DNA from: a virus | Lineage: Duplodnaviria; Caudoviricetes | Strand: one strand, 5' to 3' | Virus record (IMG/VR): IMGVR_UViG_2895847146_000001 | Span: 32,001 to 96,000 of that record | DNA: 64,000 nt | Shown: positions 1 to 64,000 of the stretch, piece after piece | Position numbering within the stretch: the first letter of the stretch is position 1 | Layout: each line of letters starts with the position of its first letter | Position numbers and translations under genes: made by a program | The notes under the pieces: generated by a model | The model's database searches: none | The model's input: only the letters and a program-made list of their open reading frames with translations | What the model was told of the DNA's origin: nothing

Positions 1-1
1 G

Positions 2-253
2 GCCGCCGATCCGGAAGGCGTCGTTTCCATCACGCCCGACAACAACGGCTACTACAAGATGCTCGGCCTCAATGCTGGCCTGCGGCCCAGTGCCCTGAAG
101 AAGGACAGCGAGGATGCTGACCTGGGCGGCGGCATTCAGGGCACCCTCTCGTCGGAGAAGGAAAAAGGCCTGGAAGATTACTTCATGGTGCTCACCGACA
201 GCGTCTATGACCCGGCGGCCACTAAAGCAGCCTTCGAGGCCCTGTACGCCTAA
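2..253 (+). CDS. Phage structural protein, C-terminal part (5'-truncated by window)
   Basis: Frame is open from base 2; lies upstream of the portal in a TAATG-coupled operon. Confidence 0.55.
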   Translation, partial: AADPEGVVSITPDNNGYYKMLGLNAGLRPSALKKDSEDADLGGGIQGTLSSEKEKGLEDYFMVLTDSVYDPAATKAAFEALYA

Positions 254-936
254 TGCAGGGGGTGAGTGAGCAGTGGGCGGAACGGGCTCGTCAGATAAAA
301 CTGGCGGGCCTAAGCCGCACCGACTCGACTGAGCTAGCGGCCGTGCATGCCGGCTTATACCCCATGGCCGAGCCCGTTCGGGTAGGCTGCTACAAGTGCC
401 TGGCCGAAGCCTTCCAAGCCATCCTGCGCGCTGTGCGCACTTTAACCGATTCCCCCAACCCTTCTTTTCCAGCCCCTACGGCCATGAACAAAGTAGATCG
501 CACGTACTCGTTTACCGACCCCAAGCAAACCTACCGCCCGCACAACTCCCCGGTGGTTTTCTCCAATGAGAACCTGACCGACGCCCGGGTGGCGATGATT
601 CTGAAAGGCGACCCGGCTGCCGCCGTGCACTTCAGTATTACCGAGGAAGAAGGCCAGGCCTTTGTCCAGGAGCAGGATGCCGTCTTGCAAGCCCTGGCTC
701 AGAGCCAGCAGCCGACGGGCGACACCGGTACGACCATCACCATCAAGACGGGCGCCAACCCGCTGGCGGACGAGAACAGCGACGACTACAAGGCCGAGTA
801 CGCCAAGCTCGATACGCTGAAGCGCGACGAGTTGGACAACCTGTTTTCGACCGAGGTTGTCGACGGCCAGGACCCCAAGGCCTTCGCCAACAAAGGCGAA
901 CTGATCAAAGCCCTGCTGGCCTACCGCGCCAAGTAA
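253..936 (+). CDS. Hypothetical phage protein
   Basis: 227-aa ORF, translationally coupled (TAATG), followed by a terminator. Confidence 0.6.
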   Translation: MQGVSEQWAERARQIKLAGLSRTDSTELAAVHAGLYPMAEPVRVGCYKCLAEAFQAILRAVRTLTDSPNPSFPAPTAMNKVDRTYSFTDPKQTYRPHNSPVVFSNENLTDARVAMILKGDPAAAVHFSITEEEGQAFVQEQDAVLQALAQSQQPTGDTGTTITIKTGANPLADENSDDYKAEYAKLDTLKRDELDNLFSTEVVDGQDPKAFANKGELIKALLAYRAK

Positions 937-956
937 GCTGCTGTCTCCAATTACTG

Positions 957-994
957 AAAAAGGCCCGCACCGCACTTGCGGGGCGGGCCTTTTT
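957..994 (+). terminator. Rho-independent terminator (bidirectional)
   Basis: AAAAAGGCCCGC...GCGGGCCTTTTT hairpin. Confidence 0.75.
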
Positions 995-1019
995 GCTACC
1001 CTTTCTTCTTTCGCTTGCC

Positions 1020-2309
1020 GTGTCCACTGCTCCAGCTGCTTCTGAATCCAAGCCCCTTACTCCGTTAGCGCAGGCCCAGCGCCAGGTAATCAAGGCCCAG
1101 GTGCCGCTGCGGCCGGACATCATCACGCTGAGCACGCCCACCGACTACCCGAAATGGGGCGATGACAACCTGTATCCGCAGCGCCTGCTCTCGGCCATGG
1201 CCGCCAGTGGTACCGCATCCGTGTGTGCGGAGCGCAAAGCGCAGTTTATCGAAGGCAACGGCTTTATCGATCAGACCTTTTACAAGTCCGTCATTGACCG
1301 GGCCGGCGGCACGCTCGATAGTCTGCTACAGCCTGTAGCCAACAACTCTGCCTACCTGGAAGGCTGGGCCGTGCGCGTAAACATCAACGCCAACGGTTTT
1401 CCCTGCGAAGTGCTGCACCAGCCCAAAGAGCAGGTACGGCCCTATTATCCGGACGCCGATGGCGTGACCCGCTGGTGTGGTTTGGTGCGCAACCCGGCCG
1501 CCATGGCGCGCCGCGGGGCTACCTACGCTAGCCGCTCGGGCTTGCAGAAAGTGCCCGTGTTCAACCCGCGTGAAAAGCCCGAGGAGCGACTGAAGCGGAT
1601 TTCGGAGTGGAAAAACGAGAAGGGCGAACTCGTGGGCCTGAAGGGCTACCCGGGAGAAATCTACTACTGGTTCCAGAAACGAACCGGAGCCTATCTGCAC
1701 CCGCGCCCGCTCATTGATGCGGTGCTGGATGACGTGTATTCGGAGCCAATGCTCAAGCGCAGCCGAGCCGCTGACTTGGATGGCCGCTATTCGGCGCAGG
1801 TAATGATTACCGAGTTCGGCACTGCCAGCCCGCCGCAGGAAGTGCTGGACGCGAACGTGGTGAAGTACGGTGCCTTCGTAGGCCCCGACGGCGGCCGGGT
1901 GCTGGTGCAGTATGCCGACCGGGTAGAAAACAAGCCCGCTGTCGATACGCTTACGGCGCCGGATGCCAGCAAGCGCTACGTGACCGATGAAGAGGCAATC
2001 AAAGGCAACATCCGAGAAGCCATGCAAATGCCGGGTGTACTGCTGGGTCGGGAAATAGCAGGTAAGCTGGGAAGCTGGCAGGAGTTTCAGGATGCCGTGG
2101 CCTACGTGCAGGCCCTAGTGGTCAACTCGGCTCAGCGCAGCATCGAGCGGGGCTTCGAAGCCGTGTTCCGGAATTTTCAGAAAGCGGACGGCACGTTCCC
2201 CTTCCAGCAGCTGCAGGATTTCTCTATTCAAAACCTGACACTGGAGCAAGCCGCGAAGCTAGCCGGCGTGTCGCAACCCGCCTCGACGGATGGAACATCT
2301 ACTGTTTAG
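1020..2309 (+). CDS. Phage portal protein (Bacteroidota type)
   Basis: WGDDNLYPQ motif, C-xx-RK-xx-FIEGNGF, ~430 aa, C-terminal PGVLLG...GKLG; GTG at 1020 is preferred over TTG 993, which lies in the terminator. Confidence 0.75.
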   Translation: MSTAPAASESKPLTPLAQAQRQVIKAQVPLRPDIITLSTPTDYPKWGDDNLYPQRLLSAMAASGTASVCAERKAQFIEGNGFIDQTFYKSVIDRAGGTLDSLLQPVANNSAYLEGWAVRVNINANGFPCEVLHQPKEQVRPYYPDADGVTRWCGLVRNPAAMARRGATYASRSGLQKVPVFNPREKPEERLKRISEWKNEKGELVGLKGYPGEIYYWFQKRTGAYLHPRPLIDAVLDDVYSEPMLKRSRAADLDGRYSAQVMITEFGTASPPQEVLDANVVKYGAFVGPDGGRVLVQYADRVENKPAVDTLTAPDASKRYVTDEEAIKGNIREAMQMPGVLLGREIAGKLGSWQEFQDAVAYVQALVVNSAQRSIERGFEAVFRNFQKADGTFPFQQLQDFSIQNLTLEQAAKLAGVSQPASTDGTSTV

Positions 2310-2802
2310 CCTGGAAGATTTCAAGCCTTACCAGGAACTGCCCGAGAATATGCGGCTGGATCGAATGGCACCCCACATGTACGAGGCGCAGCGGCGGTTG
2401 AAGACTGTGCTTACGGGGCCGTTACTGGCGGAGTTGGCCCGGCGTCACAAGGCCACGGAGTTGACAGAGGACTACCTGGAGCTGCACAGCAAGGCGCTGC
2501 CGGTGCTCGTGCATGCCGCGCTGGCGTACTTCTGGCCCTTCTCCCAAACGACGCTTACGGCAGTGGGCCTGCGGCAAAAGAACAGCCAGTACTCGGATCC
2601 AGTGGACCCACGCACACTGGCTAGCCAGGCCGCAATTTTCGACGGCCGGGCCCTGAGCTACGAGGTGGAGCTGCGCGCTTGGCTCATCGTCCACGCGGCC
2701 AGCTTTGTCGGCTTCTATCCGGATGCCTCGCACTGCGGAGCTCAGCCGGTCCCGAGCCGCATGCCGACGGTGGTGGTACAGGCAATCCGTCGACCCCGCT
2801 AA
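2290..2802 (+). CDS. Putative head-tail adaptor (DUF6712-like)
   Basis: 170-aa helical protein overlapping the portal stop; EAQ...LK.VL...L and T..GL.QKNSQYS patterns. Confidence 0.55.
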   Translation: MEHLLFSLEDFKPYQELPENMRLDRMAPHMYEAQRRLKTVLTGPLLAELARRHKATELTEDYLELHSKALPVLVHAALAYFWPFSQTTLTAVGLRQKNSQYSDPVDPRTLASQAAIFDGRALSYEVELRAWLIVHAASFVGFYPDASHCGAQPVPSRMPTVVVQAIRRPR

Positions 2803-2813
2803 TTCCCTTATCC

Positions 2814-3425
2814 GTGAATCCCGTGCGTCATACCCACACTGAATTCTTTAAGCTTCTGGGCTTCCAGGGCGCACGGGACATGGTGGCTTCTGCTTTCGGG
2901 CTGAAGGCCTATCCCCTACCCTTGCTCAAAATCCAGCTCAGCGGCACATTGTTGGCAGCCGTGGTGGCCTTCTGCGCCAAGTGGATCTGGAGCCCGCCCT
3001 CGGCCATGTTCCTGCTGCTGGCCCTGGACCTACTCAATGCCCGCTACGGCTACCTGGCCGACGTGAAACTACGGGGCGGGCGCTTCCACTGGGATGAGCT
3101 GCAGCGCACGGCCGGCAAGATGCTGGCCACGCTGCTGGTGCTCATGGCCGTCAAGAATGCCATCAACAGCTACGAGTACTACAGCTACGCGGCTGACGTG
3201 GTGTTTGCCTGGCTCTTCACCCATAAGCTGCGCAAGCTGGTGGTCAAGATGGTGGCCCTGAAAGTCGTCGAGGGCGGTCTGCCCAAACTCATTCTGGGCC
3301 TGCTGGCCAGCAAGTTCGGCCCCTACATCGTCGATGCGGTGCAGAAGAAAGAGCCGGCCCCTGAACCTGCTTCCGAATTGGTAGCCGCCGGCGGTACTCC
3401 ACCAGCTGGCCCAACTACTCCTTAA
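2814..3425 (+). CDS. Holin
   Basis: Three to four hydrophobic segments with LLLALDL..G pattern, directly upstream of the endolysin; GTG start at 2814. Confidence 0.7.
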   Translation: MNPVRHTHTEFFKLLGFQGARDMVASAFGLKAYPLPLLKIQLSGTLLAAVVAFCAKWIWSPPSAMFLLLALDLLNARYGYLADVKLRGGRFHWDELQRTAGKMLATLLVLMAVKNAINSYEYYSYAADVVFAWLFTHKLRKLVVKMVALKVVEGGLPKLILGLLASKFGPYIVDAVQKKEPAPEPASELVAAGGTPPAGPTTP

Positions 3426-3436
3426 CCCTATCGAGC

Positions 3437-3994
3437 ATGCTACTCACCAAACAACTCCTGCTGGCGGCCGTGACCGGCTGCAGCGCGGCCGAAGCCGACA
3501 AGTTCCTCAAACCCCTGAACGACACGCTGGCCCGCTACAACATCAGCACGCCGCTGCGCATCGCCCACTTCCTGGCCCAGATCGGGCACGAGTCCGTGGG
3601 CCTGGATGCCGTCCGGGAATACGCTTCCGGAGCTGCCTACGAGGGGCGCAAGGACCTGGGCAACATCCTGCCCGGCGACGGGGTGCGCTTCCGGGGGCGC
3701 GGCTTGATTCAGATTACTGGTCGGGCCAACTACTACGCCCTAAGCCGGGCTTTCGGCGTGGACTTCGTGGCCAACCCCGTGCTGCTGGAGAGTCCCCAAT
3801 ACGCCGCCCTCTCGGCCGGCTGGTACTGGAAAGGCCGAGGCCTGAACGAGTTGGCCGACGGCAACTTCTTTCTGACCATCACCAAGCGCATCAACGGCGG
3901 TACCAATGGCCTGGCTGATCGAGAGCGCCGCTTCCTGGTAGCCGCCAAAGCGCTGGGTGTGCCCGGTGGCATCGTGCCCAAAGTCACTGCCTAG
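3437..3994 (+). CDS. GH19 (chitinase-like) endolysin
   Basis: HFLAQIGHES, FRGRGLIQITGRANY and ITKRINGGTNGL motifs. Confidence 0.92.
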   Translation: MLLTKQLLLAAVTGCSAAEADKFLKPLNDTLARYNISTPLRIAHFLAQIGHESVGLDAVREYASGAAYEGRKDLGNILPGDGVRFRGRGLIQITGRANYYALSRAFGVDFVANPVLLESPQYAALSAGWYWKGRGLNELADGNFFLTITKRINGGTNGLADRERRFLVAAKALGVPGGIVPKVTA

Positions 3995-4037
3995 CATTTC
4001 ACCACTTTACCAACTCACCTTTTAACCTCTTCCTGCC

Positions 4038-4217
4038 ATGCTGAAGCGTCTGCCTACTATCGTCGTTTTCCTGATTCTCGTGCTCGAGCTGGTGCTGGCC
4101 TGGCAGCTGCGCCTGCCCGAAGGCTGGCCCCGGGCCGTGGCTGCCCTTGTCGTGGTGCTCACCCTGGTGGTGCTCTACCTCGTGACCCACAAGGCCGCCG
4201 GCGAAAAGCTGCTCTGA
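4038..4217 (+). CDS. Small two-TM membrane protein (59 aa, absent from the ORF track)
   Basis: MLKRLPTIVVFLILVLELVLAWQL...AVAALVVVLTLVVLYLVTHK; TGATG-coupled to the next gene. Confidence 0.65.
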   Translation: MLKRLPTIVVFLILVLELVLAWQLRLPEGWPRAVAALVVVLTLVVLYLVTHKAAGEKLL

Positions 4218-4675
4218 TGTTCTGGCTGCTCTACAATCTGTTCGCGCTGGTGGATGGGCTTTGTGATGCGCTGCTCTACGGGCTAAAGGGTGCCGAGTCC
4301 TTCAAGTGGAATGAGCACCAGCCGCTCGTCGCGCGGCGCATCCTGGCCGTGCTGGCTTCCCTGGGTGCCGGTATCGATGCCGTGCTGATCGGAGTTGGCT
4401 CGGTAGAAGGCTGGCCCGTGTGGCTCATCTGGCTACTCTGGGAAGTGGCTGCGGCCGGGCTGAGCTTTTCGCTCTTCCACAACGAGGCCTACAACTTCGG
4501 CCGGGTCTGGATCCGGGAGCAAACCCTGCGCAAGGCCTGGGCCGTGTTCGAATTCAATTACAAATCTGCTACCACGTCCGCCCGCTGGGACTTCGACGGC
4601 ACCCAGCGCTGGGTCATGGCCGGCGGGGCCGTGGTGTGGCTTGGGGTGGGGCTTGTCTTACTTATGAAACTGTAA
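4217..4675 (+). CDS. Membrane protein of the lysis region
   Basis: Several hydrophobic segments, 152 aa. Confidence 0.6.
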   Translation: MFWLLYNLFALVDGLCDALLYGLKGAESFKWNEHQPLVARRILAVLASLGAGIDAVLIGVGSVEGWPVWLIWLLWEVAAAGLSFSLFHNEAYNFGRVWIREQTLRKAWAVFEFNYKSATTSARWDFDGTQRWVMAGGAVVWLGVGLVLLMKL

Positions 4676-4679
4676 CAGT

Positions 4680-5237
4680 ATGCGCTACTTTTTATTCCTC
4701 GCGCTGGCGCTGGCCAGCTGCACTACTACCCGCCACGCTGAGCAACCCGACGTGCTGAGCCTGCTCACGCCCGACATTCTACCACCGACCAGCGAACTGC
4801 CCGACTCGCTGCCCAAGCAGGGCTCTTCACACGCTCCGCCTGACAGGCCTGGGTTTGTCAAGCGGACCGCGGCCAAAGTCGTGGCGGCCGTGAAAGGCTC
4901 GGGGAAGTTCAAGAACAAGGGCACCATCATCTACCAGGTGGGCGCCAGCAACACAGCCAGCTCAGCTACGAAGCCCGGCACCATGGCCACCGGTACCGGC
5001 GCCTCGGCTACCGATGTCAAGAAAGCTGACGGTCCGATACAGGTGGGGCGGGGCAATCAGGCTACCGACAACAGTAAGGCCGGCCAGCGAGGTGGCGCAG
5101 CTGCGACAGGCGAAGGCAGCACCCTCACTGCGCCAACTGCACCGACTACTTGGTGGAAGTGGCTGCTACTCGGACTTGGACTGGGTTTCTTGGCGCCGAA
5201 GGTGGTAATGAAATTCATTCCGTCACTATTCACTTAG
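4680..5237 (+). CDS. Candidate unimolecular spanin (lipoprotein with C-terminal TM)
   Basis: Lipobox LALASC, Gly/Ala/Thr-rich middle, C-terminal WWKWLLLGLGLGFLA; end of lysis cassette. Confidence 0.6.
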   Translation: MRYFLFLALALASCTTTRHAEQPDVLSLLTPDILPPTSELPDSLPKQGSSHAPPDRPGFVKRTAAKVVAAVKGSGKFKNKGTIIYQVGASNTASSATKPGTMATGTGASATDVKKADGPIQVGRGNQATDNSKAGQRGGAAATGEGSTLTAPTAPTTWWKWLLLGLGLGFLAPKVVMKFIPSLFT

Positions 5238-5316
5238 AGCGTTCATAACGAATAATTCACACTGGCTGCAGAAATATTCAACTAAGTTTACTCCTCATTC
5301 ATTTCAGCCAATTTAT

Positions 5317-6216
5317 ATGTCTCAGATTATCTACTCGCGGCTTGGTCGCCATTTTTCTGCCCTTCTGCTAGGAGGTGCGCTCCTCCTTTCATCTTGCTCG
5401 AAAGACCTAGACGTGGTGCCAAGCTCAGCACCAACCCCTGTTGCTCAATCAGGTAACGCGTTGGCCGCCTATGGTGATGTCGTAGCGGGATATCAAGCGT
5501 GGTTCCGGTATGACTCGGGCACACCTTTCTATAGTGTAACACTGCTTTACCCTGAGCTAGCAGAAGATATCCGCCTAGAGTTTTGGCAAGGATCTAACCT
5601 GGTTCTTGTTGCGCATGACGCATATACCTATATCGGTGATGATACCTCGGCTAATTCAGCGCGCTTCTTCCAATTTCACTATACCATCCCGACGCAACTA
5701 GCCCCGGGTACCTATACCCTAATTATCCGGACACAATCGGATGATAAAACGCTCACGGTTCCATACAACCATGATCCTAGTAATTATGTACGTTCACTGT
5801 CGGCCACTGTGAATGTTCTACCCACCCCTGTTGCCACGCGTTTGGGGACCGGCCTTTACCCTAGTACTCAGCCATCTTCGAGTCCTTATTCCCAGACCTT
5901 GAACTGGGACCCCTCTCGGTTCTCGGCTGGTACAGATTACCTTCGAGCATTTGCGAAAAATCAGTCTACCGGTACGTTATATCAACTGACTGATGCGAAT
6001 GAGTACTACCTGCGAGCGACGCCTCCTTATGGAGGCCCCGTTTATTACAGCTATTTTCAGAATACCGGCACAACGGAAGTGACCTTGAACGAGGCGAATC
6101 AGCCTCCGTTTTTGCCCGATGGATATTACTCCTTCTTCATTAATGACTTTGCGTTAAAGACGATTGGTGGATACTCGGCACCGATCGGAACAGGAATTGC
6201 GCCTGAGGTGCCATAG
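5317..6216 (+). CDS. Moron lipoprotein, beta-rich
   Basis: Lipobox LLSSC; lower GC; followed by its own terminator. Confidence 0.7.
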   Translation: MSQIIYSRLGRHFSALLLGGALLLSSCSKDLDVVPSSAPTPVAQSGNALAAYGDVVAGYQAWFRYDSGTPFYSVTLLYPELAEDIRLEFWQGSNLVLVAHDAYTYIGDDTSANSARFFQFHYTIPTQLAPGTYTLIIRTQSDDKTLTVPYNHDPSNYVRSLSATVNVLPTPVATRLGTGLYPSTQPSSSPYSQTLNWDPSRFSAGTDYLRAFAKNQSTGTLYQLTDANEYYLRATPPYGGPVYYSYFQNTGTTEVTLNEANQPPFLPDGYYSFFINDFALKTIGGYSAPIGTGIAPEVP

Positions 6217-6237
6217 AAGAGGCCTCTAGCAACATAT

Positions 6238-6268
6238 AAAAAAGCCCCGTCGTAGGTCGGGGCTTTTT
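6238..6268 (+). terminator. Rho-independent terminator
   Basis: AAAAAAGCCCCG...CGGGGCTTTTT. Confidence 0.75.
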
Positions 6269-6434
6269 CGTTTCTTACCCTCGTGAATAGACGCTTCTCT
6301 ACGTTAGAAAACCTGCTGGACTTTCTGGCTTATCACCCCTGGTTACGGTGGCCGAGGAAAATCTTGAAGTGGGCCTTCCTGGCATTACTTGTTTTCGGAG
6401 TAGGCAAGTACCTGCTCTTAACGTTTCTGGCCTG

Positions 6435-6689
6435 ATGCCTATTTCCCACTACGGCTTCCGCGCACTTCCATTCCCGGAGCAACTAGCTGTCATCTGGGCC
6501 GAGGGCACCTTCCTGGCCACGCGCTGGGAGGAAGAGGATGCCGTGAACCTGTACCACATGGGCACCTTCTTCGCCGAGGTGTTTTATGACCCAGACGAGA
6601 ACAAGATGTTGAGCACACGCACTTTCACGAGTAGGGAGTGCCTATTAGACTATGCTGTATTTATCAAGCTGAATGACTTGGAAACATGA
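6435..6689 (+). CDS. Small hypothetical protein
   Basis: ATG at 6435; F..LP..EQL..IW.EGTFLATR...NLY....FFAEVFY pattern, which I recall from Cytophagales hypotheticals. Confidence 0.65.
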   Translation: MPISHYGFRALPFPEQLAVIWAEGTFLATRWEEEDAVNLYHMGTFFAEVFYDPDENKMLSTRTFTSRECLLDYAVFIKLNDLET

Positions 6690-6740
6690 AAAAGTCCTAG
6701 CCATTTGGTCAGGGCTTTTTTGTAACGTTGTAGTTCCACT

Positions 6741-7595
6741 ATGACAGTTCTTACGTCAATGACAGAAAAAGTAGGTTTAATCAGAAACCCTCTTACAATT
6801 ATTGCGATTTTCGCTGGTATCGCAGAAGTAAGTGGTACTATCGTAGCACCATTGTTAGAGAAGGAAAACCAAAAGATATTCGTATGGTTTTTAATGTTCT
6901 TTCCGACTTTACTTATTGGCTTATTTTTTTATATTTTATACAATAAAAATAAAGTTTTATATGCTCCTTCTGACTTTGCAGATGAAAGACATATAGCCTA
7001 TATTTTTGATAAGGAAGCATCGAAATCTGTTCCAGTAGAAGTGGTTTATGATAGTTCAAGTTCTATTAATGTTAGTGCTTCAGGGCAGATAAATGTTTCT
7101 CAAGAAGGTAATCTTTCTACATCGCTAGGTGAGAATAGTGTTCAAAAAGATAATGTAATACTGGATTATAGTGTTCTCTCTACTTTATATGAAGTTGGAG
7201 GATTTGTAAGACATATGTCAACATTTGGCTACAATTTCGATATATATAACCCGGTTAACAAGGAAGATCATCCATCTATTAACCCTATTATCAACAATAG
7301 AGGATTGTGGATTGGAACTAATGTTCCATTGAATATTGCAAAGCAGGTAATTCAAGAGACTACAAATTATTACCGACACATAGAATACATAGCTTTGGTA
7401 GGTGGCCGCACTACTAATTTTTTGAATAATGATAAGAATAGTCCAAGAAATATGGTATTCGTTGGAGGAGCAACTAAGGCTGCTATTGATATGTATAATC
7501 TAAGACCGATGTCAGCGCAAGATTTAAGCAAAGTGCAAACGTTGACAAGCGTGAGTGAGCTACACTCCTTTTTATTAAGTTTCGTAGTTACATAG
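6741..7595 (+). CDS. AT-rich accessory protein with N-terminal 2-TM domain
   Basis: NPLTIIAIFAGIAEVSG...FPTLL...LYAPSDF membrane module plus a soluble C-terminal domain; much lower GC than the phage core. Confidence 0.7.
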   Translation: MTVLTSMTEKVGLIRNPLTIIAIFAGIAEVSGTIVAPLLEKENQKIFVWFLMFFPTLLIGLFFYILYNKNKVLYAPSDFADERHIAYIFDKEASKSVPVEVVYDSSSSINVSASGQINVSQEGNLSTSLGENSVQKDNVILDYSVLSTLYEVGGFVRHMSTFGYNFDIYNPVNKEDHPSINPIINNRGLWIGTNVPLNIAKQVIQETTNYYRHIEYIALVGGRTTNFLNNDKNSPRNMVFVGGATKAAIDMYNLRPMSAQDLSKVQTLTSVSELHSFLLSFVVT

Positions 7596-7770
7596 ATTGT
7601 TGCTAATAAACTGGCTATGAAGTATGCTAAATGGGTAGATGTCGTATTTATCCATTTTCTCCTTTTTGCTTGTTTCTAACCCGAGATCGTTTCAACCAAT
7701 ATACCCTGACTTACATCTCGGGACATTTCTGTAACGTTGTAATTCTGACCTTCCTCTCAACTTATCCTAT

Positions 7771-8874
7771 ATGTCCGACGAAGAAAACAAGTCTCTAATT
7801 AATGTTAAAGATTTAGCTGGGCTATCAGGACCGCTAACTAAACTGGTAGAAACCATTAACAATGCAGGTGCTCGTGTAAGCGATGCAGTCCAATGCTTAG
7901 CCAACGTGCTTGTTCTAGATAAAAAAAGAGCTGAAAACGAAGCTCACCGCATCCGAACTGTTGGCGCAGCCGAAACTCAGACAACTACTGAGAGGGCGAA
8001 GGCTTATATGGAGTTTATTAATGGGGGACAGGCCCAACTACAGGAAATGAATTTCGACGGAAAAGAGGCCTCTGCTAAGCTCATAGGTATCCCTGCTGAG
8101 GTAAAGAACCTTAAGCAGCGAGTAGAAAATAGAGTGATGTATGAAAACGTCCTGCATCAACTGAATAGGGAGGCTGTTCAGGACTTTGCAGCTCAAGCTC
8201 TAGCTAATGAAGAAGATGTTTCTGAGGAGCCTGTTAACCCAGATTGGACAGCAAGGCTCTTCAATATATCTCAGGAAGTGAGCTCAGAAGAGATGCACGC
8301 TCTATTTGGAAAGATACTTGCGGGTGAAATTAAAAAGCCAGGTTCCTTCTCTCTAAGAACTCTAGAGGTAGTAAGGAATCTTACAAGTAACGAAGCCGCA
8401 CTGCTAAAAAAGGTAGCACCTTTTGTTTGTAATAGTAAAGGAACCGGGGTTCTACTAACAGGGCTAAGTGATTACGATGGCGAGTTTCTATCAAGACAGG
8501 GTATATCGCATTTAGATAAAGTGACTTTAAGCGACGCAGGTTTGCTATCTGCCCATGATACGGTACTTGCTTCCGTTACAGGGCCCTGTCGTTCAGGTCT
8601 CGCTCTTGGTAATATTGCTTTCATCTACGAATTTGATGAAGAAAAGAAATTTACTTTCAAGGGCCTGCCTCTTACTTCAGCGGGCTTTAACCTATTTAAA
8701 CTGATTGTCAAAGACATAGAAGTTAATATTGAAGTTATAGAAGAAATAGGAAAGAAAATGTTCAAGGCTGGTGTAGACAGACTTTCTTATGGTCGTGTTA
8801 TCGGTAGCACTGAGACTGGTATGCTTGTCGAGGACAACCCTACTAATCTCGATTACCTAAAAGAAGTAAGATAA
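7771..8874 (+). CDS. DUF2806-family accessory protein
   Basis: EPVNPDW..RLF...QEVSSEEM..LFGKILAGEIKKPGSFSLRTL signature. Confidence 0.75.
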   Translation: MSDEENKSLINVKDLAGLSGPLTKLVETINNAGARVSDAVQCLANVLVLDKKRAENEAHRIRTVGAAETQTTTERAKAYMEFINGGQAQLQEMNFDGKEASAKLIGIPAEVKNLKQRVENRVMYENVLHQLNREAVQDFAAQALANEEDVSEEPVNPDWTARLFNISQEVSSEEMHALFGKILAGEIKKPGSFSLRTLEVVRNLTSNEAALLKKVAPFVCNSKGTGVLLTGLSDYDGEFLSRQGISHLDKVTLSDAGLLSAHDTVLASVTGPCRSGLALGNIAFIYEFDEEKKFTFKGLPLTSAGFNLFKLIVKDIEVNIEVIEEIGKKMFKAGVDRLSYGRVIGSTETGMLVEDNPTNLDYLKEVR

Positions 8875-9088
8875 TGAGGCGGTGCATATACGTTCTTCTT
8901 TTTTTTGCTTGCTCTTAGTACTTCTACGGTTGCTCAAAAGTACGAGTACAAAGGGCTGCAGAACTTTCCTGGATAGTACTACCCACAAAGTGAGCTATTC
9001 CGGCGTTATCGAAGTGCCAGGCGTTACCCAAGCCAAGCTTCTCACCAAAATCAAAGCCTTGCTACAGGCAATTACCGTTCAGCCGTAG
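8874..9088 (+). pseudogene. Frameshifted, truncated secreted-protein gene (DUF4468-like remnant)
   Basis: Signal-peptide-like start broken at a poly-T run; LDSTTHKVSYSGVIEVPGVTQAKL in another frame; runs into the integrase 3' end. Confidence 0.5.
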
Positions 9089-10374
9089 ATGCCCCAGTCA
9101 GCTGGGCCATCGGTGCCGGTGGCCCGCATCGGTAGGCGCTCGGGCCCAATGTCCAGCGGATGCTTACGCGGCGCGCCGAACACCCGATTGATATCCTCGG
9201 CAATCGTCTTGTCCAGAATCTTGGCGTAGATGCGCTCGGTCATCTTGATGCTGGAGTGGCCCAGGATTTTGCTGACGACTTCCATGCGCACGCCGGCATT
9301 GAGCAGCAACACGCCGGCCGTCTTGCGGCCGATATGCGTGGTCAGACGTTCCACACTCAAGCCGCACAACGCGGCCACCTCTTTCAAGTAGCGGTTATAG
9401 TTCTGGTTGGAGATGACCGGCAGCTGCTGCTCATAGCGGGCCAGGATGCGCTCGGCCTCGGGAAGCAGTGGCACGATACACTCGTAGGGTTTATCCATCG
9501 TGCTCTTCTGACGAACGATCTTCAGCCAGCGGCGCCCGTCATGGCCCCGGCTCACGTCCCGTGGTATGCGCAGATTCGCTAGGTCAGCATACGCTAGCCC
9601 TGTCCAGCATTGAAACACGAAGCAATCGGCCGCACGCTGCACCGCCTGTAGGGAAAAAGGATAGTAGCTGACTCTGCCCAGCTCATCCAGGTCCAGGAAG
9701 ATGAGTTCTTTCGGGGCGGCCTTGCGCATGGTGTAGCCGGCCATGGGATTCGTGGTCAGGTGCTTGCGCCGTATGCCCCAAAGCAGGACCTGCTTCACAC
9801 ATTCCAGCGTCTTTTGCGCGTAGGGCTTCCCAGCACTTTTGGAGAGACGCAGCCAGTGGAAGTAGGCATCGGCCGTATTGTGGTCGAACGTTTCGGGCCG
9901 CATGTCCAACTCCTCCCGGGCTTTTAGAAAGGCCTCCAACGAGCGACGACGGGTGCGGTACACGGCCAGGGTCGAAGTCGAGATTTCTACATCGACCAAC
10001 GAGGCCTTTTCTTGTAGGAAGCTATCGAATAGCTCCAGCAGGTTCAGCTTCGAATAGCCTCCTGCCTTGTAGAGCTTCACCAGCGCGGCGGCGGTGTAGG
10101 GGGTTTTCTCACGAATGAAATGATCTTCCAATTCCTCGAAGGCGTCCCGTACTCGTTTGAGCTTTGCATTGGCGTAATCGGCGGCTTCTCCCCTACCCTT
10201 CACCCGTTGCTGCCCTGGGTTCCAATCTTTATAGAGCACCTTCACCTCGGTTGCAAACGGCGTCGTCTGCTCGCCATCGACAGTGACACGGACAGTAATC
10301 GTACCGGGCCGCGCCTTGTCTGTGGTGTTGGCGCGGAATAAGAATCGAATGAGCATGCGCTGTTTCATGGCCAA
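9079..10374 (-). CDS. int: Tyrosine integrase of prophage 1 (ATG start probably 10368)
   Basis: N-terminal arm-binding domain, TGLAYADL, THIGRKT and LGHSSIKMTERIYA motifs; adjacent to the tRNA. Confidence 0.93.
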   Translation of the reverse strand: MAMKQRMLIRFLFRANTTDKARPGTITVRVTVDGEQTTPFATEVKVLYKDWNPGQQRVKGRGEAADYANAKLKRVRDAFEELEDHFIREKTPYTAAALVKLYKAGGYSKLNLLELFDSFLQEKASLVDVEISTSTLAVYRTRRRSLEAFLKAREELDMRPETFDHNTADAYFHWLRLSKSAGKPYAQKTLECVKQVLLWGIRRKHLTTNPMAGYTMRKAAPKELIFLDLDELGRVSYYPFSLQAVQRAADCFVFQCWTGLAYADLANLRIPRDVSRGHDGRRWLKIVRQKSTMDKPYECIVPLLPEAERILARYEQQLPVISNQNYNRYLKEVAALCGLSVERLTTHIGRKTAGVLLLNAGVRMEVVSKILGHSSIKMTERIYAKILDKTIAEDINRVFGAPRKHPLDIGPERLPMRATGTDGPADWGIYG

Positions 10375-10440
10375 CCATTTTGACTAATCTGGTTGGCAAT
10401 TTTACTAAGAAGGTTATCGGATAGATACAGCGCAACGGGG

Positions 10441-10482
10441 GTTGTATCCAAAAGTAATTGCTGTATACAGGGCTGTATACAA
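10441..10482. promoter_or_regulatory. Putative integrase arm-type sites
   Basis: GCTGTATACA repeated twice in tandem (10460-10481) plus GTTGTATCCA at 10441, between the integrase and the tRNA. Confidence 0.45.
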
Positions 10483-10534
10483 AACTCAAACCGCCTTTAC
10501 TGCCCAAAAACCGCGTTTTCACTAGCGTAAGGGC

Positions 10535-10571
10535 AAAAAAGAAGCCCCGTTCCAAAGCTGAAACGGGGCTG
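10535..10571 (-). terminator. Terminator downstream of tRNA-Ser
   Basis: AGCCCCGTT/AACGGGGCT stem with a U-run on the minus strand. Confidence 0.7.
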
Positions 10572-10585
10572 CAAGCACTCAGATG

Positions 10586-10670
10586 CAGAGGAGGAGGGAT
10601 TCGAACCCCCGGACCTTTAACAGTCAACGGTTTTCAAGACCGCCGCAATCGACCACTCTGCCACTCCTCT
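10586..10670 (-). tRNA. tRNA-Ser(TGA), host gene
   Basis: AGAGGAG/CTCCTCT acceptor, anticodon loop CTTGAAA, long variable arm, GGTTCGAATCC T-arm. Confidence 0.96.
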
Positions 10671-10715
10671 AAAAGCATTCAACAGCCTTGGGGGCTGTTA
10701 AATGGTAACTAACAA

Positions 10716-10730
10716 TGCAGAGAGGGGGGA
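10716..10730 (-). repeat. Putative att core of prophage 2 (3' remnant of another tRNA-Ser)
   Basis: Minus strand TCCCCCCTCTCTGCA resembles the T-stem/acceptor 3' end of a tRNA-Ser and parallels TCCCTCCTCCTCTGCA of the adjacent tRNA; 130 bp from the integrase 2 stop. Confidence 0.6.
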
Positions 10731-10794
10731 ACTCAAGTTTCAGACGCCCCAGAACACTCATTGTCTTCCCGGCCACGTTCTGGCCGATTGACAT

Positions 10795-10804
10795 TGCAAA
10801 TATA
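10795..10804 (-). promoter_or_regulatory. Bacteroidota -7 promoter box facing out of prophage 2
   Basis: Minus strand TATATTTGCA matches TAnnTTTG; no clear -33 box. Confidence 0.5.
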
Positions 10805-10860
10805 AACACCTTTTTAGCTTGGTTGTACACGGTTTGTTCTACTTATGTTATACAACTGTT

Positions 10861-12291
10861 CTACTGGTTCTGAGACTCAGGACCATATAATTCATGGGCG
10901 CGGTGGGCCAGCTGGTCTTTTTCCAGCGAGCCGGCGTATCGTTCGGTTTGTTCAACGCTTTCGTGGTTGAGCATGTCGCGCAGGTCGAAAGAGCCGACGC
11001 CCTTTCGGCGGGCCATTGCCGTGAAGGAATGGCGGGCTACGTGGTTGGTGATGTGCTTCTGAATGCCAGCGTGCTCGGTGGCTACTTTCTTAATGTATTG
11101 GTTTAATAAGGTGGTCAAGGATTCAATGCGCTTGAGCAGGGCCACGTAGTGCGCCCGGAACTCGTGGCTTTCTTCGAGCTGGGTGACGCTCCAGCCTTCG
11201 GGGTATTTGGTGTACCACTCCCGGGCATCGAGCAGGGGCAGCACGAAGTCGTTTTCCGTAACGTGGCCCGCATAGCGGTGCAGCACCCGGTCCAGGCGCT
11301 CGTGGCGGGCCACGGTCTTCCACTTGCCGGTTTTCTGCTCCTGAAATTTAATGTCCTGCTGCACCGTGCGCCAGCGCAGCAGCAGCACGTCGGCCACCCG
11401 GGCGCCGAATAGATAATACTGCAGCAGCCAGGCGTCGCGCGAAACCTGGTACCACTTCTCGGCGGGCAGCTCCACGGTTTCCAGGGCCAGCACCTCCTCG
11501 TCGGATAGCTTTTCCTTTTCCTTGGCCTCCCCGGTACCCAGGCTCATGCGCTTGAAAGGGTTCTGGTGGTATTCGAGTTTGTTATCATCAATGGCCAGGG
11601 CCACGATGGTTTTGATAAAGGAGAGTTCTTTGGCCGGGGTCTGGCCCTTGTTGCCTACTACTTTTTCCAGCCACACGCGGTAGTCGCGGATAAAGGAGGC
11701 CGTCAACTCCGAGAAGGGCAACGGGCGGGCGGGCTGGCCCTCGGTCAGGGGAACCCAGCCCGTGAGCAGTTGGGAGCGGTCCGCACCGTCGGCAATCTTT
11801 TTCAGGCGGCCGGGCTTCATGCTTGGATCTATCCAGCCCCGGTACACCTTGAGCTTGTTGAGAATGCTTTCCAGCTTCTCAGCGGAGCGGGGGTTGCCGT
11901 GCACCTTGCGGCGAGCTACTTCCTTGGCAAAGTAGGCCAGAAAGTCTTCCTGGGCGGGCGTGGGCGCGGCCGGGGCCTTGCCGGGCTCGTGGCCGGCCTT
12001 CACCGCATCACGCCACGCCGCCGAAGTCAGGGTGGGGTCGTAGTTAATCCAGGCCATGGCCAGCTTGAGGCGGCGCTGAATGGTTTTGTTGAAGGACTCG
12101 GCGCCCGTGTTCTTGCTACGAATCCAGTTCGGCTTCTGCAGGCTGCCGTCTTCGTTCCAGTCCTTTTCAGGGACGGCAAAGCCCAGGCTCAGGTATTTGG
12201 CCTGGCGGTTGACGGTAAACACTAAGTTGACCGGGCGCGGCCCACCCGGTTGCAAGGCGGGCCGCAGAATGGCTTTGCAGGTAGCGGCCAT
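10861..12291 (-). CDS. int: Tyrosine integrase of prophage 2
   Basis: Arm-binding N-terminus, FGARVADV, NHVARHSF and LNHESVEQTERY motifs. Confidence 0.93.
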   Translation of the reverse strand: MAATCKAILRPALQPGGPRPVNLVFTVNRQAKYLSLGFAVPEKDWNEDGSLQKPNWIRSKNTGAESFNKTIQRRLKLAMAWINYDPTLTSAAWRDAVKAGHEPGKAPAAPTPAQEDFLAYFAKEVARRKVHGNPRSAEKLESILNKLKVYRGWIDPSMKPGRLKKIADGADRSQLLTGWVPLTEGQPARPLPFSELTASFIRDYRVWLEKVVGNKGQTPAKELSFIKTIVALAIDDNKLEYHQNPFKRMSLGTGEAKEKEKLSDEEVLALETVELPAEKWYQVSRDAWLLQYYLFGARVADVLLLRWRTVQQDIKFQEQKTGKWKTVARHERLDRVLHRYAGHVTENDFVLPLLDAREWYTKYPEGWSVTQLEESHEFRAHYVALLKRIESLTTLLNQYIKKVATEHAGIQKHITNHVARHSFTAMARRKGVGSFDLRDMLNHESVEQTERYAGSLEKDQLAHRAHELYGPESQNQ

Positions 12292-12399
12292 AGGAAATCA
12301 GGGAAAGGAATGGGGTGTAAGCAGGGAGCCAGCCCCGTTTCCGGAGCGGTTGCAGCAGTAAAAGTTGCACGCAACTTCCCTGTAAAGTAAAAAAACAGC

Positions 12400-13134
12400 T
12401 TAGCGAATCGGAGCCCGTTCCGCGAACTCCTGGACCAGCCACATGGAGCGTATCTGGTTGCGGGGCACGGGGTACGGAGACATGGGCGTTTCCGAATCCG
12501 AGTGCAGCATCAGGAAGCCCTGGGTGGACAAATCGTTGCCGTGGATGCGTTTAATAACTAGGTATTCTCCAAAACAAATAATCACTACCCGCTCGTAAAT
12601 GGAGTGCCATTTCGCTTCGGCAATGAGGTCTGCCACCACTTTAGAGCCGTGGGGCAGGGTCTTTTCCATACTGTCTCCGTTCACTTCGAAGATAGCGGAA
12701 TTAGCATATTTGTTTCCCGGATCATTGGCTAGGGTCAGCTTGAATGTATCCAGGCTGGCGAGCGACTTAATAACATTGGATGAAGCCATTTCTGCAAAGC
12801 CCGCGCGGGCCACAATAGGTATGTAAGGTAGGTCGAGAGCAAACGCGCGAGGGTATTCGTCTGGTACAATTTTAACATTGTTTTCGACCAACGGCACGTC
12901 TCCACCGTGCAACATAGCCAGTTCGTCGGGCAATAACAATTGTTCTAATGGATAATCGAACACTTGCGCAATCTTTTCGCGCATATCACGCTTGGGAAAA
13001 CTCTTGCCTTCCACCCAGCGCGTTACGGTAGACTTGTCTACTCCTAGCATTGCAGCGAACTTATTGTTGCGCAACTTCCTCTCTTCTAAAATCCGCTGGA
13101 TTAACATATTTATGGTACTTGGCGTGGTTGGCAT
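12400..13134 (-). CDS. CI/LexA-like repressor (HTH_XRE plus S24 peptidase)
   Basis: FAAMLGVDKSTVTRWVEG HTH, ARAG cleavage site, catalytic GDSM and VIKR. Confidence 0.92.
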   Translation of the reverse strand: MPTTPSTINMLIQRILEERKLRNNKFAAMLGVDKSTVTRWVEGKSFPKRDMREKIAQVFDYPLEQLLLPDELAMLHGGDVPLVENNVKIVPDEYPRAFALDLPYIPIVARAGFAEMASSNVIKSLASLDTFKLTLANDPGNKYANSAIFEVNGDSMEKTLPHGSKVVADLIAEAKWHSIYERVVIICFGEYLVIKRIHGNDLSTQGFLMLHSDSETPMSPYPVPRNQIRSMWLVQEFAERAPIR

Positions 13135-13149
13135 TGGAGAGATTGAAGA

Positions 13150-13332
13150 ATATGCAACTTTTTAGACAATTTCCTTGCAACTGACTAGGAATTGTTGCGC
13201 ACATCTTGCAACTTTGTTCTACTTCCAATGAGGATGCAACTAAGGTACGCAACTATTCCAGAAATCGTTGTACGCGGCTTCCAAAAAAGTTCCACCGCGC
13301 TTCCACAAAGGTTGTTAAAACCGCTTCAAAAT
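13150..13332. promoter_or_regulatory. Lysis/lysogeny switch operator region
   Basis: Repeated GCAAC/GTTGC half-sites (e.g. GTTGC-N9-GCAAC at 13194-13212) and three GCTTC(C)A-AA repeats about 23 bp apart, between the divergent cI and cro genes. Confidence 0.6.
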
Positions 13333-13343
13333 AGAACCAGCCG

Positions 13344-13604
13344 ATGAGTTTAGATCTTGAAAAGCTGCGCAAATCCCTGCTGAAAGGCGAAAGAAGGAAG
13401 ATTGAGGAGAAAGCAGGCGTGAAAAAATCCACGGTGCACGCTGTCCTCACCGGGAAAATAATCGGCACGCCTACAGTTGCACGAGTCGTCACGGCGGCAA
13501 TGGAGGTGGTAAAGGAGCGGGAACGTTCCCAGGAACGGCAAATCAACAAGGTTGCAACTTTCCTTGAAGAACGTGCAACAAAATTGAAAACCGCGCAACC
13601 ATGA
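13344..13604 (+). CDS. Cro-like HTH protein
   Basis: IEEKAGVKKSTVHAVLTG HTH, divergent from cI. Confidence 0.8.
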   Translation: MSLDLEKLRKSLLKGERRKIEEKAGVKKSTVHAVLTGKIIGTPTVARVVTAAMEVVKERERSQERQINKVATFLEERATKLKTAQP

Positions 13605-13975
13605 CCATGACTGCCCGTTACCCCGCCCCCACCCCGCTGGCTTCGTTGCTGGCCCAGGCTGACTCCCTGGCCTTTACGCAGGTGGAACACCACGACTCCT
13701 TATTTAAGGAGCTGCTGGCGGCCGTGAAAACCCTGGCCCTGGAGGTGCAGACGCTCAAAGAAGGACAGGCCGAATGGGTCAGCCAGAAAGAGGCCATGAA
13801 GCTATGCGGCCGTAGCCGCGCCTGGTTCTACGAGCAGCGCAACCGAGACACGTTACCCATCCGGGTGCTGCCGCCGACCAAGGGCAGCCGTGAAGTGAAA
13901 TACAACCGGGCTGATTGCCTGGCCTACGCCCAGGCCAACCTTATTGCTCCACCGCCTACTCAGCAACTCCAATGA
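13601..13975 (+). CDS. Excisionase-like winged-HTH protein
   Basis: WVSQKEAMKLCGRSRAWFY...VKYNRAD (HTH_17/AlpA-like). Confidence 0.7.
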   Translation: MTMTARYPAPTPLASLLAQADSLAFTQVEHHDSLFKELLAAVKTLALEVQTLKEGQAEWVSQKEAMKLCGRSRAWFYEQRNRDTLPIRVLPPTKGSREVKYNRADCLAYAQANLIAPPPTQQLQ

Positions 13976-14235
13976 AACGCACCTCACAGAAGCAGCTGCT
14001 TACCGATTTTGCCACCGAGGCCGCCGCCCTGGGCGCCCGCTACGGAGTAAACCACATCTACACCAAGCACGACCCGCGCAGTGAAGGCGGCCCCTACAGC
14101 TGCTTTTTCCGGCTGCTGACGGATGCCATGCACCAGCAGGCGGCCGGCGCCTACACCCCCGAGGATGCGCTGGAAAACTTGGAGGACGCCCTGTATCAGG
14201 CCCACCGAGACAACAAAACCTTTTCGGCCAATTAA
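13972..14235 (+). CDS. Hypothetical protein
   Basis: ATG 13972 overlaps the previous stop. Confidence 0.55.
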   Translation: MKRTSQKQLLTDFATEAAALGARYGVNHIYTKHDPRSEGGPYSCFFRLLTDAMHQQAAGAYTPEDALENLEDALYQAHRDNKTFSAN

Positions 14236-14274
14236 CACCTCTTCCCCTCCCTAACCTCTTCTACCTCCTACGTC

Positions 14275-14658
14275 ATGAACAACACCACAAAATCTCAGAC
14301 CATGAACACTACAACATTCGGAGCGGCCATTGAAGCCGCAAAAGACGGTTTCAAAATCACTCGCTCGGGCTGGAATGGCAAGGGTATGTGGCTGATAATG
14401 TTTAGTCACTCGACTTTCATCACCGTGGATACTAACGATGGGGAAGTCGTGCCAAATGATATTTCCGAGCTAGGCTATTGCGCACACATTGGCGACGAGG
14501 GCACTCGCATCGAGCACATAGGTATCACCGATACGGGCGCCGACTTCTATCCAATCAGCGACTTCCTTTTGATGAAAACTGCTGACAACAAAGTGGTTCC
14601 GTGGCTTGCATCACAAACTGATGTGCTGGCTGAAGACTGGCTTATCCTGCCCCGCTAA
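14275..14658 (+). CDS. DUF2829 / Thoeris anti-defence Tad2-like protein
   Basis: FGAAIEAAKDG.KITRSGWNGKGMW and VPWLASQTDVLAEDW signatures. Confidence 0.82.
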   Translation: MNNTTKSQTMNTTTFGAAIEAAKDGFKITRSGWNGKGMWLIMFSHSTFITVDTNDGEVVPNDISELGYCAHIGDEGTRIEHIGITDTGADFYPISDFLLMKTADNKVVPWLASQTDVLAEDWLILPR

Positions 14659-14727
14659 CACCCCCAAGCAAAAAGCTCGGCTGCTACTGGACATAGCGCC
14701 GGGCCCCACACAGAATTCAAACACACT

Positions 14728-15000
14728 ATGCTGTTACTCCTGCTTGCCCTCTCGCTTTTCAGCCACCAGCAGCCCGAACCCGCCGAACCAGGGACGGACC
14801 CTGAAAGCACCGAGCTGGTGCGCCAACTGGCCGCCCAACACCACCTCAACGAAGCGGCCATTATTCGACTCCGCGCCGTCTGCCGGCCGTTCGATGCGCA
14901 GCTGGCCCAGGCCACGCCCGAGGAACAAGCCGCTATTCGCCTGCAGCGCGAAGCCGCCATTCACTCCCTTCTCACACAATACTATGCAACCAGCAAATGA
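14728..15000 (+). CDS. Small secreted hypothetical protein
   Basis: Hydrophobic N-terminus and a helical body. Confidence 0.45.
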   Translation: MLLLLLALSLFSHQQPEPAEPGTDPESTELVRQLAAQHHLNEAAIIRLRAVCRPFDAQLAQATPEEQAAIRLQREAAIHSLLTQYYATSK

Positions 15001-15238
15001 AAAACGGCAATTCCCGGCCCGCCTTGCGGCCCGCCACCCGCGAACTGGTACAGCGTTTCGCCGTCGGCGCCGTGCTCTGCGCCGTCTTGTATATACTCTG
15101 GTCGATGCTCCACTTCCCCATCCGGCCCCTCTGGTAAAACCCATCCGGGTTATTCGGGCCACTGCCAGCCGGCTTACGGCGGCCATGCGCATGCACTTGT
15201 TTAATGACTACGACTCTGCTTACGACCAGCCCCGATGA
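14984..15238 (+). CDS. Arg-rich hypothetical protein
   Basis: ATG 14984; AFRRRRRALRR; ATGA-coupled to the next ORF. Confidence 0.45.
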   Translation: MQPANEKRQFPARLAARHPRTGTAFRRRRRALRRLVYTLVDAPLPHPAPLVKPIRVIRATASRLTAAMRMHLFNDYDSAYDQPR

Positions 15239-15330
15239 AACATCACTCCATTTTCACCCGCGTTATCGGCCTCTTTCTACTCTGCATCATTTTCCCCTGC
15301 ATCTGGCTGGGCTACAAGATTTTCTCTTAA
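15235..15330 (+). CDS. 31-aa single-TM peptide
   Basis: MKHHSIFTRVIGLFLLCIIFPCIWLGYKIFS; ATGA overlap with the upstream ORF. Confidence 0.5.
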   Translation: MKHHSIFTRVIGLFLLCIIFPCIWLGYKIFS

Positions 15331-15356
15331 TTTTTTTCACTCCAACCCCTTACCCA

Positions 15357-15791
15357 ATGGAAACGCTACTGTATCCAAATGCTGATGAGCAGACGCGCCG
15401 CGACATGCTCGAATCCGAAGCCTTCAAAGTCGTTGACGGCGAAAAGTATGACCGGCGCCTGAGTGACGCGGAAATCGAAGACCGTCGCCACGAGGCTGTT
15501 AAGTTGCTCGACAAGCAGGACGAGCTGGCCGTGGAGAAGAAAGAAGTGATGGATGACTTCAAGGCCCGGGCCAGCAGCCTGAACAAAAAGCTAAGCACCC
15601 TGCGCCAGGAAGCCCGCACGGGTGTCACCAACGAAACCGGTAAGCTCTACTACATTCCCGATTACGACGCACGCCGGATGGGTATTTACAACGGCGCCGG
15701 CGAACTGATTAATAGCCGTGGCCTGCTGCCCGAGGAGCGCCAGCAGAATATGTTTGCCTCACGCGGCGGCGCTTCCGGCACGGAAGGCTAA
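15357..15791 (+). CDS. Coiled-coil phage protein
   Basis: ATG 15357; long heptad region, then MGIYN..GELINSR.L.PEERQ. Confidence 0.7.
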   Translation: METLLYPNADEQTRRDMLESEAFKVVDGEKYDRRLSDAEIEDRRHEAVKLLDKQDELAVEKKEVMDDFKARASSLNKKLSTLRQEARTGVTNETGKLYYIPDYDARRMGIYNGAGELINSRGLLPEERQQNMFASRGGASGTEG

Positions 15792-15846
15792 GCCTACCCG
15801 CCCCCTCCCCTGTCCCTATTTTCCATAGATCAATAACACCTTTCGT

Positions 15847-16563
15847 ATGTCTACTACCCCCACAGAGCACTTCACGTTCGAAACCCCCGGTACCCACACC
15901 ATCGTGCACGTTCAGGGCGCCCCCGAGCGCGAGCCCAAAGCCCTAACCTATACCGGCCGCATTGACGCGCCCAGCAGCTTCCTCAAGCCCAAGGAAGGCA
16001 ACTACGACCCCAAGCGGGCCACGGCAACCATCGACACGGACGCTGGCTCCATTACATTGGTGCTGGACGAAAAAGAGCACGCCACCGATACCATTACCGG
16101 CAAGCTGGAGCCCGAAACCTCCTTGGTGGACCTGGGTGTCAACAGCGCGACCAAGAAATACGACTCCAAGGACCTGGCCAAGGTGGTCAAGCGCCTGGGC
16201 CACCTGTTTCCGAATCGCGAGGAGCACGTTACGCTGATGGCGCGGCTCAACAACTTCTCGGCCCGCGTGACCAAGTTTACCGAGGACAATCTGGCCACCA
16301 GTGGCAATGCCAAGAAAAGCCTGGAGACGGTGGTTGATGGCTTCGACCCGATTTCTTTCAAGCTGCAGGCTCCCGTGTTCAAAGGTGGCGAGAAGCAGAT
16401 CATTCGAGTGGATGTGGGCGTGGACGCGAGCAGCAACAACGTGCTGCTGTTCCTCGACTCGCAGGACTTGTATGACCTGGACGCCTCGCTGCGCCAGGAA
16501 CTGCTGAAGAAGGAAGCCGAGTATTTCACCTCGCTGGGTGTAGCCGTACTCTATAAGTCGTAA
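15847..16563 (+). CDS. Conserved phage protein (possibly DUF2303-like)
   Basis: 238 aa, F.L.APVFKGGEK motif; codon usage fits the phage core. Confidence 0.6.
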   Translation: MSTTPTEHFTFETPGTHTIVHVQGAPEREPKALTYTGRIDAPSSFLKPKEGNYDPKRATATIDTDAGSITLVLDEKEHATDTITGKLEPETSLVDLGVNSATKKYDSKDLAKVVKRLGHLFPNREEHVTLMARLNNFSARVTKFTEDNLATSGNAKKSLETVVDGFDPISFKLQAPVFKGGEKQIIRVDVGVDASSNNVLLFLDSQDLYDLDASLRQELLKKEAEYFTSLGVAVLYKS

Positions 16564-16628
16564 TTCCTCACCGCCGCGCCCGGAATCTGCTGGGCGCGGC
16601 ACTTTTCAACCTGTTGACTCAAAAGTAA

Positions 16629-17609
16629 ATGGCCAACCAGCAGAAGACAGAACCCAATACCAAAAACCTCTACCAGCGCATCCGGGCGGTTATGGAGGAT
16701 GTGGAGTACCTGCAAAAGGACAAAGAGGTATCCACGGGCGGCGCCGGCTCCTACAAAGCCCTGAGCGAGGAAACCGTAACCAAGAACGTGCGCGAGGCCA
16801 TGATCCGCCACGGGCTGGTTATCCTGCCCATCGGCCAGGAGCACCACTTGGTAGACCATGTGCGCGGCCCGGGCAAGGTGGTCAGCCTGACTACCGTAAA
16901 CACACAGTATAAGATTGTCAACGTGGACAATCCAACTGAGTTTGAAATTCTGGCCTCGTCGGGCACCGGCGTAGACAGCCAGGACAAGGGCGTGGGCAAG
17001 GCCATGACCTACAGCTATAAGTACTTGCTGTTGCGCACCTTCGGTATTGCCACCGGCCGCGACGCCGACAGCGTAGGCAACGCCGAGCTGGAACGCGAGC
17101 AGGCCCTGGCCGCCCAAAAGGCCATTGATGCTGCTATTCTTCTGCTGGAAGGAGCCACTACTGAAAAGGAGCTGAAGCAGGTAGGCGTCAAGGATTACAT
17201 GACGGACCCAAAGTACAAGGCGGCAGCCCTGGCCGCCAACAATCGAATCAAGGCAGCCGAGGCCAACGCGCTGGCTACGGAAACCGCCGCTCCACCCGTT
17301 GCTGCGGAAAAAAGTGGTGAGGCCAAACCGGAAGCCAAGGCCATGAAAGCCGTGCCGACGGAGCCCGAGCACCCTGGCACCGAAATTTCAGACGCTGAGG
17401 CCCCAGCACAGCCAGCAGTAGCGTATGCAACCGCCGCGCAGAAAGAGGAAATCATTCGCCTGCTCAACCATCCGGTAATTACCCGGCAGGAAAAGACGAA
17501 GATGCTGCTGAACGTCAACCGCCTGGATGAGGACAAAGCGGCGTCTGCCATTGCCAAGCTCAAAAAGGCCATCGAAGACCGTGAGAATGGCGAATCAGCC
17601 GCCGCGTAG
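16629..17609 (+). CDS. ERF-family single-strand annealing recombinase
   Basis: GTGVDSQDKGVGKAMTYSYKY.LL..FGI.TG.DAD motif. Confidence 0.85.
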   Translation: MANQQKTEPNTKNLYQRIRAVMEDVEYLQKDKEVSTGGAGSYKALSEETVTKNVREAMIRHGLVILPIGQEHHLVDHVRGPGKVVSLTTVNTQYKIVNVDNPTEFEILASSGTGVDSQDKGVGKAMTYSYKYLLLRTFGIATGRDADSVGNAELEREQALAAQKAIDAAILLLEGATTEKELKQVGVKDYMTDPKYKAAALAANNRIKAAEANALATETAAPPVAAEKSGEAKPEAKAMKAVPTEPEHPGTEISDAEAPAQPAVAYATAAQKEEIIRLLNHPVITRQEKTKMLLNVNRLDEDKAASAIAKLKKAIEDRENGESAAA

Positions 17610-17868
17610 CCCAGACCACGTATTTATCCTGGTAGCCTTCTCCTGCGACAACTGCGCCGGGGAAGGCTACCTACGGGGCGAGCCGCTGCCGACGGCCTGC
17701 CATCACTGCGACGAGGGCACGCGCTACCGCTGGCTACCCAAAGACCAGGTGCTGGCGGCCGAGGCCACCCACCAAACAGTCACCCGCCTGGCCGACGAGC
17801 TTTCCCCCTACTGGAAACAAGGATTTCACTTACTCCCCAAGCCCCCTGTCAATGGCCCCGATCTTTAG
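17587..17868 (+). CDS. Zn-ribbon protein
   Basis: CDNCAGEG...CHHCDEG. Confidence 0.55.
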   Translation: MANQPPRSPDHVFILVAFSCDNCAGEGYLRGEPLPTACHHCDEGTRYRWLPKDQVLAAEATHQTVTRLADELSPYWKQGFHLLPKPPVNGPDL

Positions 17869-18646
17869 TCACGACTCGTATTGCGCCGCAATGGCCGGCA
17901 GCATGTCTCACAAGTTATTCTTTGTCGAGCACCTGCCCCGCCTGGGCACTATCCTGGATTATGGCTGCGCCGATGGCAAGATGGCCGAGGCGCTGGCGGG
18001 AGAGGAATTTGCGGGCCGGTTTTCGTTTGGCAGCATGGCCCTGTTCGACATTGACCAGCAGATGCTTGACCGCATTCCAGAGGACTTTTGGATTTGGAAG
18101 TTCCGCGAGGAGCAGCCGGCCCTAGACATGCTGGCGCAGAGCGGAGCCGCGCCATACCCGAGCGCCATTCTGTTTTCCTCGGTGCTACACGAAACCTACA
18201 CCCACCAGCCCGGGCAGATGAACGACTTGTGGCAGCGCGTGGCGGCTACCGGCGTGGAGTATATCATCATTCGGGATATGTTTTGGCAGGAAGGGCAAAA
18301 GGGCGCTTGCCTCGGCCCCACTCGCTCACTGACAGAGGCAGGGCTTACACAACTCTATAAAGAGCACTTAACTACGCAATGGCCCTCGCTTTCGGCAGTG
18401 GCCAACCACGTTCAGTTTCTGCTCAAATACCCGTATGTTGAAAACTGGCAACGTGAGCTGCAGGAGAACTATTTCGCCTTGCCAGATTTACGCCCCGTGT
18501 TGGCTCCGTTGGGCTACGAGCCCATGCACTGGTCCCATCACCAGGTGCCCTTCATTCAGGAGCGGATAAAGACTGACACAGGCATTGAGTTACCTTTTAA
18601 CACGCACCTGACCGCCATTTTTAAGCGAAAAAACCTCCAATCTTGA
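17852..18646 (+). CDS. Class I SAM-dependent methyltransferase
   Basis: ILDYGCADG motif I, FDID, FSSVLHE, IIIRD. Confidence 0.8.
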   Translation: MAPIFSHDSYCAAMAGSMSHKLFFVEHLPRLGTILDYGCADGKMAEALAGEEFAGRFSFGSMALFDIDQQMLDRIPEDFWIWKFREEQPALDMLAQSGAAPYPSAILFSSVLHETYTHQPGQMNDLWQRVAATGVEYIIIRDMFWQEGQKGACLGPTRSLTEAGLTQLYKEHLTTQWPSLSAVANHVQFLLKYPYVENWQRELQENYFALPDLRPVLAPLGYEPMHWSHHQVPFIQERIKTDTGIELPFNTHLTAIFKRKNLQS

Positions 18647-18693
18647 TTTTCGAGATAAAAAGTAAATTTTCTGTCTTGATTATAAAGATAGAA
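18636..18693. promoter_or_regulatory. Paired 25-bp palindromic motif (site A)
   Basis: TCCAATCTTG-N5-CGAGATAAAA and TTCTGTCTTG-N5-AAAGATAGAA, 33 bp apart. Confidence 0.75.
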
Positions 18694-18768
18694 TCAGAAG
18701 TTTCTCTACCTTTAGCACATCGAAACACCGGGCACTCGTCCGGTTTTCTTTGCTCGAAAATTTCACAA

Positions 18769-18927
18769 ATGGCACAATCAACTACCGTAAATGTGAATCG
18801 GCTGGTAACACCAGCTGAGTATGCCAGGATGAAGTATGTTACCCCTAAAACGGTATACAACTGGATCAAGTCCGGCCAAGTAGCCAGCCGAACCATTGGT
18901 AATCGTCAGTTTGTAGAGCTGAGCTAG
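18769..18927 (+). CDS. 52-aa MerR/Xis-like HTH DNA-binding protein
   Basis: LVTPAEYARMKYVTPKTVYNWIKSGQV...IGNRQFV; ATG 18769. Confidence 0.78.
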   Translation: MAQSTTVNVNRLVTPAEYARMKYVTPKTVYNWIKSGQVASRTIGNRQFVELS

Positions 18928-18960
18928 AATTTGCATCACCATTTTTTACCAGCCTGTGTA

Positions 18961-19653
18961 ATGGAAATTCGCAAGATGTGGCCCGAAATCAAGGGCAAAG
19001 TTGCAGCCGTCTATCTTATTGGCAATACGCTGGATGACAGGGTTTATATCGGCTCATCCTGCCATGTGAGAAACCGCATGTCGTTTCACTTTCATTGCTT
19101 AAAGCGCGATAAGCACCACTCGGCTAAGCTTCAGAACTTCTATAATAAGTACGGCGAAGGCGTTATTACCACTTCCATTCTTGAGATTTGCGAAGTTGAC
19201 AACTTGATTGTGCGGGAGCAATACTGGATTGACTCTTACGTAAAGCACCACAAGGAGTCAGATTTGATGAACATAGCCCACAAAGCCGGAAGCTGTCGAG
19301 GCATTAAGCAAAACCCCGAGGTAGTAAAAGCTCGATGTGAACGAGCTAAGGCCAATCGACTAGCCAACCACATGGCGGAAGTGAGGGAAAGCATTGACAA
19401 GCAGAAGCGCGATGAAACAGAGATCTTGCGCAGAGCAAACAGTAAATGTGAAATATGCAACAAGCACATTGACTTAGTGTCCGATGACGATTTCCGGGAT
19501 TATCACACCATTTACAATACCAACACTGACAAGTATTGGCGGTTAGCAACCATTGACAGCCAACTATTGCTGTGCTACCATTGCCACACCAACATTGTAA
19601 GGCAGCTGCGCCACACGGTGAAAATAGCAAACTGGCTTGCCAAGCAACCATGA
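18961..19653 (+). CDS. GIY-YIG endonuclease with C-terminal Cys-rich domain
   Basis: AVYLI.N....RVYIGSS...R...H, REQYWID, then CEIC...CYHCH. Confidence 0.75.
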   Translation: MEIRKMWPEIKGKVAAVYLIGNTLDDRVYIGSSCHVRNRMSFHFHCLKRDKHHSAKLQNFYNKYGEGVITTSILEICEVDNLIVREQYWIDSYVKHHKESDLMNIAHKAGSCRGIKQNPEVVKARCERAKANRLANHMAEVRESIDKQKRDETEILRRANSKCEICNKHIDLVSDDDFRDYHTIYNTNTDKYWRLATIDSQLLLCYHCHTNIVRQLRHTVKIANWLAKQP

Positions 19654-19898
19654 GGCTGCATCAGGCTCAACTACTGATGCGGGCGCACTTCCCCGAGGCG
19701 GACCGCTTGCTTTTCACCAAGGGCGGCCCCACACAAACCCTCACCCTGCTGGCCCACGGCCAGACCTTGTGCACCGCCATCTTCTCCCACTACGCGCTGC
19801 TTTCCTTCCGCTCCGACTACTACGACGAGCACGAAATGACCGCCGTTATCAACGAATTCTGTTTTGGTAAAACCCTTACTCTTCAACTTGCCGCTTAA
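19650..19898 (+). CDS. Hypothetical protein
   Basis: ATGA-coupled ORF. Confidence 0.5.
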   Translation: MRLHQAQLLMRAHFPEADRLLFTKGGPTQTLTLLAHGQTLCTAIFSHYALLSFRSDYYDEHEMTAVINEFCFGKTLTLQLAA

Positions 19899-19901
19899 GC
19901 C

Positions 19902-20450
19902 ATGAGCAACGAAGCATCTTTCACAGTAGCGAAAAGCACAGTAGAGTGCTACAAGATTCGCAGCGTCAACGGCGGGTTCGCCTGGGCTGATATTACAATT
20001 GACGCCAACAGCCGTGGTGGTCGTATTCAAATAGCCTCCGATTATGGCGACTGGCAACACTATTGGGGAGCAGCCGGCTCGGATTTCAAGGCGTTTTTGG
20101 AAGGCATAAGCCATGACTATGCTGCCTCCAAGTTTGGCGCCGAGCGGTGGATAAATGTAAAGGCCACCGTCAAGCAATATAAGCAAGACCTTATTGAAGC
20201 CCGTCGGGAGGAAGCCCTAACACAAGACGAGGCCCGCCAGATCTATGATGAGATAACGGAATTAGAACACGAATCAAACAACTCCATAGTCGCGGCTATA
20301 CAGGCCACCACTCACCTTGAAAGCTTTCTGTATGATACGTCAGGTATACCAGAATTAAGCTACGAGGACAATCCACATTTCAGACACTTCTGGGAAGAAC
20401 TGTGGCCAGTGCTATTAGCAGAGTTTAAAAAGGAGTCTGTAACGGCCTGA
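19902..20450 (+). CDS. Conserved phage protein
   Basis: GRIQIASDYGDW..YW....FK.FL......Y...K pattern. Confidence 0.65.
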   Translation: MSNEASFTVAKSTVECYKIRSVNGGFAWADITIDANSRGGRIQIASDYGDWQHYWGAAGSDFKAFLEGISHDYAASKFGAERWINVKATVKQYKQDLIEARREEALTQDEARQIYDEITELEHESNNSIVAAIQATTHLESFLYDTSGIPELSYEDNPHFRHFWEELWPVLLAEFKKESVTA

Positions 20451-20453
20451 GCC

Positions 20454-20708
20454 ATGAAAGAGTCACGCTGGCGGCTGCTGTTCCGCCCTAAGATCATGGA
20501 TCTACTGGCCGAGATACCAGCCGGAACGCCCGAACAAGAAGTTCGGCGCCTTATGCGGGGAAAGGGCCCCACGCAGACCTCGCACCTGCCAAAAATGTGG
20601 AGCAAGGAGCTAAATGCGCAGCTGGACGCCCGGTTTGACCGCACCCGCTTCACGAATCTGGGCCGCCCCATAGCCCGCCCAAATCCAAACCAACAATCAC
20701 TGTTCTAG
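20454..20708 (+). CDS. Hypothetical protein
   Basis: 84-aa ORF in operon. Confidence 0.55.
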   Translation: MKESRWRLLFRPKIMDLLAEIPAGTPEQEVRRLMRGKGPTQTSHLPKMWSKELNAQLDARFDRTRFTNLGRPIARPNPNQQSLF

Positions 20709-20714
20709 CCCACC

Positions 20715-21785
20715 ATGACAGCCGCCGTCCTCCAGCACCCTAGCGCAGTTCTTACGGTATCCCGCACCGAGCCGGAGCAGCAAACCGTTCGGGGCTTCAT
20801 TCTCTCGGTGGCCGGCATGCACCCAGCTCCCAAGCAGGCGCTGGCCGAGGTTTGCGGCCAGCACTTCGCCGGCCTGACGGTAACCAACAAGACGCTGGTG
20901 CAGGCCCTGGGCATGACCGAGCCAATGGTTTCCCGCCACCTCAAGCGCCTGGTGGAAATGGACCTGATTGTGGTGCAAAGCTCGCCCCGCAGCATCCTGC
21001 CTTCTGCCTTACTGGTCGAGGCTATTGGCCGTCGGGACAGCGAAAAAGTTACCGAAACTGCCCGCAAAAGTTACCGATACTCGGAAAAAGTTACCGAAAC
21101 TCCCCGGGCCGATTTGGGAAAAGTTACCGAAACTCTCTCAAAAGTTACCGAAACTCACCCAAATCTTACCGAAACTCCGGTAAAAGTTACCGAAACTCCA
21201 AAAGTTACCGAAACTCCGGTGCTGGCCCGCCAGATACAGGAGCTTACCGCCGAAAATCAGCGGCTGACTACCGAGCTGGAAACGACCACCTCGCAACGCG
21301 ACAAGGCCGTGGCCGCCTGGAAGGAGCAGAAGAAACTGATAGCCGAGTTGCAGCAACGAGTGGCCGAACTGCAAACCTTGCCCGTGCCGGTGGCGCCAAC
21401 GCCCGCCCCGGCCGCAAAGAAGAAAATCAGCACCACGGCCAAGATGCTGCTCCGGAATTCAGCCGTCAACACCTTGGCCCTGTTCACGGCCGCCTGGACG
21501 GAAGCCGCCGCCAAGAATCCGGACCGCTACGCCAAATACGCCGCCGCCGACCTGGCCCACTACCACGAGAGTTTCCTGGATTGGTCGGACAGCAACAACG
21601 AAACCAAGGCCGACTGGCTGGCCACCATTCGCGGAGGCATGCGCCGCGACCTGGAGAAAGGCGAGTTCAAAACCGGCCGGCCGATGGCGAGCCAGCAGAC
21701 CAGCTCATCTGGTCTTACGCCCGAGCAGCGCCAAAAGCAAGTAGAGGCATTGCGAGCCCGCAACGCCCAACAACCTACCCGCTAA
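20715..21785 (+). CDS. Replication initiator (lambda O-like organisation)
   Basis: N-terminal winged HTH, internal iteron array, C-terminal K.DW.AT.R..M motif; upstream of DnaB. Confidence 0.75.
   Translation: MTAAVLQHPSAVLTVSRTEPEQQTVRGFILSVAGMHPAPKQALAEVCGQHFAGLTVTNKTLVQALGMTEPMVSRHLKRLVEMDLIVVQSSPRSILPSALLVEAIGRRDSEKVTETARKSYRYSEKVTETPRADLGKVTETLSKVTETHPNLTETPVKVTETPKVTETPVLARQIQELTAENQRLTTELETTTSQRDKAVAAWKEQKKLIAELQQRVAELQTLPVPVAPTPAPAAKKKISTTAKMLLRNSAVNTLALFTAAWTEAAAKNPDRYAKYAAADLAHYHESFLDWSDSNNETKADWLATIRGGMRRDLEKGEFKTGRPMASQQTSSSGLTPEQRQKQVEALRARNAQQPTR
21044..21216 (+). repeat. Iteron array, putative phage replication origin
   Basis: Eight copies of AAAAGTTACCGAAACTC at 21044, 21066, 21086, 21119, 21140, 21161, 21182 and 21200. 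Confidence 0.85.
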
Positions 21786-21803
21786 CCCTTCACAACCCCT
21801 GTT

Positions 21804-22301
21804 ATGAGCACACTCAAAATCACCGGCAAACCCTCAGACAACACGCGCCTGCCCGGCACCGGCTCATTTTACAAGTACACCCATGTAGAGGCTTATCTTG
21901 ATAGGGGAGCCAAAATAATTGATGTACTGCGAGAAGCAGCCCGCATAATGGATAGTCAAACGGCCAGTACTGCAACCGGCGCGGGGGATGAGTTGGAGCA
22001 GCATTATTGGAGAAAGCTATACAACCAAGAGGTTGAAGTATATGCCGTTCGCAAAGGTGGTGTTACCACTATCAGTCGCTCTACGGGCCAAACGTTAGTA
22101 GTTCAAGCCCCCGTTACAGGCCGCAAAAAGATTGGCTATGGCTGGAATACTTGGACGTTTCAGTATGTGGGGGATGCCTCTATTCTAAATGATGTGGCTG
22201 GATATTTTTGGGGCCAAGACTCGCGGGGGTATGGCCCAGGGGGGATAGACTCTAAAACAGATACTGAAGTCGTTTGGGGCCAGTCGGCCAGTTGCGACTA
22301 A
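21804..22301 (+). CDS. Hypothetical protein (lower-GC insertion)
   Basis: 165-aa ORF. Confidence 0.55.
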   Translation: MSTLKITGKPSDNTRLPGTGSFYKYTHVEAYLDRGAKIIDVLREAARIMDSQTASTATGAGDELEQHYWRKLYNQEVEVYAVRKGGVTTISRSTGQTLVVQAPVTGRKKIGYGWNTWTFQYVGDASILNDVAGYFWGQDSRGYGPGGIDSKTDTEVVWGQSASCD

Positions 22302-22304
22302 GCC

Positions 22305-22775
22305 GTGATTGCCGAGTTTGAAGCCCGCCTGCACGAAGCATTCCAGCCCTTCCTGCAGCAGGCCCAGCGCCGCCGCAACCGCATCAAGGCCCTGGAAGCC
22401 CAGCCCCAGACCGAGGCCACGGCCAAGTCCATAGAGATTGAAAAGCGCGAGGTCAAGACCATTGTGGAGGCCGCCAAGCAGTTCAACGCCCTCTTTGCCG
22501 ACATGCGGGCTGCCGTCGAGCACCAGCAGCAAGTCACCGAGAAAATGAAGGCCACCCTCATTCCCGAGGTCGAAAAGGCCGACTACTTCGAAACCCAATT
22601 CTTCCGCGCCGTCGATGCCCTGACCGAATACGCCCCTGAACTCCCAGACGAAAAGTGGCCCAGCGTGTTGCTGGCCGGCTATATGTCTATCCTGCGCGTA
22701 GTCCACCTGCGCAATGCCCCGGCCACGTACCAGGCCACCTATCCGACGCGCTACCCCATGCCTGCTCATGCTTGA
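22305..22775 (+). CDS. Coiled-coil hypothetical protein
   Basis: 156-aa ORF overlapping the dnaB start. Confidence 0.6.
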   Translation: MIAEFEARLHEAFQPFLQQAQRRRNRIKALEAQPQTEATAKSIEIEKREVKTIVEAAKQFNALFADMRAAVEHQQQVTEKMKATLIPEVEKADYFETQFFRAVDALTEYAPELPDEKWPSVLLAGYMSILRVVHLRNAPATYQATYPTRYPMPAHA

Positions 22776-24288
22776 CCTTTCCGAACTAGACGAACCTACC
22801 ACCCTAGCCGATACCAGCGCGGCCTTGCCAGCCATTGTGCCGCCGCACGCTACGGATGTGGAACGGGTTGTGCTCAACACCATTCTTACCCAACCCGACG
22901 GCCTGCGTGTAGCCCTCACTCTACTCAAAGCGCCCGAGGTCTTTTACCAGCCCATCCACCGCTTTGCCTACGAAGCGGCCGTGGAGCTGCACGGCGCCGG
23001 CCTGGCCGTGGACTACCTTTCCGTTACCGAGCAGCTGCGCACGATGGGCCGGCTTTCCGCTGCTGGCGGCCCAAACGCCATTGCCACGCTGGCCCGGGTC
23101 AACAGCAACCACGACACGGAAACCCACTGTCTGAAGCTGCTCGAATACTACACGCTCCGCCAAGTACTGGCCGCCGCCCAGCAGATGATCCGCGACGTGC
23201 AGGACAGCACCCAGAAGCCGCTGGAAATTGTGGCCAAAGCTCAGCAGGGCCTCAGCGCCTGTGTCGATGCCATGACCACGCGCAAAGCGCAGTCACTGAA
23301 CGAGCTATACGACCCGGCATTTCAGGCCATCCAGGATGCCATGACCCGTAAGGGCCTCGTGGGCGTACCCTCCGGCATTGAGGAAATCGACAAAGTAACC
23401 GGAGGCTGGCAGGGCGGTAAATTTATCATCATTGCCGCACGGCCAGGTATGGGCAAAACCAGCCTGGGCCTGCAAATGGCTCGCAACGCGGTAGTAGACT
23501 TCCGCAAGCCCGGCGCCTTCTTCTCGCTGGAAATGAGCGAGCAGGAACTAGCCATCAAGCTGATTGCCCTGGAAACCTTGTGCACGGCCAGCGAGCTGAC
23601 CAAGGGCCAACTACCCGACGGCGTGACACTAGACGATCTGCGTGCCAAATCGAAGAAGCTCCGCACCGACGGACTACTGTTCGATGATAACAGCAGCCTA
23701 ACCATTTCGCAGCTGCGGGCCAAGGCTTCGCGCATGAAGGCCGAGCAGGGCATTGAGTGGATAATGATTGACTACGTGCAATTAATGAAGGGCGAGGGCG
23801 GCAAGGCAGGTAACCGCGAGCAGGAGCTGGCGGCCATTTCCCGGGGATGCAAGCAGTTGGCCAAGGAGCTGAATATTCCTGTGATTGCTTTTGCCCAGCT
23901 GAGCCGCATCGTGGAAAACCGGCCAGACAAGAAAGCCCTGCTCAGCGACTTGCGCGAGTCGGGTGCCCTGGAGCAGGACGCGGACATGGTAATCTTTCCG
24001 TGGCGGGCAGAAGCCTACAAAATCACGGAGGACGAAATGGGCAACCCCACAGCCGGCACCGCTGAGATTCACATTGCCAAGCACCGAGGCGGGCCAACGG
24101 CCAACCCAACGATTATGTGCGACATCCAGTACGGCCGCTTCTACACGCCGGAGCCCGACTGGAACAGCTTCCACCAAGTGCCGCCCGAGCCGGAGAACAA
24201 GTTTCCCGCCAGCACCTTCGAGGACGACGCGCCCCGCAGCTTCCCGCCCCTGGACCCCAACAAAGCCACCGACGAAATTCCCTTTTGA
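22768..24288 (+). CDS. dnaB: Replicative DNA helicase
   Basis: AARPGMGKT Walker A, FSLEMS, IDYVQLM, AQLSR, DLRESGALEQDAD, AKHRGG; ATG 22768. Confidence 0.95.
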   Translation: MLDLSELDEPTTLADTSAALPAIVPPHATDVERVVLNTILTQPDGLRVALTLLKAPEVFYQPIHRFAYEAAVELHGAGLAVDYLSVTEQLRTMGRLSAAGGPNAIATLARVNSNHDTETHCLKLLEYYTLRQVLAAAQQMIRDVQDSTQKPLEIVAKAQQGLSACVDAMTTRKAQSLNELYDPAFQAIQDAMTRKGLVGVPSGIEEIDKVTGGWQGGKFIIIAARPGMGKTSLGLQMARNAVVDFRKPGAFFSLEMSEQELAIKLIALETLCTASELTKGQLPDGVTLDDLRAKSKKLRTDGLLFDDNSSLTISQLRAKASRMKAEQGIEWIMIDYVQLMKGEGGKAGNREQELAAISRGCKQLAKELNIPVIAFAQLSRIVENRPDKKALLSDLRESGALEQDADMVIFPWRAEAYKITEDEMGNPTAGTAEIHIAKHRGGPTANPTIMCDIQYGRFYTPEPDWNSFHQVPPEPENKFPASTFEDDAPRSFPPLDPNKATDEIPF

Positions 24289-24290
24289 CC

Positions 24291-24464
24291 ATGAAGCAGC
24301 CCCACGAGTACCTGCCCACGCCGACGGCCTCGCCCCTGGGCCTTGTCATTCCGCACGCCCAAGCCGTGGCCGCCATCGAGGCCGCGCTACAGGACGCCGA
24401 GAAGTACCGCACCCTGCTTCAAAAAGCTATTCGAAACTCTCAATCACCTCATTATGGCAGATAA
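24291..24464 (+). CDS. Small hypothetical protein
   Basis: ATG 24291, 57 aa. Confidence 0.4.
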   Translation: MKQPHEYLPTPTASPLGLVIPHAQAVAAIEAALQDAEKYRTLLQKAIRNSQSPHYGR

Positions 24465-25107
24465 TAAAGAACAAGCGTTTTGCGCCATTGTCACGGCACG
24501 CCTGACCGAGGACGGCTGGGCCATCTACCAGGAGGTAGAAACACCCGTGGGACGCGCCGATATTGTAGCCGTTCGGGACGGAATACGCTGGGCTGTTGAG
24601 GTGAAAACATCCATGAACTTGGCCGTCATGGACCAAGCCCGCGCCAACGCTGCCTACTTCCACTACAGCTCAGTGGCTGTAGCCGCGCCAAAAGGCGGGC
24701 CAGTAACGCGGTCCTGGCGCTTCGCTGAAGAATGCGGGCAGGTATTTGGCTTCGGTGTGATTTCTCTTCACCCCAAGTCACACGAAACGCAAATGATGCG
24801 CACTCGCTCCCGGGGCCGCCTGAACCGCCGACCACTACCTGTAAAGCTCCACGAGGAGCAAAAAAGCGAAGTGCAGGCCGGCAGCAACCGGGGCGGTCAG
24901 TGGACCACCTTTAAAAGTACACTGCGCAACCTGGAAATAGCCGTGCGTCACTCCCCGGGCATTCGGCTCCGGGATGCTATCAAGCGAATCTCGCATCACT
25001 ACAGCAACGAGCCCTCCGCCACCGGCTCTATTTCTCGCTACATCCGAACCGGAGTTATTAAAACGCTTCGACTTGAAAACGGCCTTCTCTACGAGGCAAA
25101 GCCATAA
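24454..25107 (+). CDS. PD-(D/E)XK nuclease-fold protein
   Basis: YQEV....GRADIVA......AVEVK...QA motif. Confidence 0.7.
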   Translation: MADNKEQAFCAIVTARLTEDGWAIYQEVETPVGRADIVAVRDGIRWAVEVKTSMNLAVMDQARANAAYFHYSSVAVAAPKGGPVTRSWRFAEECGQVFGFGVISLHPKSHETQMMRTRSRGRLNRRPLPVKLHEEQKSEVQAGSNRGGQWTTFKSTLRNLEIAVRHSPGIRLRDAIKRISHHYSNEPSATGSISRYIRTGVIKTLRLENGLLYEAKP

Positions 25108-25151
25108 TCTAACATTTCACTTTTTCCATTCACTTTTTCCCCTTTTACCCC

Positions 25152-25541
25152 ATGAGTACTTCGTTCACCACCACCGGCACCATCAGCCACATTTTCGAAG
25201 AACGTCAGGTTTCTGAGAAATTCCGCCTGCAGGAATTCGCTATTTCGGTACCCGACGGCAACTACCCGCAGACCATCAAGTTTCAGGTGACCAATGACCG
25301 CATCGACCTGCTTTCCCCCTACGCCGTGGGCCAGGAAATAGAGGTGAGTTTCAACCTACGCGGCCGGGAGTTTACCAAGAACGGCCAGGTCAGCGTCTTT
25401 AACTCGCTCGATGCGTGGAAGATTCAGACGCCCGGCCAGGGCCAGCAGCCCGCCCAGAGCGCCAACAAGAACCCGAACCTGCGGGCTCAGCCAGCCGCAG
25501 CACCCGCCGCCAACGACGAGGATAATGACCTGCCGTTTTAG
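25152..25541 (+). CDS. DUF3127 single-stranded DNA-binding protein
   Basis: YPQTIKFQ, VSFNLRGRE, FNSLDAWKI, acidic DLPF tail. Confidence 0.88.
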   Translation: MSTSFTTTGTISHIFEERQVSEKFRLQEFAISVPDGNYPQTIKFQVTNDRIDLLSPYAVGQEIEVSFNLRGREFTKNGQVSVFNSLDAWKIQTPGQGQQPAQSANKNPNLRAQPAAAPAANDEDNDLPF

Positions 25542-25609
25542 CAAGTGATTGATTATCAATTGTTTAATAGCCTCGCCGGTTCTACTGGCGGGGCTTAACA
25601 AACCCAGCC

Positions 25610-26047
25610 ATGACTAAAGAACAATTAGCCGCCAGCCTAGACGGCTGCCAGTACCGCGACGAAGTGAATAAGGAGTGGGCCAAGATTGCTGAAGAAGCGG
25701 GCCTGATTGTCGTTTTCGGCGCCTCTGACGACCTAATGGAGGTTCGCGGAGCAGTAGATGATGAGCTTAATGCTTGGGATGGTGTGGAGGCCGTGTTTTA
25801 CAAGCATAATACAGGCTTTTCCGTTATCGAGAACAACAGTGAAACCATCCGGGAAATTGAGGACGACTTTCACCTGTATAAGGCGCTTGGTGCTATGTTA
25901 GACCGCCATAACCTAGTTCGTATCACACCCGCCAAAGACTGCCAGTGGGACGTAATCACCACCCTACCCCACGCCAAATTCGATGTAAAGGAAGAGGAAG
26001 ACTTGTACTGTCGCGCCGTCGTTATCGACATTAAAGACCTGAAGTAG
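25610..26047 (+). CDS. Conserved phage protein
   Basis: GLIVVFGASDDLMEVRGA.DDE...W...T.LPHA.F...E....YCR pattern. Confidence 0.7.
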   Translation: MTKEQLAASLDGCQYRDEVNKEWAKIAEEAGLIVVFGASDDLMEVRGAVDDELNAWDGVEAVFYKHNTGFSVIENNSETIREIEDDFHLYKALGAMLDRHNLVRITPAKDCQWDVITTLPHAKFDVKEEEDLYCRAVVIDIKDLK

Positions 26048-26050
26048 GTA

Positions 26051-26590
26051 ATGGCACGCATCGGCCTCAGCCAAGAACAACTCGACAAGCTCACCCAGCG
26101 CAATCCGCACCTGCGGGTTGCTGCTGCGGAGCGGCCGGCGCCCACGGCGAAAGTGGTGCCGCACCCGGCCGTGCAGGAATTCATTGACCGCATACAGACG
26201 GAATCCGCTATAGCTCCGTTAGTATTTATAGTCGAGCCAATGGGCGCCCCACGGCAAACGCGCAAAGACAAATGGGCCAACCCGCCCCGGGAGGTGATTG
26301 CCCGCTACCGGGCCACCAAGGACGTCATTCGCGCCCAGGCCCTGCAGCAGGGCTACGAGCTGGGGCCGACCCTGCACATTTGCTTCGAAGTATCCATGCC
26401 AGCCAGCTGGTCCAACAAAAAGAAAGACCAGCTACGCGGTAAGCCGCATCAGCAGAAACCGGATGTGGACAACATGAGCAAGTTGTGGATGGATGCTTTT
26501 CATATTGACGACAGCCACGTTCACACCCTCCACGCCTCCAAGGTGTGGGCCGATACCGGCCGCATCTTGGTCTATCCAGAAAAACCATGA
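26051..26590 (+). CDS. rusA: RusA-family Holliday junction resolvase
   Basis: MPASWS.KKK, HQQKPDVDN..K...DA...DD. Confidence 0.88.
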   Translation: MARIGLSQEQLDKLTQRNPHLRVAAAERPAPTAKVVPHPAVQEFIDRIQTESAIAPLVFIVEPMGAPRQTRKDKWANPPREVIARYRATKDVIRAQALQQGYELGPTLHICFEVSMPASWSNKKKDQLRGKPHQQKPDVDNMSKLWMDAFHIDDSHVHTLHASKVWADTGRILVYPEKP

Positions 26591-27084
26591 GCACTACCCT
26601 AGAAATACTACAAGCCTACCCGCTGGGCACCCTAGAAGTGGAAGTAATGAACCGCTTCAGTGGCAACTCATTTCGCGCATGGGTGCGCGGGCTTCAGGTT
26701 GGGGCTGTTGGCGTTGAAGTTGAAAAGGAGGGAGCGAACGGCTACACCTCTTTTCACGACCTAGAATATGTAACCCCGGTCCTCCGCTCCTTTGAAGACC
26801 TCTGCATTCCCTTAGAAGATGGGACAGTACCAGCGGTAGAAGTAGCAAAAATCATAGGGCCAGATAAATACGATTGGGCTAGAGCAAGGGCTGAATCCTT
26901 TAACGGGCACAAATACATCGTTGTCTTTCATCATAACGGGTCAGAGCTATTCACCCTCTACAATGATGATTACGGGCTAAGCGAGTGCAGCCTACATGAT
27001 GGACTAAGGGCTATTGCCTACCTACGCTCCAAGCACTTCGCAGTGAATCTGACCCCCGACCAGTACATCCGAAAGACCGCATGA
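26587..27084 (+). CDS. Hypothetical protein
   Basis: ATGA-coupled; PVLR..EDL and YLRSKHF motifs. Confidence 0.6.
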   Translation: MSTTLEILQAYPLGTLEVEVMNRFSGNSFRAWVRGLQVGAVGVEVEKEGANGYTSFHDLEYVTPVLRSFEDLCIPLEDGTVPAVEVAKIIGPDKYDWARARAESFNGHKYIVVFHHNGSELFTLYNDDYGLSECSLHDGLRAIAYLRSKHFAVNLTPDQYIRKTA

Positions 27085-27248
27085 GCACCGACCGGCCCCG
27101 TGCCAGCGTGCTGGCCTGCCACCGCAAGCCGCAGTATAAAACCAAGAAGGACGCCGAGCACGCAAACCGCTTCATTCAGCAGTACGAGGCGTTGGCCTAC
27201 CGCTGCAAGCACTGCCGAAAATTCCACACCATCATCATTCAATACTGA
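27081..27248 (+). CDS. Small Zn-finger protein (absent from the ORF track)
   Basis: C.RK.QY.TKKDA...AYRCKHCRKFH; ATGA-coupled. Confidence 0.6.
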   Translation: MSTDRPRASVLACHRKPQYKTKKDAEHANRFIQQYEALAYRCKHCRKFHTIIIQY

Positions 27249-27451
27249 GCATGTACCCACAAGCGAGGCCGCAGGACAAAAGCCGGGAAATCTTTCTGGA
27301 CGCACGCGGCAACCTGTGCAGAGCCAGTCTGATGTTTCCCGGCGTCCTGCGCACTATCACCCACCTGCACGTCCCCCAGGGGTTGCCGGAACTGCCCCAA
27401 TATATTGCCTTCAGCACTCTTTAGCCCCCCCCCTCACAAAGACCCAAGACC

Positions 27452-27664
27452 ATGATCCAGGATTCAGATTGTCAAGATTTTATAGAAATCCAAGCCCGTT
27501 TTACTGTCCATATCGGCCAAGGTGGGGTAAGAGAGGAAACGGTAACGGTAGAAGTGCCTGCTCACTGGGACCAACTCAGTGACAATCAGAAGCGAGAATA
27601 CCTCTTTGATGATTGGAAGGAGTGGGCTTATCAGTACGTCGATGGTAGCTACGACCCCATCTAA
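27452..27664 (+). CDS. Small acidic hypothetical protein
   Basis: 70-aa ORF. Confidence 0.55.
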   Translation: MIQDSDCQDFIEIQARFTVHIGQGGVREETVTVEVPAHWDQLSDNQKREYLFDDWKEWAYQYVDGSYDPI

Positions 27665-27739
27665 GTCAACCCATCCAGCGAGGCCGCAGCCAAGTTGCAT
27701 TTGCCCCTGTAAGCTCTTACTGCTTGAAAACGAAGAACA

Positions 27740-28039
27740 ATGAAGACGCCCCTATTCCACGTCGGTCAGCAAATAGTCTGCACCAACGACGACTTTACCC
27801 TGCTGCTGGTCCAGAACCCGAACATCGAGGCGCCCAAGCGCGGCCCGATCTACACTGTGCGCCAGAACTGCATTTTCCCGCACGCCGTCGGGCTGTTGCT
27901 GGAGGAGATTCGCAATGAGCACGTAGCGCCGGGCTTTCCAGAGGCAAATTTCAACCAAGACCGGTTCGCCCCCGTGCCGCCCGTCGAGGAAATCAGCCTG
28001 GCAGCCGTTTTTGAGGAATCACTTTCTACACCTGCATAA
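27740..28039 (+). CDS. Small SH3-like hypothetical protein
   Basis: FHVGQQIVC.NDD...G.IYTVR...LEEI.N...F...RFAP. Confidence 0.6.
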   Translation: MKTPLFHVGQQIVCTNDDFTLLLVQNPNIEAPKRGPIYTVRQNCIFPHAVGLLLEEIRNEHVAPGFPEANFNQDRFAPVPPVEEISLAAVFEESLSTPA

Positions 28040-28042
28040 GAA

Positions 28043-28246
28043 ATGGAAATCACCCTATTATTCCTCGGCACCAACGACACCCAGCCCTCGCAGGCTTACG
28101 CGCCCTGGGCGGCCAGACTTATGCGACGCCGCACCGGAACACCTCGATTAGCCTACCCCGTAAGCACAAAAACGCGGCGCCGTGCCCAGGCCAGCGCCCG
28201 CCATTTCAAACAATGGATATTGAAAACACATGGACGCACCCAATAA
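28043..28246 (+). CDS. Small basic hypothetical protein
   Basis: 67-aa ORF in operon. Confidence 0.4.
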   Translation: MEITLLFLGTNDTQPSQAYAPWAARLMRRRTGTPRLAYPVSTKTRRRAQASARHFKQWILKTHGRTQ

Positions 28247-28520
28247 CAAAATAAACAGAGGGCAGCGACTCCGGGAGTTGGGGTTTCGGCCGACGGGCTT
28301 CACAATGTTCGATTCTTGGGGCGAGCCCACCGACTACAATAGTTATTCCTGTTCCGTATGGGAAAACGAGGCTGGCCACAGGGCGACGGCATATGAAGAC
28401 CCTCAGCAAACCGTAGTATTCGACCCACCCCTGACCATCGACCACGGCCTGCACACCCCGAATATTAACAGGCATGCGCTGGCCCTCTTCACAGGGGTGT
28501 TGATTGCCAAGAGCCGCTAA
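28230..28520 (+). CDS. Hypothetical protein
   Basis: 96-aa ORF ending at a terminator. Confidence 0.55.
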   Translation: MDAPNNKINRGQRLRELGFRPTGFTMFDSWGEPTDYNSYSCSVWENEAGHRATAYEDPQQTVVFDPPLTIDHGLHTPNINRHALALFTGVLIAKSR

Positions 28521-28524
28521 AGAG

Positions 28525-28553
28525 AAAAGCCCGCCTAACCAGCGGGCTTTTTT
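28525..28553 (+). terminator. Terminator of the early/middle operon
   Basis: AAAAGCCCGC...GCGGGCTTTTTT. Confidence 0.75.
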
Positions 28554-28601
28554 ATTGCGCAAACCAACGTATCTTCCGGGCAAGCTATACCTGTACGCCC
28601 G

Positions 28602-29054
28602 ATGAAATCCCTCTTCTACACCCTCTTGTTGACCGCAGCCCTGGCCGGCTGCAGTAAAGAGTCGAACCCTGGGCCAGCCACCCCTCCACCCCCGCCAGCG
28701 ACTGATAATACAGTCTACCTGCGCGTGACGGCTGACAACGTGCAGCCTGGCCAGAAGGCATTTGTGCAGCAAGTAGGCACGCTGAAGGATGCGGTGACGC
28801 TTACCCTGCCAGCTGGAGCCTCCTCGCCGGCCAAGCAGATAGCCAACGAGAAGTCCGTGTTTGTCAAGGGCCAGCAAGTCCAGTTTGGCGTCTACACCAG
28901 CACGCAGCCGACCAAAGGCACCGGCACCATCCTGGCCGAGCTGGTACGCGGCACTACCGTTCTTTCCAGCGTTACCTGGGACAACGCCAGCCCACCCGCC
29001 TGGGACCAGCCGAGCCAGAGCGCGGTAGTCAATAAGACCATTACCCTGCCCTAA
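28602..29054 (+). CDS. Moron lipoprotein
   Basis: Lipobox LAGC, Pro-rich linker, beta-rich domain; bracketed by terminators. Confidence 0.75.
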   Translation: MKSLFYTLLLTAALAGCSKESNPGPATPPPPPATDNTVYLRVTADNVQPGQKAFVQQVGTLKDAVTLTLPAGASSPAKQIANEKSVFVKGQQVQFGVYTSTQPTKGTGTILAELVRGTTVLSSVTWDNASPPAWDQPSQSAVVNKTITLP

Positions 29055-29057
29055 TAC

Positions 29058-29094
29058 AAAAAGCCCCGCCGTACTGCTACGGCGGGGCTTTTTT
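29058..29094. terminator. Bidirectional terminator at the early/late convergence
   Basis: AAAAAGCCCCGCCGTA...TACGGCGGGGCTTTTTT. Confidence 0.85.
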
Positions 29095-29095
29095 A

Positions 29096-29245
29096 GCAAA
29101 GCTGCATTTCTTCCACTTGGCTCAGCCAAGGACACTTTGCGTTCCGCTTCACAGCGGGAACCTGCTCCACACATTCCAACAGCAGGTAATTTCACGAGGG
29201 CACTGCTTTCGCATTCAGTTTGCAACCTGATTTTCAGCCCTTGTA
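29096..29245 (-). ncRNA. Unnamed multi-hairpin structured RNA candidate
   Basis: Six or more stems including GNRA-capped UGC-GAAA-GCA and CCGCU-GUGA-AGCGG; no credible ORF. Confidence 0.55.
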
Positions 29246-29248
29246 TTG

Positions 29249-29395
29249 TAGAGAGGGCGGGATTGGATACCCGCAAGCCACGTTCTGCAAGCCAACTTTC
29301 ATTCCTGGCCTCCCGGCCCTTGCAGAGCACATGCTTGGCCGAAGCCGCACAACAAGGAGGATTTTACATATCCAGGGGCAATTGCCAACCTCTCT
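29249..29395 (-). ncRNA. 147-nt tRNA-like structured RNA candidate
   Basis: AGAGAGG/CCUCUCU acceptor, GCGGG/CCCGC T-like arm, UUCG and GGGA tetraloop hairpins, long extra stem. Confidence 0.6.
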
Positions 29396-29427
29396 ATTCT
29401 GTCAGCCGCTCGATTGGCGGCTGTATT

Positions 29428-29646
29428 CTACTGCATTGCTTCCAAGTCCCGCCGCGCCTTGTTCCACGTCAGTAGGTGCAGCTCGAAGTTGGCCGCGTCC
29501 TGGATGCGTTTTTCGGCCACGGCCTTATCAAACCACTGTTGCTGACGCTGCTGCTCCCGACGGATGTAGTTTAGCGCATCCTGAAACGAGGGCCCGGGCT
29601 GTTTCGGCGTATAGAGCCACGAGAAGAATTTGCAAAGGAAGTCCAC
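29428..29646 (-). CDS. Small hypothetical protein
   Basis: 72-aa ORF in operon. Confidence 0.55.
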   Translation of the reverse strand: MDFLCKFFSWLYTPKQPGPSFQDALNYIRREQQRQQQWFDKAVAEKRIQDAANFELHLLTWNKARRDLEAMQ

Positions 29647-29648
29647 GG

Positions 29649-30188
29649 CTACTTTTCGATTTCGATATGAATATCATGCGGGGCTGGCTGGCTGCCGCCG
29701 AAATACAGGGAGTGCGTCAGGCCATAGCGTGGAACGCTAATTGTGTCTACCACGCGTATACAACCTATTAATCCATCGTCTTCAGCGAGAAAGGCATACT
29801 TGGGCAAACTAGATCCAGAAGACCACTGAAAGCACTTCTCAATTGTTAACCGAACCTTCTGCCCGAGCTTTACCTGGGCCACCAGCGGAAACTCCATCTG
29901 CTCGTTCCAGTTGCGTCGGCCGTTGACGTAGCAATACGCCAGCAGGTCGATGCACTGGTCTTGCTCGTTCCAGCGCCACCCAAAGCGAGCGGAATTTTCA
30001 TGCACGGCGAAGAAGCCGAAGCTCAGCCCGAACAGCTTGTTTACGTCCAGGCTGTTATACTGCGGTAGCGTGTAGCGGCAGGACTCCCCGAAGGTGACAT
30101 ACCGCGAAATGCTCTTGCGGCCCAGATGCGGCCACGAAGAGAACAGGCGGTTGTCCTGGTGCTTGCCTTGCTTGATGGTGTGCCGCAT
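29649..30188 (-). CDS. Hypothetical beta-rich phage protein
   Basis: NKLFGLS.G...H.NSARFGWRW, LYFGGSQPAPH. Confidence 0.7.
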   Translation of the reverse strand: MRHTIKQGKHQDNRLFSSWPHLGRKSISRYVTFGESCRYTLPQYNSLDVNKLFGLSFGFFAVHENSARFGWRWNEQDQCIDLLAYCYVNGRRNWNEQMEFPLVAQVKLGQKVRLTIEKCFQWSSGSSLPKYAFLAEDDGLIGCIRVVDTISVPRYGLTHSLYFGGSQPAPHDIHIEIEK

Positions 30189-30403
30189 TACAGCTCGCCC
30201 TGATTACGATGCTCAGCCCGGCGCTCATTGGTAAAAGCGCCATACACAGCAAACAGGAAAGTGGGCAGTGCCACGAAGCCCGAGCCGTAGGATAGCCAGC
30301 CGAAGGTCAGCGGCGTAATCAGGTAGTAGTCGGCCAGCGTGGCAAGGAAGAAGACGGCCAGAACGATACCGGTAGGGAGTGCTTTGGGTGCTTTGATTGC
30401 CAT
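30188..30403 (-). CDS. Small two-TM membrane protein
   Basis: ATG 30403; two hydrophobic segments; TAATG coupling. Confidence 0.6.
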   Translation of the reverse strand: MAIKAPKALPTGIVLAVFFLATLADYYLITPLTFGWLSYGSGFVALPTFLFAVYGAFTNERRAEHRNQGEL

Positions 30404-30428
30404 GTCGTGAGAATAAATGCGTGAAAAA

Positions 30429-30502
30429 TGGCACACCCTCGTTGGTTCGAACAACGCGCCCTCGGATTTGGAGTCCAAGGAGCCTCCACTGGCTCCGGGT
30501 GC
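30429..30502 (-). tRNA. tRNA-Trp(CCA), atypical
   Basis: Anticodon loop CTCCAAA, TTCGAAC T-loop, encoded 3' CCA; short D-arm and an acceptor mismatch at pair 7. Confidence 0.7.
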
Positions 30503-30510
30503 AAGTAAAG

Positions 30511-30582
30511 GGTGTTAGCGGGAGTCGAACCCTGTCCTCCGCATTCACAGTGCGGCGCTCTAACCAATTAAGCTACTAACAC
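30511..30582 (-). tRNA. tRNA-His(GTG)
   Basis: GTGTTAG/CTAACAC acceptor, CCGCA-CTGTGAA-TGCGG arm; T-stem 3' strand is one nt short. Confidence 0.82.
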
Positions 30583-30584
30583 AG

Positions 30585-30658
30585 TCGGGGTGGCAGGACT
30601 CGAACCTGCGGCCTCCTGCTCCCAAAGCAGGCATCATAGCCAACTAGACCACACCCCG
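30585..30658 (-). tRNA. tRNA-Pro(TGG)
   Basis: CGGGGTG/CACCCCG acceptor, CCTGC-TTTGGGA-GCAGG arm, GGTTCGAGTCC. Confidence 0.93.
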
Positions 30659-30732
30659 GGTTGGCTTATTTCGCGTGGGAGCCACCCACCAAAGAACGAG
30701 CCGCTTGCCTATACTGCGACGAAGGTGTTTGG

Positions 30733-30807
30733 TTTGACTGGTCGATTTCGATACGACAAATGTTGGCTTATCAAGAGCCAATTGCTTTACCTTTAAGCTA
30801 CAGTCAA
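30733..30807 (-). tRNA. Non-canonical tRNA-like element (undetermined isotype)
   Basis: TTGACTG/CAGTCAA acceptor and normal D-arm; extended anticodon arm TTGGCT-CTTGATA-AGCCAA; T-loop ATCGAAA. Confidence 0.6.
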
Positions 30808-30855
30808 ATCTTTACCCTACGCGAAGGACCACGACGTTAAGCGCCTACGGCGGTG

Positions 30856-30927
30856 TAGCGAAACACAGATTCGAACTGCGGACCCCTCGGTTATGAGCCG
30901 AGTACTCTACCCCTGAGCTACTTCGCT
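30856..30927 (-). tRNA. tRNA with CAT anticodon (Met or Ile2)
   Basis: AGCGAAG/TTTCGCT acceptor, CTCGG-CTCATAA-CCGAG arm, TTCGAAT. Confidence 0.88.
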
Positions 30928-30929
30928 AA

Positions 30930-31080
30930 GTGTGCCGGTTTCTCCCGGCTATCCAGGCCGCAAGGTGTCACGTTTTGCTACTTTACAACGCCAAGGGATT
31001 CGACCCTATCGGTTATTCAAAACGCGCTTCATGCGCCCCTCGGTGTGATGCGAAATGGGCCCGTAGCGTACACGGGCGCT
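30930..31080 (-). ncRNA. Structured RNA candidate heading the tRNA transcript
   Basis: Hairpins GCCCGU/ACGGGC, GCGC/GCGC, AGGG-UCGAAU-CCCU and GCCGG-GAGAAA-CCGGC; no credible ORF. Confidence 0.45.
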
Positions 31081-31147
31081 GGCTAGATGCGTTTCATGGC
31101 TGGAATGGTTAGTGACAGTCGATGCTTGGTCGGGGAAAGAAGAGGCC

Positions 31148-31216
31148 CAAATATACCGTTTCTATCTTTAAAGTCAAGATTGAAATAACAATTTTTTCTC
31201 GAATATCGAGATAGAC
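31148..31216 (-). promoter_or_regulatory. Promoter with paired 25-bp palindromes (site B)
   Basis: -7 box TATATTTG (31148-31155); palindromes at 31160-31184 and 31192-31216. Confidence 0.78.
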
Positions 31217-31218
31217 TG

Positions 31219-32781
31219 TTACGCGGCGCTTCGATTGAAGGTGTTGTTCTTGTCGAGCGGAATCAGGGGCACGTCCACAATGTGCGGGAAGCCCTTCACG
31301 GCCCTAATCAGCAGGGAGCCAGCGAGTCCGGTAAATCCAAGGTCTTCCGAGTACTGGTTGCCCGTGAAGAAGGCCGGGCTGCGCACCCAGCGTTTGCGGT
31401 TGCCGTCGAGGAATACGCCCCGGGTGTGCTTGTCGGCCGTCAGCAGCAGGGTAAACACGCCCCGCGTCTGGAAATCAGCTATCAGGTCGGTGGCCTTCTT
31501 CTCGTTGCTCACGTCGCCGGTGTAGCCGTGCTTGAGAATATAATTGATGCCGTCGATTTCCCGGGTAACCAGGGCTGGGTTAAACTCAATGTCCAGCAAC
31601 TTGCCATAATTGAGCTTGAGGAAGTAAAATACGGCCTGCGCGACTTGGGCGGCCGTGTCCTCCTTGGCGCTGGAGGTAATGCGGTCATGGTTGCCGCCAA
31701 CGGACAGGATGCCCCGCAGGTTCACGATGCGGTCAATGAAGTACACGAAGAACTCGTAGGCGTGGGCAATGGCGTCTGCTCCGAACAGATCCGCCCCCTT
31801 CCAGCTGTTGGGGTGGTTCAGGCCCGTGAGCGTTTCGATATAGTCCCCCAGACCCAGCAGCCAGACTTGGCCGGCGCCGACGGCGTTTACTTCGGCAATC
31901 AGCTGGTCGGCGTAGTCATACATTTGCTCGCGGTCATAGTCGAACGAGCGAATCATGTTCTTGATTTTGGCACCGGCGTGGGTGTCCGCCAGGGTGAAGG
32001 CCAGCACGTTCGGGGCCGACGGGCCAACAGGGGCCCGGAGCAGATAGCGCACCTTGGCCTCGGGGAAACGGTCTGCCAGCTCCACCAGCACCGAGTCGTT
32101 CAGGAACTTGGTTTGCTCGGCCTCCTGAATGACCTTCTCGTACTTCTTGTGCGTAGCGGCGTGGTGCTGCTGCTCGATAATCAGGCCCGTGTCCTTGTAG
32201 CGCACCGCAATCTTGGCCGCCACCATCTTCTCGCGCAGCTCGGGGGCGGTGGTGTCCCAGGTGTGGGGAGAAAACACGTTGCTGAGCTTGTTGAGCATCA
32301 GGCGGGCCTTCATGCTGTTCCACTGCCAAGTCGAGAGGCGGAACTTGTTGATAACCTGCGTCTGACTCAGGTTCAGGCCGTGCTTGCTGTAATTGAAAAA
32401 CAGCTCGTCCACCTGCTCCACCGACAACCGGAAATGACGGGCCGGGCGGCCGTGGGCTCCCTTCACTTCCCATTCGTAGTGTTCATCGACCACGCGCCAG
32501 GGCTCCTCGTCCTCGGCGTCGATGCTAACAGATGGCTCCTCGTCCTCATTGCGAGCTTCCCGTTCGTGAGGAGGAATAACGTGGCCGTCCAGGGTGACGG
32601 CGCCCTGCAGGATGCGCTGGAAGGCTCGGCGCACCGCGTCCCACTGGGTAGGCTCAACGACATAGGCCGGATCTTCGACCATTGCCTTTACGAGCGCATC
32701 CGAGGTGGTGAGGTGGGAATGGGTTTTGTAAAATTGACGGGCAATAGCTGCCGCCGAACCGGGTTGTGGGGTTCCAGCCAT
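31219..32781 (-). CDS. Calcineurin-like metallophosphoesterase with a long N-terminal extension
   Basis: ADTHAG, GLGDYIE, GGNHDR, KHG and ADKH motifs. Confidence 0.82.
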   Translation of the reverse strand: MAGTPQPGSAAAIARQFYKTHSHLTTSDALVKAMVEDPAYVVEPTQWDAVRRAFQRILQGAVTLDGHVIPPHEREARNEDEEPSVSIDAEDEEPWRVVDEHYEWEVKGAHGRPARHFRLSVEQVDELFFNYSKHGLNLSQTQVINKFRLSTWQWNSMKARLMLNKLSNVFSPHTWDTTAPELREKMVAAKIAVRYKDTGLIIEQQHHAATHKKYEKVIQEAEQTKFLNDSVLVELADRFPEAKVRYLLRAPVGPSAPNVLAFTLADTHAGAKIKNMIRSFDYDREQMYDYADQLIAEVNAVGAGQVWLLGLGDYIETLTGLNHPNSWKGADLFGADAIAHAYEFFVYFIDRIVNLRGILSVGGNHDRITSSAKEDTAAQVAQAVFYFLKLNYGKLLDIEFNPALVTREIDGINYILKHGYTGDVSNEKKATDLIADFQTRGVFTLLLTADKHTRGVFLDGNRKRWVRSPAFFTGNQYSEDLGFTGLAGSLLIRAVKGFPHIVDVPLIPLDKNNTFNRSAA

Positions 32782-32836
32782 ACAGGGCGTTGCGTTGAAA
32801 AAAAGAGGATTACAGTCCTCGTGACTATAACCCTCT

Positions 32837-32885
32837 CAAAGCTAATAGATTCTTTGGTATTTCTATCTCGTTTTTGAAGATAGAA
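32837..32885 (-). promoter_or_regulatory. Promoter with 25-bp palindrome (site C)
   Basis: TTCTATCTCG-N5-GAAGATAGAA at 32861-32885; minus-strand TAGCTTTG at 32837-32844. Confidence 0.72.
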
Positions 32886-32902
32886 TGAAAATAAAATTGC
32901 AC

Positions 32903-33382
32903 TTATACCGCTTTTCGGGTAAACTCGAAGTGCATGGCGTCACTACGCCCCTTGCCAAAATCGGCGCCGGCCGTAAAGCCGTGTTTTTTCCAAACGGCCA
33001 CGAATTCGCGGGTAAACATACCTGGACCGTAAGGCGCCTTGCCCAGGGGGTTCAATTTAGCATTGAAGTCAAAGGCCAGCCCCCAGCTGTGCACGCTGGG
33101 CGTATTTAGGCCCCGCATCAGACGCGGGTTATAACAGCCATCATACGTTTTAATTTCGTGAATCAGACCCGTGCAAACCAACTCGTGCATCACCGCCTCA
33201 AAAGGCTCGATGGCATCCTTGTTCATCCAGATGCGCGTTACCGGCTTGCCCTCGTAGACGGTGGCGAAATGTGGCTTCAGCCAGATAGGAAGGGTGTACA
33301 TTTCCATCCACCGCGTTTCAAACGCGGCTGAACGGGGGTAGGCTGCGCCGTAGCGCTTGGTAAGCTGTGCTGTCGTTGCCAT
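32903..33382 (-). CDS. M15-family peptidase endolysin
   Basis: GCYNPR, SVHSWGLAFDFN and DAMHFE motifs. Confidence 0.88.
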   Translation of the reverse strand: MATTAQLTKRYGAAYPRSAAFETRWMEMYTLPIWLKPHFATVYEGKPVTRIWMNKDAIEPFEAVMHELVCTGLIHEIKTYDGCYNPRLMRGLNTPSVHSWGLAFDFNAKLNPLGKAPYGPGMFTREFVAVWKKHGFTAGADFGKGRSDAMHFEFTRKAV

Positions 33383-33750
33383 TAGGTTTGTGCAATGGGG
33401 CCGCCGTCGGGGCCGGATACAGTAACGTTCGGCTTGTCGCCGGTAAGCGTGGTGTTGCTCTGTGATTCAGGTACCTGCTCGTACCCGCCCGCGTCGCCCT
33501 TGGCCACGGCGAAGGCTAGGCGGTTGTCCAGGGCGAAGGCTCCTACGATAATGGTAGCTAAGCAAATGGTGATTTCCCGGGGCGGGTACTGGTACATTTT
33601 GGCCTGCTCGATGGAGCCAATGAACATACCCCGAATGATGATGGCAAAGAGCATTCCCAGGCAGAGCCAAGCCACCAGGATGGCCGAGGAGCTATTGCCC
33701 AGGGCGTCTTCGAGAAAGCCCGTGCGCGGGCGTTGGATGCGCTGTTTCAT
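33382..33750 (-). CDS. Putative holin
   Basis: Two TM segments, FLED..GN.SS motif; TAATG-coupled to the endolysin. Confidence 0.6.
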   Translation of the reverse strand: MKQRIQRPRTGFLEDALGNSSSAILVAWLCLGMLFAIIIRGMFIGSIEQAKMYQYPPREITICLATIIVGAFALDNRLAFAVAKGDAGGYEQVPESQSNTTLTGDKPNVTVSGPDGGPIAQT

Positions 33751-34164
33751 TTAGCGGGTGATAAGGAGGGCGGTTCCGCTGACCACAACACTGCTCAGGG
33801 CTACGTTGACCCAGAAGCGGCGTTTAGCCTTCAGCTTCCACTGGTTGGATTCGGCTCGGGCGCTGGCCGTCAGGGCGGCTTGCAGGTTACCGGCTTGGCG
33901 GAACTGGTCGGCGGCCAGCAGTGCCTCAGCCGTGGCCTTCTTCTGCTCGGCCAACAGCAGCGTCTTCTCCCGGCTAGTCTGCCGCACACTGGCCAGCGCC
34001 CGCTTGACTTCCTGAAAGCGGTAAAGCGAGTCGTTGACAACCTGGGCTTGGCGCGGGGTCAGGCAGATGTTATTGAGCGGTGTCGGCTTTCGTGCGCCCG
34101 TAGTTTGAGAGAATGCGGTGGAGCTGCTGAGCAGAAGCAGCAGGCCGAGTGCGAATGATTTCAT
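33751..34164 (-). CDS. Spanin-like protein (signal peptide, coiled coil, C-terminal TM)
   Basis: Architecture and position in the lysis cassette. Confidence 0.5.
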   Translation of the reverse strand: MKSFALGLLLLLSSSTAFSQTTGARKPTPLNNICLTPRQAQVVNDSLYRFQEVKRALASVRQTSREKTLLLAEQKKATAEALLAADQFRQAGNLQAALTASARAESNQWKLKAKRRFWVNVALSSVVVSGTALLITR

Positions 34165-34498
34165 AGTTGACGAGTAAAAGGCTGTCGATGTGTTTTTCCT
34201 TGGCCGTGACCTTGGCCAGCTTGCGCGTGGCCGCGCTGTCGCGGCGCACGGCGGCGGCCTGGAGCTTCACGGCGCTGTCCTTTTTGGCGGCAATGGCCTT
34301 TTCGTGGGCCCTCACCTGCTTCTTGGTCAGCGGCGGATTTTCGGCCACAGTGTCTTCGAGTCGGTTGACGGAGAAGCAAAGCACGCCCGCGCTGATAACC
34401 AGCACCACGCCGCTGACGGCCAGGATGATGTAGAGATTCCGGGCAAGCCAGGAAACCGTCTTTTCTTTGGCTTCGGTTGGGGTCGGGAGTTTCATTAT
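34070..34498 (-). CDS. Inner-membrane-anchored coiled-coil protein (i-spanin-like)
   Basis: N-terminal TM plus heptads; overlaps the next gene as Rz/Rz1 pairs do. Confidence 0.5.
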   Translation of the reverse strand: MMKLPTPTEAKEKTVSWLARNLYIILAVSGVVLVISAGVLCFSVNRLEDTVAENPPLTKKQVRAHEKAIAAKKDSAVKLQAAAVRRDSAATRKLAKVTAKEKHIDSLLLVNYEIIRTRPAASAQQLHRILSNYGRTKADTAQ

Positions 34499-34992
34499 TT
34501 CTGAGGGTTGATCCACTTGTTAATCTGCTCCAGGTGGGTAATACCCCACCAGATGGCCGAGCCGATAGCCGTCCCGGCGCCGCCGAGCCACATAGCAGCC
34601 TTGGCTCGCAGCCAGCGCCGAGTGCCGTCGAGGCTGTTCACGGTGGCGTCGGTGGTGCGCTGCTTTTCCTTGATGCTGGCCACCTCCTGCGTTAAGATTT
34701 CCAGGTTCTGTACAATGCCTTTCTGCCCGAACTTGACGTTGCCGACGGTAGCCAGCAGCAGTTCCTTCACGCCGTTGTCGAGAATGTCGAGGGTGGCGCG
34801 AAGGCTCTGGTTTTCGGCGGTGGCGGCTTCGAGCTTACGCATGGATTTGGCGAGGTCAAAGCGGGCCTGGGTGAGTTGGCGCGTAAGTTTGCGAACCTGC
34901 TCGGGCAGCCCTTCCAGGCTCTTGACCTGCTGCTCCAATACCCTGATCCGCTCCTGCAGCTGCTCTAATCGGGAGGACTCCCATTGTGTCAT
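34495..34992 (-). CDS. Coiled-coil protein with C-terminal TM
   Basis: Long heptad repeats, then AMWLGGAGTAIGSAIWWGI. Confidence 0.6.
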   Translation of the reverse strand: MTQWESSRLEQLQERIRVLEQQVKSLEGLPEQVRKLTRQLTQARFDLAKSMRKLEAATAENQSLRATLDILDNGVKELLLATVGNVKFGQKGIVQNLEILTQEVASIKEKQRTTDATVNSLDGTRRWLRAKAAMWLGGAGTAIGSAIWWGITHLEQINKWINPQK

Positions 34993-35054
34993 ATCTCGTA
35001 TTCTGGTAGCAGGAGCACTCCTGCTGAGTCGTGGGAGTCATTGAGGGCAGCGGA

Positions 35055-36782
35055 TTAGGCCGTTGCCAGTGAGCCAACATTGGCCGCGCCGGGGCCGGCC
35101 ACCAGGCTTGCCAGCGTTCCGCCGTAGCCGACAAAGCGGATGGTGGTAATCGAGCTGTTGGCCTCCAGGTACACGGGCTTAATGCCGCCGCTCAGGCTGG
35201 TGCCGGTCAGGTCGAGGGTGGTAATGGCCCCGTCGTTCATCTTGAGCAGGTATTCCAGGTTCTGGGCCGTGGTGCCCGCCAGGTCCAGCGTACCGATGGT
35301 GGCTTGGTCCATCTTTATCAGGCAGGAGCCCGAGGCCGTAGCCGCCACGCGGGTGTGCGTCAGGTTCTTGATCTCAATGGTGGCGGCCGTCAGGCGCGGG
35401 TGCGACACCAGCGTATCAAGCTGCACGATTGGGGCCGTGAACGTAGAGCCCGCCGCCGTGTCCTGCTCCACCCCGTCGTTGTAGGTAATGGTAGTGTGGC
35501 TGTAGCCCATCACCCGCCACGAGCACCAGTTAGCCGTGTAGTCGGTGCGCGTCACGCGCAGGAAGTTCACGACATCCGTGTTGCAGGCCACGAAGGCGGT
35601 GCCCTTCTTGTTCAGATCCGGGTCGGACTCATCGGGCAGACAGTCCACATGAATATCCGTGAAGTTGATGTTCTTAGCGTACGTCTGCCCGGGCTGGGCC
35701 TGTGGGCTGGTCCCGGCCGAGATATAGAAGTTGTCGAAGGTCAGCCAGTAGTCGTGCGTGTAGCCGAACAGGTCCGAGATAAAGACATTCTCGATGAGCG
35801 AGGCGGCGGGCAGGATGCGCACAAACCAGCGGCCCCCGATGGCCTCAATCCGGCGCACGGTGATGTTCTTCTGCCCGCTGTAAGTCTTCATGGCGTCGTA
35901 CACGTTCGGCGCGTTCGGCGTATTGAGCAGGTTGTTCAGTGAGAAACTGTAGGGGTCGGAACTGCCGTTAATGGCAATCTTGTCATCGTGGGTGCCTTCT
36001 ACCGAGCAGTCCTCAATGACCATTCCGTCAATGGCCCCGTTCAGGTGGAAGCCATCGGTGTAGATTTGGCCTTCCTGGTTCTTGACGTGGCAGTTACTGA
36101 CCCGGCCATTCTTGATGTTTTGCAGGTGTACGCTTTGCACCTTGGCCCGCACGAGCTGCATGTTTTCCAGAATCAGCCCGTCCACGCCCCGGAAATTGAG
36201 CACCCCAGGCAAGCCCTCGGTAGCCGTCCAGGTCTGGTCAAAGCCCTTGGCGTTCCAACTGCCGCCGCTGATGCGGATGTTCTGGTCGATAATGGCGGCC
36301 GGGTTCCAGGTCAGGTTTTTGTTGCGGAAAATATCCTTGTTGGTGCCGCTACGCAGCATGGCCCCCACCGTCAGGTCGTCGGCCGTGGCAAGAATGGTCG
36401 TGTCGCTGTTGAGCAACAGGGTCCGCACGCTGGCTGCCTTGTTCCACGTCAGCGTTTTGGGGCCGTTCTGATCGAGAAACGCCTGTACGGCCGCTGTGGA
36501 ATCGTGAACGGGAATGTTGTCTTCCTGCGCCTGGCTATAGTACTGGTACGTAAAGGGGCGCATTTCTAACTGGCCGGGGTCCATCTCCGGCTCCGGGTCG
36601 ATACTGCTCAGCGTGGCCGTGGTACCGCCTCCTCCGGCCGGCCGCTGGGGCACGACAATGCTAATGGTGTTGGTCCCGTCAACAGCCCGCAGGGTAATGC
36701 GGCGCTTGTCCGTGTTGGGCGAGGTGTAGCGGCTTTTCCCATCCGACCCGGGAAAGGGCGCTGGTTCAAACGTTAAAGGCAT
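35055..36782 (-). CDS. Tail spike / polysaccharide depolymerase (pectin-lyase-like beta-helix)
   Basis: DSTAAVQA, TDGFHL, HDDKIAI and repeated beta-helix rungs. Confidence 0.8.
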   Translation of the reverse strand: MPLTFEPAPFPGSDGKSRYTSPNTDKRRITLRAVDGTNTISIVVPQRPAGGGGTTATLSSIDPEPEMDPGQLEMRPFTYQYYSQAQEDNIPVHDSTAAVQAFLDQNGPKTLTWNKAASVRTLLLNSDTTILATADDLTVGAMLRSGTNKDIFRNKNLTWNPAAIIDQNIRISGGSWNAKGFDQTWTATEGLPGVLNFRGVDGLILENMQLVRAKVQSVHLQNIKNGRVSNCHVKNQEGQIYTDGFHLNGAIDGMVIEDCSVEGTHDDKIAINGSSDPYSFSLNNLLNTPNAPNVYDAMKTYSGQKNITVRRIEAIGGRWFVRILPAASLIENVFISDLFGYTHDYWLTFDNFYISAGTSPQAQPGQTYAKNINFTDIHVDCLPDESDPDLNKKGTAFVACNTDVVNFLRVTRTDYTANWCSWRVMGYSHTTITYNDGVEQDTAAGSTFTAPIVQLDTLVSHPRLTAATIEIKNLTHTRVAATASGSCLIKMDQATIGTLDLAGTTAQNLEYLLKMNDGAITTLDLTGTSLSGGIKPVYLEANSSITTIRFVGYGGTLASLVAGPGAANVGSLATA

Positions 36783-36793
36783 AATAGGGAGAA

Positions 36794-37669
36794 TTAGCGA
36801 CCCAGGGCCGTATCCAGGTTTTGAACCAGGGTGGTAAAGTTTTGAATCTCAGCAGCAGACAGGGCTTGGCTAAAGAAATAAGCGCCTGTGAACACCTTAT
36901 CAGAAAACTGATTATTGTTGCGGCTGCCCAACTTGAAGTCAGAGCCAGTAAAGGTGATTCCCGGCAGAGCACTTACTTGACCGCCTCCTAGCAACGACCC
37001 GTTCTTGTATATATCATGGCGAGTCTCAGGCCGGTTGCCGACTGTCAATCCTGCCGACGAAGCCACGGCTTGGCCTTGCGTAGCTGGTCCCGCCTCAAAG
37101 AAGGCGCTTCCATTAAAAAATGCTTGCAATTCCACCAGTTGACCATTACTAAGCACGGCCGCTATTTCCGAGGCACTTTCTGAAATAGCTGAGGGCGTGT
37201 TGAAGGCCAGGGCGAAGTTGTCGGGGTCCAGCTCGGATACGTTCAGGTGGGTCTCCGCGTACTGCCCGTTACCGCTTTGGTCAAAGCTCATCACACTGTT
37301 GCCATGCACGGCCCCGTTGGGGAACGTGAGGCGGTACGCCGCATCCGTGTTGAGCGGATTGACCATGTTCAGGCTGTGCGACAAGGCCGTGCTGCCGCCA
37401 ATGGGATAGGCCGCCTTCAGCTTCGGGTAGATACCCGCTGATTTGAGCCCTTTAAAAAAGGCATCCCACGCATGGCCGCCCGTATCGGCGAAACCCGCAT
37501 TGGTTAGGTAGGTTTGTGCGTCCGGGTCGATGCTGGGGTTGCCGCCGCCGCCCGTGGCGGGCACGGCGGCCGTGGCAACGGCAGTGCCCCCCACGGGGCG
37601 TACTCGCAACGTGCCCGCCGTGGTGCCGGGTACCGTGAAAGGAATAGAGGGAGCGGGAGTAAAGGCCAT
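36794..37669 (-). CDS. Receptor-binding / lectin-like (LamG-like) fibre protein
   Basis: DPDAQ.YL...FFKGLK.AGIY.KL.A.YP.G domain and C-terminal ALSAAEI. Confidence 0.65.
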   Translation of the reverse strand: MAFTPAPSIPFTVPGTTAGTLRVRPVGGTAVATAAVPATGGGGNPSIDPDAQTYLTNAGFADTGGHAWDAFFKGLKSAGIYPKLKAAYPIGGSTALSHSLNMVNPLNTDAAYRLTFPNGAVHGNSVMSFDQSGNGQYAETHLNVSELDPDNFALAFNTPSAISESASEIAAVLSNGQLVELQAFFNGSAFFEAGPATQGQAVASSAGLTVGNRPETRHDIYKNGSLLGGGQVSALPGITFTGSDFKLGSRNNNQFSDKVFTGAYFFSQALSAAEIQNFTTLVQNLDTALGR

Positions 37670-39039
37670 TATGCTTCGGGCGAGTCGTTGATTTCAAGAG
37701 TGGTGCCGGGCTGCGGCGTCCAGGAAACTTCCCCGGTGGCCTCGTTCACCGTCAGGTCGGTGGGCAAGGCCGGCTCCTGTGCGGGAGCTTCGATGAACTC
37801 ATATTCGTAGTTCACCCCCTGGATTGGGGTCCAGCTTGCCAGCCGGGCGGCGCTAACAGTCAGGTCGTTCGGGGCCACTAGGTTGTTGCCGGTGGTTACC
37901 TGTGCCGGGGCGGTGTAGTCGGACGGCGAGGCGCCCAGGGCGCGGATGCGCAGGAAGTAGAGGGTCGAGGCTGTCAGACCTGTAATGGAAAGCTGCGTGG
38001 CGTTGGCTGCCGTCGATACTTTCGTGGAGGGGCTGAAGTTGGCGCTTAGGGCGTACTCAACCTCGTAGCCGGTATTGCCTGTCGAGGTGTTATTCCAACT
38101 CGTGCCAATGCTGGACGAGGACTGTGGCTCGGCCGTAAAGCCGGTGGGCGCTACCAGTTGCGGAACCCCGGCCAAGTTCACGGTGCGAATCACCGACCAT
38201 TCCGAGTTCGTGTAGTTCGGCAACTGCCCCTTGGCGCGGACGCGCACGTAGTAAGTCAGGCCGCCGGTCAGGCCGGTAATCGAGCCGCCGCCAAAGTCGG
38301 GCAGCACCTGCACGGTCTTGGTCGCAGCCGTTTCGGGAAAACTGGTGCTGGTGGAGGCTTGCAGCTCGTAGCCGTTGTTGTTGAGTACCGAATCCCAGGC
38401 GGCGGCAATGGTGCCCGCGCCGTTTTCGTTGGCCGAAAAGCCGCTTGGCGGGTCAAGCTGCACACCCTGCACGGTGAAGACAGCGCTACTCGTGGCGGGC
38501 CCGCCCGGCGTATATACCTTCACCGTGCCCGTGGTAGCAATAGCCGAAACGGTTGCCGTAAGGGAGGTTGCCGTGTTGTTAGTAATCTGGCCGACGGCCC
38601 CGTTGATTGCCACGGCCAGCGCGTTGCTCAGGTTGGTGCCCGTAATGGTGAAGGTCGAGCCGATCGAGCCGGTTGTAGGCGAGAACGAGGTAATGGTAGG
38701 GGCGGGCGTGGTACCTGCTCCCTCCACTATCTCCTTGATCTTGATGGACGTGGGCAGTTCCCAGGATACCACGGGGTTGCCCCCGGTGTAGACCTCGTAG
38801 GTTTCACCGTTCACGAGCTGCCCCAACACCCCGCCTGGGGTTTTGCCGCCATACTTACCGGTGTACACCGTCTTGGCGTTGATGCCCGTGGTGGCGTTGC
38901 GGGGGCCAATCAACACGATTTTATCCACGTTGACCACCCACGGGGCAGCGGTAATAGCACCGGAGCCGGAAGGCAAGGTTAAAGTTGTGCCCGTCCAGCG
39001 GACGAGCACAATCTTGGTGTTAATGATGGTTGAAGGCAT
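37669..39039 (-). CDS. IPT/TIG plus FN3-domain virion fibre protein
   Basis: PTITSFSPT.G..G..FTITGTN; two complete FN3 domains (GLT.G.TYYVRVRA); two C-terminal half repeats. Confidence 0.8.
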   Translation of the reverse strand: MPSTIINTKIVLVRWTGTTLTLPSGSGAITAAPWVVNVDKIVLIGPRNATTGINAKTVYTGKYGGKTPGGVLGQLVNGETYEVYTGGNPVVSWELPTSIKIKEIVEGAGTTPAPTITSFSPTTGSIGSTFTITGTNLSNALAVAINGAVGQITNNTATSLTATVSAIATTGTVKVYTPGGPATSSAVFTVQGVQLDPPSGFSANENGAGTIAAAWDSVLNNNGYELQASTSTSFPETAATKTVQVLPDFGGGSITGLTGGLTYYVRVRAKGQLPNYTNSEWSVIRTVNLAGVPQLVAPTGFTAEPQSSSSIGTSWNNTSTGNTGYEVEYALSANFSPSTKVSTAANATQLSITGLTASTLYFLRIRALGASPSDYTAPAQVTTGNNLVAPNDLTVSAARLASWTPIQGVNYEYEFIEAPAQEPALPTDLTVNEATGEVSWTPQPGTTLEINDSPEA

Positions 39040-39041
39040 CG

Positions 39042-40787
39042 TTAGTAGGAAAGCGTGAAATCAGCAGCCGGATTCGGGAAAGCAAACTCGTGGCGCACCC
39101 CGGCGCCGTCGTACCACGCCCCGCTGTCGCCCTTGTAGTCACCCGACCAGTTGACGTAGGAGGTCACCCCGCCGTCGGTGATGGTGAGCACCTGCGGGTC
39201 AGCGGTGGTGGACTTCTGGTTGAATTCGAGCTTGCGGGGGCCTTCGGTGGCCAGTACCATGCCATCGAGGCCGGTACCGCCGTTGTTGTCAGCGGCCAGG
39301 AAGTGGGAATAAGTGGGCAGCGGGGCCGTGGCCGTTACCAGAATCGTAGTGCCGAAGGCGGCGCCCTCAGCCGTGCCGTCGTAGGCTTTGGCCGTCAGCG
39401 TGTGGTTGCCCGCTGCCAGCGCCGAGGTGGTCGTAGAACCCGACGCGCCCGTAATGGTGCCGACCAGCGCGGCGCCGTCGTAAATGCGGATACTGGCTAC
39501 CGTGCCGTCGCTGTCCGTGGCCGTGGCCTGCACCGTTACCGTGCCGCCAGCGGCAATGCTGGTGGCGGTGGTGGCTGAGAAGGCGGTAACCACGGGAGCC
39601 AGGTTGGCGGCCGTCACGGTAATGTTCTTGCCTCCAGCAGTAATGGTTTCGCCGTTGTTGTCGAGGGCCCGGGCCGTGAAGACTTTGGTGCCGGCCGTCG
39701 CGGGCGTGTACACCAACTCGTAGAGGCCGCTGGCCTCCTTGACCGTCTTCAGGCCGAGAGAGTTGCCGTCAATCAGGAATTCTACCGAGTCCACGCCCGA
39801 CGGGGCCGTAGCGGCTACCTTGAGCACCACCGACTGGCCAGCCACCACCGAGGAGGCAGACAACGAGGTGGTGATGGTACTCGTGGCGGGCGCGGCGGTA
39901 ACAAAAATGTTGACCACGGACGAAATGGTGGTGTTGCCGTCCAAGTCGAGCACCTTGGCCGTCAGGGCGTGGTTGCCCGGGGTGGTTGGCTTCCAGTCAA
40001 AGGCATAGGGCGCGGTTAGTACCGGGTCATTCAGCGGCGTAGCGCCGTCGAAGAACGTTACCTCGTCCACGCCGTAGGTGCCAGCGGTTACTACGGCGGT
40101 CAGCGGCAGCGTGCCGCCCAGGGCCAGCGTAGTTACCGGCACGTTCAGCGTAACCAGCGTCGGCACCTGGTTAGCAGCCACCACACTAATGTTCTTGGGA
40201 GCCGAAACCGAGGCCGCACCCTGGCTATCGGTGGCTTTGGCCGTGAAGGTAAAGCCGCCAACAGCCGTCGGCTTGTACTCAATGGCATACGGCGGAGACG
40301 TGGCGCGGCCAATTTGCAGTTGGCCCTGGTAGAACTCCACCACGATAATAGAGCCGTCGGGGTCTGAGGCCGTGGCGTTCAGGGTGACTTTCTGGCCCAG
40401 GGTAATAGCGCCCACGCTTACGTCGAGCGTAACGACGGGCAGCTTGTTGTCGGTTTCGTCGGTGGTGTAGACCAGCACCCACACGCCCGCCTGGTACTGG
40501 TACCAATCGAGCTTGTTGCCCCCGCGCTTGTGCAACCAGAGCTGGTTTTCTACGCCGGCCGTGGCGGGAAACGCATTGGAGGGCGCCGTGATTTCGAAGC
40601 GGGCGCGCGGGGCCAGCACCTTGCGCTGGTCGGCCTGGGTCACCTCAAAGGTTTTGCCTGGATAGGTGGGGTGCGTGGGCGGGGCCGTGAATAGCCCTAC
40701 CCAATCATCACCGGGAAGTACCCCCTCGGGCAGAAAGCCAACCTCAAGCGGGGTTTGGCCTTCTAAGGCGGTTGGATCAAGCAGCAT
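39042..40787 (-). CDS. Ig-like repeat virion protein
   Basis: Four bacterial Ig-like repeats (ATASDPDGSI..VEFY...G..T.TAKATD..G). Confidence 0.82.
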   Translation of the reverse strand: MLLDPTALEGQTPLEVGFLPEGVLPGDDWVGLFTAPPTHPTYPGKTFEVTQADQRKVLAPRARFEITAPSNAFPATAGVENQLWLHKRGGNKLDWYQYQAGVWVLVYTTDETDNKLPVVTLDVSVGAITLGQKVTLNATASDPDGSIIVVEFYQGQLQIGRATSPPYAIEYKPTAVGGFTFTAKATDSQGAASVSAPKNISVVAANQVPTLVTLNVPVTTLALGGTLPLTAVVTAGTYGVDEVTFFDGATPLNDPVLTAPYAFDWKPTTPGNHALTAKVLDLDGNTTISSVVNIFVTAAPATSTITTSLSASSVVAGQSVVLKVAATAPSGVDSVEFLIDGNSLGLKTVKEASGLYELVYTPATAGTKVFTARALDNNGETITAGGKNITVTAANLAPVVTAFSATTATSIAAGGTVTVQATATDSDGTVASIRIYDGAALVGTITGASGSTTTSALAAGNHTLTAKAYDGTAEGAAFGTTILVTATAPLPTYSHFLAADNNGGTGLDGMVLATEGPRKLEFNQKSTTADPQVLTITDGGVTSYVNWSGDYKGDSGAWYDGAGVRHEFAFPNPAADFTLSY

Positions 40788-41184
40788 ACGGTTGTTCTAG
40801 GAGGTCAGAAGAAAGAGTGGAGCTGAGAACCAGCAGTTTGCTATTGACCACCAGCAACTTGCCGTTGACCACGAGCACGCGGTGGCGCACCGTGGCGCCG
40901 GTTGTCGGAATGACGGGGAACTGTGCTCGCAGGAACGGGTCGGTGCCGACGGCGAGCAGGCCGTATAGTTCCTGCAGGGAGCCAGCCAGGGCCTCGCGCA
41001 CGCCTGGGTCAGCCTCCAGGGCAATCTGCTCCAGGCCCAGCTTGAGGTGGAGCATCGAGGCTTCCACGGCAAACGTGGGCAGGCACTCCTTTTCGAGGTA
41101 GAGCAGGTGGGCGCCGAGTTCCGCGAGGCGAACCTGGGCCGCACCTTCCAGCTGCGCCCAGCCCGGTAGTGGGTTACTTGCCAT
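40777..41184 (-). CDS. Structural-region hypothetical protein
   Basis: Likely start MASNPLP overlapping the upstream stop. Confidence 0.55.
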   Translation of the reverse strand: MASNPLPGWAQLEGAAQVRLAELGAHLLYLEKECLPTFAVEASMLHLKLGLEQIALEADPGVREALAGSLQELYGLLAVGTDPFLRAQFPVIPTTGATVRHRVLVVNGKLLVVNSKLLVLSSTLSSDLLEQPYAA

Positions 41185-42166
41185 ACAGGAAGGGATATAA
41201 AGCCGTGGGAGTAGGCGCCCCGGGCAAGGCCGCAGCCGAGGCCGCCAGGGCGGTGGCCAGGGCAGGGTTGCCGGTGCGAGCGGCGGCCTCCACGCCAATC
41301 AGGCGGGCCGCGCGGGAAAGCCAGCCCTCGTCAATGCGGGCGGCCCGGTCCCCCATCGTCAGGGCCAGGTTGCGGATTTCGGCGGCAAAGACGCGGAACT
41401 GCTCGCGCTGCACCGGCACGTAGAGCGTGGCCAGGGGCGAGCCGCTGAGGCTGATTTCCAGGCGGTAGATACCGTCTTTGCTGACGGGAGCCGTGAAGGT
41501 CAGGCGCTGCGGCGTGGTGGTCACGCTGGCCACAAGGCCCTTGGTGGCTTTGGGGGCAAACACAAGGCAGGTGACAGCGGACGTGTCGGCGTTGGCCATG
41601 TCCACAATGACGGTCATGGTGCCGGCCGTGGGGCTGTCTACGAGGTAGTACACCCCGGGCGCGGGCGCCGGCAGGCCGGGGGCCAGCAGCGAAAGGGGGC
41701 TGGTGGCGGGCTGGGTAGCAAACGCGGTAGCCGGCGCGGGCGTCGCCAGCGTGGCCCGCACGAGGTGCAAGTTCTGCTCAGCGGCGGCGTTGCGGGTTTT
41801 GTAAAGCCGGACCCACGCCACCCGGTAGGCCGTGTCGGTACCCCGCTCATAGGGGCGTAACGAGTGGCGTAGGTATAAATCAGCAAAGGCCCGCTGGTGC
41901 TGGGCCGTTTCGATATGCAGGAAAGGCTCGGACTCGTCCAGTACGGTGGTCAGGTCGGCCGCTACTTTGGCCAGCACGAGTTGGTACACACCGTCGCCGG
42001 GAAAGACCACCGAGGCAGACAAGGCCCCGGGAATACCCACAAACTGCCGCACGCCCCGCGTAAGCAGGATGAGTTGACGCAGTTCACCCGCAGCAGCAAT
42101 GCCGTCACGGTCTGTAACGGTCAGCTGGCGGGTGCTGGTGGTATAGGTGCGAGTCGTTTGCAGCAT
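41174..42166 (-). CDS. Structural-region protein with an internal duplication
   Basis: Two DGVY/DGIY-containing halves. Confidence 0.65.
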   Translation of the reverse strand: MLQTTRTYTTSTRQLTVTDRDGIAAAGELRQLILLTRGVRQFVGIPGALSASVVFPGDGVYQLVLAKVAADLTTVLDESEPFLHIETAQHQRAFADLYLRHSLRPYERGTDTAYRVAWVRLYKTRNAAAEQNLHLVRATLATPAPATAFATQPATSPLSLLAPGLPAPAPGVYYLVDSPTAGTMTVIVDMANADTSAVTCLVFAPKATKGLVASVTTTPQRLTFTAPVSKDGIYRLEISLSGSPLATLYVPVQREQFRVFAAEIRNLALTMGDRAARIDEGWLSRAARLIGVEAAARTGNPALATALAASAAALPGAPTPTALYPFLYGK

Positions 42167-42388
42167 TTAGTATTGTTGGCCGAGGGGCAACAGTTTGCGC
42201 CGGCTTCGCTCGGCTTCGATTTCTTTTTTCCGCTCAGATGCGAACCTCTTAGCAATAGGGCCATAGTGGCCTTCTGCTATTTCATTGCACTCCAGAATGG
42301 CCATATCCAGATACCGAAGGGCATAGACATGAAGCTTGCCCATATTGTAGGCAAGCGTCTTGGTGAAATGGAGTGCCGTCTTTAGCAT
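42167..42388 (-). CDS. Small hypothetical protein
   Basis: 73-aa ORF directly downstream of promoter D. Confidence 0.5.
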   Translation of the reverse strand: MLKTALHFTKTLAYNMGKLHVYALRYLDMAILECNEIAEGHYGPIAKRFASERKKEIEAERSRRKLLPLGQQY

Positions 42389-42434
42389 GACAAGGGAGAC
42401 AAAAAAGTACAGGGAAGTAGAGAGCTTAGTGGGT

Positions 42435-42504
42435 CAAATATACAAATTCTATCCCGGAATCCGAGATAGAATTTGCACGTTTCGTCTTGACTTTCAAGAT
42501 AGCC
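42435..42504 (-). promoter_or_regulatory. Promoter with paired 25-bp palindromes (site D)
   Basis: -7 box TATATTTG (42435-42442); palindromes at 42447-42471 and 42480-42504. Confidence 0.8.
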
Positions 42505-42511
42505 GGAGCGG

Positions 42512-45500
42512 CTACAGCATTTCCCGGAATACAATCCGGTCCGGGTCTTTCATCTTGGCGCCGACCACGGCGTACTTGGCCCGCTTGGTGGCGGCCTTGC
42601 TGATAGCGGCCATCCGTTTGGCGGCTTGGTCGTGGTTCAGCGAGCGGAAGTTCTCAATATCCTGTAACAGAATCTGCTTCAGCACTTTGCCGCGCAGTTC
42701 CAGGAACCTGTAGAACGTTTCATCACTCATGGGCCCCTCCTTCCACTGGCCGGCCACCCCGGCAGAAGCGGGTAGCTGCCCTTCGGCCTGCTGGAAGGTG
42801 AAGGCCACCGTTGTGCGCTGGTTGGGCACGGGAATGCCCACCCCTTTTTCCGTCAACACGTCCCAGATGCGTTGCGTGGCCGCGTCGCGGTGCGTGGGCC
42901 GGCCGCTCGTCAAGCGGTCTGATTGCACTTTCATGGGCTCGCCCAGCGCGTCGAGGGCCGGGCGCATGCCCGAGCGGAACACGGGCAGGTCTTGCTGCAC
43001 CACTTCCCAGGCCCGCTTGGCTTCTACTTTGTCCGTGTCGGTGAAGTCCTGCAGGTCGCGGCTGAACTGGCGTAGCAGGCCCGAGGCGGGAACGTAGCCC
43101 GTGACCGAGTAGCCCAGGGTGCGCTCCAGGTAGGTCTGCATCTTTTTCAGGCCGCTGGTTTCTCCGCCGTAGCCGCCCGAGCTGGTCAGCGCGTCCAGGG
43201 CTTCGGAAATGTTCTTGGTGGCCGTCGTTTCCACCACCATGCCCATTGTGCGGAAAACCAGCAGGCTGGCCCCGCTCACGTAGGAGTCGTCGGTTTCGGG
43301 GTTGGCCTTCTCGTACAGCTCGCGGTCTTTCATGGCACCGACCACGCCGAGCACGAAGAACAGCGGGCTTTCCTTGTAGCTGACCCACTTGCTGCCGAGC
43401 TTGACCGCGTAGGGCCGCCAGCCGTTTTGCAGCAGCTGGTTGCGCTGGGCCGAGTCGCGCGGGCCGGGGCCGCTGATTTCCAGGTTATCGTCGTCGTCCT
43501 CGCGGTGCGTGGCGGCGTAGAGGCCCGCCAATAAGGCGGTGCCCATCGTGGCCTTGGCCAGTACTTTGGCCCGCTCCTCGGCCGTGTAGGGCCGGTATTG
43601 GGAACCCTGACGCTCGAAGCCGATACCACCCTTGGCTGCCCGCACGAAGCCGTGCAGGGTGTAGTCGAGGTAGGCATTGGCCACGTTGGTAATGACGCGG
43701 GAGAAAGGCACCACCCACTTGCCCAGCGGACCAACCCGCTCTACTACGTTGCTTACGCCGGTAAAGACCACGCCCAGCGTGCCTTCCATTTCGCCGTTGA
43801 ACACGGCCCGCGTGGCGTACTGGCGGGTATCTTCCTGCATCGGCATGGGGCGGCTCTGCTCCATTAGTTCCCACACGCGCAATACCGCGTCTCGCCCCGT
43901 GCGGCCTTCGGCCGTGGCCGTAGCCACCGCGTCGGCGTGGCGCTGGGCTGAGTTGCCCAGCTTTTCGTGCACGGCCTCCCAGGTGGCGCGGGAAGGGTCT
44001 TGGCGGCCTTCCTTGGTGGCTTCTACGGCCGCCAGCTCCCAGGCCCGCATTTCGCGCAGGCCCGACTGGTAGAACACGTCCGAGGCTTTCAGCAGGCGGG
44101 GCACAAACTTGAGCACCCCGGCCAAGCGGTTGCCGCCCAGGGCCGCCACTTCCAGCGTGTTCGGCACGTCGTACTTGCCCAGCTGGCCCGAAGGTTCGTA
44201 GCCGGTCTGCAGTACTTCGGTAGCCAGCCGGGCGCCGGCCTTCAAGCCGGCTGCCAGCCCGCGCACCGGGGCCGTGACCTTGCCGCCCTGGCGGAGTACG
44301 TTACCGGTGGACAACAGGGCCTCCATGAAGGTCTGGTGGGTGTTGGCCGTGAAGTTGACCAGGTGCGTAGCGTAGGAGCTGAGCACGTTGGCGTACCACA
44401 TGGCCTGTGAGAGGTCCAGGAAGCTCACGCCCTTAATGCCCTGCAGAAACAGGTTCAGCTCGCGCACGGCCTTCTCCTTGTCCCGGCCGACGGGCGCCTT
44501 CTCTACGGCCGCGCCCAGCGTGCGCAGGCGGGCCACGTCCTGCACCGTCAAGTCGGGTAGGTCAGTGGCTTCCGCAATCAGGCCAATGACGCGACTGTCG
44601 GACAGGGGCGAAAGATTGAGCAGTTCCAGGGTTTTGTCCAGGGCGGTCTTGCCCTTTTTGCCCAGGCCCACCCGCACCCGTAGCGAGTACATGCGGTTGA
44701 GGATGCTTTCGCGCTTGGCGGTGAGCTGGCGCTGAAACTCCCTCTCCAGGGTGGCGGCGTACTCGCGGGCGGTGGCCGGGTCCAGGCCCGCGTCGGCCAC
44801 GAGCTTTTGCACCAGCGTGCGGCCTGTATCTTCCTGCTCGCTGACGTGTAGGCGCACGATGGCATCGAGCTTCAGGCTCATTTCCCGAAGGCCCTCCCCC
44901 ACTACGGCTGCCGCCTGCTTGTTGCTGTTAGGCTGACCGATTATCTGGTCTGCATAGCCGCGCAGCAGTTCCAGTAAGTCCGATTTCTGGTCGTCCGTCA
45001 GGGCCAGCTTCTGGATCTGGGCTTCTACTTCCTGCTTGCTGCGCTCCCACACATCGGCGTATTCAGCCTTGTTACGCAAGGCAGCTACCAGCGCATCCCG
45101 GTTGCTGATTTTCTTCTTGCCGGGGGCGGGTGGCAACGATTCGCGGACTTTGCCCATCAAGGTGGACAGAAGTTGTTTCACCGGGTCGAACTGGCCCGGG
45201 GCGGTGGGGGTGACTTCCGCCAGGATACGGGCGGCCAGCAGACGGGCCTGCTCCTGCGCTATCTGGTCGTCAATGTCCTGGGCAGAGTTCAAGCCCGTGG
45301 CATCGCCGCCGTCGGCCAGATACTGCTGCGTGGCTTGCTCGTAGGCGTCGCGCAGGTAGGGCTTGGCCTTGGCGCCGAAGTCGCGCACGAGTTTGGCGGC
45401 CACGTCAGCAAACTTGCGGGTGCCGGCTTCCAAGTGAAAAACGGCACCGACAATCAGCTGAGGCGGAATAGGTGTGGAGAAGGCCATTTTCTTGAATGCC

Positions 45501-48500
45501 TTCTTCAGCTCCTCGTATTTCTCGCGGGTGACCAGCTTGTTCTTCGAGCCGTAGGAAGCGGGCTCGGGCTGCGCGGCGGCTGGCGCCACCTTGGCCTTGG
45601 CCGCCTCTACGGCTTTGCTTTTCAGCGTAGCCTCCAGCACCTCGCCCTGCACCTGGCGGGCTTGTTTGGCCACGGCGCGGCCCTTGGTGCGGGTCTTTTC
45701 CTTGACCTCCTTCTGCTGGCGGGCTACTTCCTTGCGGGCCTGGTACACGGCCTGGCGTGGAGAGTAGCGGGCAATGGCGCGGTTGGCGCTGATAGCGCGG
45801 CCATACTCAGTGTTGGCCAGGGCCTTCTCCGTGTCGATAGTCAGCGCCTGCTGCATGTATTGGGCGGCCAACTCGTCGTTGCCGGCTAGGTCAGCCTCGA
45901 TGCCCAGGCGGTCCAGTTCGTCGGCCACCTTGTCGCGCACGAGCAGGCGCACATCGTCGGGCAGCTGCTGGTCCACGTCCAGGGCAATATCGTAGGCTTG
46001 GGCAATGGTTTTGCCCAGAATGGCCGCGTCCGCCTGGGCCTCCGATTCACTCAGGGGCTTGGGCGTGTAGTTGAGCACTTCCGATTCCAGGCGGGCTTTG
46101 CGCACCTCGGAAAGGGACGGGTTTCCCAGCTGGTTGACAACGGTAGCCCGCTCACCGGGCTTGGCCTGGGTGCGGCTCGTCGGCGCAGAAGCGGCCGGGG
46201 CCTGCTTGGGGCGAAACACACCCTCCTGCTTCAGCACTTGCCGCACCAGCGGGCGCAGCTGCTCGTCGGTGGCGTCGTCCTCGGTCAGGCCAGCGGCCCG
46301 GAGCTTGGCAATGGTCAGCTTGGTATTGACCACGCCCAGCTTGATAAGGGCGCGGACCATCTTCTGAATGGCAGCGGATTCCTCGGCCGAGAAGGACGGA
46401 ATACCCAGCAGCGAGGATTGGGCCACGCGGGAGCCTTTCTTGCGGGCAGCCTTGAACTCGGCCAGCGCGTCGGAAAGCTCGGCTTTGGCCGCTACGTTCT
46501 GCTCGCGCAGGCTGGGCGTTACTTTTTGGGCTGGCCCTGCGCTTCCCGTGCCAGGGCTTGCAGGGCGCGGAACGCTGCCCGTTTCTGTTCCGGTGTTTTC
46601 TCCTGAAACGCTTCCTGCTTCTGCTCTTTGGTCAGAATTACTGCTTTGCTGAATTGGTCTGTTTGCTCGCTCATCGACAAGGGCTTTTAGTTTGGTGGCG
46701 GTAGTTTCATCTACGCCGAATACGAAAGAATAGCCAGCCGCATCTGTGTAGGTGTCGGCCATACGCTGGTAATCTACGATTCCGTCGTTGGAAACGAAAT
46801 CATTAATGGCCTGCTGCACGTTGGCGTCCTCGGCAATCAAGGCGTCAATGTCGGCGTCGCTGAGCGGCACTTCCTCGCGGCTGCGAATGGAAGCCGTGTC
46901 CGGGTTGCCCAAAAAGTCCTCGGCCGATACCCGCTCCTTCTTGGTCGCTAGGCCGGTGCCGGTGCTGACCTCGGCATAGCCGGTTTCGACTATCTCCTGA
47001 ATCTTATTCAGTAGCGCGTCGGCCCGCAGGGTGTTGCGGCCTTCCTGAATGTCCTTGGCGGCGGCGGCAGCGTCGCGGGGGTTCAGGCGTTTGCCGTTGA
47101 CCTCAATGCCCAGGGCCACGAAGTCCCCTCCCCCACGGCCTGCCAGCGTCAGGGCCGCGTCGCGCACGGCGGGCGCACGGTCACGGGCCGGTACATGGCC
47201 CTCAACGGGGCTGGTGCCGGTAACCGTGTTGGTACGGGTCACGCGCTTGCCACCACGGGTGATTTTCACCGACAAGTCATTGCCCACCTCAAAGTCGAGG
47301 CCAGCGGCTTTCGCCAGCTTAGCAAGTTCAGCGCGGGCAGCTTGGCCTTTCGCCCCCTTCTTCTCACGGGTAGAAAGCTCCTTGTAGCCCGCTAGGTCGT
47401 CCAGCACACCGTTGACGCGCTCCTGCTCGGGCGTGAGGGCGGCGGCTACAGGCTGGGCCGAGGCTTCTTGCGGGGTGGCGGGTTCTTCGGTTGGGATGGT
47501 CTGCTCATCGGCTACAGGGGCAACCGGTGAGGGGCCAGCAGGAACTTCGGCCTGGGTGACAGCGCCTGCGTCAGCATTGCTTTCGGGCACATCGCCAGTG
47601 CCAGCCGCTGCCTGCTGGCTATCGTATAGCCCCTCCAAGTCGGCACTAGCAGCTTCGGGTGTAGCTGAGTTAGGGCCTCCTGTACTTTGCACTGCTGGAA
47701 GAACAGTCTCTCCGCTTGCTGTTGATTGAGCATCTATTTGGCTAGTTGGTTGTTCTGCAATATACTCCACCGGCACGGCGGTATCCACGGGTTGGCCGGA
47801 ATTATCTTCGCCTACTACACGAGCCATCTTGCCATCGGGCGAGAGGGCTACTACCTGGGCGTTGGGGGCCAATACCTGCCCATCCGGGCGTACAATCTGC
47901 ACGGGGGCTGGGTAGGCTTGCTGGGCAGCGGCTTGTTCTTCGGGCGTCACGTCCTGCGGCACCTCGAACTGCGGAGCGGTGGCCTGCGCATCCTGCACGG
48001 GCGCGTTCTGTGGGCCACCCGCGAAGCTACCAGCCGCGCCGCCGAGCAACGCCCCGGCAACGGCCTGTTCCAGTGGGTTTTTGACCAGCGCATCCATTGC
48101 GGAAATGCCGTAGCCCTTCTCCCCTTCCGGACGCAGGGCGTCGGCTAGGAGCTGAGCGCCGCCCTCGGCTTCGCCTTGCAGAAACTCGGTAGCGCCTTCG
48201 CCCACGGCCCCGGTAGCGGCCCGTCCGGCAAACTTAGTCACGACGGCGGGCATAACTTTGCCCACGGCCTGGGCGAGTGCTGATTGCGAGATCTTGCCTT
48301 TGCCGTAGCGCAGCGCCTCTTGCAGCAGCTTGCTTTGGAGCACCTGCGTCGCGGCTTTATTCTTGGTAATGAAGCCCAGGCCCACTTCTTCCAACATGCC
48401 GACCACCGGGGCCAGCAACACGGCTGTCGTCGCCGCTTCGCCCTCGGAGATACCGGCCTGCCGGGCGGCATCCTTGGTCGAGGATGCGCTTAGGCCCATA

Positions 48501-49426
48501 CCCACGGCCGAGGCCGCACCGGGGCCACCGAGGGCACCGGTCACGCCCACCTGCACCAGACTGCCCGCGCCGCCACCGAGTAGCGCCGCCCAGGCTTGTC
48601 CGTTGCCGGGGTTGTCGAGAATGCTTTGCTTGGCAGCGGCCGAGGTGGGCTTGGTGGCTGCGTCCGCCAGTTGGCGGTACTGCTCCCCGAACGCATCGGT
48701 GGCCTTGCCGCCCGTCACGTAGCGCGAGCCGAGCGGGTCGGTCACGTCGCCCGTAGGCAACTGCATCCCCTGCCACAAGTCACCGGCCAGGTCTACCAGG
48801 TTGCCTACTACACGCCGAGCACCGGGCGTACCGGCTGCGTTAAAGAGAGTCTTGCCCAGCGTGTCGAGAAAACCATCTTCTTCGGCCGTGGCTTGGTCAC
48901 GGGCGCGTAGTTCCTCGATAGAGGGCGCAGGCAGGCCCGCATTGATTTCCTCGTCGCCGGGCACGGCTTGGATGGCGTTGCGGCCCGTGGGCATGTCCGT
49001 GTCGCCGTTGTAGCCACTCAGCGTAATGGGGAGCGGCTGTTTAATTTGCTCGTCGGCGCTGGTGGGTTGTGTGGGCACCTCGGCCGGTACATCTCCTACC
49101 CCAACGGCGCCGGGGGCAACCTCCTGGTTTTCATTTTCGAGCCCCGGAAAGGGTTCATTCGAATAAGTAGGCGCAGAATCGTTGCCAGAAAGTCCTTTTT
49201 TTTTTAGGCCGAGGTCGGTAGCAAAGTCGTCAAAACTAATCGTAAACTCCTTGCGCCTTTCAGTAAGTGAAGTGTGCAGTTGACGTAGATTATCCTCGTC
49301 CTGCATGTCCTGCTCGAACGTGGGATAATCAAGGGTGAATTCCTTTTCCTGCTTGCGCAAGTTACTCCACAGGCGCTTGAGAGCGGGCTCCTCGGTAGCC
49401 GGAACTTGTTGGTTTTCGTCAATCAT
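42512..49426 (-). CDS. Large internal virion / DNA ejection protein (2304 aa)
   Basis: Ala/Gly-rich N-terminal region (EGATEFLQ), long helical body, C-terminal F...G.GP...GWRPYAVK...WVSY domain like that of podoviral ejection proteins. Confidence 0.7.
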   Translation of the reverse strand: MIDENQQVPATEEPALKRLWSNLRKQEKEFTLDYPTFEQDMQDEDNLRQLHTSLTERRKEFTISFDDFATDLGLKKKGLSGNDSAPTYSNEPFPGLENENQEVAPGAVGVGDVPAEVPTQPTSADEQIKQPLPITLSGYNGDTDMPTGRNAIQAVPGDEEINAGLPAPSIEELRARDQATAEEDGFLDTLGKTLFNAAGTPGARRVVGNLVDLAGDLWQGMQLPTGDVTDPLGSRYVTGGKATDAFGEQYRQLADAATKPTSAAAKQSILDNPGNGQAWAALLGGGAGSLVQVGVTGALGGPGAASAVGMGLSASSTKDAARQAGISEGEAATTAVLLAPVVGMLEEVGLGFITKNKAATQVLQSKLLQEALRYGKGKISQSALAQAVGKVMPAVVTKFAGRAATGAVGEGATEFLQGEAEGGAQLLADALRPEGEKGYGISAMDALVKNPLEQAVAGALLGGAAGSFAGGPQNAPVQDAQATAPQFEVPQDVTPEEQAAAQQAYPAPVQIVRPDGQVLAPNAQVVALSPDGKMARVVGEDNSGQPVDTAVPVEYIAEQPTSQIDAQSTASGETVLPAVQSTGGPNSATPEAASADLEGLYDSQQAAAGTGDVPESNADAGAVTQAEVPAGPSPVAPVADEQTIPTEEPATPQEASAQPVAAALTPEQERVNGVLDDLAGYKELSTREKKGAKGQAARAELAKLAKAAGLDFEVGNDLSVKITRGGKRVTRTNTVTGTSPVEGHVPARDRAPAVRDAALTLAGRGGGDFVALGIEVNGKRLNPRDAAAAAKDIQEGRNTLRADALLNKIQEIVETGYAEVSTGTGLATKKERVSAEDFLGNPDTASIRSREEVPLSDADIDALIAEDANVQQAINDFVSNDGIVDYQRMADTYTDAAGYSFVFGVDETTATKLKALVDERANRPIQQSSNSDQRAEAGSVSGENTGTETGSVPRPASPGTGSAGPAQKVTPSLREQNVAAKAELSDALAEFKAARKKGSRVAQSSLLGIPSFSAEESAAIQKMVRALIKLGVVNTKLTIAKLRAAGLTEDDATDEQLRPLVRQVLKQEGVFRPKQAPAASAPTSRTQAKPGERATVVNQLGNPSLSEVRKARLESEVLNYTPKPLSESEAQADAAILGKTIAQAYDIALDVDQQLPDDVRLLVRDKVADELDRLGIEADLAGNDELAAQYMQQALTIDTEKALANTEYGRAISANRAIARYSPRQAVYQARKEVARQQKEVKEKTRTKGRAVAKQARQVQGEVLEATLKSKAVEAAKAKVAPAAAQPEPASYGSKNKLVTREKYEELKKAFKKMAFSTPIPPQLIVGAVFHLEAGTRKFADVAAKLVRDFGAKAKPYLRDAYEQATQQYLADGGDATGLNSAQDIDDQIAQEQARLLAARILAEVTPTAPGQFDPVKQLLSTLMGKVRESLPPAPGKKKISNRDALVAALRNKAEYADVWERSKQEVEAQIQKLALTDDQKSDLLELLRGYADQIIGQPNSNKQAAAVVGEGLREMSLKLDAIVRLHVSEQEDTGRTLVQKLVADAGLDPATAREYAATLEREFQRQLTAKRESILNRMYSLRVRVGLGKKGKTALDKTLELLNLSPLSDSRVIGLIAEATDLPDLTVQDVARLRTLGAAVEKAPVGRDKEKAVRELNLFLQGIKGVSFLDLSQAMWYANVLSSYATHLVNFTANTHQTFMEALLSTGNVLRQGGKVTAPVRGLAAGLKAGARLATEVLQTGYEPSGQLGKYDVPNTLEVAALGGNRLAGVLKFVPRLLKASDVFYQSGLREMRAWELAAVEATKEGRQDPSRATWEAVHEKLGNSAQRHADAVATATAEGRTGRDAVLRVWELMEQSRPMPMQEDTRQYATRAVFNGEMEGTLGVVFTGVSNVVERVGPLGKWVVPFSRVITNVANAYLDYTLHGFVRAAKGGIGFERQGSQYRPYTAEERAKVLAKATMGTALLAGLYAATHREDDDDNLEISGPGPRDSAQRNQLLQNGWRPYAVKLGSKWVSYKESPLFFVLGVVGAMKDRELYEKANPETDDSYVSGASLLVFRTMGMVVETTATKNISEALDALTSSGGYGGETSGLKKMQTYLERTLGYSVTGYVPASGLLRQFSRDLQDFTDTDKVEAKRAWEVVQQDLPVFRSGMRPALDALGEPMKVQSDRLTSGRPTHRDAATQRIWDVLTEKGVGIPVPNQRTTVAFTFQQAEGQLPASAGVAGQWKEGPMSDETFYRFLELRGKVLKQILLQDIENFRSLNHDQAAKRMAAISKAATKRAKYAVVGAKMKDPDRIVFREML

Positions 49427-49432
49427 AGAGGA

Positions 49433-51292
49433 TTAGTAGAGCCCGCCGTTACCAGTGCGGGTTGGTTTGTTGGTAGTAGAATTCGCCTTGCCTGGTTTGG
49501 CGCCGTAGAGTCCGCCGCTGGTTGGTTGCTGGCGGGCGCGAGTATTTAGGCGCTCTATTTCGGCTCGCATCTGGGCCTCTTGCTGTCGATAAACCGGAGT
49601 GGCACTGTCGAGCTTCCGCTTTGTATCACCAGTGTATTCAAGATAATACACCCCGTTTTGTCGGCCATAGATCTTTCGCGCTCTATCACGCAGCTCTGCA
49701 TCTGATGGCTTTGCCCGCGCCTTGTTACCGCCGACTGCCGCCTGTAATCCCTTCATGGACGCATCCATTGCGGTGGCCGGCTGCTCGTAACTCTGCTTCA
49801 GCGACTGAAACACCTCTTCCTCGGAGCCAAGGTTGTTCTCCTTGATGGGCGTGGACTCAATTGCGTACGTCAGCCGGTAGCCCGCCTCTTTGGCCACTGG
49901 CTTGCGGAGAGCGTCAATTACCCACTGTTCGGTAGCCTCCTTTGACTCTGCCACCCGGGGGTCGGTTGGCCGGAAAATGCGCCCGCGTTTGTCCATCAAA
50001 ACCATTCTGGCTTGACCTGGATAGAGGTCTTGTGGTTCAGAGTTATTTTCGATCAACTCTAGGTTCTTGCCCGGCACCTGAATATTAAAGTTGCGCAGAA
50101 CAATGCCCTTGATTGGCACAGGTTTGCGCGTGCCATCGGACGACTGAATATAAGGGGCCGGGAACACTATGGGCGAGGGCAACGCCGAGGGGCCGGTGCT
50201 GTCTGTTTGCACGCCAGCCACGCCAAAGCCGGCTGTGCCGTCGGTGCCCGGCCCTTTGTCACTCCCTGCCCGGCCAACACGCGGCTGCGGTTTTGCACGG
50301 TAGGTCTCAACGTTGCTGGTACGCTGATAGGCGTGTGGCAGCAGCAACTCATTCAGGAAGTCCTTGCGGGTTTTGGGGGCAATTGTTTCCTGGCCGACCA
50401 ACTGCCGCTCTTCGGGCGTGAGCTGCTCATAATTCTGCATTTTGGCTTCTATTGCCTGCAGGACAGCTTGATGCTCCCGCTGCTTAAGGTCAATCTGACC
50501 GCGCATAAAGGGATCCTTTTCTGCGGCCATTAGCACTTCCGGCAATTCAGTGCGAGGAATTGGCTTGTTGGTGTTTGAGTCTAGTTTAATTTGGCCGTTT
50601 TCTACCAGAAACCAGTTAGACACTGCCTTTTGGGTTTTGCCATATCCGCCAGGACGGGCGGCCGACGAAACTAGTGACTGGTCGTCACTAAGTGTTTTGT
50701 CCAGCCATTGATTCACAACCTCCGTCGTATCATGGTTGCGGGGGTCGTTCAACACCTCCTGCACAGATTCGGGGCTAAAGGTGCCAATCGGCAAGGTATT
50801 ACCTTGGGAATCCTTAATTTTATTCAATAACCCCTCGTCTATCCTTTGACCTATATATCGCTTATCCTTACTCGTTAGCTGGACCACCTCCTTGAATCGC
50901 TCGCCCAGATTTTCAGTCCACCTCGCTTGGTTATTGTAGTCATCGGCCAGCTTCTGGCCTTGCAAGTATCGCTCATCCCGAGAAAGCCCCGGCGTCTGAT
51001 AAATAGAACCCAATTTGTCAAAGAATTGGGTTCTGCCCTGAGTGAGTTGTTTGTGGTATGGCAGAAAGCCCCTGTCCGTCAAGCCCGACCGCACTTTTTG
51101 GAGGTCCTGCAACTCTTGGTCGCGTGCCTTGAGCTTTTGCGCCTCGGCCAACTGACGCTGACGCTGGGCTTGCGCGTCCAAGCGCATAATTGTATTTAAC
51201 GGGGCTGAACCGCCCTGCAAGATAACCGCCTCACCAGTCCCGGCCACGCCCAGCGGCACTGGATTTAGTGAAGGAATTGAAATTGTCGCCAT
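49433..51292 (-). CDS. Putative internal virion / ejection protein (619 aa)
   Basis: Gln-rich helical N-terminus; adjacent to the giant protein. Confidence 0.6.
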   Translation of the reverse strand: MATISIPSLNPVPLGVAGTGEAVILQGGSAPLNTIMRLDAQAQRQRQLAEAQKLKARDQELQDLQKVRSGLTDRGFLPYHKQLTQGRTQFFDKLGSIYQTPGLSRDERYLQGQKLADDYNNQARWTENLGERFKEVVQLTSKDKRYIGQRIDEGLLNKIKDSQGNTLPIGTFSPESVQEVLNDPRNHDTTEVVNQWLDKTLSDDQSLVSSAARPGGYGKTQKAVSNWFLVENGQIKLDSNTNKPIPRTELPEVLMAAEKDPFMRGQIDLKQREHQAVLQAIEAKMQNYEQLTPEERQLVGQETIAPKTRKDFLNELLLPHAYQRTSNVETYRAKPQPRVGRAGSDKGPGTDGTAGFGVAGVQTDSTGPSALPSPIVFPAPYIQSSDGTRKPVPIKGIVLRNFNIQVPGKNLELIENNSEPQDLYPGQARMVLMDKRGRIFRPTDPRVAESKEATEQWVIDALRKPVAKEAGYRLTYAIESTPIKENNLGSEEEVFQSLKQSYEQPATAMDASMKGLQAAVGGNKARAKPSDAELRDRARKIYGRQNGVYYLEYTGDTKRKLDSATPVYRQQEAQMRAEIERLNTRARQQPTSGGLYGAKPGKANSTTNKPTRTGNGGLY

Positions 51293-51298
51293 AGAGGC

Positions 51299-51349
51299 GA
51301 AAGATACGAAATTCTATCTTGAAAACCGGGATATAACTTCGTATCTTTC
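51299..51349 (-). promoter_or_regulatory. Promoter with 25-bp palindrome in an extended inverted repeat (site E)
   Basis: TTCTATCTTG-N5-CGGGATATAA (51312-51336) flanked by GAAAGATACGAA/TTCGTATCTTTC. Confidence 0.72.
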
Positions 51350-51360
51350 CCTTGTCGGCC

Positions 51361-51828
51361 TCACTTTAAATTTTTCAACATTCCCTCCGCCCAATTCTCA
51401 TTTGTCATCTCGTATTCAACCCACGCCCCGTCAAATATCCGCCGAATATGGGTATGTGTTTTGAGGTCAATCCAGTAGTTGCCTTCTCTCTTTGTGAATT
51501 GGTCGGCGTAAGCCATTGCGTCACACCTTGATGCTTCGTCGGGTGCGTAGAACCGCAAGTATGAGGCTGTTAGTCTTCCTTTTTCAAATCCAAAAGCCCG
51601 CAAAACCCCCTCCCTTTCGGCAGAAAACAGTATCACCTTGCGAGTTCCTTCCTGCCCAGCAAGCATGGTCGTGTCTTTCTGCCACCCATGCTGCCCCAAC
51701 ATAATATCCTCTACGGCATATTCTGTTATATTCCAGTCAGTGGGCGCCAGGGTTTTGGGCACTGCAACCTGTGCATAGGATTGACAACTTAATATCATCA
51801 ACGACAATAGGAACACAAGATTCTTCAT
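51361..51828 (-). CDS. Secreted or lipoprotein moron
   Basis: Signal peptide MKNLVFLLSLMILSC; lower GC. Confidence 0.65.
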   Translation of the reverse strand: MKNLVFLLSLMILSCQSYAQVAVPKTLAPTDWNITEYAVEDIMLGQHGWQKDTTMLAGQEGTRKVILFSAEREGVLRAFGFEKGRLTASYLRFYAPDEASRCDAMAYADQFTKREGNYWIDLKTHTHIRRIFDGAWVEYEMTNENWAEGMLKNLK

Positions 51829-51866
51829 GCCCCTATAATCGGAATAATTTCTGAAATATCAACCGG

Positions 51867-52037
51867 TTATACGGCTTTCGCCTGACGCTCTATCTCATCT
51901 TGTAGTAGAACTCTAATCAAGGCCGATAGGCTGAGGCGACGTTTCTTGGCCGCCTCCTTGGCCTGCTCCAACAAGTCGTCTTCAATCTGCATGTTAAGGG
52001 CGGACTTGCCGCTGGACTCTTTCTTGTCTGCTCGCAT
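51867..52037 (-). CDS. Ribbon-helix-helix (Arc/CopG-like) repressor
   Basis: KSALNMQIEDDLLEQAKEAAKKRRLSLSALIRVLLQDEI; likely ATG 52037. Confidence 0.82.
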   Translation of the reverse strand: MRADKKESSGKSALNMQIEDDLLEQAKEAAKKRRLSLSALIRVLLQDEIERQAKAV

Positions 52038-52166
52038 CGGTGTATTGTTTACGCTAAGGAACACATACTACATAACAACTACAAAGGTTATATAGAAAAT
52101 AAATAACAACAGGGTTGTTTTGTATATTTTTTGTAGTACATTTACCATGTATTCAACTTAATAATT

Positions 52167-52490
52167 ATGGTAAACACAGCTACAAAGCTCGACACGGTTT
52201 TCGAAGTTATCGGAAACGCAATGGCTTCCACCATGCCCGCTGGGACACTGGTTATAGCCGAAAAACTACGGCGCAATCACTGGCACAAGATTCAGAATCG
52301 AGTGGTTGTAGTGGCCGTGGGCAAGCGCCTCGTTGCGGGCCGGGTGAAGCAAAACGACCTGCGCGAGCAAGGGGTGTTCTTGCTCTACTCCGACAGCCAC
52401 ACCACGGCCGACCCCTTCCTGCTGCCCATTGCCAGTATTCGCGGCCTGTGGCTAGTTGAGGAGTTTTTAGAGCGCAAACAGATTCGGTAG
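52167..52490 (+). CDS. Stand-alone S24-fold protein lacking catalytic residues, paralogous to the CI C-terminal domain
   Basis: Gapless hand alignment to CI: 43/98 identical; GDSM becomes GNAM and VIKR becomes VAGR. Confidence 0.85.
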   Translation: MVNTATKLDTVFEVIGNAMASTMPAGTLVIAEKLRRNHWHKIQNRVVVVAVGKRLVAGRVKQNDLREQGVFLLYSDSHTTADPFLLPIASIRGLWLVEEFLERKQIR

Positions 52491-52492
52491 GT

Positions 52493-53431
52493 ATGAAAAT
52501 CTATAAACTTACCTGTCAGTATTGTGGTAAGGATTTTGAGCGATACTGGAAGAAAAAGGGCAAGCCGATTTTTTGCAGCTCAACTTGCGCTGGAAAGCAC
52601 AATCATAAAAAACAGGGGGTTGAGATTAATTGTGCCGAGTGCGGGTCAGTATTCTACCGGGCTCAATCAATGTTGCATCAAGCAAAGTATTGCAGCAAAC
52701 AATGCTATTCGAAGGCCAGGCCCAGCAAGATTGAACTTACATGCGTTTGTTGTGGAATAAATGTGACTCGCGCACCATCGCTGGTGAATGGCAGAGTGTT
52801 TTGCGGTCGCAAATGCAAAGCAATTGTTACGAACGAAGAACGCACACAGGATCTGACAGGTAAAATATATGGGAGGCTAACCGTGGAATCTTATTTTCCA
52901 ACTAAAAAACTTGGCGCTTATTGGAATTGCAGGTGCGAATGCGGTGTATTAAGGCCAGTCAAAGCGCAGTCCTTAACAAACGGAAACACCCGTAGTTGCG
53001 GTTGCCTTAGTGCGGACCTCGCAAGCCTTCTTGGCTCTAGGCTTGGGCTGAGAAACTCAAAAATGGGTAATCAAATCCGATGGTATGTCAATTTCAAAGA
53101 CAAAGAGTATCGGCTTCGCTCAGGATTCGAGTGGATATATTTTAAATATCTTGTTTCGAGGAATACCCCTTTCGAGTATGAATCAGAGGTGTTTAGGCTT
53201 GCTAACGGCTGTCGCTACACACCCGATTTTTACTTGCCAGAAACCAATGAATATGTGGAAATTAAAGGATACCTAACCGACAGAGCGGCACACAAGATGG
53301 ACTTGTTCCGTATGGTTACCGGCCACAAGCTAACAGTGCTTTATGAGAAGGATATAATAAAGCTACTCCCCCAGGGCATGACAATATCCAAGTTCTATAA
53401 GCACCATAAAAAATCCCCGCTACCAGCGTAG
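52493..53431 (+). CDS. Zn-finger-repeat PD-(D/E)XK endonuclease (free-standing homing-type)
   Basis: Three CxxCG...F/YCSxxC repeats, DLTGK.YGRLTV...CRCECG...SCGC, YTPDFYLP...YVEIKGY. Confidence 0.78.
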   Translation: MKIYKLTCQYCGKDFERYWKKKGKPIFCSSTCAGKHNHKKQGVEINCAECGSVFYRAQSMLHQAKYCSKQCYSKARPSKIELTCVCCGINVTRAPSLVNGRVFCGRKCKAIVTNEERTQDLTGKIYGRLTVESYFPTKKLGAYWNCRCECGVLRPVKAQSLTNGNTRSCGCLSADLASLLGSRLGLRNSKMGNQIRWYVNFKDKEYRLRSGFEWIYFKYLVSRNTPFEYESEVFRLANGCRYTPDFYLPETNEYVEIKGYLTDRAAHKMDLFRMVTGHKLTVLYEKDIIKLLPQGMTISKFYKHHKKSPLPA

Positions 53432-53443
53432 CGGGGATTTTTT
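53408..53443. terminator. Bidirectional terminator
   Basis: AAAAAATCCCCGCTAC...GTAGCGGGGATTTTTT. Confidence 0.8.
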
Positions 53444-53444
53444 G

Positions 53445-54152
53445 TTACGTAATCTCAGGGTAGCCCATCCAGGGAGGGCCAAGGCGAACCAACTCCCTAA
53501 CATGGGCAATATCGAGCCGATTAACAGAAAGGCACTCCTGGCCTGCGGGCAAGCCAGCCCTGTTTTCAGCGCCAGTTAGCAAGGTCAACAAGGGGCCGCC
53601 AGTAGCCTGCGGGTGGCCATAGCCAATAGTCGCCCACCCTTTTGAGGCGCCACCCTCGCGCCACCCGGCCCGCGCTTGAGCGTCCTCAAGTGCTCCTTGC
53701 TGGCCATCACTTAGATCGGGCAAATCCTCCAGTGTGTAGGGAATTGCTTTTTGGTTAAAATAGGCTTGCAGGGTACTGGCACTCATGCCCCACCACTCTG
53801 GGTGGCGCCACAGACCGTCGTAGATAAAGCCGCCGCCTTGTTGCTGCTCAAGCCGGGACTTGTGTACCGTCACCTCGTATAGGCGTGACGGGTTCAGTTG
53901 CCCCCAATCGGTATCTGGCACATTGCGCCAGATACCGATTCCATTGCTTGGCCCCAAGCGGTACTCAGTTTCGAGTCCAGCAGCGCGTTCCTGGGGTGAC
54001 ATAAACCGCGCTTGGTAATAGGCGTTTTCGACCATCAGACTGCTTGCGGGTATACCGTTTATAGCCCAATCCGCTGGCAGCGCGTCCAGATTGTAGGTGA
54101 AATTGACAAAGGTGCGCACGGGAAGCCAGCGTGGCACAGGAACGAGTGCCAT
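53445..54152 (-). CDS. Hypothetical protein
   Basis: 235-aa ORF in operon. Confidence 0.6.
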   Translation of the reverse strand: MALVPVPRWLPVRTFVNFTYNLDALPADWAINGIPASSLMVENAYYQARFMSPQERAAGLETEYRLGPSNGIGIWRNVPDTDWGQLNPSRLYEVTVHKSRLEQQQGGGFIYDGLWRHPEWWGMSASTLQAYFNQKAIPYTLEDLPDLSDGQQGALEDAQARAGWREGGASKGWATIGYGHPQATGGPLLTLLTGAENRAGLPAGQECLSVNRLDIAHVRELVRLGPPWMGYPEIT

Positions 54153-54154
54153 AT

Positions 54155-54895
54155 CTACCGGCTAACGAATTCGGCGGGAATGGGCAGGCTCACGGCCTGC
54201 TCCTTGCCACCACCGATAAAGTCGGCGGCCTTCACCTGAAACTGGACGTGGTAGGTCACGGCACCAGCTTGGGAATTGTGGCCTACTACCGTGCCCTGGC
54301 CGCTGAGCGACTCGCCCACTTTCACCGTCACGAATTCACCGTAGCCAATGATTTCGGGCTTATTCAGCTCGGCAATCAGGCTGCGTACTTCGTCGTTGTC
54401 GAATGGGTCAGGCTGCTCGGGGCCAGCCTCTTCCTCTTCCTGGGCAGCGGCGGCGCTATCGTCCGGCTGTTGCTCGAAATGAGCGTCCGGCTCGGCGGCG
54501 AATAACGCCACCCCTGCTATGTCGCCGTTATCCTCGGCCGGAGCTTCCTCGACCACACGGGTACCGGCTTTTACCTGCACGTCGGCGCCGTCCTGGTCTA
54601 CGCCTTCCACATCCTCTTCAATCACGCCCTCGCCACCGTTGAGGGTGCCGGCTGGCACGGTAGCCACCTCTTGCTCAGCTTCAGCATTTTCAGCGGCCTG
54701 GGCGTGCTGCTCGTCGTTGGCCTGCACCTCGGCGCCACCGGCTGCGGCTTCCGCCTCGGCCAGGGCCACGTTTTCTACGGGGCCTACGACTTCCTGCACG
54801 TCATGGGCCGGAGATTCAGAGTTGCCCTGGGCGTCTACCACGGGCGCGGCGTTTTCTTTTGCTTTGTCGCTCACGTTCTTGTTTTTCTTAGGCAT
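54155..54895 (-). CDS. Highly acidic low-complexity protein
   Basis: E/A/D/Q-rich with a small C-terminal beta domain. Confidence 0.65.
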   Translation of the reverse strand: MPKKNKNVSDKAKENAAPVVDAQGNSESPAHDVQEVVGPVENVALAEAEAAAGGAEVQANDEQHAQAAENAEAEQEVATVPAGTLNGGEGVIEEDVEGVDQDGADVQVKAGTRVVEEAPAEDNGDIAGVALFAAEPDAHFEQQPDDSAAAAQEEEEAGPEQPDPFDNDEVRSLIAELNKPEIIGYGEFVTVKVGESLSGQGTVVGHNSQAGAVTYHVQFQVKAADFIGGGKEQAVSLPIPAEFVSR

Positions 54896-54928
54896 TGCTG
54901 GTTGTGTTCGGCGCGTCCGTCCCCCCGT

Positions 54929-55690
54929 TTAGTAGTTCGGCGCAGCGGCCCCGCGCGGGTACTTGCGCTTGTAGGTGAGTACGTTATTGGTGTAGACGGC
55001 TTCGTTGTACGTCAGCGGAGCACCAACGGCTCCAACTTGAACCGCCTGCCGCTGGTGTTTCAACAGCAGCTCGACATGCCCCTTGAGTTGGTCTAGGGTG
55101 CCGGAGTTGTCAATGATAGCATCGAAATAGGGGTAGTCGTCCAACGCCGTTTCGCTGGGGTGGGAGTCATCGCGGGTGCCGTCGCCCTGCTGCTTGAGCG
55201 GGTCGCCCTCGATGCGAAGGAGCAGGCCACCACGGGCGCGGATAGCTTCGGCCTCGTTGGGAAAACGGCAATCGGTGATAATGTATTTCTGGTCTTCCTC
55301 CATGCCCGCAAAGCAGGCCAGAATCCAAGCATCCTTGTGTAGGCCGTCGCGGATTGCATCTGTACCCAGCTTTTGTAGCAGTTCGCCTACTGTCATTCCC
55401 CACTCGGACAAGAAGGTGGTTTTGCCAGCCTGGCTATACACATCCATGTGGCCGGTCAGCTCCTGGGCAAACTTCTTGAGCTTTCCGGCGAATGAGCGGC
55501 AGGTGTAAGGGGAAACCCACGTATGGGCGTTGCTCAAAAAGAAATCCAGTGATTGGTCGGCCCAAACACCCGGATAATCTTGTTGCAGGGTCAGGTATTT
55601 TATCAGGTTTGCTACCGTGTCCTTTCCGCTGCCGCGACGGCCGGATAGTCCGATGATCTTTGGCAGGTTTGCGCTGGCTAGGGGCTTCAT
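54929..55690 (-). CDS. Deoxynucleoside monophosphate kinase (T4 gp1-like)
   Basis: IIGLSGRRGSGKDT, FAGKLK, LQKLGTD, ITDCRFPNE, HPSETALD. Confidence 0.9.
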   Translation of the reverse strand: MKPLASANLPKIIGLSGRRGSGKDTVANLIKYLTLQQDYPGVWADQSLDFFLSNAHTWVSPYTCRSFAGKLKKFAQELTGHMDVYSQAGKTTFLSEWGMTVGELLQKLGTDAIRDGLHKDAWILACFAGMEEDQKYIITDCRFPNEAEAIRARGGLLLRIEGDPLKQQGDGTRDDSHPSETALDDYPYFDAIIDNSGTLDQLKGHVELLLKHQRQAVQVGAVGAPLTYNEAVYTNNVLTYKRKYPRGAAAPNY

Positions 55691-55691
55691 C

Positions 55692-56246
55692 TTACAGCAC
55701 GAATTGGTCTACGACTTCCTTCCAGTTATTCACCCGGAAGAACGAGGGGTTGTTGACAGCCGCGTTGTGGCGGGCGCTGAACAGAATTCGAATGCCACAG
55801 AAGTTCTTCAGGTTGTGCTCGCCATCATCAATCAGGGCGCCACCGTGGAGCAGCGACTTGTCGTGCACCTCCATGTAGTCGGGCGAAAGGGTGCCGTACT
55901 TCAAGTCCAGAAAGCCGTGCTCAGCTAACCACAGGAGCTTGCGGCCAGCCATGTGCACGTTGGTTGAGGTGGCAAAGACCACCCGAAAGCCCAGCTCACG
56001 CAACCGCGCCACACCTTCTACAGAACCCTCAATGGGCTGCACGCCGTCGTACAGGGTTTTGTCGTGGAGGTAGTTGTAGATTTTTTGGCCACACTCCGGC
56101 TTGACAAACGGAGTCATATCCCAGCCGGTCACGCCGGTTTTGTAGCACAGGTTGTCGTTGTAGTCGGCATTGTAGCGCCGTACCCACTCAGGGCCAAGGT
56201 CGGCTACTACGCCGTCCACATCACAGAAAATTACTTTTTCACTCAT
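55692..56246 (-). CDS. 5'(3')-deoxyribonucleotidase (HAD, NT5C-like)
   Basis: DVDGVVAD, K..WL.EH, DKS, LIDD...N; likely start MSEKVIF. Confidence 0.88.
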   Translation of the reverse strand: MSEKVIFCDVDGVVADLGPEWVRRYNADYNDNLCYKTGVTGWDMTPFVKPECGQKIYNYLHDKTLYDGVQPIEGSVEGVARLRELGFRVVFATSTNVHMAGRKLLWLAEHGFLDLKYGTLSPDYMEVHDKSLLHGGALIDDGEHNLKNFCGIRILFSARHNAAVNNPSFFRVNNWKEVVDQFVL

Positions 56247-56274
56247 AAAACAGGGGGTTGGGTTGGTGAAGGGG

Positions 56275-56898
56275 TTATGCATAGCCGCGCATCAGCGCAC
56301 GGGTATTGGGGTTGGAATCGTAGGCGCCAGAACCGCCGAGCAGGTTGAAGCCGCCTACGCCGTTTACTTGGTTCTGGCCGGCCGTGCTGCCAAAATAGGC
56401 ACCGGTATTGGCCAGACCGTCCACGGCGCCGAAGACATTGGTAGCCGAAGCCTGTTTGAGGGCGGCGCGGGTACGGCTGGCCGTGTCCTGGTCCGCCTTC
56501 TGGTAGGCAGCCTGTTGCAGCAAGCCCGCCGAAAGAGCACGGCGGCCCTGGGCCTGATACTGCTGGTTCTGCACGTTCAGGTTGGCCAGGCCCTGCTGCC
56601 GGCGAGCGTCGGCGGCGCCAATCGAGGCCATAATGTCGGACGAGCTGCCGCCAGCGCGTAGGGCTTGGCCCGCAACAGCGGCTTGATTCTGGGCCAGTTG
56701 GCCTTCCATCAGCCCGTAGCCGGGCATTTGGGCGTTGGCGGAGCCACGCAGCAGGGCCAGATTTTCCTTGGAGGCGGCCGGCTGAGTGTCCTCAACCTTC
56801 ACCTTCTTGGCTTTCTGGCCTTGCAGAATGCCCTGGCCGAGCTTGAGTAGCTGGGGGGCGGCGGAAATGCCCGCGAGGGCTAAGAGCGGAAGCGGCAT
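56275..56898 (-). CDS. Small internal virion / ejection protein
   Basis: Hydrophobic N-terminus, Ala/Gln/Gly-rich helices; directly after the nozzle gene. Confidence 0.6.
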   Translation of the reverse strand: MPLPLLALAGISAAPQLLKLGQGILQGQKAKKVKVEDTQPAASKENLALLRGSANAQMPGYGLMEGQLAQNQAAVAGQALRAGGSSSDIMASIGAADARRQQGLANLNVQNQQYQAQGRRALSAGLLQQAAYQKADQDTASRTRAALKQASATNVFGAVDGLANTGAYFGSTAGQNQVNGVGGFNLLGGSGAYDSNPNTRALMRGYA

Positions 56899-56905
56899 AG
56901 TGGCG

Positions 56906-56975
56906 GAAAGATAGTAATTCTATCCCGAAAATCGAGATACTTTTTCTGAAATCTGTCCCGATTTTCGGAACAGCA
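56906..56975 (-). promoter_or_regulatory. Promoter with paired 25-bp palindromes (site F)
   Basis: Minus-strand TATCTTTC (56906-56913); palindromes at 56918-56942 and 56951-56975. Confidence 0.75.
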
Positions 56976-56979
56976 CTAC

Positions 56980-59900
56980 TCAGGGGGCTAAGGGCAAGAA
57001 AATCAGGTCGGTGCTTACCAGTTGGGCCTTTTCCGTGCCGGTGTAGGAAAGCGTCACATCGAGAGTGGGGCTTTGCAGCTCCCGGCCCAGGTGCAGGGCG
57101 GTGGCGGGCGTCAGGTTCGGGGTGTTTTCGTCCCGACGGAAGGCTGCCCGCCAGATACCCTTCTCCGTGACCATCCACGGGGCCAGGATGCGGCTTTGCT
57201 GGCCCAGGTCGTTGGATACGACCACGCTCCACTTCTGCGGGCTGACCACGGCAAGGGCCTTCCAGGTTTTGGAGGCTTCCGAGCCTTCGTTGACGGCTGC
57301 CGTCACCTGCATCGTTACCGGCTTGCCAAAGAAGCGCAGGCGGTCATGCTCGGGGCGGTGCTGCCAGGGCAACCCGTTTTCGAAGCTCAGCAGGTGGTCG
57401 TCATAGGCCATGCCCGCTTCGGCCGGCAAGTCCCAGAGGTCGGCAAACTGGCCGGCCCGTTCGCTGAAGACCAGGGCCACGGGCGGATTGCCGTTGGCCT
57501 CGCCAAAGAACAACAGGTAGCTTTCCGTGCCTGGGTCGTAGGCCCCGTGCACGGTGGCGCCGGCGTACTGGGCTGCCAACTCCCGCACCCGCGCCCGGGC
57601 GGTTTTGTCTTTGGCCAGCGGAGAGGCCCCGTTTTGGGCGTAGCGAATCACTTCACGTCGGCGCTGGCAGTAGTAGAAGACGCGGCCGGCAAACTCGCTC
57701 ACGGTAGCCGCGTGCTCGGGCAGGCAGCCATAGCCGCCGCGCAGGGCGTTGCCGCCGCCAATGACGCCCTTGGTCAGGGCCAGCGTGGTTTGCCCGTCGG
57801 CCTGCTGCAGGGCGGTCTGGCCGAGGTAGCGGGACTCGGCCCCGTTTTCCTGCACGGCCAGCAGCAGCGTGCCCTCGGCCTGGGTCTGGTCGGCTACTTC
57901 CAGGGCCACAATGGCGCCCTGCTCCTGCGGCAAGTCGTCCTGCGCCGTCGCGTCCCAGACGGAGAGGCCCATCAGGCGGGTGCCCTGGACCTTCACGCCC
58001 GAATAGCGCAGCAGCGAGAAGCGGCGGATCTGCTCGCCGTTGATAATGACGGGAATAGCCCGGCCGCGGGACGCATCGAGCCAGATATTGGCCTGGGTCG
58101 CCGTCGGGTTCATGGCCTCGTAGCCGTTGAGCAGGAAGGTGTCGCCGGTAAGCACGCCGCTGGTGGTGGTGTAGCGGCGCTGCTGAAAGCCTCCCTCGGG
58201 CGTGAAGCGGGCAATCGGGAAGCGCGGGCTACGCTCGTACAGCACCGACTCTTCGGAGAAGGTGACGGGCCGGTAGATTTCTACCCGGGGCTGGGGGCTG
58301 CTGATTTCGTCGCCGGAAGGGCTGACGAACTGGTACAGGGCCAGCGGCGACAGGGCCAGATACTCGCCGCGCTGGTAGAGAATGGGGTAGTCGGCCGTAG
58401 GGTCGAGGTCGGGAAAGCGCACCCGGTCTCCGGGCTGAAACTCGTAGCCGCGGCCACTGGTCTGCAGCGTGGTCATGGAAACCCACAGCGACTTCATCAG
58501 GGACGTGTTGTTTTCGTCCACGGGCACGAGGTCGGCCGAGCCGTCGGCCTTGTCGCCCCGGTACTGGCGGAGCTGGTCGGTGATAAACTGCTGAAAGAAA
58601 CGGATGGTGCGGTTCTTGGAAAGCAGGATGGCGTAGGTATAGGCCCAGGCCGGAATCTCGGCCGTCTGGTCGAGTTCGGCCGTGTTCAGCTTCCAGGACA
58701 CGTTGCGGGCGGCCAGTAGGCCCACCTGCTGACGGGGAATGTTCAAGTCCTTCAGGGACGTGGCGCCCGCGGTGCGGCCCAATCGGTCATAGAAGGCCAC
58801 GCCCAGGCGGTAGGACGTGTTTTCGTGAAAGGTTTCCTGGCCGTCCAGGGTAGGCGGGGGCTGCGTGCCGAAGGGGGCAATCTGCTGGTTGGGCAGCGGG
58901 GTGACAATGCGGTTCTCGCCCAGCTGCTCGTCGGGCGCAAAGTCTACAAATACCTGCTGGTAGGTCTTGGGCGTAGTGGCCACCACGGCGTAGTACACGC
59001 CATTGTTGAGGGCCACCTGCTGGTAGGTGCTGCCCGCATCCGGGTAAGCGCCGGAAGCCACGGCGTAAAAGGCAGTTCGCACGCGCGACTCCTGGTGGGT
59101 GCCGCCGTCGGGGTCGCCTACCTGCTCCACGTAGTCGGTATCGACCTGATACACGGTGCCCGTCGTGTTACCGGTGGGCGCACCGGTGCCCGTAATCAGG
59201 TCCAGCGACCAGTTGACGGGCGTTACCGTCAGGCTTTCCCTGCAGTCTCCAACGAAGATATGGCTACGGGCCACGGTCATGGCGCCGGCCTCAATAGGAA
59301 TGGACTCGTAGAGTTTGGCGGCGTCCAGGGCGGGAATGGCTTCGCCGGTGGTCACGCCGTAGAAGTCATAGGAGGTCGGAAACAGGCCGCTGACGCGCTC
59401 CAGGGCGGCGGCCACCTCCCACTGCGGCTCGTCGTCGCGGCGCACCAGCACGCGCACGGTTTGCACCAAGGGCGGTACCTCCGTAGGCAGTGTGACGTGG
59501 ATGTAGTTGCGCGGGTCGGCTTCGACGGCGGCGGCCGTGGTGATACGACGGGGCAGCACGGGCGAATAGGAGCCCAGCGGGGTACGCTCGCCGTTGGTGT
59601 ACTCGTACTGCAGGGCCACCTGCCACGCATTGCCCGCAATCCGGTTCAGGGTGCTGCGCACGTCGGATACGTTGGTGTTGGCCAGGCGCTCCACCCCTAC
59701 CGTGCCCTGGTGGGGCTGGCGCACCACATGCAGGGCCAGCGGGTCGGCCTGGAGTACGGCGGGAGCAAACTCCGCTGGCTTGCCCACGGGCAGGGCGCGA
59801 ATCTCCTTGTTGGCGTCGAGCCAGAGCAGCAGCCCGTCCAGGAAGCAGACGTTCTTGGTCACGGTGGCGGGCACGGCTAGCCCCTCCCATTGCAGCACCA

Positions 59901-60198
59901 GCTCGTAGGCGTTGTTATCGGCCGGCGTGAGGCGAGCAATTAGGTGCTGGCCGCCCGAGTGGTGCAGCAGGAAGTAGTGGCGGCCGGTAGCACCGTCCTG
60001 CGCCCCGCCGACACAGCGCACGGTTCCTTCCGTCGGCAGCCAGTCGGCCTCAGCCAGCAGGCGGTTGCCCCAGGCGGCCTCGATGGCGCCACGTTCCAGG
60101 ACCACGTTGCGGGCCGCGGTGAACTTGTTGGCCGGCACGTTGTCCTTGGCGGTGTCGGTATCGAGCCCTCCGACGAAGATTTGGCGGGAAATGAGCAT
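56980..60198 (-). CDS. Tail nozzle / stabilisation protein (P22 gp10- / crAss muzzle-like)
   Basis: F.GGLDTD...A.N, LLWLD..., GVAFYDRLGR, GAYDP...Y, K.WKAL, KGIWRAAF.RD motifs; 1072 aa. Confidence 0.75.
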   Translation of the reverse strand: MLISRQIFVGGLDTDTAKDNVPANKFTAARNVVLERGAIEAAWGNRLLAEADWLPTEGTVRCVGGAQDGATGRHYFLLHHSGGQHLIARLTPADNNAYELVLQWEGLAVPATVTKNVCFLDGLLLWLDANKEIRALPVGKPAEFAPAVLQADPLALHVVRQPHQGTVGVERLANTNVSDVRSTLNRIAGNAWQVALQYEYTNGERTPLGSYSPVLPRRITTAAAVEADPRNYIHVTLPTEVPPLVQTVRVLVRRDDEPQWEVAAALERVSGLFPTSYDFYGVTTGEAIPALDAAKLYESIPIEAGAMTVARSHIFVGDCRESLTVTPVNWSLDLITGTGAPTGNTTGTVYQVDTDYVEQVGDPDGGTHQESRVRTAFYAVASGAYPDAGSTYQQVALNNGVYYAVVATTPKTYQQVFVDFAPDEQLGENRIVTPLPNQQIAPFGTQPPPTLDGQETFHENTSYRLGVAFYDRLGRTAGATSLKDLNIPRQQVGLLAARNVSWKLNTAELDQTAEIPAWAYTYAILLSKNRTIRFFQQFITDQLRQYRGDKADGSADLVPVDENNTSLMKSLWVSMTTLQTSGRGYEFQPGDRVRFPDLDPTADYPILYQRGEYLALSPLALYQFVSPSGDEISSPQPRVEIYRPVTFSEESVLYERSPRFPIARFTPEGGFQQRRYTTTSGVLTGDTFLLNGYEAMNPTATQANIWLDASRGRAIPVIINGEQIRRFSLLRYSGVKVQGTRLMGLSVWDATAQDDLPQEQGAIVALEVADQTQAEGTLLLAVQENGAESRYLGQTALQQADGQTTLALTKGVIGGGNALRGGYGCLPEHAATVSEFAGRVFYYCQRRREVIRYAQNGASPLAKDKTARARVRELAAQYAGATVHGAYDPGTESYLLFFGEANGNPPVALVFSERAGQFADLWDLPAEAGMAYDDHLLSFENGLPWQHRPEHDRLRFFGKPVTMQVTAAVNEGSEASKTWKALAVVSPQKWSVVVSNDLGQQSRILAPWMVTEKGIWRAAFRRDENTPNLTPATALHLGRELQSPTLDVTLSYTGTEKAQLVSTDLIFLPLAP

Positions 60199-60201
60199 TT
60201 A

Positions 60202-60408
60202 CTATGCTTCTTGAGGCGTACTCGTTGAAAACTCCACTTCGGTGCCACTTATGCCCTTGGCGCAGAACTCTTTCATGGCTTCGTGTAGATTGGCGGGGTG
60301 TAGTTGGTAAGAAGTAATGACTGTTTCTTTCGATGGCGCCCCGCTAAAGAAGGTTATCGTGGTCATTTCGCCAGGCTTAGAATCTGAAATAATGGCTTTT
60401 TGGGTCAT
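60202..60408 (-). CDS. Small hypothetical protein
   Basis: 68-aa lower-GC ORF. Confidence 0.5.
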   Translation of the reverse strand: MTQKAIISDSKPGEMTTITFFSGAPSKETVITSYQLHPANLHEAMKEFCAKGISGTEVEFSTSTPQEA

Positions 60409-60415
60409 GGTATGG

Positions 60416-60745
60416 TTATAGGGCAGAAAATTGGGATTCGAGCTGAGCGACTTCGCTCTGCCACACTTGAATTTGGCTTTTGATGGCTTCGGCTAAGACC
60501 CTCTCGGATACCTCAACAGTTATGTCGGGAATCATCTTGGAGAGCAGGTCTTTAGCGGGAAAACCATCATACCCTGTCTTTTCAGCTACCGACAAAATGG
60601 CGAGTTTGCGGCGAGCTATCGGCTTCGCGTAGCCAACAGCAATAAACTCCTGATCCAGTGCCTGGGTGGCTTGGGAAATTTTGCGCTCCAATGCGCTTAT
60701 TCTCTGGCGCAGGTCGGTTGCTTGATTGTGTTTTTGTAAATCCAT
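60416..60745 (-). CDS. Small coiled-coil protein
   Basis: 109-aa ORF. Confidence 0.55.
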   Translation of the reverse strand: MDLQKHNQATDLRQRISALERKISQATQALDQEFIAVGYAKPIARRKLAILSVAEKTGYDGFPAKDLLSKMIPDITVEVSERVLAEAIKSQIQVWQSEVAQLESQFSAL

Positions 60746-60763
60746 GACAGGGATTGGTGAGGG

Positions 60764-61528
60764 TTAGCGGAAGATGCCCCGGGCGTGGTTGGCCTGGGCG
60801 GCGTAAGCGTCGGTAATACTAAAGGTGGAACTGCGGTCCTCGGCCTTGTCTTTGGCCTTGTGATACAGGCGCTCAAACTCACGGGCGGCTCCCAAGTCCT
60901 TTTTGACGTAGAGGTAAAACTGCCACGTCAGATACAGGCTTAGCGGCTTGTCCCAGAGCGGGTTAATCACCCACCCCTCGTTGCCCACGGTAGAAAAGGC
61001 GTGGTACTGCAGAATTAGGGTGCGGTCTTGCGGTACTTCCGTCGAGCAGATAATGCGGCGGCCGGGGCCGTCAATCTTAAACTCCTGCCCGTAGCCAGGG
61101 TAGCCCTCCCCGTACAGCTCGCCGCCTGGCCAGCCCAGGTAGGCGTGGCGCAGGCCGACACGGGGCACTACGCCCTCGGCTTCGGGTACGGCTACGACTT
61201 CCTCCGCCAGCGAGCCTTGTAGAAACGGCTCGTAGCTGGGCGGCAGGTTGGTCAGGCTACCGTTGTAGGTGAGGTTGCGCACGTAGTCCCCGTTGCGCAC
61301 CCCCACCATCACGTAGTTGTCGTAGTCGTCCGGCAGAACAGCCGTGCGGTCAGGCAGAATAGCCAACTCCACGGTGCGGTTTTCCCGGCCGGTATCGGAT
61401 ACGTAGCCCACCCAGAAGTCGAAGACGTGGGGCAGCATCTGCGCGTAGTAGTGGGCCGGCGCATCCCCCATTTTCTGGAGGAACTTGCGCAGTACCGTGT
61501 CGAGCGTGAAAAGTTGGCGGGTCTGCAT
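60764..61528 (-). CDS. Tail ring / tubular protein (crAss ring-like)
   Basis: LPDDYDNYV.VG, ILQY, L..Y..W motifs; position before the nozzle. Confidence 0.7.
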   Translation of the reverse strand: MQTRQLFTLDTVLRKFLQKMGDAPAHYYAQMLPHVFDFWVGYVSDTGRENRTVELAILPDRTAVLPDDYDNYVMVGVRNGDYVRNLTYNGSLTNLPPSYEPFLQGSLAEEVVAVPEAEGVVPRVGLRHAYLGWPGGELYGEGYPGYGQEFKIDGPGRRIICSTEVPQDRTLILQYHAFSTVGNEGWVINPLWDKPLSLYLTWQFYLYVKKDLGAAREFERLYHKAKDKAEDRSSTFSITDAYAAQANHARGIFR

Positions 61529-61723
61529 CTAAACGAATTGAGTGGCTTTTGCCTCAGCCAAAATGTATTCGAGTTCGGCTACTGTGAGTTTAATTTGGCA
61601 CTCGCCGTGCTGATAAATATTCACATGATCTGACTCAAAAAAGGCGTCCGTATCGCCGTTAATCTCGTGAACATTAGCGCCGGGTAAGCACTGATTTGCG
61701 GGGTATTTACGCGGGCTACTCAT
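61529..61723 (-). CDS. Small hypothetical protein
   Basis: 64-aa ORF abutting its neighbours. Confidence 0.5.
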   Translation of the reverse strand: MSSPRKYPANQCLPGANVHEINGDTDAFFESDHVNIYQHGECQIKLTVAELEYILAEAKATQFV

Positions 61724-61913
61724 AGCACTTCGCTACTTTATCGGGCCGGAGCAGTACATCATCTTCCTGGTCGGGGTGCTGGACCACCAATATGTCACCG
61801 CTGGTTGAGGGCAGTATCTCGGAAATCAAGTAGTCGATGCCTTCCTGGAAGGTCAGCGGCTTGGCTACATCGTCGTAGTGCGTGTAGTCGCGGGAGGGTG
61901 TGAGGTGCTGCAT
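61716..61913 (-). CDS. Small hypothetical protein
   Basis: 65-aa ORF overlapping the next gene. Confidence 0.5.
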   Translation of the reverse strand: MQHLTPSRDYTHYDDVAKPLTFQEGIDYLISEILPSTSGDILVVQHPDQEDDVLLRPDKVAKCYE

Positions 61914-61916
61914 TGA

Positions 61917-62210
61917 CTACTCTACTGATATGGTGTGCGTGATAAAGCCTTTAGGTACATCAGCCACAACAAGCCGAATATTTACGCCGCGAATCACAAA
62001 CGATGTGATATTGGCAAAGTCAAATCCCCCTGGAATTTGCACGGTGGCATAGTCGATATATACCGCCATGAACCGGTTAAATTGACGCATTACAGCCCTG
62101 TACTCCTCTTCTGGCAGCAAGCACAGTAGCCCCCACCCGTTCGGTATTGGGTAAATTCTCTCCTGGCACTTACTTATCTCGTCGTTTACTTTATCAAAAA
62201 AGGCTTCCAT
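61917..62210 (-). CDS. Small hypothetical protein (lower GC)
   Basis: 97-aa ORF. Confidence 0.5.
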   Translation of the reverse strand: MEAFFDKVNDEISKCQERIYPIPNGWGLLCLLPEEEYRAVMRQFNRFMAVYIDYATVQIPGGFDFANITSFVIRGVNIRLVVADVPKGFITHTISVE

Positions 62211-62220
62211 TGGTCAGGGG

Positions 62221-63087
62221 TTATGGAATGGTGGTGGAATTGTTGTCGTTCAGTTTGTCCTCGGCCTTGCGCTTGAGGGCGAATTGCTGGGCCAGCTTCA
62301 GGATTTCAAAGTCGTGGGCGGCGGCAATCAGCGGGGCCTCGGGCAAAGTGGTCAGGCGGGAGTCGCGGAGAATGAGCTTGGCCAGCAACTTTGCAGCGGC
62401 AATAGGCTTCATGCCCCGGTCCCGCGAGTATTTGATGCGGGCGCCTTCACGGCGGAACCCGTAGCGGCCAAATAGTCCAAAGGGCAGCGTCTGGTCGATG
62501 AGCAGCTCCTGGCCTGGGGTCAGTTTTACCAGCGTGCCCTCGGTGTGGCGCCGGTCTACTTCCTTGACGGCCATTACCGCGTACACGCCCTCCTCGCCGG
62601 GCAGGTTCTGGTAGCGGCGCAGGTTTACAAACGCCTCGGGCAGCTCCGAATACTGCTCCTCCGTATCGGGGTCGGTCAGTACCTGCAGAATAAAGGTCTG
62701 CATCCACCGCTCCGGAGTTTCGCCAAACTCGGACTTGGCCCGCACGTCGTCAAAGAAGCTCTCGCGCTCCAGCTTCTGCCGGGTTACGAAGTCAGCCTGC
62801 TCTATTTCCTTGTTCTTGCGGGTAATTTCGGCATCGAGCCACAACCGGGCCTGCTGCACCCACAACCGCAGTTCGCGGGTGGTGTAGGGCGAATCGGCCG
62901 TGGGTGGCCCGCCCACCAGCCAGTGGTGGAGCTGGTCGGCCAGAATCAGGTCACGGGCCGCGTCAGGCCGGCCCAGAAAGGCGTAGGGCAAGGCCGGGGC
63001 CGGCACCACGGGAGCCGTGTCGCCCGCGCCGGGCGCGTCCAGTCCTCTCGTTGCCTCGTCTTCGGTTGTAAGTGCCTCGTCTGCCAT
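62221..63087 (-). CDS. Putative tail ring protein
   Basis: GG....DS, YSELP....L...GV..V and C-terminal D..NDN motifs. Confidence 0.6.
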   Translation of the reverse strand: MADEALTTEDEATRGLDAPGAGDTAPVVPAPALPYAFLGRPDAARDLILADQLHHWLVGGPPTADSPYTTRELRLWVQQARLWLDAEITRKNKEIEQADFVTRQKLERESFFDDVRAKSEFGETPERWMQTFILQVLTDPDTEEQYSELPEAFVNLRRYQNLPGEEGVYAVMAVKEVDRRHTEGTLVKLTPGQELLIDQTLPFGLFGRYGFRREGARIKYSRDRGMKPIAAAKLLAKLILRDSRLTTLPEAPLIAAAHDFEILKLAQQFALKRKAEDKLNDNNSTTIP

Positions 63088-63090
63088 TGC

Positions 63091-63816
63091 TTATTCGCCT
63101 TTTTCTGCTTGATACTGCCCAAACTGCTGCACGGCAGCGTCGCGTCCTTCCACGCCCAGGATTTTCAGCGCCCGGGCAATCAACTCGTTTTCGTTGGCCT
63201 CGGGCCAGCCGTGGTCTACACTGTTGGCGTCGTCATACGTTGGCTCGCCTTCCGCATCACGGATGATTTCGCCTTGGGAGTCGAGTTTCAGCGCGTAGCG
63301 GGGTTCGGGCGGCAAGGCCAGGTAGCCGAAGGTGACGGCGGCCACGTCCTTGGGGTAGAGCTGGTAGCCCTTGTCTACCACGGCGATAATCGGGTACTCA
63401 GCCGTGGGCGCGTTTACGGGGCTTTTCAGGCGGAAGGCCAGCTGGTTGTCGTTGACAATGCGGGCGGTTTCCTCGGCCCCGGGCACGTCGAAGGCCGTGG
63501 GCCGCACATAGCCCTTGGGAAAGGGAATGAACCCGTTGGCGAGCTTCACGGCCGGGGCAGTGGGAGAAACCGCGTAGTCCTGGCTCTTTTTGAAGGGGTG
63601 CAGGGCCACGTTAATGGTCGTGTTCAGCTGGTAACCCTCGCGGGGAATGGGCCGGCCGGGAGCGTACTCCGAAACCGGCCCATTGTAGTGCGCAAACAAC
63701 TCCCGGGAGGCTACCAGCAGGGCGTCGTCAATCTCGGGGTCAGTACTATAGCCCCGGGTCTGGTTGACCATCTGCTTGAGAAAGCGATGCACGAAATAGA
63801 TCCGCTTGTTAGCCAT
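63091..63816 (-). CDS. Putative tail ring / adaptor protein
   Basis: GY....EID..L..AS..LF, APT.EYP, YL..P..P, YD...S....WP......L....L..LGV. Confidence 0.65.
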   Translation of the reverse strand: MANKRIYFVHRFLKQMVNQTRGYSTDPEIDDALLVASRELFAHYNGPVSEYAPGRPIPREGYQLNTTINVALHPFKKSQDYAVSPTAPAVKLANGFIPFPKGYVRPTAFDVPGAEETARIVNDNQLAFRLKSPVNAPTAEYPIIAVVDKGYQLYPKDVAAVTFGYLALPPEPRYALKLDSQGEIIRDAEGEPTYDDANSVDHGWPEANENELIARALKILGVEGRDAAVQQFGQYQAEKGE

Positions 63817-63827
63817 TCCCTCGTTGC

Positions 63828-64000
63828 TTATTTATTCTTTTCGCGCTGGGCTACCGCTTTCTCGATAGCCTTCTTAATCGGCTCGTGGTTGGGCAGAATC
63901 AGGAAGTCCGCCATTGCATCCTCCACTTTCTGGCCCGGCAGCACGATGCACAGGAACTTGCGCTCAGGCAGCAATACCCACTGCGCCTGCTGGCGGTCAT
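63828..64000 (-). CDS. Structural-region protein, C-terminal part (truncated by window)
   Basis: Open frame ...WVLLPERKFLCIVLPGQKVEDAMADFL... ending at TAA 63828-63830. Confidence 0.55.
   Translation of the reverse strand, partial: DRQQAQWVLLPERKFLCIVLPGQKVEDAMADFLILPNHEPIKKAIEKAVAQREKNK

Follow-up and report, generated by a model that had tools for sequence, protein, structure and literature searches.

A truncated Ig-like fibre end and two receptor-binding proteins with homologous N-termini in a Hymenobacter prophage: a possible docking joint

How might a phage fibre that appears to carry no receptor-binding body of its own obtain one, when the two genes that follow it encode unrelated host-surface modules whose first residues resemble each other? 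This question is raised by a fibre locus of a prophage within a Hymenobacter genome, contained in the 64-kb stretch of DNA analysed here (the window). It is the combination of a truncated fibre end with matching N-terminal segments on the two downstream products, gp291 and gp575, that makes docking of both proteins on the fibre tip probable. We put at about 0.45 the probability of our main reading, in which the fibre is a body-less adaptor and these segments (hereafter plugs) dock on its truncated C-terminus by strand complementation or augmentation.

Gene layout and fibre architecture

All the features described lie on the minus strand. A 581-aa stalk protein with four Big_7 Ig domains (39042..40787; Pfam Big_7, E 3.5e-29, four stretches) is encoded directly upstream of the 456-aa adaptor fibre (37669..39039), which comprises an N-terminal anchor, a TIG domain, two FN3 domains and a truncated Ig-like C-terminus. 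The next two genes are gp291 (36794..37669), with a plug, a GGGG linker and a ConA-like lectin body, and gp575 (35055..36782), with a plug, a GGGG linker and a GH28-like beta-helix body. The start codon of gp291 reaches one base into the fibre stop codon in a TAATG stop-start overlap (37667..37671), and 11 nt separate gp291 from gp575.

The anchor domain of the fibre (residues 1-110; 38710..39039) is common to P0002, a 829-aa protein of G069 and a 1029-aa protein of G110, and is weakly recognisable in b415 of G147 (z 5.0, 2/2000 shuffles), G147 being another Hymenobacter genome. It is followed by an IPT/TIG domain (residues 114-186; 38482..38700; Pfam PF01833, E 2.3e-7), a first FN3-like domain (about residues 195-290; 38170..38457; 44.3 bits on our own FN3 model) and a second FN3 domain (residues 297-385; 37885..38151; Pfam fn3 at residues 297-370, E 3.8e-9). 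The two FN3 domains match each other with z 14.4, in agreement with the first-pass annotation, which had placed two such domains ahead of the half repeats at the fibre end.

Over residues 1-272 the fibre is 56% identical to P0002. In all three fibre relatives found (P0002, 752 aa; G069, 829 aa; G110, 1029 aa), a distal body is fused to the anchor-TIG-FN3 stalk, in the order FN3-GGGG-body in the case of G110. The body is absent only from the 456-aa fibre, after which come two body genes with homologous N-termini; this split architecture is a single occurrence, seen in none of the three relatives. Judged by eye from gene content, the surroundings of the G069 and G110 relatives look like remnants rather than full prophages.

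The C-terminal 100 aa or so of the 581-aa stalk recur in two other genomes, in the gene directly upstream of anchor-bearing fibres (z 11.4 against a 199-aa ORF of G069 and z 7.0 against b260 of G147, with 0/1000 shuffles in both comparisons). The N-terminal domain of the fibre is probably seated on the C-terminal domain of this Big_7 stalk.

The truncated fibre C-terminus

The fibre ends in two half repeats of 26 aa each, the first at residues 389-414 (APNDLTV...NYEYE; 37798..37875) and the second at residues 425-450 (LPTDLTV...TTLEI; 37690..37767), and their similarity, noticed on first reading, is borne out by z 7.4 (0/2000 shuffles). Every peptide quoted in the first-pass annotation is found unchanged in the sequence. 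Their proposed identity as strands A-B-C of FN3 domains, on the other hand, was not confirmed; the half repeats themselves gave the following results. Neither half nor the 73-aa tail matched Pfam fn3 (PF00041) at E<=10, z values against the fibre's own FN3 domains do not exceed 2.2, the halves score 6.0 and 0.9 bits on our own FN3 model, and their best match among solved structures, an FN3 consensus protein, has an E of 1.4.

The C-terminal 73 aa match Pfam He_PIG (PF05345) marginally, with 24.7 bits at a cut-off of 24 (E 3.3e-5). Half repeat 2 carries the LPxGL..TG..(S/G)(W/G)TP motif of He_PIG-type Ig domains, for which there were 187 database matches, and alone it scores 21.1 bits on Pfam He_PIG (profile positions 46-81 of 96) and 32-34 bits on our own He_PIG-like model (positions 51-76). 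By these profile comparisons, the C-terminal domain is He_PIG-like and not FN3. No further He_PIG-like segments were found within the 64-kb window.

In He_PIG-like database proteins the LPxGL motif occurs once per 83-94-aa domain, whereas the two copies in the fibre lie 37 aa apart. Similarly, our own model of 107 positions aligns fibre residues 394-450 to positions 11-71, against about 10-102 for two other ORFs of the genome that carry the domain. From this motif spacing and model coverage, the fibre units are truncated. A complete He_PIG domain was not found in the C-terminal 73 aa, with Pfam profile coverage limited to positions 20-78 of 96. The assignment of the strands that the truncated domain is missing is ambiguous, and each half already has an F-like strand (NYEYEF and TTLEI).

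Receptor-binding bodies and their N-terminal plugs

As had been proposed from the sequence at the outset, the bodies of gp291 and gp575 are unrelated. The AF2 model of gp291 (pLDDT 82.7, pTM 0.79) is a ConA-like jelly roll, for which Foldseek returned 231 matches at E<=0.001, headed by trans-sialidase lectin-like domains and domain 4 of a GH43 arabinanase. A sequence search with gp291 gave 47 proteins at E<=0.001, gp291 itself counted, and the homologue b415 scores 27.1 bits on Laminin_G_3, just below the cut-off of 27.6. The gp575 protein matches Pfam Glyco_hydro_28 with 28.7 bits (cut-off 22.9; E 9.1e-7) at residues 168-275, covering only positions 68-172 of the 324 in the profile. Going by the structural model, gp291 is a ConA-like lectin, and from the Pfam match gp575 is a predicted GH28-like beta-helix glycanase.

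The N-termini of the two proteins are alike over about 40 aa and then run into GGGG (gp291 residues 1-43, 37541..37669; gp575 residues 1-53, 36624..36782), a resemblance that was also part of the first-pass annotation and that stands at z 7.1 (0/2000 shuffles). The similarity extends from residue 3 onward, each plug beginning at the initiator Met, a pattern that speaks for duplication of an N-terminal module and against two accidents. In the AF2 model the gp291 plug has a pLDDT of 51-58, against about 90 for the body, with strands at residues 9-11, 19-26 and 29-33, and in 32 aligned gp291 homologues the body begins at DPDAQ, without the plug. From both model and alignment, the gp291 plug is best described as an add-on to the body. 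No other plugs were found in the 5.9-Mb genome, and 79 viral loci with members of the gp291 family yielded none.

The further suggestion that the plugs resemble the strands missing from the fibre survives only in part. For gp575 there is a weak likeness, its plug scoring 6.6 bits on the F-G part of the He_PIG-like model, the hairpin that comes after the LPxGL motif and that the truncated domain lacks, a value reached by 3/3000 shuffles and by 2/4000 genome N-termini on a sub-model built from proteins picked solely by similarity to the socket. For gp291 the likeness fails, as its plug did not match the Ig-like model (of 500 shuffles, 448 reached its score on the N part, 472 that on the middle part and 242 that on the C part). 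On our own FN3 model, neither plug gave anything above about 2 bits.

Related loci in G147 and possible docking elsewhere

In G147, the two gp575 homologues a559 and b582 carry the plug on their N-termini (z 4.4 with 3/2000 shuffles for the gp575 plug against a559, and z 13.8 for the other), and one of these N-termini is also matched by the gp291 plug (z 3.8). When 507 ORFs were ranked with a plug profile, the two N-termini took the top two places. At the level of sequence, the plug is a conserved N-terminal module of the gp575 family, with related plugs on gp291, gp575, a559 and b582.

In the L116 locus of G147, the gap directly ahead of the lectin and beta-helix genes is occupied by an 88-aa ORF. 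This ORF is similar to half repeat 1 (z 4.0, 8/3000 shuffles) and follows our own FN3 model up to the F strand, and the plug hairpin can alternatively be aligned to its C'-E region (z 2.5); used as a query, the ORF did not retrieve the fibre from the prophage's genome at E<=0.001. In the second locus, L117, the lectin is fused to the fibre anchor (z 5.0) and a plug-bearing beta-helix gene is present, and profile and pairwise tests found no socket-like segment there. All three loci keep a lectin gene followed by a beta-helix gene, and the lectin protein might therefore serve, in place of the fibre, as docking partner of the beta-helix plug.

More broadly, the plugs could dock away from the fibre tip, with the 581-aa stalk, the baseplate or, for gp575, gp291 as partner, and the half repeats, packed mutually or between chains, would then form a small terminal cap that plays no part in docking. 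Two three-strand halves could in principle make a six-strand sandwich, and the conserved gene order, the L117 plug without a recognisable socket and the dissimilarity of the gp291 plug to any part of an Ig domain all fit such an arrangement. We nevertheless consider it rather unlikely, as it leaves unexplained why this fibre alone is in a body-less state and why the lectin, fused to the anchor in L117, here bears a plug akin to that of the glycanase.

One socket or two

An alternative reading of the C-terminal 73 aa is a single domain without its last strands, with one socket in place of two. The last 73 residues would then be a single He_PIG-like domain missing only its last one or two strands, with half 1 as its N-terminal part and half 2 as its central motif, and the two receptor-binding proteins (RBPs) would compete for one site. 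With one site and one plug per fibre chain, lectin or glycanase would be found on different fibres or chains of one virion.

The Pfam He_PIG match runs over both halves as a single stretch (tail residues 9-66 on profile positions 20-78 of 96), as does the alignment of fibre residues 394-450 to our own model, and yet the whole-domain score is not raised by half 1 (31.8 bits for both halves, against 32.3 bits for half 2 alone). Half 1 reaches 5.0 bits on the N-terminal He_PIG-like sub-model (5/500 shuffles), as a single domain would have it, but does equally well on the central sub-model (5.9 bits, 0/500 shuffles) and, given the z value of 7.4 between the two, clearly duplicates half 2. In terms of length, the 37-aa motif spacing differs little from the 42 consensus columns that separate the domain start from LPxGL in complete domains, and both halves plus one F-G hairpin amount to about one domain, whereas two plugs for two units make the simpler count. 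Both readings are compatible with the sequence, and we regard a single shared site as unlikely.

Integrity of the locus

A recombination scar in a decaying prophage, in which the half repeats would be Ig-domain leftovers from a cassette insertion and the fibre non-functional, would account for a split that occurs once and in no relatives, and the G069 and G110 fibre relatives do lie in apparent remnants (by eye). It is very improbable, considering that none of the three reading frames is broken and that they follow one another closely (1-nt overlap, 11-nt gap), that the plugs are similar from residue 3 after the initiator Met, in the manner of a duplicated N-terminal module, and that the prophage retains integrases, replication and lysis genes and large structural genes. 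Frameshifting or read-through at TAATG that would yield fibre and gp291 as one polypeptide, with the domain complete, suggested by the -1 frame of gp291 relative to the fibre and the one-base overlap, is scarcely credible, given that TAATG overlaps are a common coupling arrangement, that direct reading of the sequence found no slippery heptamer (X XXY YYZ) upstream of the fibre stop and that gp575, which lies beyond a stop codon and a spacer of 11 nt, would be left unexplained.

Proposed joint

Docking in trans on the fibre is favoured, and partly supported, by the fused bodies in all three fibre relatives, by the body-less fibre with two body genes and by the conservation of the plug. In this main reading, the 456-aa protein would be a virion-anchored adaptor fibre without a receptor-binding body of its own, and its last 73 residues, truncated and Ig-like (He_PIG/FN3-like), would be unable alone to close a beta-sandwich. 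The downstream genes would each supply a host-surface module of a different kind, gp291 a ConA-like lectin and gp575 a GH28-like beta-helix glycanase; in both, the module comes after a homologous N-terminal segment that is about 40 aa long and rich in strands, with a Gly4 hinge in between. The plugs would most likely dock non-covalently, adding strands to the incomplete sheet of the fibre, and this would produce a tip, branched or mixed, with modules open to exchange by recombination. Binding of the plugs to the fibre, fold completion as its mode, the stoichiometry and the pairing of plugs with halves are steps that we infer. More tentatively still, we propose that an Ig-like domain split between genes serves as a non-covalent joint, with one or two incomplete units and two unrelated RBPs bringing the missing strands, and that such a swappable tip is perhaps a widespread mode of fibre building not described before.

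If the joint is real, it would provide a compact rule, readable from sequence, for pairing tip proteins with fibres, namely a truncated Ig unit at the end of one gene and complementary strands at the start of the next. Such a rule would improve host-range annotation for uncultured phages and would offer a small docking pair for modular phage and tailocin engineering, beside the KP32 conserved-peptide system. It would also explain why one stalk is fused to a body in some relatives and has two detachable bodies in another.

Comparison with known systems

The first-pass annotation knew of no description of this docking mode, which was too strong, as branched RBP systems with N-terminal docking peptides (PMC13352976) and phage-tail joints by beta-sheet augmentation or complementation (PMC13730344) are already published. 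No paper describing an Ig-like domain divided between a fibre and its tips came up in our literature search.

In the KP32, K11 and KP34 Klebsiella podophages, RBP1 bears a branching domain and RBP2 a conserved N-terminal peptide, of 29 aa in KP32 (PMC13352976). The predicted docking here is like that of these phages in that an anchored primary protein has a docking site, the separate RBP consists of a short N-terminal peptide and an enzymatic body, and the bodies are swappable (PMC13352976). A conserved N-terminal peptide on the secondary RBPs is likewise present in gp291, gp575, a559 and b582. Unlike in the KP32-type system, the primary protein here is without its own body and two secondary RBPs have homologous plugs; docking would take place at the very C-terminal end, on a truncated Ig-like repeat, and each plug leads into a Gly4 hinge. 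Pfam and PHROGs give only TIG, fn3 and He_PIG on the fibre, and a T4gp10-like branching domain was not found.

In the Pseudomonas podophage A1002, with GP4 and VP1 cited alongside it, there are repeated docking sites on a carrier, where fibre modules form an augmented beta-sheet, and a split nozzle in which two proteins rebuild one canonical domain, one giving strands absent from the other (PMC13730344). The carrier in that phage is a nozzle-rope protein whose 11 sites accept dimers of one or two fibre proteins (PMC13730344). In the fibre described here, by contrast, the sites would number no more than two, would lie at the tip and would serve two unrelated RBPs, a comparison made by description.

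In chaperone-usher pili, an Ig-like fold without its last strand is completed by the N-terminal extension of the next subunit. The plug differs in being about 40 aa long (two or three strands) and not a single strand, and the partners would be heterologous tips and not a polymer; as a chaperone and usher are not expected in a phage tail, the proposed joint would at most work like the pilus system without being a member of it. The tailspikes of Ackermannviridae bring several RBPs of different specificity into one branched complex via N-terminal modules, but these are dedicated domains on the tailspikes themselves, unlike the truncated Ig repeat on a body-less fibre described here. In an engineered system attributed to Dutta, Batori, Koide and Koide (in Protein Sci in 2005), two FN3 fragments reportedly reassemble with high affinity in vitro, which makes a split-domain joint physically plausible.

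Gene order and the fibre end

The window is a portion of contig 7 of a 5.9-Mb Hymenobacteraceae genome, the named relatives being Hymenobacter perfusus and one Hymenobacteraceae MAG. The prophage spans from about 9 kb through the window end and encodes an Erf-like annealing protein, a DnaB-like helicase, an M15 endolysin and very large structural proteins. Integrases of 431 aa and 476 aa are located on both sides of a tRNA-Ser gene (10585-10670), and this region (9079-12291) probably marks where the prophage attaches, or else consists of two stacked elements. Four clustered tRNA genes (Trp, His, Pro and Met; 30429-30927) separate the replication/early region of the prophage from its lysis genes. 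On the minus strand, genes for proteins of 2304, 330 and 581 aa are followed by the 456-aa fibre (37669-39039), the lectin-like tip gene gp291 (36794-37669), the beta-helix tip gene gp575 (35055-36782) and the lysis genes. The 2304-aa protein (42512-49426) has only a weak DarB-like PHROG match (E 1.2e-6), and the 581-aa protein carries four Big_7 Ig domains. Elsewhere, a 1072-aa protein (56980-60198) matches a PHROG described as 'virion structural protein', and its match to the C-terminal domain of the crassvirus muzzle is sub-threshold (E 0.00098, 20 bits, cut-off 27).

The fibre consists of a 110-aa N-terminal domain, hereafter the anchor, a TIG domain (residues 114-186), an FN3-like domain (approximately 195-290) and a Pfam FN3 domain (297-370), the two FN3-like domains resembling each other (z 14.4). 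All the peptides quoted in the first-pass annotation were found in the sequence, and its description of the fibre C-terminus was borne out, as this consists of two similar 26-aa segments, half 1 (residues 389-414) and half 2 (residues 425-450; z 7.4, 0 of 2000 shuffles). The N-terminal 40-50 residues of gp291 and gp575, the putative plugs, also resemble each other (40% identity, z 7.1, 0 of 2000 shuffles), and GGGG follows both, as had been stated. These features of the fibre and the plugs are real and non-random. On the likeliest reading, the fibre has no body of its own and acts as an adaptor, its truncated Ig-like end taking up two detachable receptor-binding proteins (RBPs), gp291 and gp575, by way of their homologous N-terminal plugs. 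That the plugs would complete the fold, how many sockets there are and which plug pairs with which socket are what we infer. AF2 modelling of the fibre without an alignment was uninformative (pLDDT 38).

Identity of the half repeats

The half repeats had been taken for incomplete FN3 domains. This assignment did not hold up, since no Pfam fn3 match was obtained at E<=10, comparison with the fibre's own FN3 domains gave z <=2.2, and the closest solved structure was an FN3 consensus protein with E 1.4; FN3 membership is thus not demonstrable from these comparisons. The 73-aa fibre tail, the putative socket, matches Pfam He_PIG instead (E 3.3e-5, 24.7 bits against a cut-off of 24), and half 2 contributes most of the score (21.1 bits). 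When 1.84 billion representatives were searched exhaustively with HMMER, 187 proteins matched the socket at E<=0.001. Arrays of an LPxGL motif were found in 9 of the 10 that were inspected, and in most of these proteins the motifs are 83-94 aa apart, that is, one motif per Ig-like domain. The fibre has two LPxGL-type motifs spaced by 37 aa, and its Ig-like units therefore appear truncated.

A model of the full He_PIG-like domain was built from 338 units in 124 of 149 proteins among the matches listed. Half 2 falls at model positions 51-76 and half 1 at 54-79, and the fibre as a whole covers positions 11-71; the two other ORFs with a He_PIG-like domain in this genome both cover positions of approximately 10-102. 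As the model derives from the socket matches, its agreement with half 2 involves circularity, from which the Pfam match is free. Both halves already have an F-like strand. Half 1 scored 5.0 bits on the N-terminal part of the model (5 of 500 shuffles), and therefore the tail may be one domain without its end, instead of two sockets.

A possible whole version of this domain was seen by eye in another genome, where the first ~620 bases of locus L114 (G099:C105, plus strand) encode a fibre-like ORF adjoining a distant relative of the gp575 beta-helix. This ORF has a seemingly complete, unscored He_PIG-type domain with a variant motif, SW(S/T)P; if so, other Hymenobacter phage fibres employ this domain type intact.

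Relatives of the fibre

Of the 59 proteins matching the fibre at E<=0.001, the anchor was present in P0002 (752 aa) alone, the others having only TIG or FN3 in common with it. Genome searches yielded two more anchor-bearing proteins, of 829 aa in genome G069 and 1029 aa in genome G110, along with several matches beginning at fibre residues 33-77, and the single metagenome locus with a fibre relative was identical to that of G110. Two unpublished genomes among these matches, G125 and G126, are used for no conclusion here. Single-protein scans of viral, genome and metagenome data with the fibre retrieved no relative, scans with alignment A2 nothing beyond the G069 and G110 loci, and tblastn searches of 50,697 phage records with the fibre and with gp575 were negative. 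Each of the three relatives continues in frame from the anchor-TIG-FN3 stalk into a large body. The junction in G110 runs FN3, GGGG, body, an order shared by gp291 and gp575 with the plug in place of FN3.

Families of the two tip proteins

The bodies of gp291 and gp575 are indeed unrelated, the former being a ConA-like jelly roll and the latter scoring above the Pfam cut-off for Glyco_hydro_28. With 32 homologues, AF2 predicted the jelly roll confidently (pLDDT 82.7), and Foldseek agreed. The gp291 family comprises 47 proteins at E<=0.001, gp291 counted, and 374 relatives were found in viral contigs. When 33 of the 47 were aligned, the body was seen to begin at a DPDAQ motif and no homologue carried the plug. 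The segment preceding DPDAQ is highly variable (64 gene copies from 60 of the 79 viral loci retained), ranging from short peptides, often with glycine-rich linkers, to GWG repeats, Ig domains and long fusions, and a profile search of the 79 viral loci detected neither a plug nor a He_PIG-like unit. The family evidently swaps its N-terminal adaptors freely. In those viral contigs (L033-L111), where the family is common, the body start reads DPDAQAF...YPFVGGTA, and the adaptors include peptides of 13-30 aa with glycine linkers as well as tandem fusions of two bodies.

The gp575 family is much smaller. A search of 5.8 billion proteins returned gp575 itself only, and profile A4 of the family detected no member in viral contigs or in a sample of 400 other genomes from across the order. 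Two clear homologues, a559 in locus L116 and b582 in locus L117, were both found in G147, whose genus is the same; at E<=1e-8, matches occurred in 3 of 274 genomes, this one counted. In both loci, a lectin gene precedes the beta-helix gene, as in the window. The N-termini of a559 and b582 are alike (z 13.8) and rank as the top two of 507 ORFs for the plug profile. That of a559 resembles the gp575 plug (z 4.4, 3 of 2000 shuffles) and the gp291 plug (z 3.8, 11 of 2000), and that of b582 resembles the gp575 plug more weakly (z 2.9, 37 of 2000) and the gp291 plug not significantly (z 0.6).

It is possible that the plugs dock elsewhere, with the halves of the fibre merely capping it, and L117, in which no socket-like segment was found, argues for this to some degree. 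The lectin of this locus, b415, is fused to a domain like the fibre anchor (z 5.0). Segments of b415 and of the N-terminus of the L116 ORF a406 that looked socket-like by eye received no support from shuffles. In L116, an apparently unannotated 88-aa ORF (9793-10059, minus strand) occupies the intergenic gap directly upstream of the lectin gene, after a coiled-coil fibre gene. Its similarity to half 1 gave z 4.0 (8 of 3000 shuffles), and it aligns with strands B to F of a custom FN3 model but stops before the G strand; a genome-wide search with this ORF failed to recover the fibre at E<=0.001. Its relationship to half 1 is only suggestive.

The plugs

Returning to the detachable-tip reading, the plugs had been proposed to resemble the strands missing from the fibre, which held weakly for gp575 and failed for gp291. 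The full-domain model was divided into three parts, N-terminal, central and a C-terminal F-G hairpin. On the F-G part the gp575 plug scored 6.6 bits, equalled by 0 of 500 shuffles and, in a larger test, by 3 of 3000 shuffles as well as 2 of 4000 N-termini of this genome. This test is not circular, because the model proteins were picked by the central motif alone. The scores of the gp291 plug on the three parts were equalled by 448, 472 and 242 of 500 shuffles, respectively; it is linked to the hairpin reading only via its homology to the gp575 plug. Against the custom FN3 model, both plugs gave approximately 2 bits with unconvincing placement. In AF2, the gp291 plug is predicted as a low-confidence hairpin (strands 19-26 and 29-33) with a short strand at 9-11 (pLDDT 51-58), and the glycine linker is disordered. 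The plug profile had no convincing match among solved structures (best E 1.6), and ESM Atlas matches to gp575 residues 1-55 all scored below threshold.

The plugs both begin at an initiator Met and are alike from residue 3 onward, which a recombination scar would not readily explain. The start of gp291 overlaps the fibre stop codon by one base (TAATG), but a frameshift fusion of the two is unlikely, as a slippery heptamer is absent before TAATG and gp575 sits behind a stop codon and an 11-nt spacer.

The two-plug profile had no further match anywhere in the whole genome. Across 274 genomes of the family, it matched 19 others at 19-23 bits, and two of the three matches inspected lie in the C-terminal ends of large secreted proteins, which we take from their appearance to be T9SS sorting domains. 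The third, in genome G264 (E 8.9e-4 for that genome), is a 48-codon stretch (L019; G264:C40:11584-11727, minus strand) strikingly like the start of the gp575 plug (PFPxSDGxSRxTS). It has neither a start codon nor a body behind it, of the two ORFs that border it, one looks by eye large and of outer-membrane type and the other acetyltransferase-like, and it could be chance or a remnant.

Known systems and a possible joint to the stalk

In KP32-type phages, a second RBP is attached via a conserved 29-aa N-terminal peptide bound to the branching domain of the first (PMC13352976). In phage A1002, fibre dimers and the repeated docking sites of a rope protein form augmented beta-sheets, and one nozzle protein provides strands that another is without (PMC13730344). 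In crAss001, the proximal fibre protein is resolved in the hub for its first 26 residues only, the remaining fibre joints being unresolved in the structure (PMC10172136). Full-text literature searches found no description of a fibre and its RBPs sharing the parts of one Ig-like domain, and a fibre with two plugged tips would be a variation on the known branched receptor-binding architectures.

One step further in, the final ~100 aa of the 581-aa protein (39042-39350) reappear in the gene directly upstream of the anchor-bearing fibres in G069 (L013 9572-10171; z 11.4) and G147 (upstream of b415, L117 6844-7626; z 7.0). This conserved two-gene arrangement suggests a stalk-to-fibre joint, and the C-terminus of the 581-aa protein is possibly where the N-terminal domain of the fibre docks.

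What the first reader, a model, noticed from the sequence alone, without database searches (positions are those of the whole stretch)
51867..52490. Repressor-mimic module: protease-dead copy of the phage's own CI C-terminal domain under a divergent RHH repressor
Seen: the 107-aa ORF aligns without gaps to the last 98 aa of CI (12400-13134), with 43 identities counted by hand. It lacks the HTH and the Ala-Gly cleavage site, and both catalytic residues are replaced (Ser to Ala in GNAM, Lys to Gly in VAGR) while the ORF stays intact. It lies 39 kb from cI, against the late-gene direction and head to head with an Arc/CopG-like gene. The spacer has ACTACA repeats 11 bp apart (52067, 52078) mirrored by TGTATA/TGTAGT (52121, 52132). 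Known: the CI CTD mediates dimerisation and RecA contact, and P22 immI (arc/mnt/ant) is a second immunity region beside the ejection genes. Inference: an immI analogue whose antirepressor evolved from CI itself and poisons CI dimers. Alternatively it is a RecA* decoy that damps induction, and it might also act on the neighbouring prophage.
Basis: partly seen in the sequence, partly recalled or inferred. Interest (0 to 1): 0.88.

Follow-up and report, generated by a model that had tools for sequence, protein, structure and literature searches.

The report
Dead repressor-tail copy in a prophage
A Hymenobacter prophage carries a small, well-kept gene that is an old, enzymatically dead copy of the tail half of its own CI repressor, set beside its own small regulator gene; it probably binds the repressor and tunes the phage's on/off switch, but this has not been tested.

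Summary
The 107-aa ORF (52167-52490, +) aligns without gaps to CI residues 148-244 (43/97 identical, E 1e-30). It lacks the HTH and the Ala111-Gly112 site, and has Ala for Ser155 and Gly for Lys195. It folds confidently as an S24 (LexA/UmuD') domain. Both genes lie in one ~79-kb prophage.

The copy is old and constrained: identity is 0.69 at codon position 2 and 0.32 at position 3. Of 1.84 billion representative proteins, its nearest real relative is its own CI.

It belongs to a tiny group of short, Lys-less S24 proteins, with 3 close and 2 distant members. In the 3 contexts I could read, each sits beside a small DNA-binding gene: RHH here, XRE-HTH and MarR-like elsewhere. The RHH is therefore not a conserved partner. 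One relative does not resemble its own phage's CI, and another sits in a 6-kb island with no CI.

The best reading is an oligomerisation-domain mimic of CI, working like SinI, and probably a repressed antirepressor (about 0.4).

The scan has noted similar stand-alone dead S24 genes in other genomes. My paper searches found no description of them.

The parts
52167..52490 (+). 107-aa stand-alone, catalytically dead S24 domain. It is a paralogue of CI residues 148-244, with Ala for the Ser nucleophile and Gly for the Lys base, and no HTH or Ala-Gly site.
   Evidence: AF2 model pLDDT 88.1, pTM 0.79. Foldseek top hits are LexA C-domains and UmuD', TMq 0.60-0.68. Codon-position identities to cI are 0.48/0.69/0.32.
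52065..52166 (.). 102-bp divergent control spacer. It has ACTACA at 52067 and 52078, mirrored by TGTATA at 52121 and TGTAGT at 52132, each pair 11 bp apart. These are candidate RHH operators. The right pair overlaps a T-rich TATATTTTTTG stretch that may be the promoter of the short ORF.
   Evidence: No exact TAnnTTTG box is present, and no Bacteroidetes SOS box. The operator and promoter roles are inferred.
51867..52064 (-). 65-aa ribbon-helix-helix (Arc/CopG/Mnt-like) protein, the putative repressor of the divergent promoters.
   Evidence: DUF6364 3.5e-7, RHH_1 6.3e-4, CopG_antitoxin 5.9e-4. PHROG Arc-like repressor.
51361..51828 (-). 155-aa predicted lipoprotein, 38 bp downstream of the RHH gene on the same strand and probably co-transcribed with it. 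It matches no family.
   Evidence: signal peptide ending in a Cys lipobox, read by eye. No Pfam, PHROG, PADLOC or NCBIfam match. GC 0.47.
52493..53431 (+). 312-aa Zn-ribbon plus PD-(D/E)XK/endonuclease-I-like nuclease, of homing-endonuclease type. Its ATG lies 2 nt after the stop of the short ORF. Its GC is much lower (0.44), so it is probably a later insertion that uses the same promoter.
   Evidence: PHROG 374 HNH endonuclease 3.8e-15, PHROG 9019 Holliday-junction resolvase 3.8e-13. PADLOC HEAT_CxxC_PD-DEXK 1e-4. GC. Found in only 1 other of 273 family genomes.
12400..13134 (-). The prophage's CI repressor, 244 aa: XRE HTH, Ala111-Gly112, Ser155, Lys195. It is the parent-type of the short ORF and its presumed target.
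10714..12291 (-). Left end of the prophage: a 16-nt att core copy (10714-10729) and a tyrosine integrase (10861-12291). The matching core lies 79 kb to the right, outside the window, at the 3' end of a tRNA-Ser(cga).

Best explanation
The 107-aa protein is a detached, protease-dead copy of the oligomerisation (S24) domain of this prophage's CI repressor. It has been kept as a working protein for a long time.

The most likely mechanism is as follows. It pairs with CI monomers through the same C-terminal-domain surface that CI uses to dimerise. The mixed dimers carry only one DNA-binding head, so operator occupancy falls. That makes it an antirepressor that works like SinI on SinR.

Because such a protein would endanger lysogeny, its promoter is held down by the divergently transcribed RHH protein, which would bind the 11-bp-spaced ACTACA/TGTAGT repeats. 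The topology resembles Mnt over Pant in phage P22 immI. The cassette points against the late operon, so it can only be expressed in the lysogen or early after infection.

Shown:
- paralogy with CI
- loss of the catalytic and cleavage features
- the S24 fold
- purifying selection
- residence in the same prophage
- a small family with the same losses
- a small DNA-binding gene next to every member whose context I could read

Inferred: binding to CI, derepression as the outcome, the RHH as repressor, and the repeats as operators.
For: - 43/97 identities to CI 148-244 with no gaps, E 1e-30. The C-terminal 12-residue block is the best conserved, 8/12.
- Own CI is the best real hit of 50 hits in 1.84 billion representatives. 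P0002, ranked above it, is a 17-repeat S-layer-type artefact.
- In the own genome there are 8 PF00717 matches, but only CI resembles the short ORF: 2.3e-23 against a next best of 0.45.
- Identity to cI by codon position is 0.48/0.69/0.32. The longest identical nucleotide run is 8, and 16 of 43 identical residues use the same codon. This is old paralogy under protein-level constraint, not a recent or decaying copy.
- AF2 pLDDT is 88.1. Foldseek gives LexA CTD and UmuD'.
- Lys is lost in all 5 short relatives: Gly in 4 and Ala in 1. Every one of the proteins of 187 aa or more in the same 81-row table keeps Lys.
- A small DNA-binding gene is adjacent in 3 of 3 readable contexts. A dedicated regulator fits a product that must be restrained.
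- Precedent for the mechanism: SinI mimics the SinR oligomerisation domain, and AimX blocks AimC oligomerisation (passages read in bioRxiv 10.1101/2025.11.23.689978).
Against:
- The G120 relative shows no BLAST similarity to its own prophage's CI.
- The G101 relative lies in a 6.4-kb integrase island in a genome with no other match at E<=1e-5. The family as a whole is therefore not a set of cognate-CI mimics.
- The RHH partner is not conserved (1 of 3 contexts).
- The spacer repeat is only weakly beyond chance (11 of 100 shuffles), and no clean promoter box was found.
- The family is tiny. Searching 5.8 billion clusters with the three-sequence profile A2 (query, P0007, P0008) returned only those three and one doubtful 90-aa protein.
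- The short ORF lacks the first strands of the CI C-terminal domain (CI residues about 100-147), which could matter for pairing.
Confidence: 0.4

Rival explanations
1. Induction damper. The dead domain protects CI from RecA*-stimulated self-cleavage. It could do so by occupying the RecA* filament site (decoy), or by taking CI's cleavage-site loop into its own empty, uncharged active-site cleft (a pseudo-protease substrate trap). Either way it would stabilise lysogeny, as Hex does for phage 434.
For: - Ser and Lys are replaced by small residues (Ala/Gly) rather than random ones. Lys is Gly in 4 of 5 short relatives, which suggests selection for an open, uncharged cleft.
- The protein keeps the catalytic-core part of the fold but lacks its own cleavage loop.
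- Hex of phage 434 shows that prophages do encode small proteins that block RecA-stimulated repressor cleavage (PMC3564112, abstract and discussion read).
- From recall, not from a call: LexA structures show the cleavage loop docking more readily when the Lys charge is removed, and LexA/CI cores can cleave in trans.
Against: - Hex is co-transcribed with cI from PRM. This gene is 39 kb from cI, under its own divergent regulator and antisense to the late operon, which is odd for a lysogeny-maintenance factor.
- No SOS box (CTAA-N5-TTAG or GGA-N5-TCC, motifs from PMC8565304) lies in the spacer.
- No RecA-contact data are available.
Confidence: 0.2
2. A function that does not involve CI. The short S24 domain could be a detachable oligomerisation or co-regulator subunit for the small DNA-binding protein encoded beside it, forming a two-piece repressor. 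Or it could be a protein-binding module for another phage or host partner.
For: - In 3 of 3 contexts a small DNA-binding gene is adjacent.
- In G120 the neighbour is a 120-aa HTH protein 38% identical to the N-terminal domain of that prophage's CI (6e-16), while the short S24 protein is unrelated to that CI's tail. This looks like a CI-type repressor in two pieces.
- The short proteins hit each other as well as, or better than, they hit CIs, and fall on one side of a branch in the tree, though with support of only 40.
Against: - The three neighbours have three different folds (RHH, XRE-HTH, MarR-like), two of which dimerise on their own. A conserved physical partnership is therefore unlikely.
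- In the window the nearest relative of the ORF is clearly its own CI.
Confidence: 0.2
3. A leftover. The ORF is the surviving 3' part of a second, broken CI-type gene and has no function of its own.
For: - Short S24-only gene calls can be artefacts. P0024 is just the C-terminal part of a 274-aa frame.
- A scan note on another genome (e1-2979534) concluded that two S24-only genes were leftovers.
- The public gene call here is a shorter 85-aa version.
Against: - Third codon positions are saturated while second positions are conserved. The frame is intact and folds confidently.
- No HTH remnant can lie upstream, because the 102-bp spacer abuts the RHH gene.
- Relatives of similar length with the same Lys loss exist in two other genomes and in two or three metagenomic records.
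Confidence: 0.08

Closest known systems
C-terminal (Peptidase S24, PF00717) domain of lambda CI / LexA / UmuD'
   Same: Same fold: Foldseek top hits are LexA C-domains and UmuD', TMq 0.60-0.68. It is 43/97 identical to the S24 domain of the prophage's own CI. It shares the conserved core residues W39, R59, N63, L73, D76 and W95.
   Different: No Ser nucleophile, no Lys base, no Ala-Gly cleavage site, and no DNA-binding domain. It falls below the Pfam cut-off (14.1 against 23.3 bits). It starts about 9 residues before the Ser motif, so it lacks the cleavage-loop strands.
Phage P22 immI region (mnt | arc-ant)
   Same: A second regulatory cassette set among late virion genes, far from cI. An RHH gene is transcribed divergently from the effector operon across a short spacer with repeated words. 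A membrane-directed accessory gene lies beside the RHH gene. The P22 gene order is recalled; related scan notes are e1-456135 and e1-492269.
   Different: No Ant/KilAC/Bro-type antirepressor gene is present. The effector candidate is a CI-tail paralogue. Only one RHH gene is present. No sar-like RNA was examined. The RHH is not conserved with the family (1 of 3 contexts). In the P22-like cassettes noted by the scan, the dead S24 protein keeps its HTH and acts as the repressor, whereas here the HTH is absent.
SinI/SinR of Bacillus subtilis, and AimX/AimC of arbitrium phages
   Same: The principle is the same: a small protein that resembles or covers the repressor's oligomerisation domain, forms a heterodimer and prevents operator binding (bioRxiv 10.1101/2025.11.23.689978, passages read). 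Here the small protein is homologous to the repressor's oligomerisation domain and lacks the DNA-binding domain.
   Different: Those are small helical domains. This one is a beta-rich S24 pseudo-protease. No interaction has been shown here.
Hex of phage 434
   Same: A small prophage-encoded protein that modulates RecA-stimulated repressor autocleavage, specific to its own repressor type (PMC3564112, abstract and discussion read).
   Different: Hex is co-transcribed with cI and, in the parts of the paper I read, is not described as an S24 domain. This gene is 39 kb from cI and has its own regulator.
Stand-alone dead S24 genes noted by this scan in other phages (e1-5955619, e1-6001716, e1-3598975, e1-5348199, e1-6127615)
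   Same: All are HTH-less, Ser/Lys-less copies of a repressor's S24 domain in phage genomes. One (e1-6001716) is also divergent from an Arc-like gene.
   Different: They are on other DNA, share no short words with this ORF, and mostly lie beside cI or behind a LexA box rather than in the late region. These are AI notes that I did not test.

Membership tests
Peptidase S24 (LexA/CI/UmuD autoproteases) | S24 beta-fold | tested here: met
   AF2 pLDDT 88.1. Foldseek best hits are LexA C-domains and UmuD', prob 1.00, TMq 0.60-0.68, E 2e-3 to 4e-2.
Peptidase S24 (LexA/CI/UmuD autoproteases) | Ser nucleophile and Lys general base | tested here: not met
   GNAM and VAGR at the columns where CI and most relatives have GDSM and V(I/V)KR.
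Peptidase S24 (LexA/CI/UmuD autoproteases) | Ala-Gly (or Cys-Gly) self-cleavage site upstream of the core | tested here: not met
   The ORF begins at the equivalent of CI residue ~138-148. CI's A111-G112 has no counterpart.
Peptidase S24 (LexA/CI/UmuD autoproteases) | Pfam PF00717 gathering score | tested here: not met
   14.1 bits against a cut-off of 23.3, E 0.038.
P22 immI-type antirepressor module | RHH repressor transcribed divergently from the effector operon, with operator repeats in the spacer | tested here: inconclusive
   The RHH gene and the geometry are present. The repeats are present but only weakly beyond chance. No binding data.
P22 immI-type antirepressor module | Ant-family (ANT/KilAC/Bro-N) antirepressor gene | tested here: not met
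   No such Pfam or PHROG match in the four cassette genes.
Oligomerisation-domain-mimic antirepressors (SinI type) | Homology to the repressor's oligomerisation domain, without a DNA-binding domain | tested here: met
   43/97 identities to the CI C-terminal domain. No HTH.
Oligomerisation-domain-mimic antirepressors (SinI type) | Forms a heteromer with the repressor and lowers its DNA binding | not testable with these tools
Type II toxin-antitoxin pair with RHH antitoxin | RHH antitoxin and toxin in one operon, with the toxin in a known family | tested here: not met
   The RHH gene is divergent from the S24 ORF. The gene downstream of the RHH gene is a signal-peptide lipoprotein with no toxin family match.
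Known anti-phage defence systems (PADLOC) | Match of cassette proteins to a defence-system model | tested here: not met
   Only a weak PD-DEXK-domain match (1e-4) for the 312-aa nuclease. Nothing for the other 5 of 6 proteins scanned.

The most novel reading that the evidence does not exclude
A temperate phage built a second immunity switch out of its own repressor gene. A duplicated CI tail lost its DNA-binding head, its cleavage site and its catalytic dyad, and became a SinI-like 'microprotein' antirepressor, or a pseudo-protease that traps CI's cleavage loop. It is held off by a Mnt-like RHH repressor. Relatives on a satellite-like 6-kb island would use the same trick to derepress helper prophages. 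That would make S24-derived repressor mimics a distinct, naturally occurring class of lysis-lysogeny regulators.
Probability: 0.3. Interest if true: 0.75.

Novelty: new variant of a known kind. Interest (0 to 1): 0.52.

Why it matters
If the protein does pair with CI, it would be a natural example of a repressor being antagonised, or shielded, by a dead copy of its own oligomerisation/protease domain. That principle is known from SinI/SinR and from engineered C-terminal fragments of phage repressors. The papers I could search do not describe it for S24-type phage repressors.

It would add a new route to prophage induction, or to anti-immunity between related phages. It would also give a simple rule for finding such regulators: HTH-less, Ser/Lys-less S24 genes in phages. 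And it would explain the similar orphan genes this scan has met in other phage genomes.

Its reach is limited by the very small size of this particular family and by the non-model host.

Tried and rejected
Related phages. I searched for related phages to see the cassette's insertion site. The flanking 235-aa protein is found in 0 of 164 other genomes of the genus at E<=1e-10. The 312-aa nuclease is found in 1 of 273 family genomes, as a partial match only. The phages collection has no match to the short ORF. The 1072-aa virion protein gives only 21% identity over a third of its length, to Flavobacterium podophages. No comparative view of the slot was possible.

More family members.
- The single-protein word search found only the ORF itself.
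- The profile search found 4 proteins.
- The genome-contig scan gave 2 loci, both full-length CI-like genes.
- Viral contigs gave none.
- Metagenome contigs gave none with P0008, and one full-length 231-aa CI-like gene with the profile.

Other searches.
- PDB sequence search with the mixed alignment A3 returned only HTH matches and was useless for the S24 part.
- SOS wiring: no CTAA-N5-TTAG or GGA-N5-TCC within one mismatch that looks like a box in the spacer.
- Bacteroidetes-type promoter: no exact TAnnTTTG in 51800-52260 on either strand, only relaxed T-rich matches at 52123-52137. That consensus is recalled, not from a call.
- Sigma-70-type scan: 6 promoter-like sites in 51300-53600, against 3.4 +/- 2.0 expected, and none in the spacer.
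- Expression: no sequencing run was listed for 51300-53500, and no RNA holder was listed.

Phylogeny. It cannot decide the origin. The quick tree puts the query with P0007 and P0008 (SH-aLRT 83). A tree that holds the query with its own CI and P0004 has a higher likelihood (by 13.2) and is not rejected (p-AU 0.76).

Rejected readings. I rejected a TA pair, a known defence system and an Ant-type antirepressor (see Membership tests). P0002, a 2218-aa top hit, is a repeat-summed artefact.

Literature. Searches found no paper on a stand-alone dead S24 domain acting on a phage repressor. Subscription journals and supplements were not searchable, so this is not proof of absence.

Tally note. The 101-of-274 tally includes the unpublished genome G126. 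No specific claim rests on it.
Full report
**1. What is there**

The window holds an integrase (10861-12291, -) and a CI-type repressor (12400-13134, -; 244 aa). CI has an XRE HTH, Ala111-Gly112, Ser155 in GDSM and Lys195 in VIKR. Plus-strand early genes run to about 30 kb. Four tRNA genes lie at 30.4-30.9 kb. From 31 kb to the window's end runs a minus-strand block of large virion-type genes.

A 16-nt word at 10714 recurs 79 kb to the right, just outside the window. There it sits exactly at the 3' end of a tRNA-Ser(cga), and a second 18/19 repeat lies nearby. By chance such a 16-mer match would be expected about 0.06 times (my own arithmetic), and its position at a tRNA end beside an integrase makes it a credible att pair. 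cI and the finding therefore lie in one prophage of about 79 kb.

Left of it is another element, with its own integrase (9079-10374) next to tRNA-Ser(tga) and a GH19-type lysin gene.

**2. The cassette**

The cassette lies at 51.3-53.4 kb and is the only plus-strand coding in the late block. GC falls to 0.49-0.51 there, against about 0.6 around it.

- Leftwards: a 65-aa RHH gene (51867-52064), then 38 bp later a 155-aa lipoprotein-like gene (51361-51828).
- Rightwards: the 107-aa ORF (52167-52490), then 2 nt later a 312-aa Zn-ribbon/PD-(D/E)XK nuclease of homing-endonuclease type.

The genes differ in composition. The short ORF has GC 0.556 and GC3 0.68, which is phage-like. The nuclease has GC 0.442 and the lipoprotein gene 0.470. 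The short ORF therefore looks native, and the nuclease looks like a later insertion behind it.

**3. Check of the observation**

BLASTP gives 43/97 identities without gaps, E 1e-30. The motif columns read GNAM and VAGR against CI's GDSM and VIKR.

Statistically the tandem word is weak on its own: 1 match found, 0.12 expected, and 11 of 100 shuffles reach it.

**4. Is it a real, functional protein?**

Yes, most likely.

- Aligned codon by codon to cI, identity is 0.48, 0.69 and 0.32 at positions 1, 2 and 3. The longest identical nucleotide run is 8, and only 16 of 43 identical residues share a codon. Silent sites are saturated while the protein is conserved. The two genes parted long ago and both stayed under selection, and there is no sign of recent gene conversion.
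- With a 50-row alignment, AlphaFold2 gives pLDDT 88.1 and pTM 0.79. The model's best PDB matches are LexA C-domains and UmuD'.
- The public gene call is an 85-aa version. The 22 residues before its start align with CI and with relatives, so I keep the 107-aa start.

**5. Relatives**

An exhaustive HMMER search of 1.84 billion representatives gave 50 hits at E<=1e-3. After the ORF itself and a repeat artefact (P0002), the best hit is the prophage's own CI, followed by a 242-aa CI (P0004).

Two short proteins, P0007 (119 aa) and P0008 (129 aa), are close relatives. P0007 has TNAM and LCGR, the same Ser-to-Ala and Lys-to-Gly changes. P0008 keeps the Ser but has Ala for the Lys.

Two more distant short proteins also lack the Lys: P0026 (KIGR), and an ORF in genome G120 (TDLM, IIGR).

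In the 81-row motif table, Lys is absent only from these five short proteins, plus one Lys-to-Arg case (P0041). Loss of the Ser also occurs in several full-length HTH-S24 proteins.

The family is very small. The three-sequence profile A2 (query, P0007, P0008) finds only those three and one doubtful 90-aa protein in 5.8 billion clusters. Among 274 genomes of the bacterial family, 101 have an S24 match. Only G000, G101 and G120 have it in a short frame, apart from one frame cut by a contig end. All others lie in frames of 224 aa or more.

At least one 'short but active' database protein (P0024) is merely the end of a 274-aa frame.

**6. Origin**

The quick tree joins the query with P0007 and P0008 (support 83). 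It places them, the own-CI/P0004 pair (95) and the rest in a polytomy. All five short proteins fall on one side of a branch, with support of only 40.

Forcing the query together with its own CI and P0004 gives a better likelihood and is not rejected (p-AU 0.76). The data therefore fit either a single origin of the short family from this CI subgroup or a separate origin of the window's copy. They cannot tell the two apart.

**7. Contexts of the relatives**

In G101 (named by NCBI as Hymenobacter sp. DG01), P0007 sits at the end of a 6.4-kb island next to tRNA-Met. The island carries an integrase, an Xis-type HTH gene, an HNH/NUMOD3 endonuclease, a Lar-like gene and, directly upstream on the same strand, a weak MarR-like gene. 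That genome has no other match at E<=1e-5, so there is no close CI there.

In G120 the short gene lies in a prophage of about 50 kb, directly upstream of the 1500-aa tape-measure gene. It is divergent from a 120-aa XRE-HTH gene and 25 kb from that prophage's CI. The G120 short protein has no BLAST similarity to its own CI. The neighbouring HTH protein, however, is 38% identical to that CI's N-terminal domain (6e-16).

So two things recur:
- a small DNA-binding gene next door, in 3 of 3 contexts
- placement in the late region of a prophage that also has an S24-type CI, in 2 of 3

Two things do not recur: the RHH partner, and resemblance to the cognate CI.

**8. Mechanism**

The window's protein keeps the part of CI that carries the fold core and the C-terminal strand. 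The last 12-residue block is the most conserved, 8 of 12. From recall, S24 repressors dimerise through this domain, and over-produced C-terminal fragments of phage repressors are negatively dominant.

In its own genome the short ORF resembles only its own CI: 2.3e-23, against 0.45 for the next hit, although 8 S24 domains are present. This makes CI the one plausible homotypic partner.

A gene with its own divergent regulator, pointing against the late operon, fits a product that must be kept off. That favours an antirepressor over a maintenance factor such as Hex, which rides on the cI transcript (PMC3564112). SinI/SinR and AimX/AimC show that blocking a repressor's oligomerisation domain is a working strategy.

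The alternative is protection of CI from RecA*-stimulated cleavage, either as a decoy or by trapping the cleavage loop in an emptied cleft. It is supported by the non-random small-residue replacements (Lys to Gly in 4 of 5). I rate it lower, because of the gene's placement and the lack of any SOS box.

A role unrelated to CI is kept alive by the G120 and G101 contexts.

**9. Comparison and novelty**

By fold the protein is an S24 domain, but it fails the catalytic, cleavage-site and Pfam-score tests. It is an S24-fold pseudo-protease, not a peptidase.

The cassette resembles P22 immI in layout only, and has no Ant-type gene.

The closest mechanistic relatives are SinI-type mimics.

The scan has noted stand-alone dead S24 genes in several other phage genomes. 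None of them shares short words with this one, so the idea is not unique to this window. My five literature searches found no published description, within the limits of the library.

I class it as a new variant of a known kind. It is interesting and testable, but at present it is a hypothesis resting on paralogy and context.

Noticed in passing
L038 8847-9209 (+) and 8401-8757 (-); G120:C1 about 1,129,000-1,179,400: In a second Hymenobacter prophage, a 120-aa HTH protein 38% identical to the N-terminal domain of that phage's CI sits head to head with a dead stand-alone S24 protein, directly upstream of the tape-measure gene. The pair looks like a CI-type repressor in two separate genes, or a Cro-like competitor plus a tail mimic.
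   Followed up: partly
L037 4367-10817 (G101): A 6.4-kb integrase island ending at tRNA-Met. It carries an Xis-type HTH gene, 366-aa and 307-aa unknowns, an HNH/NUMOD3 endonuclease, a Lar-like gene, a MarR-like gene and the dead S24 gene P0007. Its size and content are satellite-like. A tail-mimic antirepressor on a satellite would recall P4 epsilon acting on the P2 repressor (recalled).
   Followed up: partly
window 10714-10729 and 79 kb to the right (outside the window); also 10835-10853: A 16-nt direct repeat marks the prophage ends at the 3' end of tRNA-Ser(cga). A second 18/19 repeat lies near both ends and may be an integrase arm site. A different element, with its own integrase (9079-10374), abuts tRNA-Ser(tga) at 10585-10670, so two integrated elements sit back to back.
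   Followed up: partly
window 52493-53431: A low-GC (0.44) nuclease gene of homing-endonuclease type with repeated CxxC Zn-ribbons starts 2 nt after the dead S24 gene. The G101 relative also has an HNH endonuclease about 1 kb upstream. Whether endonuclease genes help move this gene around is unknown.
   Followed up: no
window 42512-49426 and 56980-60198: A 2304-aa protein with a weak DarB-like match, and a 1072-aa virion protein with a weak crAss 'muzzle' C-terminal match and 21% identity to structural proteins of Flavobacterium podophages. The prophage looks like a large, poorly charted podovirus-type phage.
   Followed up: no
table (L035, L021, L032, L011, P0009, P0010, P0022, P0046): Several full-length HTH-S24 repressors of Hymenobacter and relatives have lost the Ser nucleophile (Leu, Met, Ala, Asn, Thr, Asp) but keep the Lys. 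Non-cleavable CI-type repressors therefore seem common in this group.
   Followed up: no
(ESM Atlas): Clusters of 84-100-aa hypothetical proteins with 74-185 members, some from phages and partly carrying PF00717, are the nearest by language-model features. Short S24-only proteins may be much more widespread than this small family.
   Followed up: no
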